Source: an uncultured Rhodospirillales bacterium (GTDB lineage Bacteria > Pseudomonadota > Alphaproteobacteria > Azospirillales > Azospirillaceae). Taken from it: a stretch of 64,000 nucleotides of DNA. Every line of letters begins with the position of its first letter. Position 1 is the stretch's first letter. The translations under genes and the position numbers were made by a program. The stretch is from positions 4,042 to 68,041 of the forward strand of contig CAIYNU010000086.1 in the NCBI GenBank assembly GCA_903927615.1, written 5' to 3'. Shown here one piece after another: positions 1 through 64,000 of this stretch. The notes under the pieces were generated by a model. It did no database searches, was not told where the DNA came from, and saw only the letters and a program-made list of their open reading frames with translations.

Positions 1-156
1 GACGCACACGCACTGGTCGCCCACCACCGAGGCCGGGAGGAAGCTGATCAGCACCGCGGGCACGCAGGGGCTCACGATCGGACCGCCGACGTGCGGCACC
101 ACCCCGGTGACCATCGGGCAGACATGCATATCGGTCAGTCGTGCGGCGGGCGGCAT
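1..156 (-). CDS. PAAR-domain protein, first 52 codons only (gene continues past the left edge of the window)
   Basis: Reverse complement of 1-156 is open with ATG at 156-154. It reads MPPAARLTDMHVCPMVTGVVPHVGGPIVSPCVPAVLISFLPASVVGDQCVCV. This contains an N-terminal PAAR motif, the H-x-CP motif and a second PAAR-like LPAsvvGD motif. It is absent from the ORF track because it is truncated. Confidence 0.6.
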   Translation of the reverse strand, partial: MPPAARLTDMHVCPMVTGVVPHVGGPIVSPCVPAVLISFLPASVVGDQCVCV

Positions 157-864
157 GTCAGCGGCGGCCTGGGATGCGGGTCAGGTCAGTGCTCATGACA
201 GTGCCCCGGTTGTCGGCTTGCAACCCAGACATTAGGCGCCGGTTGCTCCATGGGTCAAGGCCGAATCACCGGCGGCGGTTGGCTCGGTCGCGACCCATAC
301 GGTTACGCCCTGGCGCCGTAAACCCCCGAGAGCATGGGAGGGTCTTGGGGCGGAGGGACAGGACGGCCCGCTGCCGGGCCGGTGTCGCGGAAATCCCGCA
401 AGATGTCGCGTTGGGGCACACCGAGTCGTCGGAACCACCCTGTCAAGATGGACAGTTCGAGAGGTACCTTTGGTCGAGAGGGCGCCGTCGGGGCGGTGCC
501 GAGGGGACGGCCGACCAGGGTGGCTCGCCCCTTGATCCCTGAGCGATGGTAACAGTTCGGTGTCGTGTGTTGCTGATGCCGGAATGGCGTCGACGGGCCG
601 AACGAAAGGTTCGGACCGAAGTCGATAATGGAGTGGGGCGGCGCAGGACCGCTTTGCCGGTTCACTACCATTACAGATGGCATTGTCGGGTATGCTGACC
701 AGCTTTCGCAACCCAAGGCGTCCCGAAGAGGGGCGATGAGAGGCCGTGTGGCCTTTCTTTTGACTTGAACCGGCGATGTCGTGGTCCTTGATCGTCAGCA
801 CTGACGATGGGATCCGTTTCGGTGTGCTGGATGATCCTGATGGTAGTCACTGGGTACTTTAAGA

Positions 865-880
865 AACTTTACATAAAGTT
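865..880. promoter_or_regulatory. Perfect 7-bp inverted repeat AACTTTA-CA-TAAAGTT in the AT-rich stretch about 120 bp upstream of the MHYT gene; candidate operator
   Basis: Read directly in the sequence. A direct ACTTTA copy lies at 856-861. No known regulator consensus is assigned. Confidence 0.25.
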
Positions 881-997
881 GTGCGTAACATAATCCAGGC
901 TGAATAACTGAAGAGCCGGTAAGCACTGTGACAAGCTCATGGGGGATGCCCAGTGTGACATCTGGGCGGAAGCCCATTTCCGAGCTACCGGAAAAAA

Positions 998-3900
998 ATG
1001 ATTTTTACGGAGGATATAATGCCATTATTAACCTGGCAAACGGAAAATGAACAACTAATAATGAAATATATCGTCACATACGATTTGATTTTGGTGGTGC
1101 TGTCGATTGCGACCGCCATTTTTTCCTCTTATGCCGCGTTGCGGCTATCGGTCGGAATACAATTTGCTACCCAGCGTGCCGAGCGTTTCGGACTGTTGGC
1201 AGCAGGGGCGGTGGCGCTGGGTGGGGGAATCTGGGCCACGCATTTTATTGGTATGTTGGCGATCAGCCTGCCGTGTCCTGTAAATTATGACCTGTCTGTA
1301 ACGCTCATATCGATTTTACCCGGAATTGTGGCAGCCATAATCGCGCTCACCATCATAGCCAGGACGACCGCAAGTTGGACGGTGATCGGGATCGGCGGCT
1401 GCGTGTTGGGAATCGGGATCACCGTCATGCACTATTCCGGCATGGCGGCTATGCAGATGAATGCGCTGCCGCTCTACGACCCCTATCTGTTTGCGCTGTC
1501 GATCATGGCAGCGATCGCGGTTGGGGTGGTGTCGCTCGCCGTATCCATCCACGGGCGGCGTTGGTTGGCGGGGGAGGCGGTTCTGCCGGACGCCTTGGGC
1601 GCGGTGGTCATGGGGAGCGGCATTTCGAGTATCCACTACACCGCCATGGCCGCGGTGTCGTTCGCACCGGGAAGCGGCGCCACCGCAACCCAGGACGGCC
1701 TGAATCCCGGGGTCCTCGCCATCGTCATCGTCACCGTGACCGTCCTGCTGATCAGCGCCGTGGTGTTCGGTTCAATGGCGCACCGGTATCGGACCCTCGC
1801 GCGAACCCTCGGCGTTGCCAACGAGCGACTTCGCCAGATTTCCAAGGCGTTCGATACAACCATCGAAAGCGTGATGATCGCGGGGCCCGACGGTACGCTG
1901 CTGTCGGTCAATCCGGCGTTTACCCGGATCACCGGCTATTCGGAAGCCGAGGCCAAGGGCCGCAACCCCCGTTTTTTGAAATCCGGGGTCCAGGACGAAG
2001 CCTATTACCGCCGCATGTGGGAGGATGTTAAAAACACGGGTCATTGGCAAGGTGAAATCTGGAACCGTCGAAAGTCTGGGGAAATTTATCCGCAATGGCT
2101 GACGATCAGCGCCATTCGTGAAGGCACCGATAAAATCCAAAGTTATGTTGCGGTTGCTTCCGATATTTCATCCATCAAGCAGACCCAAGAGGATATGAAC
2201 CAGTTGCTGCGCCGCAGCCAGACGGTTCTGGACTCCGCCGGCGAGGGTATTCTTGGCATTGGCACCGACGGTGAGGTGGTCTTCGCCAATCCCGCGGCAA
2301 GCCTGATGCTGGGGTGGAGTCACGCCGAACTCTTCGGCCAAAACCTGCACAACCTCATTCATCACACCCGCGCCGACGGTTCGGTGTATCACAGTGCAGG
2401 CTGTCCGGTGATGGCGGTGTTGGGCGACGGCAAAACCCGCAATCTCGAAAACGACCATTACTGGCGTAAAGACGGCAGTGGATTTCCCGTGGACGTTACG
2501 GTAGCGCCGGTGATGGGCGGCGATCGCGTGACCGGCGCGGTGGTGGTGTTTCGCGACATCACCGAACGCCAGCGCCATGAGCGGCGGATGCGACTTGCGG
2601 CCCGGGTTTTCGAATCCAGTCCCGACGGCATCGTCATCGCCGACCGCCGGCACCGCATTCTGTCGGCCAACCCGGCGTTCCTGGACGCCTTTCACTATTC
2701 CAGGACTGAACTTGAAGGCCGCCGGCCCAATCAGTTGTTTTTGGGAGCGATGGACCGCGCCCAATTGCGGCAAATGTTGAAGGCGCTGGCCTGGCCGGGC
2801 AGCAGCGAAGCGGAAGTGGTAGCGGTTCGAAAGACCGGTGACATTTTTCCGGCTTTGGTCAAAGTATCCGCTGACCGCAACCCTGATGGTACGGTTTCTC
2901 ATTACGTCATGATTGTCTCCGATTTGAGCGAAGCAAAGTCAGCGCAAGATCGTATCGATTATTTGTCTCGATACGACGCCTTAACCGGCTTGCCGAACTT
3001 ACGGATGCTGACGGATTACTTTGCCATTGCCGGTGGCGCGGCCTTGCGTAGCGGCAGCGGAATGGCGCTGATTTCGTGTAACCTTGATAATTTCAAGCAC
3101 ATTAACGACACGCTTGGGCACGCGTTGGGCGACGAATTGCTGCGAGAGATCGCGAAACGCCTGAAAGGTTGCGTCGCCATCGGGACCGGCGACATTGTTT
3201 GTCGGTCCGGCGGCGACCAGTTTCTGATTCTGTTGGTGGATGCGCCATCGACGGACGCGGTCACCGCGTCCATTTACGCTATGCGCGCCGTCGTTTCGGT
3301 TCCAACCCAATTAAATCGCTATCCGGTTTCGGTGACCGCCAGTTTTGGCATTGCCCGCTATCCCGACGATGGCGAGACCTTCGACACCCTTTTCCAAAAA
3401 GCCGATGCCGCCGTTTATCATGCCAAGCTGGCTGGTCGTAATACCACGCGCGTATTCAATTCAGCAATGATTGACTACGCAACGGAACGCCTGACATTAA
3501 AGAATGATTTGCGTTTTGCCATCGAAAGAGATGAATTTTTGCTTCATTACCAGCCATTGGTTGATCTTGGGAGCGGTCAAATCGTTGGTGCCGAGGCTCT
3601 GTTGCGCTGGCAGAGTCCGGACCATGGCTTCACGCCGCCCGGTCGCTTCATCCCCATCGCCGAGGAAAGCGGTCTGATCGTGCCGATCGGACAATGGGTG
3701 CTGCGGCAGGTCTGCCGGCAAGGCCAAGTGTGGCGTGAGGCGGGCCTGACGAACCTGAGATTGGCGGTGAATATTTCGGCAATCCAATTGCGGAGCCCGA
3801 ATTTCGTCGAGATGGTCAAGCAGGTGGTCGAAGACTCGGGGTTGCCGCCGGAATGGCTGGAACTTGAACTGACGGAATCGGGGCTGATTGCGGAAGGCAA

Positions 3901-4342
3901 TCAAACCTTCGACGCTATCAATGAACTGAAGCGTTTTGGCGTCCGGCTGGCGATCGATGATTTCGGGACCGGTTATTCCTGTCTGGCCTATCTTCAGAAA
4001 CTGAAAACCGATAAATTAAAGATCGACCGTTCGTTTGTCATGGCACTGTCGGCCAACGGCGAATCTGACGCCATCGTGACCACCATTATCCAGATGGCGC
4101 GAACTCTTAACATGACGACGCTGGCCGAGGGTGTTGAAACCGAGGCGCAGGCGGAATTACTGAAGCGTTATGGCTGTAAAGAAGTCCAGGGCTACTTTTT
4201 CGGGCGCCCGGTTCCCACTGACGAGTTCACCCAGCTTGTCCAGTCGTCACGGGACAAGCACAGCCTGGTGTTGGATGGTCTACCGGCCAGTGTCAAGGCT
4301 GGCCCGACAGCCCTACGGGGGGCGAAGCCCCATGGGCGCTAG
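998..4342 (+). CDS. Membrane MHYT-domain / triple-PAS / GGDEF (degenerate GGDQF) / EAL c-di-GMP signalling protein
   Basis: N-terminal TM helices carry THFIGM, MHYSGM and IHYTAM (MHYT repeats). PAS-like blocks follow. The GGDEF region reads RSGGDQF. EAL motifs EALLRW, DDFGTGYS, KIDRSF, EGVET and QGYFFGRP are present. The true start may be the internal Met at 1061 (MKYIVTYDLILVVLS). Confidence 0.9.
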   Translation: MIFTEDIMPLLTWQTENEQLIMKYIVTYDLILVVLSIATAIFSSYAALRLSVGIQFATQRAERFGLLAAGAVALGGGIWATHFIGMLAISLPCPVNYDLSVTLISILPGIVAAIIALTIIARTTASWTVIGIGGCVLGIGITVMHYSGMAAMQMNALPLYDPYLFALSIMAAIAVGVVSLAVSIHGRRWLAGEAVLPDALGAVVMGSGISSIHYTAMAAVSFAPGSGATATQDGLNPGVLAIVIVTVTVLLISAVVFGSMAHRYRTLARTLGVANERLRQISKAFDTTIESVMIAGPDGTLLSVNPAFTRITGYSEAEAKGRNPRFLKSGVQDEAYYRRMWEDVKNTGHWQGEIWNRRKSGEIYPQWLTISAIREGTDKIQSYVAVASDISSIKQTQEDMNQLLRRSQTVLDSAGEGILGIGTDGEVVFANPAASLMLGWSHAELFGQNLHNLIHHTRADGSVYHSAGCPVMAVLGDGKTRNLENDHYWRKDGSGFPVDVTVAPVMGGDRVTGAVVVFRDITERQRHERRMRLAARVFESSPDGIVIADRRHRILSANPAFLDAFHYSRTELEGRRPNQLFLGAMDRAQLRQMLKALAWPGSSEAEVVAVRKTGDIFPALVKVSADRNPDGTVSHYVMIVSDLSEAKSAQDRIDYLSRYDALTGLPNLRMLTDYFAIAGGAALRSGSGMALISCNLDNFKHINDTLGHALGDELLREIAKRLKGCVAIGTGDIVCRSGGDQFLILLVDAPSTDAVTASIYAMRAVVSVPTQLNRYPVSVTASFGIARYPDDGETFDTLFQKADAAVYHAKLAGRNTTRVFNSAMIDYATERLTLKNDLRFAIERDEFLLHYQPLVDLGSGQIVGAEALLRWQSPDHGFTPPGRFIPIAEESGLIVPIGQWVLRQVCRQGQVWREAGLTNLRLAVNISAIQLRSPNFVEMVKQVVEDSGLPPEWLELELTESGLIAEGNQTFDAINELKRFGVRLAIDDFGTGYSCLAYLQKLKTDKLKIDRSFVMALSANGESDAIVTTIIQMARTLNMTTLAEGVETEAQAELLKRYGCKEVQGYFFGRPVPTDEFTQLVQSSRDKHSLVLDGLPASVKAGPTALRGAKPHGR

Positions 4343-4395
4343 GTTAGGGAATGCTATTGAACCAAAACAACTTTTTGGGCCCTGCCCACACCGGC

Positions 4396-4480
4396 AAAGG
4401 GCCGGTCGGCCCTTGGAACCCTTGACGTCATGAGGTCCGGGAGGCACGCCTCCTGGCGGGTGCAGGGCGGAGCCCGCAAA
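4396..4480. repeat. REP-like GC-rich palindromic intergenic element between convergent genes
   Basis: Contains hairpin aagggccg-gtc-ggccctt, then cccttggaacccttgacgtcatgagg...gggtgcagggcggagccc. An inverted, diverged copy of the same motif set lies at 54713-54800. Confidence 0.4.
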
Positions 4481-4643
4481 ATCAGACCCATCGCCCTATC
4501 CTGGCGCCTATCGGGCAAAGCCCCCTCAGGGGCTCGGGTAGGGTTGTCTTGATGCCAGCATCAACCCGTTGTTGTCCCATACCCGATCATATCCCGGCCC
4601 CCAGGCCCAGCCACGGTTTTCTACGCGCCGACATCGCGGTGGG

Positions 4644-7600
4644 TCAGAGCGTATGCGTTGCGGTCAAGGCCTCTTGCAGGGACGCAACCATCCGCTCAAT
4701 CTGTTCGGCTGGTTGGGCGGAGTGATTGTGCCGCAACGCCACCTCCACATGGTGTGCGGCCTCGGCGGCGTCGGTCGCGCCAAGCGACCCCATGACCCCT
4801 TTCAGGGTATGAGCCAGCATGAACAACCCGGTGCCATCCCGATTGGCATACAGGGACAGAATCTCCTGAGGTGTCGATCGGTAATCCTCTCGGAACCTCA
4901 ACAGCAAGGATTTCAGCAGCGTTCGGTCGCCGTTGAGCCGTACCAGGGCCTCGGGGATGGAAAATGGCGGCAGGTGGTCAGGCAGGTCGCTGTCGCGGTC
5001 CAGGAACAGCGCGTCATAGGGTGGGGGTTCCCCTGGTGGCTCGGGTATCCGAATCCAACGGTTCAGGGCCGCATAAAGCGCATCCGGGTCCACGGGTTTG
5101 GAAACATGGTCGTTCATTCCAGCCTCCAGGCATCGGACCCGTTCTTGATCCAAGGCATGGGCGGTCATGGCGATAATCGGCAGACGATCGGCACGGATGA
5201 CTGCGCGAATGCGTTGGGTGGCCTGGATGCCGTCAAGAACCGGCATCTGAATGTCCATCAGAATAGCGTCGTAATGATTGTGAGAGACCAAAATTTTTTC
5301 GACTACCTGTTGTCCATTGGTGGCGATATCGGTTTCCACGCCAATCGCGCGTAAAAGCTCCAGGGCGATCTCGCGATTGATCTCATTGTCTTCCGCCAGC
5401 AGCACCCGCGGCGATTGTCCGCTACCGAATCGCGTGCCCGAAGGGGCGTCACGCGGTTCGGTCGGTAAACTCATGTCCAGCCCGAGGGCCGATGCCACGG
5501 CGGCCAGGAGCCTCAGGGGGCCGACGGGCTTCTGGACAACGGTGCTGATCCCCCGGTCTCCGGTTTGGACGGGCGTCACGTCATGGCCGAAAGCCCGGGT
5601 CATCACAATCTTGGGCGCAGGAGAGAGGGACGGGTCGCCGTAGATCACCCGCACCGTTTCCGGGCCACCCAACTCAGGCATATTTTCATCGAGGACCACC
5701 AGTTTAAACGGATCGCCCTCGGCGATGGCGTCGCTGAGGCGGGTCAGGGCCTCGAAGGGCGAACCCAGGGCCTCGACCCGCATGGACTGGGCGCTCAAGG
5801 TCCTGGCCAGGGTGTCCCGGAGTGCCAGGTTGTCCTGCACAATCAGCGCCCGGACGCCGTCGAGGGGGACCGCCGCGAACGCCCGGAGTGTTCGGCGATC
5901 TTCGGCCAGGCCCAGCATCACCGTAAAGGTGAAGGTGCTGCCGTACCCGGGCGCACTGGTCACCTCGATCCCGCCTCCCATCATTTCGCACAGCCGTTTG
6001 CAAAGCGCCAGGCCGAGTCCGGTGCCGCCGTATTGCCGGGTGGTGGAGCTATCGGTCTGGGAGAAAGACTTGAAGAGCACGGCCTGTTGTGTCTCGGTCA
6101 TGCCGATGCCGGTATCGCTGACCGATGCCGTCAGCCGCAGCAAGCCGTCGGCCGGTTGGGCCGCGCTTAAGGCCAGCACAACCTCGCCGTATTCGGTAAA
6201 TTTTATGCCATTACTGACCAAATTGATCATGATTTGCCCGAGGCGGGTCGGGTCTCCGCGCAATTTTACCGGTAGCTCGGCCGAAATCGAAAACACCAGC
6301 TCGATATTTTTGCCGACGGCGCTGGTTGCGGTGACATTCCCGACATTATCGAGTACGGTCTCGAGCACGAAATCAACCGACTCCAAATCAAGTTTTTTGG
6401 CCTCAATTTTCGAGAAATCTAGAATATCATTAATGATCGAAACCAAATGGCGGCCCGAAGCGTTTATTTTTGTCAGATAGTCCCGCTGGCGATGATCCAA
6501 TTTCGTGTTCAACAATAATTGACCCAGCCCGATCACGGCATTCATGGGCGTCCGAATTTCATGACTCATATTGGCCAAAAAATCACTCTTGGCGACACTA
6601 GCCGCTTCGGCGGCTTCCTTGGCGGCGCGCAACTCGCTTTCCACCCGTTTACGCTCGGTGATGTCGCGAATCACCGCGGTGATCAAGCGTCGCCCGCCGA
6701 TGGCGACGTCGCTCACGGCCAACTCAATCGGAACCATGGTGCCATTTTTTTTCAGGCCAGCGGTCTCATGGCCGGTGCCGAACACCTCAGCGGTCCGGTC
6801 ATCGCGCCGCCGACTGGTATATCGGTAAAGACAGGTATCGTCATCGGTCCAGATCAGATGAGGGATGATCATCTTGATCGGGTGACCGATTAACTCGTCG
6901 GGTGTATAACCGAATACCCTGAAGATTGCGGGGTTGGCCGACACGATGATGCCTTCGACATCGACCGTAAGGATACCGTCGGCAACACTGCCCATAATCG
7001 CCGACAGCTTGAGGGCCTGTTCCCGCAGAGAATTCTCGGCATTGGTCAATTCCATGGTTCGTTGGTCGACCAGGCGTTTGACGACCGTGGCTCGGCCGGT
7101 TACGCTTAACAAGAAAATCTCGAAGATGGCACAGGCGCCCAGGCCGATCAAAAGGATCCACCACGTTTGGCCAATTCTCAATTCAGCCACCAGATGTTTC
7201 GTTGGGGTTAACACGATCATCCATTGTTTTTCGGCAAAATCGATACGGGAGGCGACATTATAGATAGTTGATGTGTCTAATGGTGTCGATGACGCCGATT
7301 TATAAATAATATGTTGGTCATTGAGCTGATCACCACCGGACTGGTAGGCCAAAATTTCAATGGTGTCGTGAGGTATTGTGATCAATGCGGTATCAATTAA
7401 CTGCTTAACCTTAAAGACCCCCAGTGCAAATCCCTCGACGCGGTCGAGCCCGTCCTGGCCATCGGCTGCCGGATCATGATGAGTATAGAGGGGGTCAAAG
7501 ACCAGGATTCCGAGATCACGGTCTTTATCCTGGACCAACGTGATGCCCGTCGTTGCCACTTGCCGACCGAGTAAAGCCGCCTTTTGCATGGCGTCCTTGC

Positions 7601-8684
7601 GCGCGGCATTGGATGCCAAGTCGTAGCCCACCACCGGCTCGTTGCCGGCCAACGGAAAAACGTAGGTAACCGGGAAGTATAAGGGTCTGGGGGCGGCGGC
7701 CACCGCGGTTCCGTCCGGCCGCCGTTCGGTGATGGAAAAGCGGTGATACCGTTCTGCGGCGATGGTTTTCTCAAAATCGGCACGGGCGGCGTTAGTAATC
7801 TTTGGAACGAACTCCAAGGCCTGAATACCGGGAAAACGAGGCTCGAATTCTGTTACATAATCGTCGTAATCTTGCAACGTGACGCCCGCTTGATAGTGGG
7901 TTTTAAAGTAAGCTTTAATTGCAAATACCGCATCGAGATGGCTTATAAGTTTGTCTTGAATCGCCTGGGTAATCTGACGCGAAATAGACTGGATGTCGCC
8001 TTTAATGCTAAGCTCTTGCCACTTGGAAACCTGAAAGTAAAGAGTGCCGAGCATGGTCAAACCAAACAAAGTTGGCAGGGCCATCGTCGCCAGCCTGGAT
8101 CGCCAGAGCGGGTCAGACCGATAATAAACCATCAAAACCACCGGCGTCATCACGATGGCGCCAAGAGAATCACCAACAAACCAATTGACCCAATTATAGA
8201 CGACGTCTACCGGATCAATCAGGCCATAAAAATAAAGAATTGCGGTTGCGATGCTTGGAGATAGTGTAGAGCTAAGAATAGCAACCCCGACAAATAGTAA
8301 TATATCCCGATCGAGTTCTAATAAAAGCTGATTTCCGATCAGTCTACGGATCATCACGGCGCCCACTGCGGCCTGTAGTGTTGCTCCGGTGGCGATGGCG
8401 GCAGCCTGTAAGGCGTGTGGCAGCGTGACGGATCCTGAAGCCCAGGCATTGAGGGCAAAAGCGCCGCAGAAAATCCCGAAAGCGTGCCGTCTGTGCGAGA
8501 TTAACATAGCGCCCAGCGCAACCCCGGCAGGCGGAAAAACAGTGGAGGCAAAACCATAGAATGCCGCAAAGGAAATGGCGGTGATCCCGAGACCAAAATA
8601 TAAAACGGCGATTGCCAGGGGTTCAAGCAGACCGGGGCGTTGGGGATCCTGCCGGAGATCGGGGAGCAGCGTTGTGATCATCAT
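4644..8684 (-). CDS. Hybrid sensor histidine kinase: MASE1-like membrane domain, CHASE, PAS, HisKA, HATPase, two receiver domains, C-terminal Hpt
   Basis: H-box FLANMSHEIRTPMNAVIGL. ATPase DTGIGM...GGTGLGLALCKRL. REC motifs LVVLDENMPELGG and ILMDIQMPVLDG...IIAMTAHA. Hpt motif AHTLKGVMGSLGA. CHASE-like YFPVTYVFPLAGNEPVVGYDLASN. Confidence 0.9.
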   Translation of the reverse strand: MMITTLLPDLRQDPQRPGLLEPLAIAVLYFGLGITAISFAAFYGFASTVFPPAGVALGAMLISHRRHAFGIFCGAFALNAWASGSVTLPHALQAAAIATGATLQAAVGAVMIRRLIGNQLLLELDRDILLFVGVAILSSTLSPSIATAILYFYGLIDPVDVVYNWVNWFVGDSLGAIVMTPVVLMVYYRSDPLWRSRLATMALPTLFGLTMLGTLYFQVSKWQELSIKGDIQSISRQITQAIQDKLISHLDAVFAIKAYFKTHYQAGVTLQDYDDYVTEFEPRFPGIQALEFVPKITNAARADFEKTIAAERYHRFSITERRPDGTAVAAAPRPLYFPVTYVFPLAGNEPVVGYDLASNAARKDAMQKAALLGRQVATTGITLVQDKDRDLGILVFDPLYTHHDPAADGQDGLDRVEGFALGVFKVKQLIDTALITIPHDTIEILAYQSGGDQLNDQHIIYKSASSTPLDTSTIYNVASRIDFAEKQWMIVLTPTKHLVAELRIGQTWWILLIGLGACAIFEIFLLSVTGRATVVKRLVDQRTMELTNAENSLREQALKLSAIMGSVADGILTVDVEGIIVSANPAIFRVFGYTPDELIGHPIKMIIPHLIWTDDDTCLYRYTSRRRDDRTAEVFGTGHETAGLKKNGTMVPIELAVSDVAIGGRRLITAVIRDITERKRVESELRAAKEAAEAASVAKSDFLANMSHEIRTPMNAVIGLGQLLLNTKLDHRQRDYLTKINASGRHLVSIINDILDFSKIEAKKLDLESVDFVLETVLDNVGNVTATSAVGKNIELVFSISAELPVKLRGDPTRLGQIMINLVSNGIKFTEYGEVVLALSAAQPADGLLRLTASVSDTGIGMTETQQAVLFKSFSQTDSSTTRQYGGTGLGLALCKRLCEMMGGGIEVTSAPGYGSTFTFTVMLGLAEDRRTLRAFAAVPLDGVRALIVQDNLALRDTLARTLSAQSMRVEALGSPFEALTRLSDAIAEGDPFKLVVLDENMPELGGPETVRVIYGDPSLSPAPKIVMTRAFGHDVTPVQTGDRGISTVVQKPVGPLRLLAAVASALGLDMSLPTEPRDAPSGTRFGSGQSPRVLLAEDNEINREIALELLRAIGVETDIATNGQQVVEKILVSHNHYDAILMDIQMPVLDGIQATQRIRAVIRADRLPIIAMTAHALDQERVRCLEAGMNDHVSKPVDPDALYAALNRWIRIPEPPGEPPPYDALFLDRDSDLPDHLPPFSIPEALVRLNGDRTLLKSLLLRFREDYRSTPQEILSLYANRDGTGLFMLAHTLKGVMGSLGATDAAEAAHHVEVALRHNHSAQPAEQIERMVASLQEALTATHTL

Positions 8685-8885
8685 CGTCAGGTATCCGAAG
8701 CTTGTGGTTATCAGAGGCGGGGGGCCGACTCCGAGACATGGTACCTGCCCGTCGGGCCGGAATACTGGAGAGCGGTTTCCGAACCGGTTGGATCGCCGTT
8801 GGGAGCGCGGGCGTCTCGCCCGCTCCTTTGCGGCCGGGACGGCCGCGCTCCGGGCGTTGCAACCAGATCGGAAACCGCTCTGGCA

Positions 8886-10895
8886 TCAGGTCAGGGCGCG
8901 CGGACCGATCCGGCTCTGCGGGCCATGCTTGCGCCCGGTGCGTGCGCCTTCGCCGCCGGACCGGCCGGTGCCGGCGGGTTGCCAGGCGGGGACCAAGTGA
9001 TGCTTGCCGGGACCGATCAGGTCGGCGCGGCCCATGTGTTTGAGCGCATCCCGCAGCATCGGCCAGTTCTCGGCGTCGTGGTAGCGCAGGAAGGCCTTGT
9101 GGAGCCGGCGCTGGCGCAGACCCTTGGCGGTGATGACGGTTTCGGCCCGGCTGTGACCCAGCGGGCGCAACGGGTTGCGCTCGGTGTGATACATGGTGGT
9201 GGCCAGGGCCAACGGCGAGGGCAGGAAAGTTTGCACCTGATCGAGCCGGAAGCCTTTGCGTTTCAGCCACAGTGCCAGGTTCAGCATGTCCTGGTCGGTG
9301 GTGCCGGGGTGAGCGGCGATGAAATAGGGGATCAGGTACAGCTCCTTGCCGGCTTCGCGGGCGAAGCGGTCGAACAAGGCCTTGAAGCGGTCGAAGCTGG
9401 AGATGTCCGGTTTCATCATCAGGGCCAGCGGCCCGGGTTCGGTGTGTTCGGGAGCGATCTTGAGGTAGCCGCCGACATGGTGGGTGACCAGTTCCCGGAT
9501 ATAGGCGGGACTGCGCAAGGCCAGGTCGTAACGGACGCCGGAACCGATCAGGATTCTTTTAATGCCGGGCACCGCCCGGGCCTGACGATAGAGTTGGATC
9601 AGCGGTTCGTGGTCGGTGTTGAGATTCTTGCAGATTTCGGGATAGACGCAGGACCAGCGTCGGCACAGCGCCTGGGTCGTGGCGTCCTTGCAGGCCAGGC
9701 GGTACATATTGGCGGTGGGGCCGCCCAGATCCGAGATGCTGCCGGTGAAACCGGCGCCGTTGTCCCGGATGGTCTCGATCTCGCGCAGGATCGAGGCTTC
9801 GGAACGGTTCTGGATGATCCGCCCTTCGTGTTCGGTGATGGAACAGAACGAGCAACCGCCGAAACAGCCGCGCAGAATGGTGATGGAGAAGCGGATCATC
9901 TCCCAGGCCGGAATCCGTGCGCCGCCATAGGCCGGATGGGGCGCCCGGGCGTAAGGCAGCGCGAACACCCCGTCGAATTCGGGGGTGGACAGCGGAAACG
10001 GCGGCGGGTTGAGCCACACCTCTTTGTCGCCGTGGCGTTGCACCAGGGCGCGGGCGTTACCGGGATTGTTTTCCAGATGCATGGCCCGGGACGCTTCGGC
10101 ATAAAGCAGCGGGTCCTTCGCCACGTGCTCCCAATCAGGCAGCCGAATCACGGTGCGCTCGCGGGGCGCGGGCGCGGGACCGGTGGCGTCGCCGCCGGCC
10201 TCGATCACCGTCCAGCCCTCGGGCACCGTCCCCCGCAGCACCGCGGTGCCACGGACGTCGGTGATGTCGCGCGGCGCCTCGCCTTTGGCCACCCGATGGG
10301 CGATTTCGACCACGGCGCGTTCGGCGTTGCCGTAGACCAGCAGATCGGCCTTGCTGTCCACCAGGATCGAGCGGCGGACCTTGTCGGACCAGTAATCGTA
10401 ATGGGCCACCCGGCGCAACGACGCTTCGATGCCGCCGATCACAATGGGGGCGTCGCGAAACGCCTCCCGGCAGCGTTGGGCGTAGACGATCACCGCCCGG
10501 TCCGGCCGCCGGCCCCCCTCCTCGTTGGGGGTGTAGCTGTCGTTGTGACGCAGGCGGCGGTCGGCGGTGTAGCGGTTGACCATCGAGTCCATATTGCCCG
10601 AGGTCACGCCGAAGAACAGGTTGGGTCGGCCCAGCGCCGCGAAGGCGGCGGGGCTGCTCCAGTCGGGTTGCGCGATCAGACCGACCCGGAAGCCCTGGGC
10701 CTCCAGCAGGCGCCCGATGATGGCCATGCCGAAGCTCGGGTGGTCGACATAGGCGTCGCCCGTGACCAGCACGATGTCGCAACTGTCCCAGCCGAGGGTA
10801 TCCATCTCGGCCCGGGACAGGGGCAGGAACGGTGCCGGCCCGAACCGGTGCGCCCAATAGGGGCGGTACGAAAAGAGGGGTTTGGGTTCGGCCAT
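8886..10895 (-). CDS. ygiQ: YgiQ-family (UPF0313) radical SAM protein
   Basis: [19 protein letters not shown]...[38 protein letters not shown] and radical-SAM cluster motif [12 protein letters not shown]. Start is set at the internal ATG 10895 so that it does not overlap the upstream peptidase gene. Confidence 0.85.
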
Positions 10896-10902
10896 GATCG
10901 CG

Positions 10903-12156
10903 CTAGCTCCGGCGCCATTGGGGCCGGCGCGGGCGGGCCGGCGGCGGTCCGACCACGCACGAGGTGGGCGGGCCGGAGAGCACCCGGCGGGCGACCCGAA
11001 CCAGATCGTCCAGGGTGACGCCGTCGATTTCGGCTTCGATGTCGTCGACACTGCGGATGCGGTCTCGCACCAGCATGTCCCGGGCCAATCGTTGGGCGCG
11101 GCCGTAGGTGGATTCCTGGGCGCTGCCCAGCAGAAACCGCAACTGCTCCCGGGACCGCGCCAGCTCCTCGGCGGTGAGGCCGTCCCGGTGGGCGCGTTCC
11201 AGTTCCCGGGCCAGGATTGCCGTCATTTCCTCCAGTTGCCCGGGTGCGGTGGCCGCTTCGAACAGGATGAAGCCGGTGTCGGCGTAGGCTTCCAGATCGG
11301 CATGCACGTCATAGGCCAGCCCGCGCCGTTCCCGAATCTCCTGGAACAGCCGCGAGGTCAGGCCGCCGCCCAGAATGTTGGCCAGGTGCCGCAAGGCCGG
11401 CAGCTCGGGATGGTCCGCGCCGACGCCGGCAAAGGCCAGTGCGTGGTGGGCTTGCTCGATGTCCCGGGCGATGGCCCGGTGGCCGCCGCCGTACCGGGCG
11501 GGCTGGGAGATCGACGGCGGACCGCCGGCCAGGCTTCCGAACAGCCGGGCGCCCAGCGCCGCGACCTCGACCGGATCGACCCGGCCGCTGACCACCAGCA
11601 CCATCCGCTCCGGCCGGTAATGCCGGGCCAGATGATCTTGCAGGTCCTGCCGGGTAAAGCCGGACACCTGGGCGGCGGTGCCCAGGATCGGGCGGCCCAG
11701 CGGCTGGTCGGGATAGAGCGTGGCGTGCAGGGCGTCGCCCAGCACCGCTTCCGGTTCGTCGGCGTATTGGTCGATTTCCTGGAGCACCACCGACCGGTCG
11801 CGCTCCACCTCGTCTGCCGGGAAGATGGATTCGGTCAGCACCTCGCCCAGCAGCGAAATGGCCGCGGGCCAATGGCGCGCTCCGGTCTGGACGTAATAGG
11901 CGGTGGTCTCGTAGTCGGTGTAGGCGTCGATGCTGCCGCCCCGGTTCTCGATTTCGGCGGCGATTTCAAAGGCGGTCCTGGTGGTGGTGCCCTTGAACAG
12001 CAGATGCTCCAGGAAGTGCGAGAGCCCGTTCAGCGCCTCCGGTTCGTCCCGGGCTCCGGCCCCGACCCAAACCCCGGCGGTGACGATGCCCACATGAGGC
12101 ACCGGGTCCACGACGATCCGAAAGCCGTTGTCCAGGCGGGTCAGGTGCTCGGTCAT
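10903..12156 (-). CDS. M16-family (pitrilysin-like) zinc peptidase
   Basis: Inverted zincin motif [11 protein letters not shown] and a typical M16 N-terminus [16 protein letters not shown]. Start is chosen at the internal ATG 12156. Confidence 0.85.
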
Positions 12157-12517
12157 GGCGCGATCGGCGCAGGCGTCGGGACCGGGACGGGTATGACGTT
12201 TGGGGTGCCCGACCCGGGCATCATGATCATGAAGCGTTTCAGGCTCTGGCGCACGGGTCCGGATTCCCCTGTGATCGGTCACTCGGGTCTGGCCGCCGAC
12301 ATCGTGTCCGGTCGGCCGCCGACCCTGTCAAAAGGTGTACCACGGCGAGACGACATCAAGCCAGCCGCCGACACGCCCGCGGTTTCGGGCCGGCGGACGG
12401 GCACCGGATGGCTTGATGCCGGCTGCCCGGCGACGGTATAACCGGTGCTCCCGTCACGATGATGGTAGTGGTGATGTCTCCGATGACCAGCGCCGATCCT
12501 GGCCCGCGACCGCGACC

Positions 12518-12931
12518 ATGGCCATGACCAAAGTTCTCATCGTCGAGGACACCTCGACCTTTCGGGCGATTCTGCGGCATCAGTTGATCAGCGTCGGTAT
12601 TACCAGCCTGTGGATGGCCGGGGATGGCCAGGAGGCGTTGGGCATGCTGTCTCAGCAGCCGGATTTCGACGCGATCCTCTGCGACTGGCACATGCATCCG
12701 ATGGATGGCTTGACCTTCTGTTCCAAGGTCCGGAGTCTTCCCACCATGCAGGGGCGGGCCATTCCGGTGCTGTTCATGACCGCTGACGCCAAACTGGCCA
12801 ACCCCCAGACCCGGGGGCGCATCCAGGACCTGGCCAGGACGCTGGGCATCGTTGAAATTTTGCCGAAGCCGTTCAACACCGAGGAGCTGAAAGCCACCCT
12901 CGAGCGCTGCCTGGGCCGCGCGCTGGATTAG
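12518..12931 (+). CDS. Single-domain CheY-like response regulator
   Basis: MAMTKVLIVEDTSTF..., phospho-acceptor context AILCDWHMHPMDG, and conserved Lys in EILPKPF. Confidence 0.8.
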   Translation: MAMTKVLIVEDTSTFRAILRHQLISVGITSLWMAGDGQEALGMLSQQPDFDAILCDWHMHPMDGLTFCSKVRSLPTMQGRAIPVLFMTADAKLANPQTRGRIQDLARTLGIVEILPKPFNTEELKATLERCLGRALD

Positions 12932-12949
12932 GATGGTGCTCCCGATCGC

Positions 12950-13369
12950 CTACTCGTCGCGCTGGGTGCGTTCCAGACGCTCGTGGCGCTCCTGGGCTTC
13001 CAGCGAAAGGGTGGCGATGGGGCGGGCCTTCAGGCGGCGGACACCGATCGGTTCGCCGGTTTCCTCGCAATAGCCGTAGCTGTCGTCCTGAATCCGCTCC
13101 AGGGCGGCATCGATCTTGGCGATCAGCTTGCGCTCGCGGTCGCGGGTGCGCAGCTCCAGCGCCCGCTCCGCTTCCGCGGACGCCCGGTCGGCGAGGTCCG
13201 GTTCCAGAACGGCGCCCTCCTGGAGGGAGTGGAGCGTCTCGGTGGACTCCTGAAGCAGCTCGCTTTTCCAGCGCAGCAACTTCTGGCGGAAATATTCCTT
13301 CATGATCGGGCTCATGAACGGCTCGTCATCCGACGGGTGGTAATCCGGCGGTAAAATTGGCGACGACAT
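12950..13369 (-). CDS. dksA: RNA polymerase-binding transcription factor DksA (one-Cys variant)
   Basis: KEYFRQKLLRWKSELLQES...DRASAEAERALELRTRDRERKLIAKIDAALERI..DSYGYCEETGEPIGVRRLKARP. Only one of the four canonical zinc-finger Cys positions is Cys. Confidence 0.85.
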   Translation of the reverse strand: MSSPILPPDYHPSDDEPFMSPIMKEYFRQKLLRWKSELLQESTETLHSLQEGAVLEPDLADRASAEAERALELRTRDRERKLIAKIDAALERIQDDSYGYCEETGEPIGVRRLKARPIATLSLEAQERHERLERTQRDE

Positions 13370-13839
13370 TCTATGACATCCAATCTCGATGCAAATCCAA
13401 CTCCGGTCCGAATCCAATCCCGGTCAAAATCCCAAGGGCTTGGCACCCCCGGGGGACAGGCGACCAGGATCAAAGTCCACTTGCCTCAAGCCGGGCTGTA
13501 AGTCAAGCGGTAGCCATCGTCCCGACGTCAACGGACCCCTTGGCCGGAAATTTTGGCGGCCGATCGGGGGGCTCGGGTTGCGCCGCGGTAACGGCAGGGA
13601 TAAAAGGAGTCCCGGAGCGCGCGCGCCTTGCGTCGGCGCTCTCTTGCCAACCGGAGCGGACCTGACCGTGTTTCGATTGCGAACTCGTTCCCTGAGCAGT
13701 CCCTCGTCGATCCGGCCGTCGAAACGGCTGACCTCGGCACTGGCGCTGCTGATTTTGGTATTGGTCGGCGGCGGTATCGCCTTTCTCGCCACCACCGACC
13801 TGTCGCCGCCGTTGAAGACGCTGGAGAAGGTCATCCCGG

Positions 13840-15381
13840 ATGAGCGATTCCCGCGCTGAAGCGGCGGGGCGTCCGGTGGCGGTGCGGCTGGTGGCGGCGG
13901 CGGTCGTCTTGGGGCTGGCCGGGGCGGCCGGTCCCGGCGGGACGGGGTGTGCCCAGGAATCGGTGCCGCCGATTCCCCTCACGACCCCATCGGTGCCGCC
14001 GATTCCCCTCACGACCCCATCGGTGCCGCCGATTCCCCTCACGAGCCCATCGGTGCAGCCGATCTCCATAGTTCCGCCTTTGGGTACCGGGTCTGCCGCG
14101 ATGCCGCCGGCCTCACTGCCGCCGGATGCCGCCGGTGTGCTGACCCCGGCCGACGGGGGCTTGGGGCCGGCGTTATGGACGGGATCGCCGGTCGGGCTGG
14201 TCCGGCGGTTGCTGGTCGAGTTGCCGGTGGCGGCGCCATCGCCCAGCCAGCGGCGATTGACACTTCGTCTGCTGCTCTCCGCGGCCGTGCCGCCGGCCGG
14301 CGACGACACCGGCCGTGTTCTGGCGCCGGTGCGCGTGGCCAAACTGGCGGCGCTGGGGGCGACCACCGAATCGGAGCGGCTGCTGGCGGCGATGCCGGGC
14401 GGGCGGGCCGATCCGGTCCTGGCGCACAGCCTGGCGGAGGCGCCGGCGGCCGGGGATCCGGCCGGGCTCGCCGCGGTGGCGCGGTCCGAGGCCGCGGATG
14501 CGGATGCGCGGGTGGATGCTGCGGAACGGGCGGCGGCGGCGGGGGCGCTGTCGGGGGACGAGCTTGCGGCGGCTTACGCTTCGGTGCGATTCGCCCCGGC
14601 GGCGTTGGCCCGGCCGCTGACCGCCGGTGAACCGGGGGCGCGGGGGCGCGCCCTGGTCTATCAGGCGAGTGTCGGCGAGTCCCAGCCGGCGGTACAGGCC
14701 GAACTGGTCGGGCACTGGTTCCAGTTGCTGGAGCCGGCCCAGGTCGTGGGACCGGTGGCGGCGCTGCCATTGGCGGTGCTGGCGCGGTTGCCGGTGGACG
14801 CCGCAACCGCCTGGCTGGCCCCGGCGGCGGTGCGGGCGTTCTGGGCCTCGGGTCGGGCCGAGGCCGCCATCCCCTGGCTGAAAGTACCGTCAAATCCGTC
14901 TGTCGCCGCGGCCGTGCTGCGGCTGTGGCCGCTTGCGGTCCTGGCCGGAGGCGAGGTCAAGGGCGCGAGCGGCGGCGGGTTCGATGCCTGGCTGGCGGCG
15001 GCCCTGGCCGGTGCCGATGCCGGGCGGCGGGCGCGGGTGGCCGGTGTGCTGGCGTTGCTTCAGGCCGCAGGCGAACCGGTCAAGGAAGCGGCCTGGATCG
15101 AGACCACGGATAAGGCCGCGGGGGATCAAACCGCCGCCGCCGCCGCGGCGGGTGGTCCGGCGCCGTCGGCGGCGTTGTGGCAGACTCTGAATGCCGCGAC
15201 CGCCGATCATCGCGTGGGCGAGGTGGTGCTGGTGGCGTTGACCATCCTGGGCAACGGCGGGCCGCAGGCGTTGCCGCCGGTGGTGCTGGCCCAGGTGGTG
15301 ACCAGCTTGCGGGCGGTGGGGCTTTCGGCCGAGGCTCTTGGCCTGGCACGGGAAGCGGTCGCGGCGTTGCTCGACTGGTGA
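13840..15381 (+). CDS. Ala/Pro-rich hypothetical protein, probable lipoprotein, with an N-terminal tandem decapeptide repeat
   Basis: Hydrophobic leader followed by GTGC (lipobox-like). Then SVPPIPLTTP x3 plus a degenerate fourth copy. The rest is Ala/Leu-rich with no recognised motif. High third-position GC supports coding. Confidence 0.6.
   Translation: MSDSRAEAAGRPVAVRLVAAAVVLGLAGAAGPGGTGCAQESVPPIPLTTPSVPPIPLTTPSVPPIPLTSPSVQPISIVPPLGTGSAAMPPASLPPDAAGVLTPADGGLGPALWTGSPVGLVRRLLVELPVAAPSPSQRRLTLRLLLSAAVPPAGDDTGRVLAPVRVAKLAALGATTESERLLAAMPGGRADPVLAHSLAEAPAAGDPAGLAAVARSEAADADARVDAAERAAAAGALSGDELAAAYASVRFAPAALARPLTAGEPGARGRALVYQASVGESQPAVQAELVGHWFQLLEPAQVVGPVAALPLAVLARLPVDAATAWLAPAAVRAFWASGRAEAAIPWLKVPSNPSVAAAVLRLWPLAVLAGGEVKGASGGGFDAWLAAALAGADAGRRARVAGVLALLQAAGEPVKEAAWIETTDKAAGDQTAAAAAAGGPAPSAALWQTLNAATADHRVGEVVLVALTILGNGGPQALPPVVLAQVVTSLRAVGLSAEALGLAREAVAALLDW
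13959..14070 (+). repeat. 30-bp in-frame tandem repeat, 3 near-identical copies plus 1 degenerate copy
   Basis: Unit atcggtgccgccgattcccctcacgacccc at 13959-13988 and 13989-14018. 14019-14048 carries one mismatch. A decayed copy spans 14049-14070. Confidence 0.9.
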
Positions 15382-15420
15382 TGGCCCGACGGATGATTGC
15401 GTGACGGATGGAGTGCTGGA

Positions 15421-16404
15421 ATGGGGCGGACGGCCCGGATTCCCACCACGGGCCTGCCGCCCGAGTTGGATGCCTTTCTCGACATGATGACCGCCGAACG
15501 GGCGGTGGCCACCAATACGCTTCAGGCCTACCGGCGTGATCTGGCCGATGCGGCGACCTGGCTGGCGGCCAACCGGTCGGCCGGGTTGGTGCGGGCGACC
15601 TCGGACGATCTGCGTGGGTATCTGGACCATCTGTACCAGATCGGGTCGACGGCGGCGACCGTGGCCCGCCGACGGGCGGCGCTTCGTCAGTTCAACCGCT
15701 TCCTGTGCTCGGAAGGGCGCCGTGCCGACGATCCGACCGCGGTCCTGGACAGTCCGACCCGGGCCCGGCCGTTGCCCAAGCTGGTCGATGAGGCCGCGGT
15801 GACCGAACTGATCAAAGCCGCGTATAAGCTCAAGGAGCCTGAGCGGATGCGGATGATCACGGTGTTGGAACTGCTTTACGCCACCGGTCTGCGCGTCTCG
15901 GAGTTGGTCGGGTTGCCCCTGTCGGCGTTGCCCAAACAGGGGGCCTGGTTGCTGGTCCGGGGCAAGGGCGACAAAGAGCGGATGGTGCCGCTGTCGCAAC
16001 CGGCCCAGGCGGCGCTCGGGAACTGGCTTGGGGTGCGGCCGGCGTTCCTGCCCACCGGCAGCGTCGCCCGGGTGAAGAAGGCCGCGCGTTTCCTGTTTCC
16101 TTCGGCCAGCGCCCGGGAAGGCCATCTGACCCGCCAGCGTCTCGGCCAGATGTTGAAGGAGCTTGCGCCAGGTGCCGGGATCGATCCGGATCAACTCAGC
16201 CCGCATGTGTTGCGCCATGCCTTCGCCACGCATCTGCTGGACCATGGCGCCGATTTGCGCAGTGTTCAGACCCTGCTGGGGCACGCCGACATCGCCACCA
16301 CCGAGATTTATACCCATGTGACCACCGGGCGTCTGAAGCAGGCGATGGCGGATCACCACCCGCTGTCTGACAAGCGTCAGCGGTCGGAAGCGGAAGAAAC
16401 CTGA
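15421..16404 (+). CDS. xerD: Tyrosine site-specific recombinase XerD
   Basis: LDAFLDMMTAERAVATNTLQAYRRDL, catalytic region HVLRHAFATHLLDHGADLRSVQTLLGHADIATTEIYTHV. Confidence 0.9.
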   Translation: MGRTARIPTTGLPPELDAFLDMMTAERAVATNTLQAYRRDLADAATWLAANRSAGLVRATSDDLRGYLDHLYQIGSTAATVARRRAALRQFNRFLCSEGRRADDPTAVLDSPTRARPLPKLVDEAAVTELIKAAYKLKEPERMRMITVLELLYATGLRVSELVGLPLSALPKQGAWLLVRGKGDKERMVPLSQPAQAALGNWLGVRPAFLPTGSVARVKKAARFLFPSASAREGHLTRQRLGQMLKELAPGAGIDPDQLSPHVLRHAFATHLLDHGADLRSVQTLLGHADIATTEIYTHVTTGRLKQAMADHHPLSDKRQRSEAEET

Positions 16405-16425
16405 GCGGGCTTGGATCGGCCGCCT

Positions 16426-18393
16426 TTACCGAAACGCGAATCCCTTGTCGCGAAACAAGCGGAGGCAGGCGGCAACGGCGGCCGGATCGTAAAGCCGGCC
16501 CTGATGGGTCTCGATTTCGGCCAGGGCGACGCCGATGCCCAGGGCCGGGCGGTACGGCCGGTGGGAGGCCATGGCTTCGACCACGTCGGCCACCGCCATG
16601 ATCCGGGCATGGGGCAGGATGGCGTCGCCGACCAGGCCATGGGGATAACCGGAACCGTCCAGCCGTTCATGGTGCTGAGAGACGATTCGGGCGATCGGCC
16701 AGGGAAAATCCACGGCTTTGAGAATCTCGAAGCCGGCGGTGGCGTGGATTTTGATCAGTTCATATTCGATGGGCGACAGCCGGCCAGGCTTGCTGAGGAT
16801 TTCGGCGGGGATGTGAATCTTGCCCAAGTCATGGACGATGCTGGCCAGATAAAGTCCATGAACTTCGCTCTCGGGCATGCCCAACTCGCGGCCGATGGCT
16901 TCCGCCAGTTGCGCCACCCGTTGCTGATGGCCGGCGGTGTAAGGATCGCGCATCTCCACGGTCCCGGCAATCGCCTGGATCGTCGCTTCCATGCTGGCTT
17001 CCAGGCGTTGCAGGGCGTGGTCGTGCCCGGCCCGGGTGCGCAGAGCCGAGAGGCCGTAGCCCAGGTCTTCGGCAAGTTCCGCCAACAGGCGAATCTCTTC
17101 CTCGTCGAAGGCGTGGGCTTCGGTGCTGTGGATGCTCAGCACGCCGAACACCCGGGGCCCCGACGCCAGCGGCAGCACCAGCACGGCGGCGTAACCAAGA
17201 GCCTTGGCTTCCGCCCGCCAGGGTCCGAACGCGGGATCGGCCGCGGTGTCCTGGATCACCCGCGCCGCGCCGGTGCGGACCACCGTCTCTAGCGGTCCCT
17301 GGGTCAGGTCGCCATCGCCCCATGGACGGGCGGCGATGTCGGCCCGGTCTTCGGCCCGATCGGTCAGTTGCGCCGCCGGACGGAGTTGCGGGCGCGCGTC
17401 GTCGACCATGCCGATCCAGGCCAACCGGTAACCGCCGATTTCGACGATGATCCGGCACATCTCGGCCAGCAACTGGCCCTCGTCGGTGGCGTGAACCAGC
17501 ACGCCATTACAACCGGTGAGGGTTTTTAAGGCGCGGTTGGTCCGACGCAGGGCCGTTTCCGCCAAGGTTTGCTCGGTCACGTCGTGAGCGATGCCCTCCA
17601 CGGCGAGCACGGCGCCCAGGGAATCCTGGATCGGAGATTCCGAGATTTCGAGGCAATGAACGCTGCCGTTGCGGTGCCGAATCTCCAGCGGGTACGTCGG
17701 CTGTCGCTCACCGCCCAAGGCGCGGGTTCGGTGGGCTCGGGCGCGGTCGTTGAGGGGGCTGGCGGTGAGGTAGTCGCGATGATGGGTCGCGAAGTCCTCG
17801 GGATCATAACCCAACACGGCGGTAATCGACTGACTGACATAGACCATCCGATCCGTCGAATTCAACGAGTAAAAAAAGTAATCGTCGTGTAACGTTTCGA
17901 CCAGACTGCGGTAGCGTCGTTCACTGGCGGTCAGTTGTTCCGTTCTGGCAATCAGACGTTGTTCCAAATTCCGCTCGAGGGCATGAAGCGCCAGGTGAGT
18001 CTGGACTCGCGCCAGCACTTCCTCTGGTTCGAACGGTTTGGAGATGAAATCGACACCGCCGGAGGTGAACGCCTTGATCTTGATTTCGGTATCGGTGGCG
18101 GCGCTGATGAAGATGATGGGAATCGCGGACAGCACCGGATCGGCCTTGAAGCGTCGGCAGACCTCATAGCCGTCCATCTCCGGCATGCGGACATCAAGGA
18201 GCATCAGGTCCGGCGGCTCACGGGTCGCCACCTGCAAGGCCCGCTTGCCGCTGAGGGCGGTGACGACCGCATGGCCATGATCACGCAACACGCGGGTCAG
18301 CACCGCCAGATTTTCGGGCGTGTCATCGACCACCAGGATTCGCGTCGATGGGACCTGGGTCTCGGTGTTCTTAGGCATCATCCGTAAGTTCAA
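16426..18393 (-). CDS. Response regulator with REC-PAS-GAF-HD-GYP architecture (c-di-GMP phosphodiesterase type)
   Basis: REC ILVVDDTPENL...LMLLDVRMPEMDG. HD-GYP motifs IVHDLGK and HHERLDGSGYPHGL. Confidence 0.9.
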   Translation of the reverse strand: MNLRMMPKNTETQVPSTRILVVDDTPENLAVLTRVLRDHGHAVVTALSGKRALQVATREPPDLMLLDVRMPEMDGYEVCRRFKADPVLSAIPIIFISAATDTEIKIKAFTSGGVDFISKPFEPEEVLARVQTHLALHALERNLEQRLIARTEQLTASERRYRSLVETLHDDYFFYSLNSTDRMVYVSQSITAVLGYDPEDFATHHRDYLTASPLNDRARAHRTRALGGERQPTYPLEIRHRNGSVHCLEISESPIQDSLGAVLAVEGIAHDVTEQTLAETALRRTNRALKTLTGCNGVLVHATDEGQLLAEMCRIIVEIGGYRLAWIGMVDDARPQLRPAAQLTDRAEDRADIAARPWGDGDLTQGPLETVVRTGAARVIQDTAADPAFGPWRAEAKALGYAAVLVLPLASGPRVFGVLSIHSTEAHAFDEEEIRLLAELAEDLGYGLSALRTRAGHDHALQRLEASMEATIQAIAGTVEMRDPYTAGHQQRVAQLAEAIGRELGMPESEVHGLYLASIVHDLGKIHIPAEILSKPGRLSPIEYELIKIHATAGFEILKAVDFPWPIARIVSQHHERLDGSGYPHGLVGDAILPHARIMAVADVVEAMASHRPYRPALGIGVALAEIETHQGRLYDPAAVAACLRLFRDKGFAFR

Positions 18394-18669
18394 GCCTCGA
18401 TCTCATAGGTCCAGCACGATGATGCAGCATGATGCATGCAATGATATGATGCGCGGCGTGGAGAACCGATGCGTGGATGTCCTGATCCGTCAGGACAACA
18501 ACAAGATAGTATGAACATCTTAGTACTATACGCCCATTGGTAGGATCGGAGTATCCAACTTTCCGGGCGGCTGTCATTTGGATGGCGACTGTCTTCTATC
18601 GGGTGACGGGCGTCAGGCAACCCGGCGTGACCGGCGTCGATTCGAGGGCGATGCCAACCTCCGCGGGGC

Positions 18670-21600
18670 TCAGGACCGTCGCCCCGAGGGTGGAAACCAA
18701 ACGGTGACGGTGGTGCCGACGCCCACCGTGCTGGTGATGTGCATCTGGCCATCATGCAAGGCGATCAGGGATTCAACCAGGAATAAGCCGAGGCCGATCC
18801 CGTCGGCGATCCGGGCGTAGCGGGTGTCGCCCTGCTCGAACGGCTTGCGGATACGCGCGACCTGGCTTTCGGAAATCCCGATGCCGGTATCGGCGACCAC
18901 CAGTTCGATTCCCTGATCGGCAGTAGCCCGGGCGGCGATGGAAATCATGCCGCCGGCTGGCGTGAAGGTGATGGCGTTGGAGATCAGGTTGCCCAGAATT
19001 TGATAGACGGCGTGCCGGTCGGCCCGCAGCAGCGGCAGATCTCGGGGCACGGACAGCAGGATGCGGACGCCACGCCGGGAAAAATGGCTTCGGATGTCGC
19101 GGATTGCGTGGGCGATGGTGTAGCGAACATCCAGCGACGACGGTTCGATGGTCATCAATCCCGACTCGATCTTGGCGCAGTCGAGCACCCGGTTGATGAT
19201 GCGCAACAGATGATAGCCGCTGGTGACGATGTCGCGGGCGTAGTCGACGGCGGTGCTCCTGAAGTCCGAACCCGGCTCCTTACCCGGTTCCAAGGTTGTG
19301 ATCATCTCTCCGAAGCCGATAATCGACGATAACGGCGTTCGCAGTTCATGGCTCATGGTGGCCAGGAACACCGTCCGCGCTCGGGCGGCGGCCTCGGCGT
19401 CATCCCGGGCCAGGCGGAGCGCGTCTTCCACGCGCCGACGGTCGGTGATGTCGCGGCCGGTGGCCTGAATTTCCACCAGGGTGCCGGTGGCGTCGAAAAT
19501 GCCGCGGCTTTCCCAGGCGTACCAGCGTTCCTCGGCGGTGGCGGTGACCACCCGGTTTTCGAGGCCGGCCGGGTGATCGGTGGTTGTGGTCGCGGTGGCG
19601 AGCAGGGCTGCGGTCGGGCTGGCATCGCCGGGGCTGATGATGTCTTGCCAGGGGGTGCCGATCAGCGCCTCCCGGTCGCGCCCGACCACCCGGCAGGTGG
19701 TATCGTTGACGAAGGTGAAACGACCGGTATGGTCGACGCGAATCACCATGTCCGCCTGGGTTTCCACCAGCGCCCGGTAGCGTTGCTCGCTACAGGCCAG
19801 CGCGGTGGCCGCCTCCTGGCGCTGCCGGTGGTGGCGATAGGCCTCGATGATCTGGCCGCAGGCCGAGGCCACGGGCTGGATCATGGCTGCAATGCCCTGG
19901 TCATAGCCGCCCGGACGGTCGGCCAGGCCGATCCCGCCGACGATGGCGCCATCACGGTGGAGCGGCAGCCAGAGGAAACTTTCCAGAACCGGATGACCGG
20001 GTGGGGTGCGGTACGCGGCGGTCTGGAGCGCCCGCCGGTCGAGGATCACGGGCGTGCCGAGGCCCGTCGCGGTCATGCCGGGGCTCTGGCAGACTCCAAT
20101 GGTCGGGCCGAACGGCAAGCGGTCGCGGGGGCAGCCCCGGCCCGCCTCGTCGCCGGCGAGACCGGACATGGCCAGGAGCCGTTGGCTCTGGGGGCCGTCC
20201 GGCTGGTCTTCCAATTCAGCCAGGAAGCCGGCACGGCTGCCGGTAAAGCGGACGACATCGTCCAGAACGGCCTCAAACAGACTGGCGACATCGGTCTTGC
20301 CGATGAAACGGGACTGCAATCGGGTAATGCAATCCAGTAACTCCCGGCTCTGATGGAGCGCCTGTGTCCCATTCTCATTAAAAAGAAGCAGCTCTTCAAT
20401 GCGACGTTGCCGCCGGGTTAACTGAAGTTCCTCATTGAGTTCGCGTCTGAGTAAAACAAAGTGCCCCAACAGCAGGCAACTGACCAGAAGTGTAACGACG
20501 ATGCCGAACAACCGGTTAATGACGGCCATCTTTTCCTTCTTCAAGAGGAGCAGTGTCCAGCCTTGATCGCCGATCGCTTTGCGACCGACCAGCATCCGGA
20601 CACCGTCCAGGATCAGCGACTCACCGTCGACCAGCGTCCGGGCCAGCACCGGCTGATTGCGCAGCGGCTCGAACTGGCGGGACGACACCGCCTCGCGGGC
20701 GATGTCCGGCCCGATCGGCCATAGCGAGCGCAGTTGCATCTCGGGCCGGCCAGCCAGGAGCACCAACCCGTCGGCGTTGATCAGGTAGGCGTCGGCCGCT
20801 CGGGTCAGGCCCAGCTTATTGGCATCCAACGGGACCTTCACCACGGCGACCCCGACCACCGGGCCGTCTTGGTGGGCGCGAACCGGGTAGCTGGCGAAAT
20901 AGCCGGCCTGGTGGGTGGTGGTGCCGAACGCGAAGTAATGGCTGGGTCGGCCCGCCAGGGCCTCCTGAAAATACGGGCGGAAGGCGTAATTCTGATGGAA
21001 CAGGCTGGCGGCGTCATCGCGGTTGGAGGTGGCAATCACCGTGCCGTCGCGATTCATCAGGTAGGTCAGATTACCGTCGGTGGCCTGATGGAAACGGTCG
21101 ACCAACTGATTGGCGGATGCCGCGTCGGCGGCCGTTTCGCCGGGCCAACCGCTTCCGGCCATGGCCAGGGCTGCGCCTTCCGCCTCGCGAAGGTCATCGG
21201 CCAGCCCGTTGGCCATCAGGGCGAGGTCCGCCGACACCTCCTCGCGCAGGTCGGCGTCGTAGAGGCGACCCATCCAGTCGGTAAACTGAGCGCCGCCGGC
21301 CACCAGCAACACCAGGCTGACCGATGTCAGCCAAAAGTGTTGCCGCGACCTTTTTATCAGGCCGTTAATCTCGGTGCGCTCCAGGTCGAAGGCCCACAGG
21401 GCCAGGGCGATCAGAACCGCACAGCCGCCGCGAACCAACTGAATCGGCACGCCTGTGGCGGCCAGGAACGACTGGTGATTGATGATGCCCGCCAGCGGCA
21501 GGGCCGAGGCCGGCCCCACCAAGCCTGCGGCCAGGCCATAAACCACGAAACCTCCGGCGGCCGTCAGCAGCCAGAGCCGTTCCCCGGTCGTGGCCGGGCC

Positions 21601-22026
21601 GGCCCGCCGGATCAGCACCAGGGCGGTGAGCAGGCATCCGGGCAGTGCCAACAGGATGCGGCACAGGCCGTTGGCGGTGGCCAGGCCGCTGCCGGCGGCG
21701 GTCAGGGTCACCGCCAGCAGCACCGGCCAGATCAGCCAGCGCGGCGGAACCGTCCAGCCCAGTCGGTGGGCGCCGAGGCGACCGAATTCGAACAACACCG
21801 CGAAGGACAGCGTCATCACCATGAGCCGGCTCAGCGCAAACCACAGGGGATCACCGATGCTGAGGGCCAGCAGATCGAGCCATTCGTGGAGACCATGGCT
21901 GATGCCGAAGACCCCCAGCAGTTGCCACGGCACGGGCTCGGGGTTGTTCTGGCGCATGGACAGGCACACGGCGCCGACGTAAAGAAAGGCCAAGCCGTAA
22001 ATGAAGAAAATATAATCGACCGGCAT
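18670..22026 (-). CDS. Multi-TM sensor histidine kinase with an extracytoplasmic Cache-like region, GAF, PAS, HisKA and HATPase
   Basis: H-box FLATMSHELRTPLSSIIGF. ATPase VADTGIGISE...GIGLGLFLVESL. Many N-terminal TM helices. Start is chosen at ATG 22026 (MPVDYIFFIYGLAF). Confidence 0.85.
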   Translation of the reverse strand: MPVDYIFFIYGLAFLYVGAVCLSMRQNNPEPVPWQLLGVFGISHGLHEWLDLLALSIGDPLWFALSRLMVMTLSFAVLFEFGRLGAHRLGWTVPPRWLIWPVLLAVTLTAAGSGLATANGLCRILLALPGCLLTALVLIRRAGPATTGERLWLLTAAGGFVVYGLAAGLVGPASALPLAGIINHQSFLAATGVPIQLVRGGCAVLIALALWAFDLERTEINGLIKRSRQHFWLTSVSLVLLVAGGAQFTDWMGRLYDADLREEVSADLALMANGLADDLREAEGAALAMAGSGWPGETAADAASANQLVDRFHQATDGNLTYLMNRDGTVIATSNRDDAASLFHQNYAFRPYFQEALAGRPSHYFAFGTTTHQAGYFASYPVRAHQDGPVVGVAVVKVPLDANKLGLTRAADAYLINADGLVLLAGRPEMQLRSLWPIGPDIAREAVSSRQFEPLRNQPVLARTLVDGESLILDGVRMLVGRKAIGDQGWTLLLLKKEKMAVINRLFGIVVTLLVSCLLLGHFVLLRRELNEELQLTRRQRRIEELLLFNENGTQALHQSRELLDCITRLQSRFIGKTDVASLFEAVLDDVVRFTGSRAGFLAELEDQPDGPQSQRLLAMSGLAGDEAGRGCPRDRLPFGPTIGVCQSPGMTATGLGTPVILDRRALQTAAYRTPPGHPVLESFLWLPLHRDGAIVGGIGLADRPGGYDQGIAAMIQPVASACGQIIEAYRHHRQRQEAATALACSEQRYRALVETQADMVIRVDHTGRFTFVNDTTCRVVGRDREALIGTPWQDIISPGDASPTAALLATATTTTDHPAGLENRVVTATAEERWYAWESRGIFDATGTLVEIQATGRDITDRRRVEDALRLARDDAEAAARARTVFLATMSHELRTPLSSIIGFGEMITTLEPGKEPGSDFRSTAVDYARDIVTSGYHLLRIINRVLDCAKIESGLMTIEPSSLDVRYTIAHAIRDIRSHFSRRGVRILLSVPRDLPLLRADRHAVYQILGNLISNAITFTPAGGMISIAARATADQGIELVVADTGIGISESQVARIRKPFEQGDTRYARIADGIGLGLFLVESLIALHDGQMHITSTVGVGTTVTVWFPPSGRRS

Positions 22027-22407
22027 TGACCGTCCTGTGGCTTTGAGCGTCCTTGAACCCCGGGGGGCCGGCAGCCGGTGAAGCATTTCGTGATGGTGGG
22101 AACTATCGGGAAGAGGACACCGTTCCGGCAAGCACCGTGCGAAGCCGCGGCGATTTGCCGCCGCTTAGCTACTCACTGACCTGTGTATTGTTCGCGTAAT
22201 AGGGATTGCCGGATGGGCCGTCCTGGTTTCCCGATTGGACTGCCGGCAGGGTTTTGGATCGGTTCCGGACCGAGTCCCAAGGGGCGCGGCGTCGGTCCCC
22301 TTGAAAAGTCGAAAGACTATCCTAAATTTTAGACATCTGACGGGGCTTGCGAGAGAGCCGTTCGCCCGGGGTTTAGGGGATTGGGTGCGGGCGGCGAGGG
22401 TTGTCCC

Positions 22408-23217
22408 ATGACAATCAGCGGGATCACCAGCACGACCGGCTACGGAGGCTATGGCGCAACATCGCTGGCTCTGTGGCCGACTCTGACCGGTGGCGGAACG
22501 GTTGGGCAGACGGGTTCGAACCGGCCATCGGCGACAACCGGTCAGACCGTTACCACCACCGCGACGGCCGCCGCCGCCGGCAAGGCCACCGGGACCGGCC
22601 AGCCGAGTCAGATTCTGGCGGCCGCGGCGGGGCCGGGCAGCACCGGGACCGTTCTTTCGGCCCAACAAAAGGCCCAGATCGCCCAGTACAAGCTGCTTGC
22701 CCAAACCGCCCAGGCCGATGTTCAGGCCCAACAGCGCGTTGCGGGCCCCTACGCCGGCACGGTCAGCTATCAGTACGAGCGGGGGCCGGACGGCACCCTT
22801 TATGCCGTTGCGGGCGACGTGACCTTCAACGTCGAACCGGTTGCCAACAATCCGGCCGCGACCGTCGCCGCCATGCAAACCATCACCAGGGCCGCCCTGT
22901 CGGTGGTCCCGCCCACGGCCCAAGACCTGCTGGCGGTTCGCGAAGCGGCCCAGTATTCCGCCGAGGCCCAGGCGGCGCTCAAGAGCAGCCGGACGGCCGC
23001 CACCACAACCAACGCCACCACAACCAACGCCGCGGCGGCGGCGAAGTCGGCCAATGCCGCTTGGATCGCGCAGACTCAGGCGGTTACCGCCGCCACGGCC
23101 ACGGTGCTGGCCGCCCAGCAGCAGGCCGGGGCGACGGTCTTCGGTATGGGCGGGGTCGGCACCGGGGTCAATCAGGCGGCCAACCAGGCCGGCTATCCGC
23201 TGACTCGGGCCGGATAG
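22408..23217 (+). CDS. SprA-related-family protein (the family annotated as putative metalloprotease), Thr/Ala/Gln-rich, lacking the HExxH motif
   Basis: Core YAGTVSYQYERGPDGTLYAVAGDVTFNVEPVANNPAATVAAMQTITRAALSVVPPTAQD matches, from memory, the family core AGG.YAG..sy.Y..GPDG.rYAvgGEV.ID..PV.gDP.aTi.KM..v..AALAPAePS.QD. Confidence 0.6.
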   Translation: MTISGITSTTGYGGYGATSLALWPTLTGGGTVGQTGSNRPSATTGQTVTTTATAAAAGKATGTGQPSQILAAAAGPGSTGTVLSAQQKAQIAQYKLLAQTAQADVQAQQRVAGPYAGTVSYQYERGPDGTLYAVAGDVTFNVEPVANNPAATVAAMQTITRAALSVVPPTAQDLLAVREAAQYSAEAQAALKSSRTAATTTNATTTNAAAAAKSANAAWIAQTQAVTAATATVLAAQQQAGATVFGMGGVGTGVNQAANQAGYPLTRAG

Positions 23218-23224
23218 CCGGCCT

Positions 23225-23260
23225 CTGTCGCATCCCCGACAAGCCTGTCGCGGGTCGGAC
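23225..23260 (+). promoter_or_regulatory. Two tandem NifA upstream activator sequences (TGT-N10-ACA)
   Basis: TGTcgcatccccgACA at 23225-23240 and TGTcgcgggtcggACA at 23245-23260. They lie about 60-95 bp upstream of the -24/-12 promoter. Confidence 0.7.
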
Positions 23261-23317
23261 AGGGTCAGGAACCGGCCACTGGACAGGATTATCTGTAACA
23301 ATCAATGCGCTAGCTTC

Positions 23318-23333
23318 TGGCATCGGCTTTGCA
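23318..23333 (+). promoter_or_regulatory. Sigma-54 (-24/-12) promoter of the nifB operon
   Basis: TGGCAT-cggct-TTGCA matches TGGCAC-N5-TTGCW with exact spacing. It lies about 62 nt upstream of the nifB ATG. Confidence 0.75.
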
Positions 23334-23394
23334 AAGCTTCAGGCGACGTGACCCCGTCGGGGCGGTGCAATCCCAAGGATCAGGAGCGGCGGTA

Positions 23395-24876
23395 ATGACT
23401 CGGCACATCATCCCACTGGATATCGTCGCTAAAAAGACGTCCGCACCGGCCGGTGCCGGTTGCGCCGCCAAGTCCTGCGGCACGGACACCGCCGGCAGCG
23501 ATCTTCCCCCGGAGGTGTGGGCCAAGGTCAAGGATCATCCCTGCTACAGCGAACAGGCACATCATTACTTTGCCAGAATGCATGTGGCGGTTGCTCCTGC
23601 CTGCAATATCCAGTGCAACTATTGCAACCGGAAATACGATTGCGCCAATGAGAGCCGCCCGGGCGTGACCAGCGAGCGGCTGACGCCCGAGCAGGCGGTA
23701 CACAAGGTCGCTGCGGTGGCGGCACGGATGCCTCAGCTTTCGGTGGTGGGCATCGCCGGTCCCGGCGACGCCCTGGCCGACTGGCGTCACACCTTCGAGA
23801 CGTTCGATCTCCTCTCCCGGCAGTTTCCCGACATCAAGCTGTGCCTGTCCACCAATGGCCTGGCGTTGCCTGACCATGTGGACCGCATCCGGGAGTTGAA
23901 GGTTGACCACGTCACCATCACCATCAACATGGTCGATCCGGCGGTGGGCGAAGACATTTATGCCTGGGTCTTCTACGATCACCGTCGCCACACCGGCCGC
24001 GAAGCCGCGCGCATCCTGCACGAGCGCCAGATCGAGGGCCTGCGCCGGTTGGTCGAAGCCGGCATCCTGGTCAAGGTAAATTCGGTATTGATCCCGGGGA
24101 TCAACGACGCGCATCTGGCGGCGGTCAACGAGACCGTGCGGGGCCATGGCGCCTTCCTGCATAACATTATGCCGCTGATCTCGGATCCCGCTCACGGCAC
24201 CCGCTTTGGCTTGGATGGCCGGCGCGGCCCGACCCCGGCGGAACTGAAACAGCTTCAGGACCACCTGGGCGGCGGTGCCCGGTTGATGAAGCATTGCCGA
24301 CAGTGCCGTGCCGATGCGGTGGGTTTGCTGGGCCAGGATCTGAGCCAGGATTTCACCATGGATCGCGTGGCCGGGATGACGGTCGAAGACCGGCCCGAGG
24401 AACGCCGGCTGTATCGGGAGTTCGTGGAGCGCGAACGCCTGGACCGCGAACAGGCGGCGCGTGTCGCCGAACGCGGGCTCAGTGCCGCCGTCACTGTGCC
24501 GCCGCTGCTGGTCGCGGCGTGCAGTCGCGGCGGCGGCCGAGTCAACCAGCATTTCGGACATGCCCGGGAATTCCAGCTTTACGAGGTGGACGGCGCCGGC
24601 ATCCGTTTTGTGGGTCACCGCCGTGCCGATCATTACTGCCAGGGCGGCCATGGCGAAGAGGACAAGCTCGAGGCGGTGGTCAAGGCCCTGGATGGGGTGT
24701 CGGTGCTGCTGGCGGCCAAGATCGGCAGTTGCCCGAGTGACCGGTTGAAAGCAGCCGGGATTACCGTGATCACCGATCATGCCTATGATTATATCGAGAC
24801 CGCGGTGGCGGCAGTCTATCGCAGTCATCGGGCCGCCGCGGCGGCGGATGGTCAAGCTATGGCGCAAGCGTCGTGA
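23395..24876 (+). CDS. nifB: FeMo-cofactor biosynthesis radical SAM protein NifB (with NifX-like C-terminal domain)
   Basis: HPCYSEQAHHYFARMHVAVAPACNIQCNYCNRKYDCANESRPGV. C-terminal NifX-like part VNQHFGHAREFQLYEV. AGGAG Shine-Dalgarno sequence before ATG 23395. Confidence 0.95.
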   Translation: MTRHIIPLDIVAKKTSAPAGAGCAAKSCGTDTAGSDLPPEVWAKVKDHPCYSEQAHHYFARMHVAVAPACNIQCNYCNRKYDCANESRPGVTSERLTPEQAVHKVAAVAARMPQLSVVGIAGPGDALADWRHTFETFDLLSRQFPDIKLCLSTNGLALPDHVDRIRELKVDHVTITINMVDPAVGEDIYAWVFYDHRRHTGREAARILHERQIEGLRRLVEAGILVKVNSVLIPGINDAHLAAVNETVRGHGAFLHNIMPLISDPAHGTRFGLDGRRGPTPAELKQLQDHLGGGARLMKHCRQCRADAVGLLGQDLSQDFTMDRVAGMTVEDRPEERRLYREFVERERLDREQAARVAERGLSAAVTVPPLLVAACSRGGGRVNQHFGHAREFQLYEVDGAGIRFVGHRRADHYCQGGHGEEDKLEAVVKALDGVSVLLAAKIGSCPSDRLKAAGITVITDHAYDYIETAVAAVYRSHRAAAAADGQAMAQAS

Positions 24877-24999
24877 CCGCCTTGCACCGGATGCCGGCAC
24901 CAGAGGCTTGACCCTCACCCGGGTTTCCTTCCATTAACCAGTCCTCAACCACGTCCTCCCGCCCCCCCCTGACGAACACACGAGCAAGGAGAAGACCCC

Positions 25000-25191
25000 A
25001 TGGCCTACAAGATCAGCGCAGCCGATTGCACCGGTTGCGGCGCCTGCGAAGCGGATTGTCCCAGCAAAGCCATCCGCATGAAGGGCGATGTCTATGCCAT
25101 CAACCCCGATAAGTGTACCGAGTGCGTGGGCAAGTTCGATTCGCCCCAATGTGTCGCGGCGTGCCCGGCGAATTGTATTTCGCACGCCTGA
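25000..25191 (+). CDS. fdxN: Small nif-associated 2[4Fe-4S] ferredoxin (FdxN/FrxA type)
   Basis: CTGCGACEADCP and CTECVG...CVAACP cluster motifs. Position directly after nifB. Confidence 0.85.
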   Translation: MAYKISAADCTGCGACEADCPSKAIRMKGDVYAINPDKCTECVGKFDSPQCVAACPANCISHA

Positions 25192-25199
25192 ACCACCGT

Positions 25200-25227
25200 G
25201 CCGGAGACCGGCGCGCCGGTCTCCGGC
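25200..25227 (+). terminator. Perfect GC-rich palindrome/hairpin just after fdxN (possible attenuator; no U-tract)
   Basis: gccggagaccggcg|cgccggtctccggc, 14-nt arms, read directly. Confidence 0.35.
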
Positions 25228-25332
25228 TAGGGACTGGGGCCGCGCGCCACCCGGCGCGGAGGCCTTGGTCCGCGGCCGGACCTCGACGAAACCGTAAACC
25301 CGACCTGCACCGGGAACCAAAGGATTCTCGCC

Positions 25333-25794
25333 ATGGCCGATTGCGATGGGCCGGACTGGATTGCGGAACCGGCGCCCTGCGGTGCCTGTCCGCTCCGGCT
25401 GGATGCGTCGGCACGGGCGGCGGCGGTCCGGCGGTTGCCGGCGTGCCTGCTGCCGGTGGCTATGACCGATCCGGAGCCCCAGGTGCGCTGCGAAGTCGCC
25501 CGCCTGATCGGCGACGACTGGTTGCCGGCGATGGCCTGGGACCGCGACGCCGGAGTTCGGCTGATCGTGGTCGGGCGGTTGCGGCCGGAACAACTGACGG
25601 TTCTGGCCGGAGACAGCGACGCCCGGGTGCGCGCCGCGGTGGCCGGCCGGGTGGTGCCCTCGGCCTTGCTGCGACTGGCCGAGGACGATGCCGAGGAAGT
25701 TCATCGGGTGGCCCGCCTGCGTCTCGGCCTGCGACCCCACCCGGGCCACCGCCCCGTCGTCCCGGCGGCGCGCGGCAAACGTCACCTGATGTGA
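25333..25794 (+). CDS. Nif-cluster leucine-rich-repeat-variant (LRV) 4Fe-4S protein
   Basis: N-terminal Cys cluster (C..PDW....C.AC). Then about 24-aa repeats of the form D...VR..VA.R.....L..L. (DPEPQVRCEVARLI, DRDAGVRLIVVGRL, DSDARVRAAVAGRV, DDAEEVHRVARLRL). Sits between fdxN and nifZ. Confidence 0.6.
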   Translation: MADCDGPDWIAEPAPCGACPLRLDASARAAAVRRLPACLLPVAMTDPEPQVRCEVARLIGDDWLPAMAWDRDAGVRLIVVGRLRPEQLTVLAGDSDARVRAAVAGRVVPSALLRLAEDDAEEVHRVARLRLGLRPHPGHRPVVPAARGKRHLM

Positions 25795-25809
25795 TCGGAG
25801 CGAACCGCC

Positions 25810-26130
25810 ATGACTGAAACCATTCCGTTGGCCGATGCCCTGGAGGCCATCGAAATTTACCGGCCGCCGGTCCTGGCGCCGGGCACCAAGGTTCGTGCCA
25901 AGGTGGCCATTCGCAATGACGGCACCTACCCGGGCCGACGGATGGGCGAAGTGCTGCTGGAGCAGGGGGAAATCGGGTATGTCAGCCGCATCGGGACCTT
26001 TCTGCAACGTTATTACATTTACGGTGTCGACTTCTTTCGCCTCGGCTGCGTGGTCGGCATGCGCGCCCACGAGCTGGAGGTGATTGCGGATGAATACGGC
26101 GTCGCTGTGCAACCGGAAGGAACTATCTGA
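25810..26130 (+). CDS. nifZ: NifZ
   Basis: GTKVRAKVAIRNDGTYPGRRMGEVLLEQGEIGYVSRIGTFLQRYYIYGVDF is the typical NifZ core. nif context. Confidence 0.85.
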   Translation: MTETIPLADALEAIEIYRPPVLAPGTKVRAKVAIRNDGTYPGRRMGEVLLEQGEIGYVSRIGTFLQRYYIYGVDFFRLGCVVGMRAHELEVIADEYGVAVQPEGTI

Positions 26131-26339
26131 TGAAGGTGATGGTTAATCGCAAGGGCGACGTGTATCAGATTTACGTGCCGAAGAAGGACCTCGAGGAACC
26201 CATCGTCGAATCCGAGAAGCCTGGCCTGTGGGGCGGTTGGGTTCGGCTGGATAATGGCTGGCGGCTGGAACTGCCGGATCTGCCGGCGGATACCCGCCTG
26301 CCGATTACGGTCGAGGCGCGCAAGCTTGGGGAGGGATAA
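26130..26339 (+). CDS. nifT: NifT/FixU
   Basis: MKVMVNRKGD...YVPKKDLEEPIVESEKPGLWGGWVRLDNGWRLELPDLPADTRLPITVEA. The start overlaps the nifZ stop by 1 nt (TGATG: TGA 26128-26130, ATG 26130-26132). Confidence 0.85.
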   Translation: MKVMVNRKGDVYQIYVPKKDLEEPIVESEKPGLWGGWVRLDNGWRLELPDLPADTRLPITVEARKLGEG

Positions 26340-26380
26340 TACCAGTTCCCGATGAGCCCAACTCATCGGGAACTGGTATC
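26340..26380. terminator. 18-bp perfect stem / 5-nt loop hairpin between nifT (+) and the convergent MCP gene (-)
   Basis: ataccagttcccgatgag-cccaa-ctcatcgggaactggtat, read directly. No clear U-tract. Confidence 0.5.
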
Positions 26381-26512
26381 GGCGGCGACTGCCGCCGCGC
26401 CGCTCGTGCGGCGTCCCGCTGATGGGTTCCTGTCAGCGGGAACTGGGATAAGGGCTCGCCCCGGAGGCGCTTCGGGCTGATCCTGGTGCCGATCGGAGCG
26501 CGCTGACCCGCG

Positions 26513-28540
26513 TCAGCCGGTTCGGACCCGGGCAATAAAGCCGTCGATAACCCGATGGAGTTGCTCGGCTTCCCGGGAGAGGCGGTTGGCGATCCCCAAC
26601 ACCTCGTCCGACGCCTTGCCCGCTTCCTGGGCGGCGTGGGCCACATCGGCGATGTTTTGCGACACGGCGGATGTCCCGGAACTGGCTCGCTGGACGCTGT
26701 GACCGATCTCGGCAGTTGCGATACCCTGGTGTTCGACCGCCAGGGCAATGTTGCCCGAGATATCATCCACCCGTTTGATCGTGCTGGTGATACTGCTGAT
26801 GGCGGATTGCGCCCGTTCGGTCTCGCTTTGGACGCTGGCGATCAAGGTGCTGATCTGACCGGTGGCGCCGCCGGTCTGGTTGGCCAGGTTCTTGACCTCA
26901 CCGGCCACCACGGCAAAGCCCTTGCCGGCCTCGCCGGCCCGTGCCGCTTCGATGGTGGCGTTCAGCGCCAACAGGTTGGTCTGGCCGGCGATGGTGTTGA
27001 TCAATTGGACCACATCGCCGATCTTCTCGGCGGCGCTGCCCAAGGCCTGCATGATGACTCCGGTGCGCGTGGCCTCCTCGACCGCCGACCGGGAAATTCG
27101 CGCGGCTTCTTCCACCTGACCGGTGATCTCGCCGATGGCTTCGGACAGTTGGGTGGTCGCCGAAGCCACGGTCCGGACGCTGCTTGAGGCTTGTTCCGAG
27201 GCCTCCACCACCGCGCCGGCCCGGTGCCGGACCTGTTCGGAGATCGCCGCCATGGCTTGGGCCGTGGTCTGCATCTGCCGGGCGCTTTCCGAGACGCGAT
27301 CGACCACCCCCCGAACCTCCTTCTCCACCTCCTCGGCGAGTCCGAGCATCATCGTCCGCCGGCGGTCCTCGGCCTGACGCTGCTGCCGTTCGGTTTCGGC
27401 GCGCAGGCGGTCGTGGTCGATCGCCTGTTCCTTAAAGACCTCCATGGCCTCGGCGATGCGGCCGATCTCGTCGTGCCGGTCCAGGCCGGGAATCGTGACC
27501 TGCTTGTTGCCGGCGGCCAGGTCCGTCACGGCCGCGGTGATGCGGTCAAGCGGTCGGGTGATGCCGCGCGCGATCATCACCGCAAACAACAGGCCAAGCC
27601 CAATCGACCCGACCGACCCGATGAGAATCACGGTGACCGAGGTGGCCAGCGCTTCCTGGGTTTGCTGCTGAAGCCGGCTCAAATCTCCCTGAATCGTGGC
27701 CCGTCCCTGGTCGGCAAGCTGGGTGAATTCCTGAATCCATTGCGCCATCGTCGTGCGTGCGAGGTCGTTGAACACGGTATTGGCCGCCACCACCTGGGAA
27801 AAAGCCTGGCGGTAGGCGGTCGCGCCGCCGGCCACCTCGGTGATCTGCCGTTGGGCGTCGGGGTCCTGGGCCGCCCGGGCGGCTTCGGCGGTCTTAACCG
27901 TCAACACGTCGATGGATCGCTCCGCCGCCTGTCGGAGCGCGGTCTCTTGTTTCACATCTTCGTTGCCGAGGAAGCGGAAGGTCGCGAGTTGGGCTTCCAT
28001 CAGCGCCTGATAGCCGGGTATGGCCAGGTTGCCATCGGCACCGGTCGTTGCGGCGGCCCGACCGATCACGGTCCCCAGGGTCCCGGCGGCGGTGCGGCCG
28101 AGGGGGATCAACGTCTGTTCGATCAGGCGGGTTCTGGTCTGTCGGGCCTCGACCATGCGGTCGATGCCTTGGTTGTAAATCTCCAGAAGCTCAACCATCC
28201 GGTCGCCGATCTGTTGACGCTCGATGCTGTGGGCGGTTTCGCGCAGCCCAACGACCCGCCGATGCACCTCGCCGAGCATCTGCCGGGCGCCGGTCAGCGC
28301 CTGTTCATTGCCGTCGGCGGAATAGGCGCGGATATTGCGCCGCATGATGGCCACATCCCGCTGGACGTCGGCGATGGCCAGGGTCCGTTCCGACAGTCGG
28401 GAAAACTCCGCGACCCGTTCCCGATTGCCGGCATTTTCAAAATAGCTAAAAGTGGTGATCGCGGCCAATAAGAGTAAAATAAACCCAATACATGCATAAA
28501 TCCTGGTGCCGATCAGAAATGCTAATTTCGTTTTGCGCAT
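26513..28540 (-). CDS. Methyl-accepting chemotaxis protein (TM - periplasmic helical domain - TM - HAMP - signalling domain)
   Basis: Highly conserved MCP hairpin tip [38 protein letters not shown] region is adjacent to the second TM helix. Confidence 0.9.
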
Positions 28541-28900
28541 TTTAAACTCCTTATCGTCATCACGCGCGCTGAATTAAACCAATAACGGGCAGTGATGACC
28601 CAGTTTATGAGTTGCGCGCCATGGTGCGCCCATAGCAAGGCTGTTAAAGGCGTGTCTCGCAGAAAAAATCGTTGAAGCGCGCCAAAATCGACACCGGCCG
28701 CTTCCTGTTTATCATCCTGGCTTTGGGCTGTGAAGGCGATAACCGCCGTTCCAACAGGCTGTTTTGTCCCGGTGATGGTGTCGAAAACCTTCGGTCGCGA
28801 ACGGCTGCCGGGGTGGCCGGACGCTGGGGCCGTGGCGACCGGCTGAAGCCCCGACGGTCGGGACTTCAGCCGGGCAGCCTCTGACGGCGACGGTCAGGCG

Positions 28901-30298
28901 TCACGTTTTCAGGTCCGTTGCGGTGGTTTGCATCTGATCACAGATCGAGAGCACCTTTGAATTCGAGGAATAGGCGCGCTGGGCCTGGATCAGTTTGGTC
29001 AGTTCCGTCGCCGTATCGACATTGGACTGTTCCACCGAATTGCTGGTAATGTCGCTGCCGTTGGACCATGCGGCGTTGGCGGAGCCGGCCGCCAGAGGAT
29101 TGCTGCCGAAGGTCGCACCGTTGATCCGTTGCAGGAGGTCAGGGTTTTCGAAAGAGGTCAATGGAATACGATAGGCATTGATGGACTGTCCATTCGAATA
29201 GTTGAATGAAACGTTACCTAAATTGTCGATACTGGCGCTCTGGAAGCTGCCTTTGACGTGACCGGTCAAATCTTGCGTGTCGCGGATATCGATACTCTCC
29301 CCCGTATACTGTGTTGAATCCGTGGTCGGGGTGCCGAGTTGGATCGTCAGCGAACTGCCTGCGGCGCCACTGGGCAAAGCCGGGATCGACAGGTTTAAAG
29401 AGGTGTTGGCGGTTAATTTTCCATTGCTGTCGAAACTGAAGGTGGGAAACGGGCCGCCCGGGCCAATCACCGTCGTTCCCGCCGTTGATGACCCATTGGG
29501 AATATTGCCTCCGATCGCACTCCAGGTGTTCGTCGCGGTTTTGCGCAGGGTGAGATTGAGGGTTTGGCTGGCTCCGCTTGAGTCAACAAAATTGACACTG
29601 AGGTTCTGGTCGGTCGGCGACAGTCCCGCCGCCGGGCCGGGCGGACTGTCGGTTGGGCCATTGACCGGGGCGACGGTCGCGGGGAAGTTGGCATTTACGG
29701 CAATGGTCGTGCTCGCCGTCGCCGGCATTGTATTATAATCCGGATGGCTGGCTTGTCCGGTCGCCTGATTGGTGAGGGCCGACAGGCTGACCGGCACGAG
29801 TTTTGCGCCGGTTGGGCTTGAGGGAAAATTACCGGAAAAGGCTGACGACTCATTAACCGCCATCAGGCAATTGCCATTCGAATTCACCAGGACGCCGTAC
29901 TTATCGAAGCTAAAATCCGTGGCTTGGGTGTATAGCGGCACTTGGCTGACGTTTGCCGGGCCTCCGCCATTATTGATACCATAGAATGTACTATTGCCCT
30001 CTTGGGTCACCGTGCCGACCTGGACGAAGTTTTGTCCGCTGGACACCGCGAACGAGGTCGGATTGCTGCTTGGGGCGATTTGCCCGCTGACAGTATTCCG
30101 ATCGATGGGACTCGCCAGAACCGAGTCATAGGCCTGCGCCGTCGTAATGCGGCCGGCAACCAGATCCTTAAATCGAGTATCGACCAGCTTGTATCCGACG
30201 GTACTGGTGTTGGCCAGATTTTCGGAAATGGAGCCCACCTGTGACGAAAACGCGGTGAGTCCATTCATTGCGCTACTGATCGCGCCATCCATCAACAT
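28901..30298 (-). CDS. Flagellar hook/rod-family protein (FlgE-like), orphan copy
   Basis: N-terminus MLMDGAISSAMNGL...ENLANTSTVGYK. C-terminus VEQSNVDTATELTKLIQAQRAYSSNSKVL. Start at 30298 is chosen because GGAGAG precedes it and the sigma-54 promoter lies just upstream. Confidence 0.75.
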   Translation of the reverse strand: MLMDGAISSAMNGLTAFSSQVGSISENLANTSTVGYKLVDTRFKDLVAGRITTAQAYDSVLASPIDRNTVSGQIAPSSNPTSFAVSSGQNFVQVGTVTQEGNSTFYGINNGGGPANVSQVPLYTQATDFSFDKYGVLVNSNGNCLMAVNESSAFSGNFPSSPTGAKLVPVSLSALTNQATGQASHPDYNTMPATASTTIAVNANFPATVAPVNGPTDSPPGPAAGLSPTDQNLSVNFVDSSGASQTLNLTLRKTATNTWSAIGGNIPNGSSTAGTTVIGPGGPFPTFSFDSNGKLTANTSLNLSIPALPSGAAGSSLTIQLGTPTTDSTQYTGESIDIRDTQDLTGHVKGSFQSASIDNLGNVSFNYSNGQSINAYRIPLTSFENPDLLQRINGATFGSNPLAAGSANAAWSNGSDITSNSVEQSNVDTATELTKLIQAQRAYSSNSKVLSICDQMQTTATDLKT

Positions 30299-30319
30299 CG
30301 CACTCTCCATCCAGTGGCG

Positions 30320-30336
30320 TGCCACCATCAGCAAAA
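30320..30336 (-). promoter_or_regulatory. Sigma-54 (-24/-12) promoter for the FlgE-like gene
   Basis: The minus strand reads TTGGCAC-acatt-TTGCT (TGGCAC-N5-TTGC exact). It lies about 22-38 nt upstream of ATG 30298. Confidence 0.55.
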
Positions 30337-30567
30337 TGTGTGCCAATGATGGGGCCTTGCGCATGGGCTTGCGATGCCGGCGCACATAAAGGCGGCCCCA
30401 CCCAGGGGCCAGGCCCCTGTACCGCTGATGGGGGGGGATTCGTCCGGATTGTCGGCTTGATACCCTGAGCCGTCGTGAAACACCGCGGTCGTCAGAGCAG
30501 AAATTGCTCACCAGGCACTTTTTTCCGGATCAAAACGGCCGGATCGCCGAGTCAGTGCCGGATAACC

Positions 30568-31749
30568 CTAACGGCCCTCGGGTGAGTCCACACAGGGGAT
30601 GGAAAAGGTGAAGCGCGCGCCCTGGCCCGGCGCGCTGGTCACGGAAATGGTGCCGTGCCAGTCCTGGATGATGCCGTAGACCACCGAAAGGCCCAAGCCG
30701 GTGCCCAGGCCCACCGGCTTGGTGGTGAAGAAAGGGTCGAAGACGTGTGCCAGCACGGTTTCGTCCATGCCCGGCCCGGTGTCGGCGACGGAGACGCGGC
30801 AGACCATCCCGGGGGCGATTCCCAGCACCGCTGCCGCCGCCGGTTCAATCCGGTCGAGTCCGGCTTCAACCGTGACGGTGCCGCGACCCGCCATCGCCTG
30901 GGCGGCGTTGTTCAAAAGATTGGTCAAAACCTGGGTCAATTCGACCGTGCTGATCCGACCGTGCCCCAGGTCACGGTTCAGGCCGGTAACCACCACGGCC
31001 ACCGATATCGGTAATAATCCGCGTATGAACTCCAGGGCTTCGACCAGGGCTGGCTGTAGCGCCGTCACGGACAGGCAGGCGGCCTCCCCTCGCGAGAAGC
31101 GCAGGATGCCCCGGACAATGTCCCGGGCCTTTTCGGCGCTGGTCATCACCCGGTGCAGGCGCCGGAGGGTGTCCGGGTCCTGGGTGGCGCCCAGCATCAA
31201 ATCGGTGTAGGTGACGATCGGTTGAAGCAGGTTGTTGATTTCGTGGGCCACGCCACCCGCCAGTTGTCCCAGCGCCTGGAGCTTGTGGCGGCGCTGGTCT
31301 TCGATCCGCCGCTGCCGCTTGTCGGTGATGTCGTTGTGAACCCCGATCAGGGCGACCGCCTGGCCGTCTTGGGAGAGGGGCGTCATGCGCACTTCGCACC
31401 AGAACGGCGCGCCGTCCTTGCGGTACTGAAGTATCTCCGCGTCCACCGGCTCATTCATCCGCAAGGCGGCAGCCACCCGCCGGATGGCGGCCGAGTCGGT
31501 GTCGGGGCCGTTCAGAAAATCCAGGTTGTGTCCAACCACCTCCTGCAAATAATAGCCGGTAATGCCGGAAAACGCCGAGTTGACGTAAATCAACGGCGTC
31601 GACGGTCTGGTGGCGTCGCTGATGGTGATGCCAACCGGGCAGGATTCGATGGCTGCCGCGAACAATTCGTTGCAGACGCCTCCGTCGCCCCAACGGACCG
31701 CGTCGCCGTCACTATGGACCTTGCGGGCCTCAATCAGGTCCTGGAGCAT
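30568..31749 (-). CDS. Cytoplasmic LOV-like PAS histidine kinase lacking the flavin-adduct Cys
   Basis: LOV-type core ITISDATRPSTPLIYVNSAFSGITGYYLQEVVGHNLDFLNGPDTD...ILQYRKDGAPFWCEVRMTPL. Kinase motifs VAHEINNLLQPI and DTGPGMDE...GLGTGLGLSVVYGII. Confidence 0.85.
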   Translation of the reverse strand: MLQDLIEARKVHSDGDAVRWGDGGVCNELFAAAIESCPVGITISDATRPSTPLIYVNSAFSGITGYYLQEVVGHNLDFLNGPDTDSAAIRRVAAALRMNEPVDAEILQYRKDGAPFWCEVRMTPLSQDGQAVALIGVHNDITDKRQRRIEDQRRHKLQALGQLAGGVAHEINNLLQPIVTYTDLMLGATQDPDTLRRLHRVMTSAEKARDIVRGILRFSRGEAACLSVTALQPALVEALEFIRGLLPISVAVVVTGLNRDLGHGRISTVELTQVLTNLLNNAAQAMAGRGTVTVEAGLDRIEPAAAAVLGIAPGMVCRVSVADTGPGMDETVLAHVFDPFFTTKPVGLGTGLGLSVVYGIIQDWHGTISVTSAPGQGARFTFSIPCVDSPEGR

Positions 31750-32251
31750 GGGTTCCTGCCTTCCCCCTGCGCCGTGGCCCGGTCCACGCGAAGCGGTGGC
31801 GGACGTTTGGGATGTCGCCACTTTTTTTTCCGGTGATGGTCCCCGATCCGACGGGTGGTCGCCGCCCCGGGCGGGCTTGCCAACCCGTCCCGGTCGCACT
31901 GCTCGCCGGCTCGGATAGGTAGCCACTTGACCACGGACCCTTGGGACGGACAAGCGTAATTTCCGATTTTGAGGGTGGTGGGACCCGGGAGGCCCCCGCT
32001 CAACCGCGGTGCCGGTGCGATTGGCCGGCCCCGATGCGCCAGAACTGTTGCCAAAGGCCCGGCCACGGGCTATCTAAGCCTTGTCGTCAACCCCTCACGC
32101 GGGCTTGCGGACCGTTGCCACGGCATGGCAAACGGCCGCTCCGGTGTCTTTAGGTGTTCGCCCTGAACGGTCCTGTCCGGCTATGCCGGAAGGGGTGTTG
32201 GGGACGAACGGGACAGGCCTGCGGCGGTGAAACCGGAAAGAGAATTTCGTT

Positions 32252-33028
32252 ATGACAATGCCCATGTTTACCATGCGTCGCCTGCTCGAAGCCGGCGTCC
32301 ACTTTGGTCACCATACCCGTCGCCGCAATCCAAAGATGCAGCCCTACCTGTTTGGCGTGCGGAACGGCGTTCATATCATCGACCTTGAACAGTCGGTGCC
32401 CTTGCTGCATCGGGCGATGATTGCTGTTCGCGATGTGGTGGCCGGTGGCGGGCGCGTGCTGTTCGTCGGGACCAAGCGCCAGGCGCAGGAGCGGGTTGCC
32501 GATTCTGCCGCGCGGTGCGGCCAGTACTTTGTGAATCACCGCTGGCTGGGCGGGATGCTGACCAACTGGAAGACGATTTCCCAGTCGATCCGTCGCCTGC
32601 GCGAGATGGAAGAGCGGTTGGCCGAGAGTAATATCGGCCTGACCAAGAAGGAAACCCTGCAATTGACCCGGGAGCGCGACAAGCTGGAGCGGGCGCTGGG
32701 CGGCATCAAGGAAATGGGCGGTTTGCCCGACATCCTGTTCATCATCGACACCAACAAGGAAGCCATTGCGGTCAAAGAAGCCAACAAGCTTGGCATCCCG
32801 GTGGTGGCGGTGATCGACAGCAATTCCGATCCCGATGGCATCGCTTTCCCGATCCCGGGCAATGACGATGCGTTGCGGGCGATCGATCTTTATTGCGAGC
32901 TGATTTCCGGGGCGGTGCTGGACGGTCTTCAGGCCGAGATGGTGGCGGCGGGCATCGACGTCGGTGCGCGCGAGGAAGCGCCGGAAGAGGCCGCAGTGGC
33001 CGAGGAAGGGACGGCGGCCCGGGCCTGA
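32252..33028 (+). CDS. rpsB: 30S ribosomal protein S2
   Basis: [24 protein letters not shown]..., synteny with tsf. Confidence 0.95.
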
Positions 33029-33135
33029 TCGGCGCGCCGGTCCGGTTTGGGGGGGGGCGGGACCATGCCCCCCGATCCACGGGGGGCCGGGCGGCCTGAT
33101 CTGCAATATCTATGCGCGAAGGGATAAAGACCACC

Positions 33136-34080
33136 ATGGCTGAAATCACTGCCTCACGAGTCAAAGAGCTGCGCGAGAAGACCGGCGCCGGCATGATGGA
33201 CTGCAAGAAGGCGTTGACCGAGACCGCGGGCGAAATGGAAGCCGCCGTCGACTGGCTGCGCAAGAAGGGACTGGCTGCGGCGGCGCGCAAGGCCGGGCGG
33301 GTTGCCGCCGAGGGGTTGGTGGCGGTGGCCACCGACGGCACCGTCGGCGCCGTGATCGAACTGAACGCCGAAACCGACTTCGTCGCGCGCAACGACAAGT
33401 TCCAGGCGGCGGCGGCGACGCTGGCCCGGTTGGCGCTGGCCGGCACTGGCGAGGTCGAGGATCTGCGTAAGGCGAGCTATCCGGGGACCGACCACGATGT
33501 CGGCGTCGAGATTACCAGCCTGATCGCCACCATCGGCGAAAACATGAATCTGCGGCGGGCGGCCCGGCTGTCGGTTTCGGCGGGTGTGGTGGCCAGCTAC
33601 ACCCACAACGCGCTGGCGCCGAATCTCGGGACCATCGGCGTCCTGGTCGCTCTCGAGTCGACCGGCGACCGCGGCAAGCTGCTGGAACTGGGCCGGCAGA
33701 TCGCCATGCATGTTGCCGCCGCCCGGCCCGAGGCGTTGAATATCAAAGACGTCGACACCAGCAAGCTTGATCGCGAACGGGCGATCCTGGCGGATCAGGC
33801 ACGGGCCAGCGGCAAGCCCGAAGAGATCATCGCCAAGATGGTTGAGGGCCGGCTGCGCAAATATTATGAAGAGGTCGTCCTGCTGGAGCAGGTCTACGTC
33901 ATCGATAATGAGTCCAAAGTCGGCAAGGTGGTTGAGCAGGCGGCCAAGACGGTCGGGGCGCCGGTGAAAATCACCGGCTTCATCCGTTTTGTGCTGGGCG
34001 ACGGTATTGAGAAGGAAGCCACCGACTTTGCCAGCGAGGTTGCGGCGGTGGCCGGGGTGAAACCACCGACGGCCGGTTAA
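33136..34080 (+). CDS. tsf: Translation elongation factor Ts
   Basis: [27 protein letters not shown]... Confidence 0.95.
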
Positions 34081-34095
34081 CAGGGAGAACCAGCC

Positions 34096-34842
34096 ATGGT
34101 GATCCGGATCACACGGGGCGACGAGTCCAGCCCGCGTTATCGGCGTGTCTTGCTCAAAATCTCGGGCGAGGCGCTGATGGGTCAGGGCGAATACGGGCTC
34201 GAGGCCGAGACCGTGACCCGGATCGCCACCGAGGTGCGAACCGTGCGGGATATGGGGGTTGAGGTTTGCCTGGTGATCGGCGGCGGCAACATCTTCCGCG
34301 GTGTCTCGGGGGCGGCTAGTGGCATGGAGCGGGCGTCGGCGGATTACATGGGGATGCTGGCCACCGTGATTAATGCCCTGGCCATGCAGAACGCCCTGGA
34401 GCGCGAGGGGATTCAGACCCGGGTGCAATCGGCGATCCCCATGGCCACGGTGTGCGAGCCCTATGTTCGGCGTCGTGCGGTCCGCCACATGGAGAAGGGG
34501 CGGGTGGTGATCTTCGCCGCCGGCACCGGCAACCCGTACTTTACCACCGACACCGCGGCGGCGCTCCGGGCCTCGGAAATGGGCTGCGAGGCGTTGTTGA
34601 AGGGGACTCATGTGGATGGCGTCTATACCGCCGATCCCAAGCAGGTCCCGGATGCCCGACGCTACGAGCGGCTGTCGTTCCACGAGGTGCTGTCCCAGGA
34701 TCTGCGGGTGATGGACGCTTCGGCGATTTCGCTGGCGCGCGATAACCGGATTCCCATACTGGTGTTCTCGATCGTTACGGCCGGTGGCTTCGCCGAGGTG
34801 ATGGCGGGGCGCGGCAGGTTCACCATCATCACAGAAGCGTGA
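34096..34842 (+). CDS. pyrH: UMP kinase
   Basis: [15 protein letters not shown]...[10 protein letters not shown]... Confidence 0.95.
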
Positions 34843-34865
34843 TTTGATTACGGAAGAGGGGTAAG

Positions 34866-35423
34866 GTGGCCGATCCGGACATTTCCGACGTAAGGCGTCG
34901 CATGGACGGCGCGCTGGAGTCGCTACGCAAGGAATTCGCCGGGCTGCGCACGGGGCGGGCGTCGGCGAGTCTGCTGGAGCCGATTACGGTTGACGCCTAT
35001 GGCGCCCATATGCCGCTCAATCAGGTGGGCACCGTTGGCGTGCCCGAACCGCGATTGATCACGGTCCAGGTTTGGGACCGCACGATGGTCAAGGCGGTGG
35101 AAAAGGCGATCCGCGAAGCCGGTCTCGGGCTCAATCCCCAGACCGAGGGCCAGAGCATCCGGGTGCCCATTCCCGATCTCAGTCAGGAGCGGCGGCAAGA
35201 ATTGTCGAAGGTCGCCCACAAATACGCCGAGCAGGCGCGCATCGCGGTGCGCAACGTCCGACGGGACGGCATGGACCTGCTGAAGCGCCAGGAAAAGGCC
35301 GGAGACCTCAGTCAGGACGAACACAAGACCTGGGCCGATAAGATTCAGGGGCTAACCGACACCCACATCAAAAGGATCGACGAGGTGCTGGCGAGCAAAG
35401 AAAAGGAAATCATGCAGGTCTGA
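34866..35423 (+). CDS. frr: Ribosome recycling factor
   Basis: [32 protein letters not shown] start. Confidence 0.95.
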
Positions 35424-35427
35424 GGCC

Positions 35428-36165
35428 ATGTCGAGCCAGGGTGACAGTAACGGCCAGACCCCACCGGCTCATGTCGCCATCATTATGGATGGCAACGGCC
35501 GTTGGGCGAAAGCGCGCGGCCTGCCGCGGATTGCCGGCCACCGCAAGGGTGCCGAAGCGGTTCGGCGGACCGTCGAGGCTGCGCGCTCGTTGGGCGTCGC
35601 TTATGTCACGCTCTTCAGCTTTTCTTCCGAAAACTGGGCGCGGCCGCTCAGTGAAGTCACCGAGCTGATGGCGTTGCTGCGCTTTTACCTGCGCAGCGAA
35701 ATCGCCGAATTGCACAAGTCGGGGGTTCGCTTGCGGGTGGTCGGCGATCGCAGCCGGCTGTCCGCCGACATTGTCCAACTGGTGGAAAGCGGCGAGGCCA
35801 CCACCGCCGGCAATACGGTGTTGACCTTGATTCTGGCGCTTAGCTATGGTTCCCGCCAGGAAATCGTGGAAGCGGCCCGCAGTCTGGCGCGCCAGGCGGT
35901 CGCGTGCGAAGTGCGTCCCGAGGACATCGACGAAAGCCGGTTCTCGGCGACTTTGTGGACTGCCGGGGTGCCCGACCCGGATCTGGTGATCCGGACGAGC
36001 GGCGAGCAGCGGTTGAGCAACTTTCTTTTGTGGCAGTCGGCCTATGCCGAACTGGTGTTTATCGACAGGCTGTGGCCGGATTTCACCCGGCGTGACCTGG
36101 AAGAAGCCATTCAAGAGTTTCATCGGCGGGAACGCCGATATGGCGCGTCGGTTGGCACACGATAG
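35428..36165 (+). CDS. uppS: Undecaprenyl-diphosphate synthase (isoprenyl transferase)
   Basis: HVAIIMDGNGRWA...FSSENW.RP..EV..LM...RLSNFLLWQ.AYAEL.F. Confidence 0.95.
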   Translation: MSSQGDSNGQTPPAHVAIIMDGNGRWAKARGLPRIAGHRKGAEAVRRTVEAARSLGVAYVTLFSFSSENWARPLSEVTELMALLRFYLRSEIAELHKSGVRLRVVGDRSRLSADIVQLVESGEATTAGNTVLTLILALSYGSRQEIVEAARSLARQAVACEVRPEDIDESRFSATLWTAGVPDPDLVIRTSGEQRLSNFLLWQSAYAELVFIDRLWPDFTRRDLEEAIQEFHRRERRYGASVGTR

Positions 36166-36976
36166 GAAGGCCAACCTGCGCAAGCGCGCGCTGTCGGCAC
36201 TGGTCCTTGGGCCACTGGTGCTGGGGGTGGTCTACGCCGGCGGCTGGTTGTTTTATGCGGCGGTGGTGGTTACGGCGGTGCTGGCGGTTCGGGAATGGGT
36301 GCGGATGATCGCCCCCGGGCCGCTGGGCCGGTCGTTCTATCTGTCCTGTACCGCCATTGCGCTGGTGATGGCCGTGGATGTGGTGGCCGGGCCGCTGGTC
36401 GCCCTGGGTTTGGCGTTGGCGTTGGCGCTGGTTCTGGCGGTGGTGCCGTGGGCGGGCAGCGCCCGGGTTCGCGGTTCCGACCGTCGGGTGGCGGCGTTCG
36501 GAGTCCCTTATGTCGGGGCCAGTTGTGTCGCGTTGACGTGGTTGCGCGGTGATGCTCAGGCCGGACTGTTGCTGATCCTGTTCCTGTTGTTGACGGTTTG
36601 GGCCAATGATATCGGCGCCTTTGTGGTGGGGCGGGGGATCGGCGGGCCACGACTGGCGCCCAGCATCAGTCCGGCCAAGACCTGGGCGGGTTTTTGGGGC
36701 GGGCTGGTGGCGGCCGGGCTGGTGGGCGGGCTGGTCGCGGTGGCGGCGGGCGCCCGGGAGCCGCTGGCGGTGATGGCGCTGGGCGCGGTGCTGGCGGTGG
36801 TCGGGCAGGGCGGCGATCTGTTTGAGTCGGCGCTCAAGCGGCGCTACAAAGTTAAGGACAGCGGCCAGTTGATCCCGGGTCATGGCGGATTGCTCGACCG
36901 CATCGACGGGTTGGTGGCGGCGGCGCCGGTGCTGGCGCTGTTTCAGGCGGCCGTGGGCTCGCAGTCCATCTGGTAA
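36140..36976 (+). CDS. cdsA: Phosphatidate cytidylyltransferase
   Basis: Multi-TM protein with C-terminal [28 protein letters not shown]. Start is set at ATG 36140 (26-nt overlap with uppS). Confidence 0.9.
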
Positions 36977-37004
36977 TGGAAAAGACTTAAAACGCGGGGG
37001 CAAG

Positions 37005-38183
37005 GTGGCACAAGGACAGGCACGGGCGAAGCGGCGGGTGACGGTACTCGGGTCGACCGGCTCGGTGGGCAGCAATACCGTCAGTCTGATTGCCCTTGAA
37101 CCGGAGCGGTATCAGGTCGAAGCCCTGACGGCCCGGCGCAACGTCGCGTTACTGGTCCAGCAGGCGCTGCTGCTGCGGCCCCGGCTGGTGGTGATCGCGG
37201 ATCCCGAGGGCTATGAACCGCTCAAGGAGGCCCTGGCCGGGACCGGCATCGGCGTCGCCGCGGGGCCGTCGGCGGTGGTGGAGGCGGCCTTGATGCCGGC
37301 CGAGTGGGTGATGGCGGCCATCGTGGGGGCGGCCGGGCTGGAACCGACGCTGGCGGCGGCGCGGCGCGGCGCCACGGTGGCCTTTGCGAACAAGGAATGC
37401 CTGGTTTGCGCCGGCCCGCTGATGATGGAACTGGTGCGCGATCACGGCGCGACCCTGTTGCCGGTTGACAGCGAGCACAGCGCGATTTTTCAGGTGTTCG
37501 ACTTCGAGCGGCGGGAGGCGGTGGAGCGCCTGATCCTGACCGCGTCGGGCGGCCCGTTCCGCACCCTCGACCGGGCCGCCATGGCCCACGTCACGCCCGA
37601 ACAGGCGGTGGCGCATCCGGTCTGGGATATGGGCGCCAAGATTTCGGTGGACAGCGCCACCATGATGAACAAGGGCCTGGAGATTATCGAGGCCCATTAT
37701 CTGTTCGGCATGCCCGAGACCCGGATCGACGTGCTGGTTCATCCCCAGTCGGTGGTTCATAGCCTGGTCGAGTATGTCGATGGCTCGGTGCTGGCGCAAT
37801 TGGGGACGCCGGATATGCGGACGCCCATCGCGTACGCCCTGGGTTGGCCGGCCCGCATCCCGACTCCCGCCCAACGACTGGATCTGTTACGGACCGGGAC
37901 CCTGTCGTTCGAGGCGCCGGACCCTGACCGCTTTCCGGCGTTACGGCTGGCGCGCCAAGCCTTGCAAAGCGAGGGGGGCGGCCCTACTATTCTCAATGCC
38001 GCCAACGAAGTCGCAGTCGACGCCTTTCTCAATCGGCGGATCGGTTTCCTGGATATTGAGCGCGTGGTTGAAGAAACCCTGGAGGCGGTGCCTCATGATC
38101 GGCCCCGGGTCATCAGCGATGTCCTGGAGATCGATGGCGCCGCGCGGCGTTATGCCACCGGACGGGTGGATGAACGGAAATAG
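37005..38183 (+). CDS. dxr: 1-deoxy-D-xylulose-5-phosphate reductoisomerase
   Basis: [16 protein letters not shown]...ANKE.LV..G...DSEHSAIFQ...NKGLE.IEA. GTG start at 37005. Confidence 0.95.
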
Positions 38184-38234
38184 GGTTGAAGAGAGTGCGG
38201 CCGGCGCTTGCCGGCGCTTTGGATGGGCGGATCG

Positions 38235-39368
38235 ATGGTCATACTCGACGGACTTTGGCATTACGCGGTTCCCTTCATCGTCGTTCTGACGATTCTGGTG
38301 TTCGTGCATGAACTTGGCCACTATTGGGTTGCGCGCCGTTGCGGGGTGCGGGTCGAGGTGTTCTCGTTCGGAATGGGCCCGGAACTGCTGGGTCACACCG
38401 ACCGTCATGGCACCCGTTGGCGGCTCAGCCTGTTCCCGCTGGGCGGTTATGTGAAGTTCTTCGGCGACGCCAGCGCCGCCAGCACGCCGCGCGACGATTT
38501 GCCCGAAATGACGCCCGAGGAGCGGGCGGTGTCGTTCCACCACAAGTCGCTGGCCCAGCGTGCGGCCATCGTTGCGGCCGGACCCATCGCCAACTTTCTG
38601 TTTGCCATTGTGGTGCTGGCGGTGCTGTTCGCCACCTACGGGCAACCCTTCACGCCGGCCGATATCGGCACGGTCCAGGCGGGCAGTGCCGCCGAAGCGG
38701 CGGGGTTGCAACCGGGCGACGTCATCGTCGACATCGACGGTCGGGCCATCGAGCGGTTCGAGGATGTTAAGGCCATCGTCAGCATGGCGCCGGACCAGGC
38801 ATTGGCGGTTTCGGTGCTGCGCAGTGGCCAGCGGTTGACCGTCACCGCGACCCCCAAATCTTCAACCGTGACCGATCGGTTCGGCAACAGCTATCAGATC
38901 GGCTTGCTGGGCATTACCCGGCCGGGGTTGGACTATCGCCGCCATGATCCGGCCACCGCGGTGTGGCGGGCGGTTCGCGAAACCGTAGATCTGACCGCGG
39001 CGACCCTGAACGGGGTCGGCCAGATGATCCGCGGGGTTCGGGGGACCGAAGACCTGGGCGGTCCGTTGCGCATCGCTCAGATGTCGGGTGAAGTTGCGCA
39101 AAGCGGAGTTGTCTCACTGATTTGGTTTCTGGCTCTGCTATCGATCAATCTTGGGCTGATAAACCTCTTTCCTATACCCCTTCTTGACGGCGGCCATCTG
39201 CTGTTTTATGCCATCGAAGGGGTTTGCGGTCGGCCACTTGGCGAGCGCGCGCAAGAATATGGTTTTCGCATCGGGTTGGCTCTGGTATTAACGCTGATGG
39301 TTTTCGCCACTTGGAACGACTTGGTTCATCTGCGGGTGATCGAGTTTTTCCGGGGACTGATATCCTAA
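38235..39368 (+). CDS. rseP: RIP zinc metalloprotease RseP (M50, PDZ domain)
   Basis: HELGHYWVARRCGV...LLSINLGLINLFPIPLLDGGHL. Confidence 0.9.
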   Translation: MVILDGLWHYAVPFIVVLTILVFVHELGHYWVARRCGVRVEVFSFGMGPELLGHTDRHGTRWRLSLFPLGGYVKFFGDASAASTPRDDLPEMTPEERAVSFHHKSLAQRAAIVAAGPIANFLFAIVVLAVLFATYGQPFTPADIGTVQAGSAAEAAGLQPGDVIVDIDGRAIERFEDVKAIVSMAPDQALAVSVLRSGQRLTVTATPKSSTVTDRFGNSYQIGLLGITRPGLDYRRHDPATAVWRAVRETVDLTAATLNGVGQMIRGVRGTEDLGGPLRIAQMSGEVAQSGVVSLIWFLALLSINLGLINLFPIPLLDGGHLLFYAIEGVCGRPLGERAQEYGFRIGLALVLTLMVFATWNDLVHLRVIEFFRGLIS

Positions 39369-39375
39369 GCCAGTA

Positions 39376-41727
39376 TTGTCGGGGGGGGACGCTTTGAAGC
39401 TCAGTTTCTCGGGATGGGTGCTGATGGCGTTGGCCGTTGGCACCGTCACCATCGGTGGGCCGGTACGTGCGGAGGCCGCCGATGCCGGTGTGGCGGGAAC
39501 CCGTTTGGCTGAGGTGCCGGGGGGCGGCACCATTTCGGCCATTCGAGTCGACGGCACCCAGCGGATCGAGCCAAGCACTGTCCGATCCTATCTGCAACTT
39601 CAGCCGGGCGAGCCGTTCGATGCCGATCGGCTTGATCAGTCGTTGAAGGCGCTCTTTGCGACCGGTTTGTTTGCGGATGTGACGTTGCACCGGGAGGGTG
39701 ACGCGCTGGTGGTCAAGGTGGTCGAGAATCCGATCATCAACCGGATTGCCTTCGAGGGGAATAAGCGCCTCAAGGAAGATCAGCTCCAGAGCGAATTGCA
39801 GCTACGGGCGCGCGTGGTGTACACCCGCACCCGGGTTCAAAGCGACGTTCAGCGCATCCTTGATCTCTATCGGCGCAATGGCCGGTTCGCCGCGACGGTC
39901 GAGCCGAAGGTCATCAAGCTCGATCAGAACCGGGTCGATCTGGTCTTCGAAATTGACGAAGGACCGCGGACCGAGGTTGAGCGGATTAACTTTGTCGGGA
40001 ATTCCAAATTCAGCCGGGCGACCCTGCTGGGCTTGCTGCGGACCAAAGAGTCCCGCTGGTACCGCTTCCTGTCCAGCGACGACAATTACGATCCCGACCG
40101 GATGAATTATGACAAAGAGTTGTTGCGCCAGTACTACCTGACTCAAGGCTATGCGGACTTTCGGGTGGTGTCGGCGGTGGCCGAGTTGACCCCGGAGCGC
40201 GACGCCTTCTACATGACCTTTACCATCGAAGAGGGCGAGCGGTATCAGTTCGGCAAGCTCGGGCTGACCACCAACCTCAAGGGCCTGGATCCTGAAACGC
40301 TGCGTGAAAAAGTCACCTTTGCGGAAGGCGACTGGTACGACGCGAACGAGGTGGAAAAGAGCATCACGGCGCTGACCGATGCGCTCGGTGATCTTCAGTA
40401 CGCCTTCGTCGATATCCGGCCCAAGGTTGACCGGCATCGCGATACGCATACCGTTGACCTGACCTTCGAAATCAATGAAGGGCCGCGGGTCTATGTCGAG
40501 CGCATTAACGTCAACGGCAATGTCCGCACCTTGGATCAGGTGATCCGGCGGGAGCTTCTGCTGAGTGAAGGCGATCCCTTCAACACCTCCAAGCTCAAGC
40601 GGTCGGAAGAACGCATCAAAAAGCTGGATTTCTTCGAAAAGGTCAATGTCACCACCGCCGAAGGCAGTCAGCCCGACCAAACGGTGATCCAGGTGGATGT
40701 CACCGAAAAATCCACGGGCGAAATCTCGCTGGGAGCCGGTTTCTCGACCACCGATGGCGCGCTCGGCGACTTCAGTATCAGCGAGCGTAACTTGTTGGGC
40801 CGGGGCCAGGACCTGCGGTTCGGCGCCACGGTGTCCCAGCGCACCCAACAGTATGACATCTCGTTTACCGAGCCCTATTTCCTTAATCGCGATCTGGCGG
40901 CCGGTGTTGACCTGTTCCGGATTGTCCGGGACAATCAGACCTACAGCCAATATGACGAGACCGACACCGGTTTCGGTCTGCACCTGGGCTTCCCGCTGAC
41001 CGAGCGCCTGCGGGAGCGGTTAAGCTACAGCTTCCAGCAGACGACCATCAGTAATGTTCCCACCACCGCCTCGGTTTACATCCTGGATCAGGTCGGCACA
41101 CGCAATGTGTCCCAGGTCAGTCACGAACTGACTTACGATACCCGGAACAGCAAGACGGACCCGGTCAGCGGCTATATCCTGAAGTTCGGCAATGATCTTG
41201 CCGGACTGGGGGGCGATGCCGACTACATCCGGACCCGGATCAGCGGCACCTACTACGTGCCGATCCCGAGCTGGGACCAGTGGGTGCTGAGCTTTGGCGG
41301 CGAGGCCGGGTATATCGCCGGTATCAATCAGAACGTGTTTATCGCTGATCGCTTCTTTATTGGCGGTGATACGCTTCGCGGCTTCCAGACGGCCGGTATC
41401 GGTCCACGCGACACCTCGACCGGTGACGCCCTGGGTGGTAATCAGTTCTACCGGGGAACCATCGAGCTTCGCTTCCCGCTTGGTTTGCCGGATGAACTCG
41501 GGCTATTCGGCCATGCGTTTACCGATGTCGGTACACTCAGCCATTTGGAAATACCGGCCGCCAATGCGAATGTGGTGGACAGCGCGTCGTTGCGGGCAGC
41601 GAGCGGCCTTGGCCTCCAATGGCGCTCGCCGTTGGGTCCGATCGGGATCGATTTCGCGGTTCCGTTTCTTAAAGAGAGCTACGATAAGACCCAACAATTC
41701 CGGTTCAACTTTGGCACTAGGTTCTGA
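39376..41727 (+). CDS. bamA: Outer membrane protein assembly factor BamA
   Basis: POTRA repeats (I..I.V.G.QRIE..TV.SYL) and a C-terminal Omp85 barrel ending ...FRFNFGTRF. The start codon (TTG at 39376) is uncertain. Confidence 0.95.
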   Translation: MSGGDALKLSFSGWVLMALAVGTVTIGGPVRAEAADAGVAGTRLAEVPGGGTISAIRVDGTQRIEPSTVRSYLQLQPGEPFDADRLDQSLKALFATGLFADVTLHREGDALVVKVVENPIINRIAFEGNKRLKEDQLQSELQLRARVVYTRTRVQSDVQRILDLYRRNGRFAATVEPKVIKLDQNRVDLVFEIDEGPRTEVERINFVGNSKFSRATLLGLLRTKESRWYRFLSSDDNYDPDRMNYDKELLRQYYLTQGYADFRVVSAVAELTPERDAFYMTFTIEEGERYQFGKLGLTTNLKGLDPETLREKVTFAEGDWYDANEVEKSITALTDALGDLQYAFVDIRPKVDRHRDTHTVDLTFEINEGPRVYVERINVNGNVRTLDQVIRRELLLSEGDPFNTSKLKRSEERIKKLDFFEKVNVTTAEGSQPDQTVIQVDVTEKSTGEISLGAGFSTTDGALGDFSISERNLLGRGQDLRFGATVSQRTQQYDISFTEPYFLNRDLAAGVDLFRIVRDNQTYSQYDETDTGFGLHLGFPLTERLRERLSYSFQQTTISNVPTTASVYILDQVGTRNVSQVSHELTYDTRNSKTDPVSGYILKFGNDLAGLGGDADYIRTRISGTYYVPIPSWDQWVLSFGGEAGYIAGINQNVFIADRFFIGGDTLRGFQTAGIGPRDTSTGDALGGNQFYRGTIELRFPLGLPDELGLFGHAFTDVGTLSHLEIPAANANVVDSASLRAASGLGLQWRSPLGPIGIDFAVPFLKESYDKTQQFRFNFGTRF

Positions 41728-41730
41728 CAC

Positions 41731-42303
41731 ATGACGCTTCAAAGTGTACGGTGGGCGCTGGCTGCCGCAGCGGTTGGCCTCACCCTGGTTGCGGTGCCGG
41801 TGAGTGGCGCCAAGGCGGACGCCAAGCCGCCGGTGGTTGCGATTGTGGACATCCAGTTCATTCTCCATGAGTCCACCGCGGGCAAGGCCGTCCAGAAGGG
41901 TTTGGAAAGTCAGGGAGAAATTTTCCACCGCGAAATCGCGGCAGAGGAAGACAAATTGCGGCAGGGCCAGCAGGATCTGGAGCGGCAGCACGCGAGCCTG
42001 ACCGAGGAAGCCTTTACCAAGAAGCGGCGCGACTTCGAGAAGCAGGTGGCCGACTATCAGCGGGATCTCCAGGCCCGCCAGAAGGCTCTTCAGCAGGGTG
42101 AGGCCGAGGCGCAGCGGACGATCCTGGGCGCGATCAATGAGGTTCTCGGGGGCTTGGCCCACGAGAAGAGCATCGATCTGGTGCTGGCGCGACCGGCGGT
42201 GTTCTATGCCGATCCCGAGTTGGACGTGACTCAGGAGGTGTTGGGGCGCCTGAATCGCAAGCTGCCGACGGTCACGGTCAATATTCCGTCGGTCAAGAAG
42301 TAA
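41731..42303 (+). CDS. OmpH/Skp-family periplasmic chaperone
   Basis: Signal peptide, then a coiled-coil Q/E/K-rich body. Position immediately after bamA. Confidence 0.85.
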   Translation: MTLQSVRWALAAAAVGLTLVAVPVSGAKADAKPPVVAIVDIQFILHESTAGKAVQKGLESQGEIFHREIAAEEDKLRQGQQDLERQHASLTEEAFTKKRRDFEKQVADYQRDLQARQKALQQGEAEAQRTILGAINEVLGGLAHEKSIDLVLARPAVFYADPELDVTQEVLGRLNRKLPTVTVNIPSVKK

Positions 42304-42464
42304 TCTTCCGGGGTTTGCTCGGGGCCGCCTTTCCGGCGCGAGCCGGAGAGGCAGCGTCGGGGAGTGCGGGTTGGGGATTGATCGGTGAGCGCGAATCGGG
42401 CAAAAGGAGCCGGGGCCGGTAACGGTATCGGCCTGGGTCTCAGCAGAAGAACGGCGGTCGGAAG

Positions 42465-42935
42465 ATGGGGGCGATAACGGAAATGGATGCGATGTCCGAC
42501 ATCGACATCACGCGGGTCATGCAAATGATTCCGCATCGCTACCCGATGCTGATGATCGACCGGGTGGTTAACGTCGTTCGGGGCGAAAGTGCCATCGGGA
42601 TCAAGAATGTTACGATCAACGAGCATTTTTTCCAAGGCCATTTTCCGCAACGGCCGGTCATGCCCGGTGTGCTGATCATCGAGTCGATGGCTCAGACCGC
42701 CGCGGTGCTGGTGGTGGCGACATTGGGCGCGGAAGCCGAGGGCAAATTGGTTTACTTCATGACCGTTGATGAGGCGCGCTTTCGCAAGCCGGTGACGCCG
42801 GGCGACACCGCCTATATTCACGTCAACAAGGTCCGTCAGCGCGGTAACGTCTGGAAATTCAAAGGCGAGGCGAAAGTTAACGACATTCTGTGTGCTGAAG
42901 CGACTTACGCCGCGATGATTTTGAACGATCGATGA
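42465..42935 (+). CDS. fabZ: 3-hydroxyacyl-ACP dehydratase FabZ
   Basis: [13 protein letters not shown]...[26 protein letters not shown]. The real start is probably the Met at 42492. Confidence 0.95.
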
Positions 42936-43735
42936 CCGCAGCGGTTCATCCCAGCGCGGTCGTAAATCCGGCAGCGCGTCTTGGCGAAGGGGTCGAGATC
43001 GGTCCCTTTTGCTGTGTCGGCGGCGAGGTCGAACTGGCGGCCGGCGTGCGCCTGGTGTCCCATGTGGTGATTGAGGGTCGCACCCGCGTTGGGGCGGGCA
43101 CGGTCATTTACCCGTTTGCGGTGCTCGGCACCCCGCCTCAGGACCTGAAATACCGCGGCGAGGCGTCGGAGCTGGTGATCGGGCGCAACAACCGGATCCG
43201 TGAACATGTCACCATGAACCCGGGAACCGCGGGTGGTGGCATGATCACCACGGTTGGGGACGAGGGTCTGTTCATGGTCGGGGCCCATGTGGCCCACGAC
43301 TGCCGGTTGGGTGACCATGTGATTCTGGCCAACAACGCCACTTTGGCCGGCCATGTGGTGGTGGGCGATTATGCCATTCTCGGCGGGCTCAGTGCCGTTC
43401 ACCAGTTTGTCCGCATCGGTCCACACGCCATGATCGGCGGCATGTCGGGTGTCGAAAATGACGTGATCCCCTATGGCTTGGTGATGGGCGAGCGGGCACG
43501 GCTTTCGGGGTTGAATCTGGTTGGGCTGGAACGGCGGGGCTATAGCCGGGAGGACATTCAGGCGTTGCGGGCGGCCTATCGTGTGTTGTTCGGGTCAGGG
43601 GGGACACTCGCCGGACGCATTGAAGAGGTCGCAAACCTGTTCCAGGATCATCAGGTGGTTGGCGACATCGTCGCTTTCCTGCGAGCGAAGTCTTCACGGG
43701 CGGTGTGCCAGCCACGGGCGGAGAATGGCGGTTAA
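42932..43735 (+). CDS. lpxA: Acyl-ACP--UDP-N-acetylglucosamine O-acyltransferase
   Basis: Hexapeptide-repeat protein VHPSAVV...IGPFC.VG..VE...D.KY.GE. Confidence 0.95.
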
Positions 43736-44558
43736 GCTCGCGATCTTTGCCGGTGGCGGCGAGCTGCCAGCCCGATTGGCCGAGGCGGCGCGCGGCTCGG
43801 GGCGGGACGTGTTCATGGTGGCATTCGAGGGCCACACCCTGGCGTCGGCGGTGGTCGGGGTCCCGCATCTGTGGTCGCGCTTTGGCGCCGCCTCCGCGAT
43901 TCTCGACTTCCTGCATGGCCACGGCGTGACCGAGCTGGTTTTGGCCGGACCGGTCCGGCGACCGTCCATCACCGAAATCATGCCGGACTGGCGGGCCACG
44001 AAATTCCTGGCCCGGATCGGCGCGCGGGCCTTGGGCGATGACGGTTTTTTGCGGGGCATCGTGCGGGGCTTGGAGGAGGAGGGGTTCCGGGTGGTGGGCA
44101 TCCAGGACATCCTGAGTGATCTGCTGGCCCCGGTGGGGGCGTTGGGGGCATTGATGCCCGATGCGGCGGCCGAAGCCGACATCGCCCGCGGCATCGAGGT
44201 GGCCCGGATGGTGGGTGCCCTTGATGTGGGGCAGGCGGTGGTGGTTCAACAAGGGCTGGTGTTGGGCGTCGAGGCGATCGAAGGCACCGATGCGCTGATC
44301 AACCGGTGCGGGCCGTTACGCCGGGACGGCGTCGGCGGCGTGCTGGTCAAGGTCAAGAAGCCCCAGCAGGACCGGCGACTCGACCTGCCGACGGTCGGCG
44401 TCCAGACCGTGCAAAGCGCCGCAGCGGCCGGCTTGCGGGGAATCGCCATCGAGGCCGGGGGAACCCTGGTCATGGATCGGCCGGCGTTGGTGGCTGCTGC
44501 GGATGGTGCCGGCCTTTTTGTGGTCGGCGTCACGGTCGACCCGCCGCGTTCGTCATGA
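43725..44558 (+). CDS. lpxI: UDP-2,3-diacylglucosamine pyrophosphatase LpxI (DUF1009 family)
   Basis: [15 protein letters not shown]...DVGQAVVVQQGLVLGVEAIEGTDALI. Sits between lpxA and lpxB, as is typical in alphaproteobacteria. Confidence 0.85.
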   Translation: MAVKLAIFAGGGELPARLAEAARGSGRDVFMVAFEGHTLASAVVGVPHLWSRFGAASAILDFLHGHGVTELVLAGPVRRPSITEIMPDWRATKFLARIGARALGDDGFLRGIVRGLEEEGFRVVGIQDILSDLLAPVGALGALMPDAAAEADIARGIEVARMVGALDVGQAVVVQQGLVLGVEAIEGTDALINRCGPLRRDGVGGVLVKVKKPQQDRRLDLPTVGVQTVQSAAAAGLRGIAIEAGGTLVMDRPALVAAADGAGLFVVGVTVDPPRSS

Positions 44559-45754
44559 CCGCCGAGGCCACACCGCTCCGGCTGTTTGTGATCGCGGGGG
44601 AGCCGTCGGGGGACTTGTTGGGCGCCCGGTTGATGGCGGCGGTCAAGCGCAGGGCCGACCGGCCGGTGCGGTTCGTCGGTATCGGCGGCGAGCGGATGGT
44701 GGCGGAGGGGTTGGAATCGCTGTTCCCGATGGAGGAACTGGCGCTGTTTGGCGTGGTGGAGCTGTTGCCGCGCCTGCCCCGATTGATCTGGCGGCTTCAT
44801 CAGACCGTGGCCGCGATTCGCGACCAAATGCCCGACGCGGTGCTCACCATCGATTCTCCGGGCTTCACCTTTCGGGTCGGTCGAAGGTTGCGTCAAGGCC
44901 GCCACCCGGTGCGCGAGGTGCCGCTGATCCATTATGTGGCGCCGACGGTGTGGGCCTGGCGGCCGGAACGCGCCCGCAAGATTGCCGCCTTTCTCGACCA
45001 TCTGTTGGTGCTGCTGCCGTTCGAACCGCCGTGGTTCGAACGCGAGGGGCTTGCGACCACCTATGTCGGTCATCCCATCGTGGAAGGTGGCGCCGATCGC
45101 GGCGATGCCGCCGGCTTCCGCCGCCGCCACGGCATCGATGCCGGCTCACGGCTATTGGCGGTGTTGCCCGGTAGCCGGATGACCGAATTGGGCCGACTGC
45201 TGCCGGACTTCGGGGGGGCGCTGGAGCGGTTGGCGCCGCAGTATCCGAATCTGGTCGCGGTGGTCCCGACCTTGCCCCGGGTGGCGGCGACGGTGCGGGC
45301 GGCCGTGGCCGGCTGGCCGGTGCGGACGCTGGTGACCGAAGGGGATGCCGAAAAGTACGATGCCTTCGCCGCCGCCGAGGTGGCCCTGGCGGCGTCGGGG
45401 ACCGTGGCGCTGGAACTGGCGCTGGCCCGCTTGCCGGCGGTGATCGCCTACCGCATGAATCCACTGACGGTGGCGCTTTATCGACGGTTGGTCCGTACCA
45501 AATATGCGAATCTGGTCAATATCATGCTGGACCGGCCGGTGGTCCCGGAACGGATCCAGGAGGACTGTCGTCCGGATCAACTGGCGGCGGCGGTGGCGGC
45601 CTTGTTGGAGAGTCCGGCGGCCAGACAGGCTCAGATCGACGAACTGGCGGCGGTGGGCGGTTGGCTCGGCGCCGGCGGCATAACGCCGAGTGATCGCGCC
45701 GCGGACGTGGTTTGGCGGTTGGCGGTGCGGCGGGCGGAGGGAGGACGGCATTGA
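44555..45754 (+). CDS. lpxB: Lipid-A-disaccharide synthase
   Basis: LRLFVIAGEPSGDLLGARLM...VAPTVWAWR..R...ASGTVALELAL. ATGA overlap with lpxI. Confidence 0.95.
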   Translation: MTAEATPLRLFVIAGEPSGDLLGARLMAAVKRRADRPVRFVGIGGERMVAEGLESLFPMEELALFGVVELLPRLPRLIWRLHQTVAAIRDQMPDAVLTIDSPGFTFRVGRRLRQGRHPVREVPLIHYVAPTVWAWRPERARKIAAFLDHLLVLLPFEPPWFEREGLATTYVGHPIVEGGADRGDAAGFRRRHGIDAGSRLLAVLPGSRMTELGRLLPDFGGALERLAPQYPNLVAVVPTLPRVAATVRAAVAGWPVRTLVTEGDAEKYDAFAAAEVALAASGTVALELALARLPAVIAYRMNPLTVALYRRLVRTKYANLVNIMLDRPVVPERIQEDCRPDQLAAAVAALLESPAARQAQIDELAAVGGWLGAGGITPSDRAADVVWRLAVRRAEGGRH

Positions 45755-45756
45755 CG

Positions 45757-46176
45757 ATGGGAACCACAACCGCGGCCGCCGGTGCGGGACACCGGTTGCT
45801 GCACACCATGATCCGGGTTCGCGATCTGGATCGTTCGCTGGAATTTTATACCGGTTTGCTGGGGATGGCGCTGTTGCGCCGCACCGACTACGAAGGCGGC
45901 CGGTTTACTCTGGCCTTCGTCGGCTATGGCGATGAAGCGAGCGCCGCGGTGCTGGAACTGACCCATAATTGGGACCAGACCGACCCCTACGTCACGGGGA
46001 CGGGCTTTGGCCACATCGCCATCGCGGTTCCCGATATTGTGGAGACCTGCCGGCGTCTGGCCGCGGCCGGGGTTCCGGTGCCGCGACCGCCCTGCCCCAT
46101 GGCGCACGGCACCACGGTGCTTGCGTTCGTTGAGGACCCCGACGGCTATCGGATCGAACTGATCGAACGGCGATGA
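45757..46176 (+). CDS. gloA: Lactoylglutathione lyase (glyoxalase I)
   Basis: RLLHTMIRVRDLDRSLEFYTGLLGM...LELTHNWD...GFGHIAI.V.D...DPDGY.IELIE. Confidence 0.9.
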   Translation: MGTTTAAAGAGHRLLHTMIRVRDLDRSLEFYTGLLGMALLRRTDYEGGRFTLAFVGYGDEASAAVLELTHNWDQTDPYVTGTGFGHIAIAVPDIVETCRRLAAAGVPVPRPPCPMAHGTTVLAFVEDPDGYRIELIERR

Positions 46177-46267
46177 CGGTCACCGACGGCTCGGGCCTCG
46201 CGCCGGGGCCGGAGGTTGGCGTATCCTGCTGAAATCGGCAACCTTACCGATAGGCCATAGGCGGGAC

Positions 46268-48736
46268 ATGACAGAGGGAACGATTACGCCATCGCTTGCG
46301 GTCGGCGTTATCGGGGATACGCCGTCTCGCCCGACCCCGGACGACGGCTTCGGCGTTCAGGACCGCCTGGTCATCGGCCAGGTTCTGCGGTCGTGGCTGG
46401 ATGCCCGGTGCCTGACGCCGACCGAACTGCTTTATGATCCCCAGGCCCTGGCCGGTCTGCTGGCTGAACCGGGGACCATGGCGGCGGCGCTTCGGGAGCT
46501 GCCGCCGGGGTCGGGGCAACCGGGCGGCATCGAGGCCGGGCCGGCGATGTTCGATCACTTGCGGGTTCGGGCTGCGGCGGCCGGGACGGCCCTGGATGGC
46601 TTGGCTCAGGCCGGGCCGCCCTTGGACGTGCTCCGGCAGCGCGGCGGCGAACCGGGCCAGTCCGCCGAACAGGATCACCTGCTGCGGGCCGCCATTTGCC
46701 GGGAGCTGGTCGGTTGCCGGAGCTGGCTGGAAAAGCTGGCCCTGCTGGTCGGTCTGGTCCGCGCCGACGCCGGCGGGACGACTGGTGACGGGATGCCGGG
46801 TGGCGGGCTGGCCGGGCTGGTGGACGGCCTGGTGGCGGACCTGTTGGGCGCCGGCACCGTGCTGACCGAGTTGTTTGGAGCGCATCCCTATCTTGGGGTC
46901 AATCTGCGCCGGTCCCTGGACCTGGCGCTGACCGTGCTGGCGCGTCCGGCGGACGGGGCCGGGACCCCACTTCTGTTCGACCTCAACGAGTTGCTGGTGG
47001 CGGGTCGGTTGCCCTGCGCCCGCGCGGCTTTGCTCGACCGGGTTCGCGGGCAACTGGGCTCGCCGCTCCCGCTGGGCTCGGGGCGGCGGGAGGAGGACAT
47101 CCGACTATTCCACGAGCTGCTGGGGATTCTGGCGACGCCCGCCGGCGTGATCGGCGAGGGTGCCATGGCCGAAGCGTTGGTGGTGCGCTATGCCCGCCGG
47201 CTGGACCAGGACGGCGGCGCGATTGTTCAGCCGGCGATTCAGGGTGTGGTCGAGACTCTGCCCAACCTGTTCTCCCGGCTCTATTTCCTGGCGGCGTTGG
47301 CGTGCTCGCCGCTGGGCCGGCGGTCCATCGACGAGGTGATGGTGCTGGTCGATGCCGCGGCTCACAATCAGACATTGATCGAAAGCGCGGTGTTTCGTCC
47401 CTTCGATCCTGTGGCGTTGCACGGGGCGCTGGCGCAGGCCGCGGCGGCGTTCGATCGGGCTGGCCTGCCCGACACGGTCGCCGCTCGTCTGCGCGGCCGG
47501 ATTACCGGCCTGGTCGACGCCTTTGTGGCGCGGGGCAGTTTTTTGGACCTGATGGATGCCCATGAACCCTCGGTGCCCCGGCGCAACCAGGGGCTGGCGG
47601 CGGTGATCACGGCTGGTCTGGTCACCGAATTCGGCGGCAAGCCCTTGATTGAACAACATATCGACCGGATCGCGGAGCGCGCCGCAGCCGGCGGCGGGTC
47701 GGTTTCGGTGTTGCGCACGCCGGGCTGGCCGCAACTGGTCGGCCGCGAGGCGGGGGTTCCCTTGATTTCGCGCTTTGGCCGCTACCGCTGTCCATACTGC
47801 TTCGAAGCCAAACGAGGCGGTGTGTTGTGCCTGGTTTGCGGCTATGACGAAATCGAGGGCGCGCGGCCCGGTGTTCACCTGTCGGCCGGGACCCTGCTTC
47901 AGGGCCGTTATGTGATCGGCCGCCTGATCGGACAAGGCGGCTTTGGCGCGACCTATCTCGGTTGGGACGAGCGACTCCAGGTCAAGGTGGCGCTCAAGGA
48001 ATACTTCCCGGTGAGTCTGGCCGGGCGGGCCGAGGGGGGGGCGCTCAAGCCATACGTCGAGGCGCACATCGGCACCTTCCGCGATGGCATCGTCAAATTC
48101 ATTGAAGAAGCCCGAACGCTGACCCGGTTACGCTACGTCAAAGAGGTCGTCGAGGTTCTCGACCATTTTGAGGCGAATGGAACGGCCTATCTGGTGATGG
48201 AATTGCTGATCGGCCGGACCCTTCAGCGGTATCTGTTGGAAGAAGGGGGCAGTATCGACTACCGGCGGGCGCTGGGCTTGATGCTGCCGATTGCCAAAGC
48301 GGTTCATGAAGTCCACCGGCTGGGTTTGGTGCATCGTGATATCAGTCCCGATAATATCTTCCTGCTGGATGGCGGTGAGGCCAAACTGCTGGACTTTGGC
48401 GCCGCCCGTCATTGCATCGGCGAGGCCCTGGGCGCCTTGACCGTGATTCTCAAGCGCGGCTACGCGCCGCCGGAGCAGTATGTTTCCGATGGTCGTCAAG
48501 GCCCGTGGACCGATGTTTACGCCCTGGCCGCGACCCTTTACTGCGCCATCACCGGCCGGCCGCCGCCGGATGCCGCCGCTCGCCAAGGAACCGAGTTGAT
48601 TCGACCGAGTCGCTTGGGCATCCACATCCCGCCGGCGGTTGAGGAGGTGTTGTTGGGTGGTCTGGCGCTGGGCTGGCAGGACCGGCCGCGGGACATGAAG
48701 ACTTTGCTCCAGGGCTTCAGTCGCGCCTTATCATAA
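46268..48736 (+). CDS. Ser/Thr protein kinase with an uncharacterised N-terminal region of about 520 aa and a CxxC...CxxC zinc ribbon preceding the C-terminal kinase domain
   Basis: CPYCFEAKRGGVLCLVCGYDE. Kinase motifs GQGGFGATYLG, VALKEY, HRDISPDNIFL, DFGAAR, GYAPPEQY. No TM segment and no motif recognised in the first approximately 520 aa. Confidence 0.85.
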   Translation: MTEGTITPSLAVGVIGDTPSRPTPDDGFGVQDRLVIGQVLRSWLDARCLTPTELLYDPQALAGLLAEPGTMAAALRELPPGSGQPGGIEAGPAMFDHLRVRAAAAGTALDGLAQAGPPLDVLRQRGGEPGQSAEQDHLLRAAICRELVGCRSWLEKLALLVGLVRADAGGTTGDGMPGGGLAGLVDGLVADLLGAGTVLTELFGAHPYLGVNLRRSLDLALTVLARPADGAGTPLLFDLNELLVAGRLPCARAALLDRVRGQLGSPLPLGSGRREEDIRLFHELLGILATPAGVIGEGAMAEALVVRYARRLDQDGGAIVQPAIQGVVETLPNLFSRLYFLAALACSPLGRRSIDEVMVLVDAAAHNQTLIESAVFRPFDPVALHGALAQAAAAFDRAGLPDTVAARLRGRITGLVDAFVARGSFLDLMDAHEPSVPRRNQGLAAVITAGLVTEFGGKPLIEQHIDRIAERAAAGGGSVSVLRTPGWPQLVGREAGVPLISRFGRYRCPYCFEAKRGGVLCLVCGYDEIEGARPGVHLSAGTLLQGRYVIGRLIGQGGFGATYLGWDERLQVKVALKEYFPVSLAGRAEGGALKPYVEAHIGTFRDGIVKFIEEARTLTRLRYVKEVVEVLDHFEANGTAYLVMELLIGRTLQRYLLEEGGSIDYRRALGLMLPIAKAVHEVHRLGLVHRDISPDNIFLLDGGEAKLLDFGAARHCIGEALGALTVILKRGYAPPEQYVSDGRQGPWTDVYALAATLYCAITGRPPPDAAARQGTELIRPSRLGIHIPPAVEEVLLGGLALGWQDRPRDMKTLLQGFSRALS

Positions 48737-49142
48737 TCCGTATTCGTTGGCTCGATTATTAGTCCCTGTCATGACCGGGGCTTGCAGTTAAGTGGCCTCG
48801 GGTGCGTCGGTCAGGGGAGAGCGGGTTCTCGCCGTCGAGGGCGGCGCAACTCCCCGGTCATTGACCGTCCCACCATTTCGACGGCTCACCAACTGTGGCG
48901 TAACGGCATCGAAGCCTGGAAAACACCGAGAATTGAGTGTTTCGCGGACTTGCCACGACTGCATCATGGAGTACCCTATGCGCTACGAAGATCGACCTTG
49001 GGGCCTCCGTGATCTTGCACGACGTTGGTGGACAATGGTGCAGTAAAGGCCATGTGTTGCCGATGTCTCTGGCTTGCGAAGGTGCCGACCGGATTGCCGA
49101 AGGTAACCCGGTGCGGGTCTGAAAAATAATGGGGGCAAGGTA

Positions 49143-50532
49143 ATGAAGAGGAACGGGATCAAAGGGCCGGTGGAGGCCGTTCGCGCGGCGGTTCTCCTGG
49201 GATTTTGCGGTGTCGCGGCCGGGGCGATGGTCGCCGCGGGTCCAGGCAGTGCCCGTGCGGCGGAGATCGATTTGCCGACGGGTTGGCATTTCTCGGGCGT
49301 GGCCCAGAAGTTGCCAAACGGTTTCACCAACATTAACGGTGTCCTGACCAAACCGGGCCAGGCGCCGATCAGCCTTCAGGGCGCCAACGCCACCACCCCG
49401 GATAACGTCGTTTACAACGCGAATGGCCAGATTGCCCTGAACAGCCAGGCCTATCGGCCGTTCCAGTGCAGTTACAACTCCGCGACCGGGGCCGTCTCGA
49501 ATCCCAACTGCCTGATTGCTTTCCAGGCCTTGTTTACCTCGCAACAATTGTCCGGCGCCGAAGTCGCGGCCCGTCAGGTCGCGGTTGTTCAAAGCCAGCG
49601 CGTTCAGGCACAACAAGCCGTCAATCTGATCGGTGCCCGTATCGCTGACGCCCTGCTCCCCAATCGGCGCGTGTCGGGTTCGACCAAGCAAAGCGACGCC
49701 GGCGGCGGGGTGGTGGCCATGGACGGCCGCAACGGCATCTCTGGGGTGTCGGCCGGCGACGACCAATACACCAACAGCCTGTGGGCCAGCTATAGCCATA
49801 GCTGGGTCGCCAACAACTGGAATGCCTTGAAGTCCCAATCGGACATCAACACCGGCGTGGTTGGCGGCGACGTCAAGATTCAGAATAACCTGTTGTTGGG
49901 TCTGACCTTCACCTATCAATCAAACGTGGGGACGACGAACTTTAACGACGGCACGCTCGATGCGTCGAGCTACACCTTCGTTCCCTACGGCGCCATCAGC
50001 TTCCTGGATAATCAGATCGTTCTTGATGTGATGTCCGGCGCTGGCTTCAGCGACAGCTCCACCAAGCGGTCGCGCAGTGTCGCCGCGGTGAGCGGTTCTT
50101 ATGGCAGCGATAGCTGGATGTTTGCCACCCACGCGACCTACAACCTGCCGGTCAATAACTGGAACCTTTCGGCCAAGGCCGGTTGGTTGATGACCTACAA
50201 TTGGGCCGACCGGTTCACGGAAAGCAACGGCACCGTCAATCCGACCCAGGTCACCCGGCTTGGCGAAGTCAGCCTGGCCGGTCGTGCGGGCTACACCATC
50301 GACCAGTTCGAGCCCTATACCGGTCTGACCTATGCCCATGACGTGATCCTTGCCCCCGGATGCGGTCGGAATGACCGGCGCAACCTTAGGCCGGGATGAA
50401 CTCGTTGCCTTGATCGGCCTGAACTGGACCGCCACCGATCGGGTCAACGCCGGCCTTGAACTGAGCAATACCTTCTTCCGCAAGAACGAAGACAACACCA
50501 CGGTGGTGGTGTCCGGGCGCTACGCCTTCTGA
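49143..50532 (+). pseudogene. Autotransporter-type outer-membrane beta-barrel protein, interrupted by a +1 frameshift at a C5 tract (50353-50357)
   Basis: Signal peptide and short passenger, then barrel-like alternating strands (LWASYSHSW, LLLGLTFTYQSN...). The 49143-frame ORF stops at 50399. The barrel C-terminus ...LIGLNWTATDRVNAGLELSNTFF....VVVSGRYAF continues in the next frame (50350-50532). Deleting one C from the C5 tract restores a continuous reading frame. Confidence 0.7.
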
Positions 50533-50977
50533 TCTTTGCCCAACCGGTTCCCGGGGCTTCCATCGGAAGCCCCGGGGCGCTTCGGACCCGTCATCGCCAC
50601 CGGTGCTCTCGAGTCTCTCCCGGAGCCGGGTTTTGGTGGAACGGTCATTGCGAAAAAGCGTTTGCATCTGACAGAAAATTGCCGGTGCGGGTGTTTCCGT
50701 GGGGTTGGAGCCACACCCCGGACGAATCCCCTTGTGTTGACGGTGGTCGCTGATTTAACCTGCCGTTGCTTGGTAATCGTTTGGATTGGGCCCCGCTCTG
50801 CTTGGGGGATTGTCGCAGAGGCGGCGATCAGGCAATCCGATGATCCCAGATCCAGAGAAAAGTGGACGCGCAGTGCCAGTTTTTTGTTGTGACGTCGGCG
50901 ACGTGATCGCGCTGGCGGGGCTTTCTCTCGATCAGGCGTGGCGGCGAAAACAACAGGACCGACTTGAGGAGGGGCGT

Positions 50978-51157
50978 ATGAGGAGGAAGTGTAAGAATAC
51001 ATCCTGCCGTATTGTTTGCCCAGACTGCGGAAGTCGACTCTCTACCTTGGATCATGGCTGTTCCATCTGTTATGAATGCGGATGGTCATGGTCTCCGGGG
51101 GTTCATTATAAAAGAAATACGCCGTCTTCGGCGGCTAAATTGCAAACCGGTGGTTAA
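50978..51157 (+). CDS. Small (59 aa) Cys-rich zinc-ribbon-like hypothetical protein
   Basis: Strong Shine-Dalgarno sequence GAGGAGG 5 nt before ATG 50978. MRRKCKNTSCRIVCPDCGSRLSTLDHGCSICYECG has 7 Cys including CxxC pairs. Lower GC than the surroundings. No homology recognised. Confidence 0.35.
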   Translation: MRRKCKNTSCRIVCPDCGSRLSTLDHGCSICYECGWSWSPGVHYKRNTPSSAAKLQTGG

Positions 51158-51413
51158 TCGGTGCGATTCGCAACGCTTGCACCCGAACCGTCCTCCCTTC
51201 CCTCCTTGTCGGGGGAGGGGAGTTAGAGGGGGGCTCCCGGCTTCGTTTCGTCATGGCCTGCCGCCATCCCATGAAATCTGTTGAGACCTGCGGTGTCGGG
51301 TCTCATGGCTGTTCCCGGAGCCCCCGGTTTGTGTGATATGGTCCGAGCCAGGGCCGTCGCGCGGAAGTGTGGTGAGCGGACGGCGCCGGTGACGTTGCGA
51401 GGGGAGTAGGCTA

Positions 51414-51839
51414 ATGTCCGTCGAGTGGAATGACAGCTTGTTCCTAAGCCATGAAATCATGGACGAAGATCACCGGAAAATGGCGGCGCTGATCAATAAG
51501 CTCTATCTGAGCGTCAATGAAAGCTTCGGCAAGGAGGCAACCTGTCGGGCCGCTCAAGGGTTGCTGGAATTTTCCCGGGCCCACTTTGATCACGAAAAGC
51601 GCCTGATGGAGCGTCATCGCTATCCCGATACCATGAGGCATTTGTGGCAGCATCGGGAGTTGCTGGATGAACTGAGTTCATTGATCTACGGCCTGGAAGG
51701 GTCCAGTGCAAATATTAAGGCCGACACCATCGAGTTTATCGATAAATGGTTTACCATCCATCTTCGGGACAGCGACGCCAAGCTGGCCTATTTTCTTAAT
51801 AATCTTGATCACGACTCCGAGGCCCGACCGACCGCATGA
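51414..51839 (+). CDS. Bacteriohemerythrin (hemerythrin-like metal-binding protein)
   Basis: VEWNDSLFLSHEIMDEDHRKMAALINKL...HFDHEKRLMERHRYPD...H...H...WFTIHLRDSDAKLA. The His/Asp ligand pattern matches hemerythrin. Confidence 0.85.
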   Translation: MSVEWNDSLFLSHEIMDEDHRKMAALINKLYLSVNESFGKEATCRAAQGLLEFSRAHFDHEKRLMERHRYPDTMRHLWQHRELLDELSSLIYGLEGSSANIKADTIEFIDKWFTIHLRDSDAKLAYFLNNLDHDSEARPTA

Positions 51840-52000
51840 GCGATCGGTTGGGTGCCTTGCGCAGGGTGGAGGGCGTGTGAGACAAAATGGCTCCCCGGTG
51901 TCGGACTGCGCGCTTTGTTGTGAGCAACCCGCGACCCCCCGGATATCCCCCTCCGATGCCCCGTCCCCCGGTGCCCCGAGTCGCGTCGTCATGGCCAGAC

Positions 52001-52070
52001 CACAGACCCCTTAGACAACGTCAGACCCCTTCGAACGCCTTCAGACAACTTTAGACAACTTTAGACAAGA
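52001..52070 (+). repeat. Seven contiguous 10-bp units (consensus tYAGACMMCt) ending 11 bp before the acnB start codon
   Basis: cacagacccc/ttagacaacg/tcagacccct/tcgaacgcct/tcagacaact/ttagacaact/ttagacaaga, read directly. The period is exactly 10 bp. Confidence 0.85.
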
Positions 52071-52081
52071 GGATACCGCCC

Positions 52082-54667
52082 GTGCTTGAAGCCTATCGCC
52101 TGCATGTCGCTGAGCGTGCCGCGCTCGGGATTCCGCCCGTGCCGTTGACCGCGAAGCAGACCGAGGAGTTGACCGGCCTCCTGAAGTCCCCGCCCCAGGG
52201 CGAAGAGCAGGTTCTGGTCGACCTCATCACCTATCGGGTTCCGGCCGGTGTCGACGATGCCGCCAAGGTCAAGGCCGATTTTCTCGCCAAGCTGGCTCGG
52301 GGTGAAGAGACCTCGCCGCTGATCTCCAAGGTGAAGGCCACCGAGTTGCTCGGCACCATGCTCGGCGGCTTCAACATCAAGCCGTTGATCGGCCTGCTGG
52401 CCTGCCCCGAGTGCGCCGCGGCGGCGGCGGCCGGGTTGAAGACGACCCTCTTGATGTTCGATTACTTCCATGATGTCAAGGAGCTGGCCGACCAGGGCAA
52501 TGAGCCGGCCAAGGGCGTGTTGCAGTCCTGGGCCGATGCCGAGTGGTTTACCTCCCGTCCGGAAGTGCCGGCCAGCCTGACCATCACCGTGTTCAAGGTG
52601 ACCGGCGAGACCAACACCGACGACCTGTCGCCGGCTCCCGATGCCTGGAGCCGCCCTGACATCCCCCTGCATGCGTTGGCCATGCTGAAGAATGCCCGGC
52701 CGGGGATCAACCCCGACCAAGCCGGTGCCCGCGGCCCGATCGGGCAGTTGGACGCGCTGAAGGCCAAGGGGAACCTTGTGGCCTATGTCGGTGACGTGGT
52801 CGGCACCGGCTCTTCGCGGAAGTCCGCCACCAATTCGGTGTTGTGGTTCACCGGCGAGGACATTCCGTTCGTGCCCAACAAGCGGTTCGGCGGCGTCTGT
52901 CTGGGCACCAAGATCGCTCCGATCTTCTACAACACCATGGAAGACGCGGGCGCCCTGCCCATCGAGGTCGATGTGTCCCGGCTGGACATGGGCGACGTGG
53001 TGGAGTTGCGGCCCTATGACGGCAAGGTTCTGAAGAACGGCGAGGTCGTCGCCGAATTCACCGTCAAGTCCGAGGTGATTTTCGACGAAGTGCGGGCCGG
53101 TGGCCGGATTCCGTTGATTGTCGGCCGTGGCCTGACCAGCAAGGCGCGGGAGTCCCTGGGCCTGCCGGCCTCGACCCTGTTCCGCCTGCCGTCGGTCCCC
53201 GCCGACAGCGTCAAGGGCTTCACCCTGGCCCAGAAGATGGTCGGCCGCGCCTGCGGTCTGCCGGACAACGTGGGCATGCGTCCGGGGGCCTATTGCGAGC
53301 CGAAGATGACCACCGTCGGCTCCCAGGACACCACCGGCCCGATGACCCGGGACGAGTTGAAGGATCTGGCCTGCCTTGGTTTTTCGGCCGATCTGGTGAT
53401 GCAGTCGTTCTGCCACACCGCCGCTTATCCCAAGCTGGTGGACGTGAAAATGCATCACGAGCTGCCGGGCTTCATCGCCACCCGGGGCGGCGTCAGCCTG
53501 CGGCCCGGTGACGGCGTCATTCACTCGTGGCTGAACCGCCTGCTGATGCCCGACACCGTCGGCACCGGCGGCGATTCCCACACCCGCTTCCCCATCGGCA
53601 TTTCGTTCCCGGCCGGCTCCGGTCTGGTGGCGTTCGCCGCCGCCACCGGCGTCATGCCCCTGGATATGCCGGAATCGGTGCTGGTGCGTTTCAAGGGCCA
53701 GATGCAGTCGGGCGTTACCTTGCGGGATCTGGTTAACGCCATTCCGCTGTATGCCATCCGTCAGGGGCTGCTGACCGTCGAAAAGAAGGGCAAGAAGAAC
53801 ATCTTTTCTGGCCGTATCCTGGAAATCGAAGGTTTGCCCGACCTCAAGGTGGAACAGGCCTTCGAGCTGTCGGACGCCTCGGCCGAACGGTCCGCCGCGG
53901 CGTGTACCGTCCGGCTCGATCAGGCGCCGATCATCGAGTATCTGCGCTCGAACATCACCCTGATGAAGTGGATGATCGCCAGCGGCTATCAGGATGCCCG
54001 CACGCTTGGCCGGCGCATCAAGGCGATGGAAGCCTGGATCGCCAATCCGGTGCTGTTGGCCCCCGATGCCGACGCCGAATACGCGGCGGTGATCGAGATC
54101 GATCTGGCCGATGTGAAGGAACCCATCGTCGCCTGCCCCAACGATCCGGACGACGTGAAGCTGTTGTCCGACGTGGCCGGCGCCAAAATCGACGAAGTGT
54201 TCATCGGTTCGTGCATGACCAACATCGGGCACTTCCGTGCGGCGGCCAAGGTGCTGGACGGCATGTCCGACATTCCGACCCGGCTGTGGATTGCGCCGCC
54301 CACCAAGATGGACGCCCTGGTGCTGAACGAGGAAGGCTACTACGCCATTCTCGGCAAGTCGGGGGCCCGGATGGAGATGCCCGGCTGTTCGCTGTGCATG
54401 GGCAACCAGGCTCAGATCCGCAAGGGCTCCACGGCCATGTCGACCTCGACCCGGAACTTCCCGAACCGGCTGGGGATCGACACCCAGGTCTATCTCGGTT
54501 CGGCGGAATTGGCGGCGGTGTGCGCCCTGATGGGCAAAATCCCCACCGTGGCTGAATATCTGGAACAGGTGGCGGTTCTCAACAAGAAGGCTGCCGACAT
54601 CTATCGGTACATGAACTTTGACCAGATCCCCGTGTTCAGCGAGGTGGCGGACGGGGTTGCGGCGTAA
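52082..54667 (+). CDS. acnB: Aconitate hydratase B (bifunctional aconitase / 2-methylisocitrate dehydratase)
   Basis: The N-terminus [42 protein letters not shown] closely mirrors the E. coli AcnB N-terminus. Fe-S cluster Cys motifs lie in the C-terminal half. GTG start. Confidence 0.95.
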
Positions 54668-54680
54668 CCGAGGTGCCGTT

Positions 54681-54712
54681 GGCGGGGTCCGGGGTTGCGC
54701 CCGGACCCCGCC
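54681..54712 (+). terminator. 12-bp GC stem hairpin directly after acnB
   Basis: ggcggggtccgg-ggttgcgc-ccggaccccgcc. The following T-tract is weak (ttcgtc). Confidence 0.45.
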
Positions 54713-54800
54713 TTCGTCATGGGTTCCAAGGGGTCACCCCTTGGTGGGGTCCAGGGGCGAAGCCCCGGGTGGGGGCTAGGGGCAACGCCCCCGCCCGCCG
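54713..54800. repeat. REP-like hairpin cluster between convergent acnB and cheD, related to the element at 4396-4480 (inverted orientation)
   Basis: ccttcgtcatgggttccaagggg resembles the reverse complement of cccttggaacccttgacgtcatgagg at 4409-4434. Hairpin ccaagggg-tca-ccccttgg (54726-54744). gggtccaggggcgaagcccc resembles gggtgcagggcggagccc at 4459-4476. Confidence 0.4.
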
Positions 54801-54806
54801 GGCGGT

Positions 54807-55274
54807 TTATCGCGAACGCCCGATCGGGCGCAGACGGATGGCGCCGGACCAGCTTTCCATTTCGATGGTGATGCCGGTTTGTCCGCCCACCCGTTCCGCC
54901 ACCAGGGGAATGTGCAGGCGGACCAGTTCCTGCCGGGCGAGGGCGATGTTTTGATGGCCGATGGCGAAGAGCGACAGCGCCTCTGGCCACAGGGCATTGG
55001 CACCGCCGAATATTTTGGCGGTCAAGGCGGGACCCCGGCTGCCCGACGCTTCCAGGTTCGCCACCAGTTGCCCGATGGCCGCGTCCCCGAAATAGGGATC
55101 GTCGCGCCGGTGGTTGGGCGCGTGGGGCATGACGAAATGGTTCATGCCGCCGATGCCCCGGATCGGGTCATGCAGACAGACGGCGACGCACGAGCCCAGC
55201 GTGGTGGCGATGACGCACGGCTCCAGGCCCACATGGTAGCACCCGGGCGTAATCGTGATCCGGGGCGTGGTCAT
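54807..55274 (-). CDS. cheD: Chemoreceptor glutamine deamidase CheD (orphan; no other che genes in the window)
   Basis: ITPGCYHVG..PCVIATTLGSCVAVCLHDPIRGIGGMNHFVMP. Confidence 0.85.
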   Translation of the reverse strand: MTTPRITITPGCYHVGLEPCVIATTLGSCVAVCLHDPIRGIGGMNHFVMPHAPNHRRDDPYFGDAAIGQLVANLEASGSRGPALTAKIFGGANALWPEALSLFAIGHQNIALARQELVRLHIPLVAERVGGQTGITIEMESWSGAIRLRPIGRSR

Positions 55275-55758
55275 AGGGACCGCCAAAGGACGTCCGAGCG
55301 GCTGTGGCGGACGCCGGTGGGCTCATCGGCCATGGGAACCTGGATTTTGGTGTTGGCTGTCATGATGGGGTCACGGATACCGGCTGCCCATGATGCTCGA
55401 GAACGCCTGAGACGGCCAGGGGGCGTGTAAGGGTGCGCCTGAGTCCGGACGAGTCCGGTTGTCAAGCTGAAAGGGAGGACGGACGGGTCAAACGCATGGC
55501 TCGCGGTTAGCAAGGTGTTCAACAACCAGTCTCAAAAGGCAGGCATTTTTCGGTTGAAGCTCTGCGTGATTGCGCCCATATCTTGGCGTAAGTTACCCGT
55601 CGGGGTTGCTGTTCGTTGGGCGGTTCCGTCAACTTCGAGGTGTTGACGATCGGTCCGACCAAACAGACTTTGTTCGAGAACCGGGCGGGTGTTGGCGTCC
55701 CGAGCCCATAACGGGTCCCGCGCCCGCACCAGGATACGCAACAGAAGGGGGCAATAGC

Positions 55759-56640
55759 ATGACAGATTTTGTCATTCAGCCGTCGGGCGGGGCCGGCTGG
55801 GGGGGCGGTTGGCGTCGCCGTGCGATCTCGATGGTGGCCAGTGTTTCATTGGTGACGGCCAGCCTGACCGGCTGTACGACGCAACAGTCGCGCATCGGGA
55901 CCGACGATGGAACCGATAGCTGCCGCACCTATGTGGTCGCGCTGGATTCCACGGGGAACTATTATGCCGAAGACATGATCCAGGGGGCCATGATCGGCGC
56001 CGTGGGCGGCGCCTTGATGGGCGGGTTGCTGAGCGGCAGTTGGAAGGGGGCGGCCGTGGGGGCCGCGGCCGGAGCGGTGGCCGGGGCGATCGGCGGTTAC
56101 TGGCAGAACCGGATGCAGCAGGGCCGGGATCAGGCGATTCTCTCGGTGGTGTCCGATATGCGGCATGAAAACGAGCAACTGGACAAAACCAACGGGGCCT
56201 TCCAGCAGCTTAGCGATTGCCGCCATCGGGAGGCGGCGCAAATCAAAGCCCAATACGCCGCCAAGGCGATCAGCCGGGAGGAGGCCCAAAGCCGGCTCCG
56301 GCATCTGGCCAGCCTCGCGCGCAAGGACCTGGAAATTTTGAATACCATCACCGCAAATTCGAACAAGCGGGTGAGCGAATACCAGTATGCCGCGGCCCAG
56401 ATCGATCCGAGCCTGCCGCCGCCGGCCCCCGAGCCGGTTTATCAACCGCCTGCCACGCCGGAGGCGACCAGGGCCGTCACCCCCCGGCACACCCCGACCG
56501 CGGCGCCCAAGCCTCGGGTGACCCAGCGCCCCGAATCGAGTCAGCAATTCGCCTCGCTTCAAGCCAAGAATACGTCGTTGAATGCCGGTAAGGCCAGTTA
56601 TGCTCAGGACGTCGGTGGTTGGGAGAACGGCGTAACCTGA
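55759..56640 (+). CDS. Hypothetical lipoprotein with glycine-zipper segment, coiled-coil region and Pro-rich tail
   Basis: Lipobox SLTGC. Glycine zipper GAMIGAVGGALMGGLLSGSWKGAAVGAAAGAVAGAIGG. GAAGGGGG Shine-Dalgarno sequence before ATG 55759. Confidence 0.6.
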   Translation: MTDFVIQPSGGAGWGGGWRRRAISMVASVSLVTASLTGCTTQQSRIGTDDGTDSCRTYVVALDSTGNYYAEDMIQGAMIGAVGGALMGGLLSGSWKGAAVGAAAGAVAGAIGGYWQNRMQQGRDQAILSVVSDMRHENEQLDKTNGAFQQLSDCRHREAAQIKAQYAAKAISREEAQSRLRHLASLARKDLEILNTITANSNKRVSEYQYAAAQIDPSLPPPAPEPVYQPPATPEATRAVTPRHTPTAAPKPRVTQRPESSQQFASLQAKNTSLNAGKASYAQDVGGWENGVT

Positions 56641-56944
56641 ATGGGCTACGGTTGACCGGAGGGCGGGGAGGGCGGAGCGGTCGGGGCCTGTCTTCCCCAG
56701 TCTTCCAAAACGGTCGAGACTCTATATGGAAACGGCGATTGTGGCGCAAATTCGCTGTGCACCTTGGAAAGCAACCGGCCGGCGGTCTGTTCGGCAGATC
56801 AAAAAATGGGTGAGGGGCAAAGCAGGTGGTAAGGTCGAGTAACAAATATCGAGACCGCTTCGTCGTCCGGTCGATCGACAATTCGGCGCCGGTGCTGAAA
56901 CAGGTGAAGCAAACTGTGGCAAACGGCGAACTGGAGATCGGATA

Positions 56945-57931
56945 ATGGCCGAAATAGACGAAGATGTTGCATGGAAAGTGGCGTGCTCGAAGGATACAAT
57001 AATTTCATATCAAGGGTTTCTTAAACAATTCCCGAAGAGTATGAGGGTCACAGCCGCTCAGATGCGGATTGACCGTTTACAGGATTGCGCTTCAGACGAT
57101 AAAAGTTTTTCGGCAGGCGGCGGGGCATCCCTGGCTGGTTTTCTTCTGGTGAGTTGTCGAAAGTTGTTATTGAATGTAACTAAAGTTATTTTGTTGTTAA
57201 TTGGAATTGGGTTTGGTGTCATTATAGTTAATTTTGAATGGATTAGAAGATTGGGATTCTTGCCCTATGATCGACGATTCGATGTCGTAGACTACAAAAT
57301 AATTATTGCTCTTATCATTTCTATCGTTGTTGCGGTTTGTGGGGCATTTGCTCAGAGGTATTTGCTAAAAAGAACAGTTTCTGTGATAAATTTATTGATA
57401 GTTTTTATTTTTTTATTTTCTGTTGTTATGGCGTGCATTTTTTCTTATCGAGGCGCCCTTTTGTTTGAAACCTTGGTTGGCCCTATATCACTTGAAAATG
57501 AAATTAATCGGTATGTGAATAAGCACGGCAAACCACCAGAAAACTTAGGGCAATTTGTTCCTCCCCACGCAATGGGCGGGGGTTTTTGGTATTGTATTGA
57601 TAATGAGAAGGCCTTGTTGATATCAACCCGGTTTATTAGCGGTGATACATATTATTCAACTAAAAATAAACATTATGGATTTCGTGACTGCGACCATGTT
57701 AGTGATGACTACCCGAAAATGGGTGTATATAACTGCGCACTATACCGATACGGAGAGGACGGGGCTTGGTCATCATCAAGCTTTATTGCCATAGACGCGA
57801 GCAAATACCAAGTAGATCAACAAAGCCTTGATCGAATTAGAAGTGTTATGGAGAAGTTTTCGAACACAAGCGGATCGGATCTGATAGTCGAAGCACTTAC
57901 GGCTTCAAAGTGTCACAGTGGTGGCTCGTGA
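56945..57931 (+). CDS. AT-rich hypothetical membrane protein (cytoplasmic N-domain, about 4 TM helices, Cys-containing C-terminal domain)
   Basis: 328-aa ORF in a markedly AT-rich stretch with Ile/Lys/Asn/Phe-rich composition. TM helices VILLLIGIGFGVIIVNF, IIIALIISIVVAVCGAF and LLIVFIFLFSVVMACIF. No homology recognised. Confidence 0.6.
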   Translation: MAEIDEDVAWKVACSKDTIISYQGFLKQFPKSMRVTAAQMRIDRLQDCASDDKSFSAGGGASLAGFLLVSCRKLLLNVTKVILLLIGIGFGVIIVNFEWIRRLGFLPYDRRFDVVDYKIIIALIISIVVAVCGAFAQRYLLKRTVSVINLLIVFIFLFSVVMACIFSYRGALLFETLVGPISLENEINRYVNKHGKPPENLGQFVPPHAMGGGFWYCIDNEKALLISTRFISGDTYYSTKNKHYGFRDCDHVSDDYPKMGVYNCALYRYGEDGAWSSSSFIAIDASKYQVDQQSLDRIRSVMEKFSNTSGSDLIVEALTASKCHSGGS

Positions 57932-58231
57932 AATTGCGGGTAAGTTTATGCTGATTTATGCCTATGATATCATAAGAATAGAATTGTTGCATTTTGTTGT
58001 GCATTCCCAAACCGGCACGGGAACGTTAAGGTGGTCTGCTATGAATAGCAATCCGATGAACTGTTGCCGTCGACACCGAAATTGCCGTCGTTCGCTCCTT
58101 CAGTATCGGGCGGAATTCTTCTATCAGTAGAATGGTTGTTATGCTCTGAGCCGCTGCCGGCATGAAGCTCGGGCTGTCGGGTGATATCACTTTCACAGAG
58201 CGGTCGCAGTCGGGTTGAAGGAGGGGGGAGC

Positions 58232-61200
58232 ATGAAGGTCTTCGGGCTTGATGGCAGGGGACAGGTTGCCCTGGTTGTGGCGTGGCTGTTGGCCGGTTGC
58301 TTTGCCGGCAGTGCTTGGGCCGTCACCTCCGCCGACCCGGTACCGGCGGCAAGTTTACCCGCCGCCGTCGGCGCTGAGCCGCCGACCCAGCCATTTTTGC
58401 GCATTGAAACCGGCATGCACACCGCGATCATCAACCGGGTTTCGGTGGATGCCTCGGGCCGGCTGGCGGCCACGGCATCGGACGACAAGACCGTTCGCCT
58501 GTGGTCGTTGCCCGAAGGCCGGGCCGTCGGCACGCTGCGGGTTCCGATCGGCGACGGCCCGGAAGGGGCGTTGTATAGCGTGGCGCTCTCGCCCGACGGC
58601 AAGCTGGTGGCGGCCGCCGGCCATGTCGGGGTGTTATGGGACGGCCAGCCGTCACTGTATCTTTTTGACGTGGCGACCCAAACCATCAAGCGACGACTGC
58701 CGCACCTGCGCAGTGAAATTCTTCATCTGGCGTTTTCTCCGGACGGTCGGCGACTGGCTGCCGCCTTTGGCGGCGGCGTCGGGGTGATCGTCTATGACAT
58801 GGCCACCGGCCGGGTGGTGGGCGAGGATCACCAGTTCGGGGGCGCACCGGTGAACTGGGTGACGTTCGATGCCGATGGTCGCATGGCGGTGGCGGCCTTC
58901 GACGGAACGGTTCGCCTTTACGATCAGACGGTGACGCTGATCGCCCGGCAGCGTCTGTCCGGGTCCGGCCGGCCGTTTTCCGTGGCCTTTTCGCCGGATG
59001 GCGGTCTGCTGGCGGTGGGTTCGTTCGACAAGCCGCGGGTCGATGTCCTCTCGGCCAGCGATCTCAAGCCGCGACTGAGCCCGGATACTGCCGACATCAG
59101 GACCGGCAACCTTGCGGCGGTGGCCTGGCTCAACGACGGCGGGCAGGTGTCCCTGGCGGCCGGGGGCACCGCCAGCACGTCCGCGGGGCGGCGGATGATC
59201 CGGGTCTGGGGCCGTTCGGGTCTGGGGCGGGCGGCCGATCTGCCGGTGGCCGGGGACTCCATCAACCAGATCGAGCCGTCGGGGCATGGTGAGGCGCTGT
59301 TTGTCAGCGCCGACCCGTCGTGGGGCCGAATCAACGGCTCCCAGGTGCTGCTGGCGGTGCCCAGCGCCATCGCCAACTTCCGGGAGATTTACGCCGGCCG
59401 CTTCGCGGTGTCCGACGATGCGCTGACGCTGGAGTTCGGGATTGCGGATAAGGGCGGGCATCCCATGCGCCTGGATCTGCGGGGCGAGTCCTATACGCCG
59501 GTTCAACAGGCCGACCCGACCCTCACGAAACCGGTGGTGGAGGTCCCGGGCCTGCGGATCACCGGCTGGCAGAACACCACCGCGCCCACCGTCAATGGCC
59601 GTAAGCTGGTGCTGGACGGCGAGGAACGGGCGCACAGTCTGGCCATTGCCCCGGACGGACGCAGCTTTCTGCTGGGTGGCGACTATTGGCTGCGGCTTTA
59701 TGATGCCAGGGGAACGCTGCTGGCCAAGGCCGCGCTGCCGGCGGCGGCCGGTGGCGTGGTGATCACCCGGTCCGGCAGCGTCGCCGTGGCGGCGCTTACC
59801 GACGGCACCTTGCGCTGGTATAACCTGGGCAGCAACGGTGCGGTGCTGGAAGAGCGTGCCACCCTGTTTGCCCATGCCGACGGCCGGCGCTGGGTGGCCT
59901 GGACGCCCGAAGGCTTTTTTGACCATGCCGAGCATGGCGGCAAAGATTTGGTCGGCTATCACCTCAACAAAGGCAAGGCCCAGACGCCGGAGTGGATCAG
60001 TTTTGCCCAGGTCTATCTGCGTTTTCACAGTTCGGATTTGCTGATCAAGAAAATACTGGGCGGTTATGACGACCAGATCGCCCGGGCGGCGGCGGCGGCG
60101 GGCGATTTGCGCACGGGGCCGCCGTTGCCCGGCGTCGAGATCACCGACTATTGCTGGAAGCCCGCCGGCGGTCCGGACCTCTGTCGGCCGATCGGTGAGA
60201 TCAGCACCCGGGGTTTCAACCGGGATTTTAACCGTCAGGCCGGCGCCGAACCGGGACCGTCGGCTCCGGGGCCGGTCGCCACCGGGCCGGTCGTTACCGG
60301 GGCGTCGATGCTGGCGCCGCTCACCGCCACCCTGCCGGCCGATGTGGCCGATGTGACCTTGAAGTTCCTGGTGGTCGATCGGGGCGGCGGGGTCGGTGAC
60401 GTTGCGGTGTATCTCAACGGCCGGAATATCGATCGCCAGGACGAGACGCGCGCGTTTCGTCGCGACGCCAGCGTCGGTGCCGGTCCCGCTGCGGTTGCGG
60501 CAGGACCGCCGTCGGTCCCGGGGCGGCCGGTCGCGCCCCCGCTCCCGTCTCCGTCTCCGTCTCCGTCTCCGGCCGGTCAGGTCTTTCAGCGGTCCGTGGC
60601 CTTGGCGTCCGGCGTCAACCGGACCGAGATTCGGGTGTATGAGGGCAGTGACACGGCGTTCGCCACGTCGCGGCCGGTGGAGCTGGTGCGGGCCGCGGCG
60701 GCGCCGTCCACCCGGGATCTCCAGGCCCAGCCGCCGGCCACGCCCCGGCTGTTTGTTCTGGCGGCCGGCGTCGATATCTACAAACGGCCGGAATTCCGAC
60801 TGAATTTTCCGGTTGCCGATGCCGAGGGGGTGGCCGAGACTCTGAAGGCGCATGTGGGCGATCTCTACGAGCAGGTGCTGGTGCCCAGCGTGACGCCGGA
60901 TCGCGACGTGGTGTTTGTGCCGTTCACCGGCGGCAAGGCCGCGCTTGCCAACGAGAATGCCAGCCTCGAAATGCTCGGGAAGGCGTTCGCCGCGTTGTCC
61001 CGGGATCAGGTGCTGCATGCCAACGATACGGTTGTCATCTATCTGGCCGGGCACGGAACCCGGGAAGATGATGGCGGCGGCAAGGGCCAGGCCGGCGGCA
61101 AGTTCTATTTCATCACCTCGAATGTCGACAGCCCCGACACGGTGCGGACGCAGGCGCTGGGACAGGATGCGCTGCTGGCCCAACTGGTGGCCATCAACAG

Positions 61201-61594
61201 CCGCAAGGCGCATATCTTGCTGGTGCTCGACACCTGTCATTCGGGCGCCTTTGCCCGGGAGGCGCCGCTGGATGCCATCGCCAATCTCAATGACGAAGCG
61301 GGCATCTCGGTGCTGGCCGCCGCCGCGTCCAACCAGGAGGCGTTGGACGGCTATCGGCCGCGGACCGGAGGGCCGGCCCAGCACGGCGTGTTCGCGTATG
61401 CGGTGATCTCGGGACTGGCCGGCGCCGCCACCGCCGACGAAACCGGGATCATCTATCCGACTTTTCTGGCCCAGTACGTCAAGCACGCGGTGGTGGCGCT
61501 GGCCGCCGAGGTCAGCCCGACGCACCAACAACAGGCAAAGTGGCAGCCGTTGGGAGAAGAGGAAGACTTCCCATTGGTCCGCAAGAGTCGCTGA
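58232..61594 (+). CDS. Sec-exported WD40 beta-propeller protein with C-terminal caspase-fold (peptidase C14) domain
   Basis: Signal peptide MKVFGLDGRGQVALVVAWLLAGCFAGSAWA. WD40-like blades (TASDDKTVRLWSL, FDGTVRLYD, LAFSPDGRRLAAA, VAFSPDGGLLAVGS, LTDGTLRWYNL). Pro/Ser linker PLPSPSPSPSPAG. C14 dyad IYLAGHGT (His 61052-61054) and LVLDTCHSGAF (Cys 61235-61237). Strong Shine-Dalgarno sequence GAAGGAGGGGGG. Confidence 0.85.
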   Translation: MKVFGLDGRGQVALVVAWLLAGCFAGSAWAVTSADPVPAASLPAAVGAEPPTQPFLRIETGMHTAIINRVSVDASGRLAATASDDKTVRLWSLPEGRAVGTLRVPIGDGPEGALYSVALSPDGKLVAAAGHVGVLWDGQPSLYLFDVATQTIKRRLPHLRSEILHLAFSPDGRRLAAAFGGGVGVIVYDMATGRVVGEDHQFGGAPVNWVTFDADGRMAVAAFDGTVRLYDQTVTLIARQRLSGSGRPFSVAFSPDGGLLAVGSFDKPRVDVLSASDLKPRLSPDTADIRTGNLAAVAWLNDGGQVSLAAGGTASTSAGRRMIRVWGRSGLGRAADLPVAGDSINQIEPSGHGEALFVSADPSWGRINGSQVLLAVPSAIANFREIYAGRFAVSDDALTLEFGIADKGGHPMRLDLRGESYTPVQQADPTLTKPVVEVPGLRITGWQNTTAPTVNGRKLVLDGEERAHSLAIAPDGRSFLLGGDYWLRLYDARGTLLAKAALPAAAGGVVITRSGSVAVAALTDGTLRWYNLGSNGAVLEERATLFAHADGRRWVAWTPEGFFDHAEHGGKDLVGYHLNKGKAQTPEWISFAQVYLRFHSSDLLIKKILGGYDDQIARAAAAAGDLRTGPPLPGVEITDYCWKPAGGPDLCRPIGEISTRGFNRDFNRQAGAEPGPSAPGPVATGPVVTGASMLAPLTATLPADVADVTLKFLVVDRGGGVGDVAVYLNGRNIDRQDETRAFRRDASVGAGPAAVAAGPPSVPGRPVAPPLPSPSPSPSPAGQVFQRSVALASGVNRTEIRVYEGSDTAFATSRPVELVRAAAAPSTRDLQAQPPATPRLFVLAAGVDIYKRPEFRLNFPVADAEGVAETLKAHVGDLYEQVLVPSVTPDRDVVFVPFTGGKAALANENASLEMLGKAFAALSRDQVLHANDTVVIYLAGHGTREDDGGGKGQAGGKFYFITSNVDSPDTVRTQALGQDALLAQLVAINSRKAHILLVLDTCHSGAFAREAPLDAIANLNDEAGISVLAAAASNQEALDGYRPRTGGPAQHGVFAYAVISGLAGAATADETGIIYPTFLAQYVKHAVVALAAEVSPTHQQQAKWQPLGEEEDFPLVRKSR
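60545..60568 (+). repeat. (CCGTCT)x4 hexanucleotide microsatellite encoding (SP)n in the propeller-caspase linker
   Basis: Read directly: ccgtct ccgtct ccgtct ccgtct, followed by ccgg. Confidence 0.9.
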
Positions 61595-61647
61595 TCCGGG
61601 GGTTCGGACCGAAGCCGGGGTCGATGCTGTGAAGGGAGGCCGATGCC

Positions 61648-63663
61648 GTGGGTTGGACGATGAGAATGATGGCCATTTTGGTCCTGATCGTTGCCGGTGC
61701 GGCGACCGGCCGGAGTGCTGCGGCGGCCACCGAGATTTACGGGCTGGTGATCGGCATTGATAACTACACCGGCCTTGCGCCCAAGCTGCAAGGCGCCGTG
61801 AACGACGCCCGGGACGTGGCCGACGCCCTGACCAAGAGCGGGGCGCGCGAGGTCAAGCTGTTGATCGACGGCGCCGCCAATCGCGATGCGATCATGGCCG
61901 CCTGGGACGCGCTGCTGGGGCGGGCCAAGAAAGGTGATATCCTGATTTTCCATTACGCCGGCCATGGCGGCCAGGAGCCCGAGCATGTCAAAGGCTCGGA
62001 GGCCACCGGCTATGATTCGACGTTGCTACTGCCGGCCTTCGACATTCAGGGCGAGGGGACCCGCGAACGCCTCATTGACGACGAATTGGGCTGGATGTTC
62101 AAGCGGGCCTCGGACGTCGGCATCACCGTGCTGGTGGTGATCGACGCCTGCCATTCCGGCTCCATGACCCGTGCGTTCGACAATGCCGCCGTGGCCAAGC
62201 CACGGGTGCGGGCCGCGACCTATCCGCCGATCCTGATCACCGACGATCGCCTGCCGCCGTTTCCCCCCGCGTGGGCGGAGATTCCCGAAGATCTGCCCAA
62301 CGTCATCTATTTCGGTGCGGTTCAGGACGACGAGGAGGCGCCGGAGGTGGTCATCAATGGCCAGGTCCGGGGCGCGCTGAGTTGGGCGTTGGCCCAGGGA
62401 CTGCGGGGGGGCGCCGACGCCCGGCACGACGGCGTCATCACCAAAGAGGAACTCCAGGCCTTCATCACCGAAAACATCCGGATGCAGTTGGAGGGCCGGC
62501 AGCATCCCTCGGTGATTCCGCCGGGTTTCCGTTCTCTGGCGTTTCCGGCTCCGGCCGGGGCCAAGGGACCGCTGGAGGCTGCGGCGAGCCCGTTGGACCT
62601 CGCGGTGCCGTTAGCCATCATCCATACCTCGGGCGTTGACGCCACCGACCTGGCGGCGTCCCTGAAAGGCGTCATGCTGGCCGATGCCGGGGGGACGGTG
62701 GTTCCGGCGGTGATGTGGGACGTGGCGGCAGGCCGGATCACCGCCGCCGACGGCCAGGTGGTTGCCGATTTTGCCGCTGACCCCACCCGGGGCATTCGCC
62801 GCACCGATTCGCCGCCGGCGGCCCCTCCGGCCCATGACGGCCGCAGCGATCTGCCCAAGGTTCAGGCGGCTCTCGACCTGTGGCGACAGACCGCAACCCG
62901 ACCACCGGCGGAATCGGGCGGGGCGCTGACCCTGGCGGTGATCAACACCGACCGGCTCGGCCCCGAGGACCTGACGCGGAGTCTGCGGGGTGTGAAACCG
63001 GTGGCGGTCAATGCCGATCCGGCGCCGATGCTGACGTGGGATGTTGCCCGGGGGCAGGTGTTCACCAATCTCGGCGATCTGGTGTACCAGTTCGGTGACC
63101 GCAAGGCCGACGATCCCACCCGGGGGTTCACCCGGGCGGTGGCCGCCGGCGACAACCGCCCGGCCAACGACGGTCGCGGCGATCTGCCCAAGTTTCAGGA
63201 CGTGGTCGACAACTGGCAGGCGGTTCAGCGGATCAAGCGGTTGGCGGAAAGCCGGAGCTTGCAGATGGCCCTGAAACCCGACGATAAACGGCATACCGAC
63301 GGCGCCAAACTGACCTTCGTCATTGAAGGCCACAACCAGACCTATTTCACGCTGTTTAATCTTGGGTCCGATGGGACGGTCAATTTCCTCTATCCCCTGG
63401 ATACCGCCGAAGTGAAGGACCCGTTACAGATTCCGTTGGGCCGTGCTTATACCGTGCCGCTGGTGGTCGAGGCCCCGTACGGCGCCGATCATCTGGTGGC
63501 CATCGCCAGTGCCCAGCCGCTGACCGCGTTGCACAAGACCCTTCAGGAGTTTGACGGCAAGCCGATGGCCAGCGCGTTGGTGACGGTCCTGCTGAAGGAC
63601 CTTGAGGGGCAGACCTACCAGATCGGCGTTCACGGGTCCTACACCGCCGCGGCAAAACCCTGA
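61648..63663 (+). CDS. Sec-exported caspase-fold (peptidase C14) protein with an internal tandem duplication of about 105 aa and a DUF4384-like C-terminal domain
   Basis: Signal peptide MRMMAILVLIVAGAATGRSAAAA. C14 core YGLVIGIDNY...LQGAVNDARDV...ILIFHYAGHGG (His 61963-61965) and VLVVIDACHSGSM (Cys 62149-62151). C-terminus LTFVIEGHNQTYFTLFNLGSDGTVNFLYP resembles DUF4384 (recalled from memory). Confidence 0.85.
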   Translation: MGWTMRMMAILVLIVAGAATGRSAAAATEIYGLVIGIDNYTGLAPKLQGAVNDARDVADALTKSGAREVKLLIDGAANRDAIMAAWDALLGRAKKGDILIFHYAGHGGQEPEHVKGSEATGYDSTLLLPAFDIQGEGTRERLIDDELGWMFKRASDVGITVLVVIDACHSGSMTRAFDNAAVAKPRVRAATYPPILITDDRLPPFPPAWAEIPEDLPNVIYFGAVQDDEEAPEVVINGQVRGALSWALAQGLRGGADARHDGVITKEELQAFITENIRMQLEGRQHPSVIPPGFRSLAFPAPAGAKGPLEAAASPLDLAVPLAIIHTSGVDATDLAASLKGVMLADAGGTVVPAVMWDVAAGRITAADGQVVADFAADPTRGIRRTDSPPAAPPAHDGRSDLPKVQAALDLWRQTATRPPAESGGALTLAVINTDRLGPEDLTRSLRGVKPVAVNADPAPMLTWDVARGQVFTNLGDLVYQFGDRKADDPTRGFTRAVAAGDNRPANDGRGDLPKFQDVVDNWQAVQRIKRLAESRSLQMALKPDDKRHTDGAKLTFVIEGHNQTYFTLFNLGSDGTVNFLYPLDTAEVKDPLQIPLGRAYTVPLVVEAPYGADHLVAIASAQPLTALHKTLQEFDGKPMASALVTVLLKDLEGQTYQIGVHGSYTAAAKP

Positions 63664-63814
63664 TTACGCTGACCGGTTCCCGATTGCGCCGGGAGCCCGA
63701 AAGGGCCACACTGCCACACTGCCGGACTGGCGGTCGGGATGATCCTGGTCCAGGCCGTACCAGAACCGCGCCATACCACAAGACGGTGTGCGGGGCCTTG
63801 AGCCAAGGTGGTTG

Positions 63815-64000
63815 ATGAGCGGCGATACCACGGGATTTTATGAGCTGCTGCTGACCCTGAGGACGCTGTATCAGTACGCCGGGAGCGTGGTGGCCGACGC
63901 CGCCCTGTTGCGGGCCGAGGCTTTCACCAGGCGACTGATCAACGAAGATCGCCTTCCCTACATGATTCTTCTACAAGTGCTCCATGACTTCCTATACATG
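63815..64000 (+). CDS. 5' end of an unidentified ORF running off the right edge of the window
   Basis: ATG at 63815, then 62 open codons to the window end (MSGDTTGFYELLLTLRTLYQYAGSVVADAALLRAEAFTRRLINEDRLPYMILLQVLHDFLYM). Mostly GC-rich third positions. No motif recognised. Confidence 0.35.
   Translation, partial: MSGDTTGFYELLLTLRTLYQYAGSVVADAALLRAEAFTRRLINEDRLPYMILLQVLHDFLYM

What the first reader, a model, noticed from the sequence alone, without database searches (positions are those of the whole stretch)
55759..64000. Envelope-targeted double-caspase locus: exported WD40-caspase plus exported caspase-DUF4384, with a lipoprotein and a foreign membrane gene upstream
Two adjacent same-strand genes, only 53 bp apart, each encode a caspase-fold C14 domain with an apparently intact His/Cys dyad (AGHG...DTCHSG and AGHG...DACHSG). 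Both begin with classical Sec signal peptides ending in Ala-x-Ala. The proteases should therefore act in the periplasm or on the cell surface, not in the cytoplasm where most bacterial caspase-like effectors are thought to act. One carries a very large WD40 propeller region, which could be a sensor or scaffold. The other carries a duplicated module plus a DUF4384-like domain. A glycine-zipper lipoprotein and a 4-TM protein lie upstream on the same strand, and another ORF follows.

Inference: this may be a two-tier (sensor/initiator plus executor) exported proteolytic module acting on envelope targets, for example in envelope damage, phage or contact responses. I know of no characterised system with this composition. 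Individual WD40-caspase proteins are annotated in other genomes but have not been studied.
Basis: partly seen in the sequence, partly recalled or inferred. Interest (0 to 1): 0.8.

Follow-up and report, generated by a model that had tools for sequence, protein, structure and literature searches.

The report
Periplasmic two-caspase module with lipoprotein
Three genes encoding an outer-membrane lipoprotein and two exported caspase-like proteases are inherited together in many proteobacteria and, in Azospirillum, head a type VI secretion gene cluster, which points to an unstudied protease system that may monitor the cell envelope.

Summary
Genes 58232-61594 and 61648-63663 encode exported C14 caspase-fold proteins with intact, conserved His/Cys dyads and acidic S1 pockets. 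One carries a tandem double beta-propeller, the other a duplicated module plus DUF4384.

The glycine-zipper lipoprotein (55759-56640) belongs to the unit. Lipoprotein, WD40-caspase and caspase-DUF4384 co-occur in 28 fetched loci (Rhodospirillales, Azospirillum, Magnetococcales, some Gammaproteobacteria) in four gene arrangements. The low-GC membrane gene is a strain-specific ORFan insertion, and the downstream ORF is not conserved with the unit.

New findings:
- The lipoprotein's best curated match is always TagQ, below cut-off.
- In eight Azospirillum loci, lipoprotein and WD40-caspase run directly into tssL-tssM-tagF. In A. lipoferum 4B, vgrG, PAAR, fha and a PpkA-type kinase follow; that kinase's periplasmic domain is DUF4384.
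- Both caspases share a motif, [ST]R[GA][FYL]xR, in disordered loops.

Best reading: a self-contained periplasmic sensing and proteolysis module, TagQ/TagR-like in logic. Its output in this organism is unknown. The "two-tier cascade" idea is untested, and no literature describes the module. It is a new variant of a known kind; interest 0.65.

The parts
55759..56640 (+). Outer-membrane glycine-zipper lipoprotein (293 aa), TagQ-like and part of the conserved module. The signal peptide and lipobox LTG|C end at Cys39 (nt 55759-55875). The glycine zipper covers residues 73-114 (nt 55975-56100), followed by a coiled-coil region and a Pro-rich tail.
   Evidence: Pfam Gly-zipper_YMGG scores 33.7 against 28.9 bits. 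NCBIfam TagQ is the best match, E 9e-18, below cut-off, and the same holds for four orthologs. The 293-aa product equals a public gene call. Orthologs lie next to the WD40-caspase in 22 loci and share the motif RIGxDDGxDxC...LDSTG..AED and a second Cys. The lipoprotein/WD40-caspase pair is also seen in Roseomonas.
56641..58148 (.). Strain-variable low-GC slot (44% GC) between the lipoprotein and WD40-caspase genes. It is not part of the module.
   Evidence: A contig that is 99.4% identical (L088) loses homology to the window upstream of 58149. In other genomes the ORF calls place the two genes next to each other, or overlapping, with no gene between them. No flanking repeats, tRNA or Rfam hit were found.
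56945..57931 (+). Low-GC (41%) ORFan membrane protein of 328 aa with 3-4 hydrophobic segments. It is an insertion, not a module component.
   Evidence: The only full-length relative among 1.84 billion representatives is the protein itself. Residues 5-50 match a TPR-like repeat found in PG_binding_1, caspase and kinase multi-repeat proteins. No homolog occurs in any of the 85 loci then held. There are no Pfam, NCBIfam, PADLOC or PHROG hits.
58232..61594 (+). Exported WD40-caspase (1120 aa).
- Sec signal peptide: residues 1-30 (nt 58232-58321)
- Tandem double beta-propeller: residues ~55-590 (nt 58394-60001)
- Helical hairpin, then an Ig-like region: residues 634-820 (nt 60131-60691), with Cys641/Cys651
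- C14 caspase domain: residues 836-1105 (nt 60737-61546)
- His941: nt 61052-61054
- Cys1002: nt 61235-61237
- S1-pocket Asp863 and Asp1000
   Evidence: Pfam. Start codon and Shine-Dalgarno sequence. A 100% identical public protein, P0121. In 70 orthologs H941, G942, D863 and D1000 are invariant and C1002 is present in 69/70; the Cys pair is present in 66/70; signal peptides are universal; the lipobox is not conserved. The AF2 model has pLDDT 87.1 and pTM 0.85. Foldseek matches tandem propellers: 2ymu, Aip1, Utp21 and Apaf-1.
60206..60223 (+). Short linear motif TRGFNR (WD40-caspase residues 659-664). It lies at the start of the disordered insert covering residues 663-693.
   Evidence: The motif column is conserved in the trio clade and absent from distant WD40-caspases that lack a partner.
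60446..60463 (+). Second copy of the motif, TRAFRR (WD40-caspase residues 739-744). It lies just before the disordered Pro/Ala-rich insert covering residues 747-776.
   Evidence: It aligns as TR[GA]FxR in about 45 of 70 orthologs.
61648..63663 (+). Exported caspase-DUF4384 (671 aa).
- Sec signal peptide: residues 1-27 (nt 61648-61728), with no prodomain
- C14 domain: residues 30-300 (nt 61735-62547)
- His106: nt 61963-61965
- Cys168: nt 62149-62151
- S1-pocket Asp53 and Asp166; Asp144/Asp145 aligned with the yeast Mca1 DD pair
- Two copies of an alpha/beta module: residues 318-415 and 425-533 (nt 62599-62892 and 62920-63246)
- DUF4384 beta-sandwich: residues 551-624 (nt 63298-63519), followed by two helices
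   Evidence: Pfam. Alignment to Mca1. Invariant columns in 25 homologs. The AF2 model has pLDDT 84.7 and pTM 0.77. Foldseek best hits are GSU0716 (3bij), MALT1 and AtMC4. Duplication. DUF4384 is found in 13 of 15 family representatives.
62785..62802 (+). Motif TRGIRR (caspase-DUF4384 residues 380-385), in a disordered loop after module copy 1.
63118..63135 (+). Motif TRGFTR (caspase-DUF4384 residues 491-496), in a disordered loop after module copy 2.
   Evidence: The motif occurs in partner-linked caspase-DUF4384 proteins and in about 1 of 57 loci that lack a WD40 partner.
63815..64000 (+). Downstream ORF, 62 codons, running off the window. It is not conserved with the module.
   Evidence: No homolog in any locus. 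No Pfam hit.

Best explanation
**What it is.** The locus encodes a self-contained, three-protein periplasmic module:
- an outer-membrane glycine-zipper lipoprotein distantly related to TagQ;
- a soluble periplasmic protease with a tandem double beta-propeller, an Ig-like linker and a C-terminal caspase domain;
- a second periplasmic caspase carrying one or two small alpha/beta modules and a DUF4384 beta-sandwich.

**Shown.**
- All three proteins have export signals.
- Both caspases keep the His/Cys dyad and the two Asp residues of a metacaspase-type acidic S1 pocket.
- The three genes are co-inherited in different arrangements.
- Both caspases carry [ST]R[GA][FYL]xR motifs in flexible loops.

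**Inferred mechanism.**
- The lipoprotein holds or controls the propeller-caspase at the inner face of the outer membrane, as TagQ does for TagR.
- The propellers bind a ligand or substrate.
- The two Arg/Lys-specific proteases are latent until cut, by themselves or by each other, at the TR[GA]FxR loops. That cut would separate the propellers and DUF4384 from the catalytic domains.
- DUF4384 is the interface to downstream partners.

**Inferred role.**
- The module monitors the state of the envelope and converts a change into proteolysis.
- In Azospirillum the module is wired to the threonine-phosphorylation branch of a type VI secretion system.
- In the window's organism the module stands alone and its output is unknown.
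For: **Export.**

**Catalytic residues and S1 Asp.**

**Folds.**

**Co-inheritance.**
- The trio is found in 28 fetched loci in collinear, divergent, convergent and permuted orders.
- WD40-caspase and caspase-DUF4384 are separated by small gaps or by overlapping ORF calls (L043, L067).
- Pairwise-identity matrices of the three proteins correlate at r = 0.93-0.95.

**TagQ similarity.** TagQ is the top NCBIfam match for five of five lipoprotein orthologs tested, E 1e-9 to 5e-21.

**Type VI secretion link in Azospirillum.**
- A. lipoferum 4B has the order lipoprotein, WD40-caspase, tssL, tssM, tagF, vgrG, DUF4123, PAAR, tagH and Ser/Thr kinase.
- That kinase has PpkA-type topology and a periplasmic DUF4384 domain.
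- tssL-tssM-tagF follows the WD40-caspase in eight Azospirillum loci.
- In two others, a secreted copy of the kinase's periplasmic DUF4384 part follows it instead.

**Second lineage.** Stappiaceae caspase-DUF4384 relatives abut PAAR, ClpV and TssG.

**Shared motif.**
- It occurs in 43/70 WD40-caspases and 15/25 caspase-DUF4384 proteins, against 5.2 and 0.6 expected from shuffles.
- It lies in disordered loops and tracks the presence of the partner gene.

**Background.**
- TagQ is the outer-membrane lipoprotein required for sensing outer-membrane damage (PMC11881912).
- Upstream activators of the phosphorylation pathway differ between taxa (PMC13584744).
- TagR is listed there under COG1262, which from my own knowledge is the FGE-sulfatase family. 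FGE-sulfatase is among the commonest domains fused to bacterial metacaspases (PMC3501461).
Against: - No type VI secretion gene lies within 10 kb of the trio in the window or in any non-Azospirillum trio locus. The window holds only a PAAR fragment 55 kb away.
- The TagQ match is far below the curated cut-off (65 against 300 bits). Part of it may come from the glycine zipper and the signal peptide.
- Azospirillum caspase-DUF4384 proteins lack the loop motif, so processing at that site cannot be universal.
- No protein-protein contact, cleavage or activity has been shown. No heterodimer model could be run.
- The identity-matrix correlations also reflect species phylogeny.
- The eight Azospirillum loci and the 20 Stappiaceae loci each amount to about one evolutionary event.
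Confidence: 0.45

Rival explanations
1. Housekeeping control of envelope proteins. The module is a lipoprotein-adaptor plus periplasmic-protease system, like NlpI-Prc or LbcA-CtpA. It would degrade cell-wall hydrolases or other envelope proteins during growth, with no signalling role. The type VI adjacency in Azospirillum would then be incidental or would reflect maturation of secretion-system parts.
For: - The window context is chromosomal and housekeeping or signalling in nature: aconitase B, CheD and BamA.
- Inheritance looks vertical.
- Partner domains bind the cell wall or envelope: OmpA-like genes directly upstream of caspase-DUF4384 in the clade without a WD40 partner, SH3_3 on lipoprotein relatives, PG_binding_1 with DUF4384 nearby, and caspase-Sel1-PG_binding_1 in Stappiaceae.
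- The NlpI-Prc and LbcA-CtpA precedents are from my own knowledge.
Against: - It does not explain why two distinct caspases with a shared loop motif are kept together.
- It does not explain why a PpkA-type kinase carries the same DUF4384 domain in the same operon.
- No peptidoglycan-hydrolase gene is consistently linked to the trio.
Confidence: 0.22
2. One reading: an envelope-located suicide or abortive-infection cascade. The propeller-caspase would sense phage or damage and activate the second caspase, which would destroy envelope proteins or convert the glycine-zipper lipoprotein into a membrane-damaging form. This would be analogous to protease-activated bacterial gasdermins.
For: - Caspase-like proteases act in bacterial conflict systems (own knowledge). 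The best NCBIfam and PADLOC matches are conflict-system caspase models.
- One distant WD40-caspase lies in a prophage-like element.
- A strain-variable slot sits inside the locus.
- A conserved Arg (the RIG motif) follows the lipid anchor of the lipoprotein.
Against: - There is no gasdermin, NTPase, toxin or immunity gene, and the neighbourhoods are not defence islands.
- There was no hit in 50,697 phage records.
- The lipoprotein lacks the shared motif.
- Stable vertical inheritance on chromosomes and chromids is atypical for defence cargo.
Confidence: 0.12
3. The TR[GA]FxR motifs are docking peptides for the propeller, as the Arg-containing WIN motif is for WDR5. They would assemble a multivalent complex, and proteolysis would be directed only at external substrates.
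For: - WD40 propellers commonly bind short Arg-containing peptides (own knowledge).
- The motif occurs only where a propeller protein is encoded next door.
- There are 2-3 copies per protein.
- The WDR5-type propeller model matches weakly.
Against: An Arg-rich motif in a disordered loop is also exactly what an Arg-specific protease would cut. No structural model of the complex was possible. This changes one step of the best explanation and is otherwise compatible with it.
Confidence: 0.15
4. The proteases are released outside the cell as exoproteases or antagonistic effectors, like gingipains. Alternatively, the genes are neighbours without a common function.
For: Exported clan CD proteases exist (own knowledge). 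Asplund-Samuelsson et al. raised a fratricidal role.
Against: - No secretion-system signal, C-terminal sorting domain or dedicated exporter is linked to the trio.
- An outer-membrane lipoprotein partner and cell-wall-associated partner domains argue for retention in the periplasm.
- Linkage kept through four gene orders rules out chance.
Confidence: 0.05

Closest known systems
TagQ-TagR(-TagST)-PpkA-Fha threonine-phosphorylation pathway of the Pseudomonas aeruginosa H1 type VI secretion system
   Same: - An outer-membrane lipoprotein and a periplasmic partner are encoded at the head of a type VI cluster with tagF, fha/tagH and a membrane Ser/Thr kinase that has a periplasmic sensor domain.
- The lipoprotein's best curated match is TagQ.
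- TagQ is needed to sense outer-membrane damage (PMC11881912).
   Different: - The TagQ match is far below cut-off.
- The periplasmic partners are two caspase-fold proteases, not the COG1262 protein TagR.
- No TagS/TagT genes are annotated in the A. lipoferum cluster.
- The kinase's sensor domain is DUF4384. From my own knowledge, the PpkA sensor domain is a von Willebrand A domain.
- Most copies of the trio, including this window, are not next to type VI genes.
Prokaryotic metacaspase-like proteases (orthocaspases), including WD40 fusions, surveyed by Asplund-Samuelsson et al. 2012 (PMC3501461) and Klemencic et al. 2019 (PMC6426788)
   Same: - C14 fold, His/Cys dyad and acidic S1 pocket.
- WD40 is the commonest partner domain.
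- N-terminal helices likely to be signal peptides, multi-metacaspase operons in Alphaproteobacteria and OmpA neighbours were all noted.
- DUF4384 was noted with kinases and proteases.
   Different: - Those surveys list architectures only.
- Not described: the three-gene unit, its lipoprotein, the tandem propeller-Ig-caspase layout, the shared loop motif and the type VI link.
- The WD40-containing architectures named in the passages read (metacaspase-NACHT-WD40) carry an NTPase. This protein has no NTPase and is exported.
Apaf-1 apoptosome with caspase-9 and caspase-3
   Same: A tandem double beta-propeller is coupled to caspase activity, and two caspases are in one pathway. Foldseek lists Apaf-1 among the matches to the propeller region.
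   Different: - There is no NB-ARC or NACHT NTPase and no CARD domain.
- The propeller and caspase are on one chain.
- The location is periplasmic, where there is no ATP.
- The propeller matches are generic tandem WD40 folds, not specifically Apaf-1.
NlpI-Prc (E. coli) and LbcA-CtpA (P. aeruginosa) lipoprotein-adaptor plus periplasmic-protease pairs (own knowledge)
   Same: An outer-membrane lipoprotein is encoded with or acts with a periplasmic protease that works on envelope proteins. A repeat domain selects the substrate.
   Different: - The folds are unrelated: TPR lipoprotein and S41 serine protease, against glycine-zipper lipoprotein and C14 cysteine proteases.
- This module has two proteases, and no substrate is known.
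Bacterial gasdermin systems with caspase-like activating proteases (own knowledge)
   Same: A caspase-family protease is encoded next to a membrane-active protein.
   Different: - There is no gasdermin.
- Those proteases are cytoplasmic.
- The neighbour here is a lipoprotein that lacks the shared cleavage-like motif.
GSU0716 of Geobacter sulfurreducens (PDB 3bij)
   Same: It is the best structural and second-best sequence match to the second caspase domain.
   Different: It is a single-domain structural-genomics protein of unknown function, with no partner genes known.

Membership tests
Peptidase family C14 (caspase/metacaspase/orthocaspase, clan CD) | Pfam PF00656 match above the gathering score | tested here: met
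   31.8 bits (WD40-caspase) and 63.8 bits (caspase-DUF4384) against 21.4.
Peptidase family C14 (caspase/metacaspase/orthocaspase, clan CD) | Caspase-hemoglobinase fold | tested here: met
   For caspase-DUF4384, the AF2 model (pLDDT 84.7) matches 3bij, MALT1, AtMC4 and caspases at E 1e-5 to 7e-11. For the WD40-caspase, the C-terminal domain is modelled confidently and aligns to the other caspase domain. It was not matched to solved structures on its own, because the whole-model hits were dominated by the propeller.
Peptidase family C14 (caspase/metacaspase/orthocaspase, clan CD) | Catalytic His and Cys in register with characterised enzymes and conserved in orthologs | tested here: met
   His106/Cys168 align with yeast Mca1 His/Cys and are invariant in 25 homologs. 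His941 is present in 70/70 and Cys1002 in 69/70 orthologs, and both align with the second caspase.
Metacaspase/orthocaspase type (basic P1 specificity) | Two Asp residues lining the S1 pocket | tested here: met
   The sequence positions are met: Asp53/Asp166 and Asp863/Asp1000 are invariant. Assigning them to the S1 pocket rests on my own knowledge of TbMCA2 and Yca1.
Metacaspase/orthocaspase type (basic P1 specificity) | Cleavage after Arg/Lys, and dependence on Ca2+ | not testable with these tools
   This needs enzyme assays. The DD pair (Asp144/145) aligns with the yeast Mca1 DD, but that is only suggestive.
Type I / type II metacaspases | N-terminal Pro-rich or zinc-finger prodomain (type I), or a long p20-p10 linker (type II) | tested here: not met
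   In caspase-DUF4384 the caspase domain starts 3-5 residues after the signal peptide, and the p20-p10 loop is short.
TagQ (type VI secretion-associated lipoprotein, NCBIfam NF041250) | Score above the curated equivalog cut-off (300 bits) | tested here: not met
   37.7-75.4 bits, E 1e-9 to 5e-21. It is the best match in five of five orthologs and covers up to profile positions 3-267 of 301. This makes it a distant relative, not a member.
TagQ (type VI secretion-associated lipoprotein, NCBIfam NF041250) | Encoded in a type VI cluster with threonine-phosphorylation genes | tested here: inconclusive
   Met for tssL-tssM-tagF in eight Azospirillum loci, with tagH and the kinase shown in A. lipoferum 4B. 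Not met in the window or in other lineages.
Glycine-zipper outer-membrane lipoproteins (Pfam Gly-zipper_YMGG; SlyB/PCP-like) | Lipobox plus a glycine-zipper domain above the gathering score | tested here: met
   LTG|C at residues 36-39, and PF13441 at 33.7 against 28.9 bits. The lipobox is conserved in orthologs.
STAND/apoptosome-like NTPase-WD40-caspase conflict systems | NACHT/NB-ARC/AAA NTPase domain in the protein or in a neighbouring gene | tested here: not met
   No NTPase family matched either caspase. The proteins are exported.
Bacterial gasdermin-protease systems | Adjacent gasdermin gene | tested here: not met
   No gasdermin match in Pfam or PADLOC for any of the four proteins, and none among the neighbours listed for the seven related contigs inspected.
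Known anti-phage defence systems (PADLOC-DB 2.0) | Match to a system-specific component beyond a generic caspase model | tested here: not met
   Only the generic 'caspase' model PDLC02987 matched, plus a weak HEAT-ARM hit.

The most novel reading that the evidence does not exclude
A proteolytic, apoptosome-like sensor in the periplasm. The TagQ-like lipoprotein and the double-propeller caspase would detect outer-membrane damage or attack by a neighbouring cell. The caspases would then cut themselves and each other at the TR[GA]FxR loops. The freed catalytic or DUF4384 fragments would switch on downstream effectors. In Azospirillum that effector would be the DUF4384-bearing PpkA-type kinase that fires the type VI secretion system. 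This would be the first caspase-family signalling cascade outside the cytoplasm, and a new class of type VI accessory proteins.
Probability: 0.2. Interest if true: 0.85.

Novelty: new variant of a known kind. Interest (0 to 1): 0.65.

Why it matters
- Bacterial caspase homologs have so far been studied as cytoplasmic death or defence effectors. Exported homologs have been catalogued, but I found none that has been characterised.
- This work defines a conserved three-gene unit. It gives precise candidate cleavage or docking motifs and catalytic residues to mutate.
- It also names a cultivable organism carrying the unit, Azospirillum lipoferum 4B (genes AZOLI_RS23685, RS23690 and RS33670). There the unit sits in a type VI secretion operon next to Fha and a kinase that shares the DUF4384 domain.
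- How threonine-phosphorylation-controlled type VI systems outside Pseudomonas and Serratia sense attack is an open question. The 2026 review of accessory factors lists no caspase or WD40 component.
- If the link holds, it adds regulated periplasmic proteolysis to that pathway and gives DUF4384 a role.
- If it does not hold, the module is still an unexplored two-protease system of the Gram-negative envelope.

Tried and rejected
- **PDB sequence search with the WD40-caspase C-terminal domain alone.** No hit at E <= 1. The dyad was placed through the other caspase and the ortholog alignment instead.
- **Lipobox LAGC in the WD40-caspase.** Not conserved, so rejected in favour of cleavage by signal peptidase I.
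- **Membrane gene as a module component.** Rejected.
- **Mobile-element boundaries around the low-GC slot.** No convincing repeats, tRNA or RNA family.
- **Promoter and terminator scans.** At background level and uninformative.
- **Pfam on the duplicated module, the Ig-like linker and the downstream ORF.** Nothing found.
- **Profile search of the DUF4384 region against PDB.** Only sub-threshold Ig-like hits.
- **Further conserved neighbours of the trio.** None beyond lineage-specific synteny.
- **Phage records.** No WD40-caspase relative.
- **The window's Ser/Thr kinase (46268-48736) as a PpkA analog.** Rejected: it has no membrane segment and no DUF4384.
- **Look-up of the source contig through P0121.** Not on record.
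- **Literature searches.** No paper describes this module or links metacaspases to type VI secretion.

Full report
**1. What is in the sequence**

On the + strand the region holds five ORFs.

| Coordinates | Product | Main evidence |
|---|---|---|
| 55759-56640 | 293-aa lipoprotein, lipobox LTG\|C, Gly-zipper_YMGG | |
| 56945-57931 | 328-aa protein, 41% GC, 3-4 hydrophobic segments, no family match | |
| 58232-61594 | WD40-caspase, 1120 aa | |
| 61648-63663 | caspase-DUF4384, 671 aa | |
| 63815-64000 | ORF that runs off the window | |

The neighbours of the 41%-GC gene have 65-68% GC.

For the WD40-caspase, the ORF listing starts the ORF at GTG 58181. ATG 58232 has a GGAGG Shine-Dalgarno sequence and gives a 1120-aa product identical to a public gene call. 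The caspase-DUF4384 gene starts 53 nt after the WD40-caspase stop.

Pfam places WD40/beta-propeller models and Peptidase_C14 in the first caspase, and Peptidase_C14 plus DUF4384 in the second. All are above the gathering scores.

**2. Catalytic residues and specificity**

The second caspase aligns with yeast metacaspase Mca1. HYAGHGGQ matches HYSGHGGQ and DACHSG matches DSCHSG, and the query Cys pairs with the Ala of the C276A mutant chain. The two window caspase domains align with each other at 22% identity, with His, Cys and the upstream Asp in register.

- In 25 homologs of the second protein, His106, Cys168, Asp53 and Asp166 are invariant.
- In 70 full-length orthologs of the first protein, His941, Gly942, Asp863 and Asp1000 are invariant, and Cys1002 is present in 69.

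From what is known of TbMCA2 and Yca1 (my own knowledge), the two Asp residues line an acidic S1 pocket. I therefore infer cleavage after Arg or Lys. The DD pair aligned with the Mca1 DD hints at Ca2+ dependence. Activity itself was not testable.

**3. Export**

Every complete ortholog of both caspases starts with a positively charged segment, a hydrophobic stretch and a small-x-small site.

- In the WD40-caspase family, this lies 10-20 residues before the conserved PFLRIETG that opens the propeller.
- In the other family, it lies 3-5 residues before the first caspase strand, so there is no prodomain.
- The LAGC lipobox of the window's WD40-caspase is not conserved, so a soluble periplasmic protein is more likely.
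- A Cys pair (641/651) is kept in 66 of 70 orthologs, and the lipoprotein family keeps two Cys residues. Both features fit an oxidising compartment.
- Neither caspase has a twin-arginine motif.

**4. Structures**

The AF2 model of the WD40-caspase has pLDDT 87.1 and pTM 0.85. It shows the following parts:

- a signal helix;
- continuous beta-structure over residues ~55-590;
- a helical hairpin;
- an Ig-like region (residues 634-820) with two disordered inserts (663-693 and 747-776);
- the caspase domain (840-1105).

Foldseek matches the N-terminal part to tandem double propellers such as 2ymu, Aip1, Utp21 and Apaf-1.

The AF2 model of the second protein has pLDDT 84.7 and pTM 0.77. It contains a caspase domain, two copies of a beta-alpha-beta4-helix module, and a beta-sandwich with two helices. 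The caspase domain is closest to GSU0716, MALT1 and AtMC4. The two module copies share 39% identity at E 3e-19. Only the three closest homologs have two module copies.

**5. The genes form a unit**

Contexts of seven homologs and a scan of 185,579 species genomes, followed by tblastn of the window proteins against 85 loci, gave 28 fetched loci with a WD40-caspase next to a caspase-DUF4384. The lipoprotein was detected in 22 of them.

Four gene arrangements occur:

- collinear, in Rhodospirillales metagenome-assembled genomes and Magnetococcales;
- divergent, in most Azospirillum;
- convergent, in A. fermentarium;
- permuted (caspase-DUF4384, lipoprotein, WD40-caspase), in two Pseudomonadota genomes.

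WD40-caspase and caspase-DUF4384 are separated by small gaps, and in L043 and L067 the ORF calls overlap. Pairwise-identity matrices of the three proteins correlate at r = 0.93-0.95, although this also reflects species relatedness. No other neighbour is conserved beyond lineage-specific synteny.

The lipoprotein/WD40-caspase pair also exists without caspase-DUF4384 in Roseomonas. Conversely, a large sister clade of caspase-DUF4384 lacks the WD40 partner. It often has an OmpA-like gene directly upstream or a second caspase downstream.

**6. What is not part of the unit**

The low-GC gene has no full-length relative among 1.84 billion representatives. Only residues 5-50 match a TPR-like repeat seen in peptidoglycan-binding, caspase and kinase proteins. 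A contig that is 99.4% identical carries different sequence upstream of position 58149, so the space between the lipoprotein and WD40-caspase genes is a strain-variable slot. The downstream ORF has no counterpart in any locus.

**7. A shared motif**

Both caspases carry [ST]R[GA][FYL]xR in disordered loops.

| Protein | Motif | Residues |
|---|---|---|
| WD40-caspase | TRGFNR | 659-664 |
| WD40-caspase | TRAFRR | 739-744 |
| caspase-DUF4384 | TRGIRR | 380-385 |
| caspase-DUF4384 | TRGFTR | 491-496 |

Each WD40-caspase copy lies at the edge of a length-variable insert. Each caspase-DUF4384 copy follows one copy of the duplicated module.

A strict pattern is found in 43 of 70 WD40-caspases and 15 of 25 caspase-DUF4384 proteins. 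Shuffled sequences give 5.2 and 0.6. Distant WD40-caspases that lack the partner gene also lack both motif columns.

Among caspase-DUF4384 proteins, the motif occurs in 10 loci with a WD40 partner and in about 1 of 57 without one. Azospirillum proteins have lost the loop, and the lipoprotein has no such motif.

I read these motifs as processing sites for Arg-specific proteases, or alternatively as docking peptides for the propeller. Neither reading is shown.

**8. Link to type VI secretion**

The best NCBIfam match of the window lipoprotein and of four orthologs from different orders is TagQ, at E 1e-9 to 5e-21. The A. lipoferum ortholog aligns to profile positions 3-267 of 301. All scores are far below the 300-bit cut-off.

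In Azospirillum lipoferum 4B (NC_016623.1), caspase-DUF4384 is transcribed divergently from the following gene order:

lipoprotein, WD40-caspase, tssL, tssM, tagF, vgrG, DUF4123, PAAR, tagH (Fha), Ser/Thr kinase, hydrolase

A PP2C phosphatase gene lies about 5 kb further on. The kinase has an N-terminal kinase domain, one membrane segment, a Pro-rich linker and a periplasmic DUF4384 domain (Pfam E 1e-11). That is PpkA-type topology, with the same domain as the second caspase.

- tssL-tssM-tagF follows the WD40-caspase in eight Azospirillum loci.
- In two further loci, the gene after the WD40-caspase encodes a secreted protein 72% identical to the periplasmic part of that kinase.
- In 20 Stappiaceae loci, a caspase-Sel1-PG_binding_1 gene and a caspase-DUF4384 relative lie a few genes from PAAR, ClpV and TssG.
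- The window and the other trio loci have no type VI gene within 10 kb. The window has a PAAR fragment at positions 1-156.

TagQ is the outer-membrane lipoprotein required for damage-triggered firing (PMC11881912). The 2026 review of accessory factors states that TagQRST has been studied only in Pseudomonas and that Serratia uses a different activator. It mentions no caspase or WD40 protein (PMC13584744). That review lists TagR under COG1262, which from my own knowledge is the FGE-sulfatase family. FGE-sulfatase is one of the commonest domains fused to bacterial metacaspases (PMC3501461).

**9. Interpretation**

Shown:
- an exported three-gene unit that is inherited together;
- two apparently active Arg/Lys-type caspase domains;
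- a shared loop motif;
- recurrent physical linkage to type VI secretion genes and to DUF4384-bearing partners in some lineages.

Inferred:
- the lipoprotein tethers or controls the propeller-caspase;
- the proteases are activated by cleavage at the motifs;
- the unit reports on the state of the envelope.

I give this reading 0.45. The main rivals are:
- housekeeping envelope proteolysis of the NlpI-Prc type (0.22);
- the same module, but with the motifs serving as docking rather than cleavage sites (0.15);
- an envelope suicide or defence cascade (0.12).

The evidence against a defence role is as follows. The annotated neighbours include no recognisable defence genes, PADLOC matches only a generic caspase model, and no phage record holds a relative. 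One distant WD40-caspase does sit in a prophage-like element.

**10. Novelty**

The 2012 survey already listed WD40-metacaspase fusions, probable signal peptides, multi-metacaspase operons in Alphaproteobacteria and OmpA neighbours. DUF4384 was noted with kinases and proteases.

I found no description of the three-gene unit, its TagQ-like lipoprotein, the tandem propeller-Ig-caspase layout, the shared motif or the type VI secretion context. I rate it a new variant of a known kind, with interest 0.65.

Noticed in passing
window 56641-58148 (gene 56945-57931): A 1.5-kb low-GC slot (44% GC) splits the conserved lipoprotein/WD40-caspase pair. It carries an ORFan membrane gene whose first ~45 residues are a single TPR-like repeat of the kind found in peptidoglycan-binding, caspase and kinase multi-repeat proteins. 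A 99.4% identical strain has different sequence in the same slot.
   Followed up: yes
window 1-156 (- strand): A fragment of a PAAR-domain gene, 85% identical at protein level to the PAAR gene of the A. lipoferum type VI cluster. The organism probably has a type VI secretion system just outside the window.
   Followed up: partly
window 46268-48736 (+): An 822-aa protein with a C-terminal Ser/Thr kinase domain (residues 548-770). Its 547-residue N-terminal region matches no family, and it has no membrane segment. It is not a PpkA analog.
   Followed up: partly
window 39376-41727, 49143-50399, 52082-54667, 54807-55286(-): The surrounding genes are housekeeping or signalling genes: BamA (Omp85 with five POTRA domains), an autotransporter beta-domain protein, aconitase B and CheD. 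Large PAS/GGDEF/EAL and hybrid histidine kinase genes lie further upstream (998-4342, 4644-8684, 18670-22131).
   Followed up: partly
L012 4587-5453 (-) and the equivalent in L015: In two Azospirillum species, a stand-alone secreted protein follows the WD40-caspase directly. It is 72% identical to the periplasmic DUF4384-containing part of the type VI cluster kinase of A. lipoferum.
   Followed up: yes
L052 6870-21473 and 19 other Stappiaceae loci: A conserved block: caspase-Sel1-PG_binding_1 (905 aa), a caspase-DUF4384 relative, a 236-aa unknown protein, a CHASE2-nucleotide cyclase, an M23 peptidase, a PAAR-like gene, ClpV and TssG. This is a second lineage in which this caspase family borders a type VI cluster.
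   Followed up: partly
L011, L022, L028, L029, L033, L037, L046, L075, L079 (gene directly upstream of the caspase-DUF4384 match); also protein P0075: In the clade without a WD40 partner, an OmpA-like peptidoglycan-associated gene of about 305 aa sits immediately upstream of caspase-DUF4384. One homolog (P0075) is an OmpA-caspase fusion.
   Followed up: partly
L091 7001-10000: A distant WD40-caspase (deltaproteobacterial metagenome-assembled genome) lies inside a prophage-like element with two integrases, a small terminase subunit and a primase/helicase.
   Followed up: no
window 60152-60184 (WD40-caspase Cys641/Cys651) and the lipoprotein Cys residues in 'DSCR' and 'SDCR': Conserved cysteine pairs in two of the three proteins suggest disulfide bonds. 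In many orthologs, the loop between the WD40-caspase cysteines carries an extra copy of the Arg motif.
   Followed up: partly
window 55876-55960 (lipoprotein residues 40-68): A strongly conserved segment directly after the lipidated Cys (T..RIGxDDGxDxCR.YVVxLDSTG.YYAED) contains a conserved Arg six or seven residues from the anchor. It could be a binding or cleavage site.
   Followed up: no
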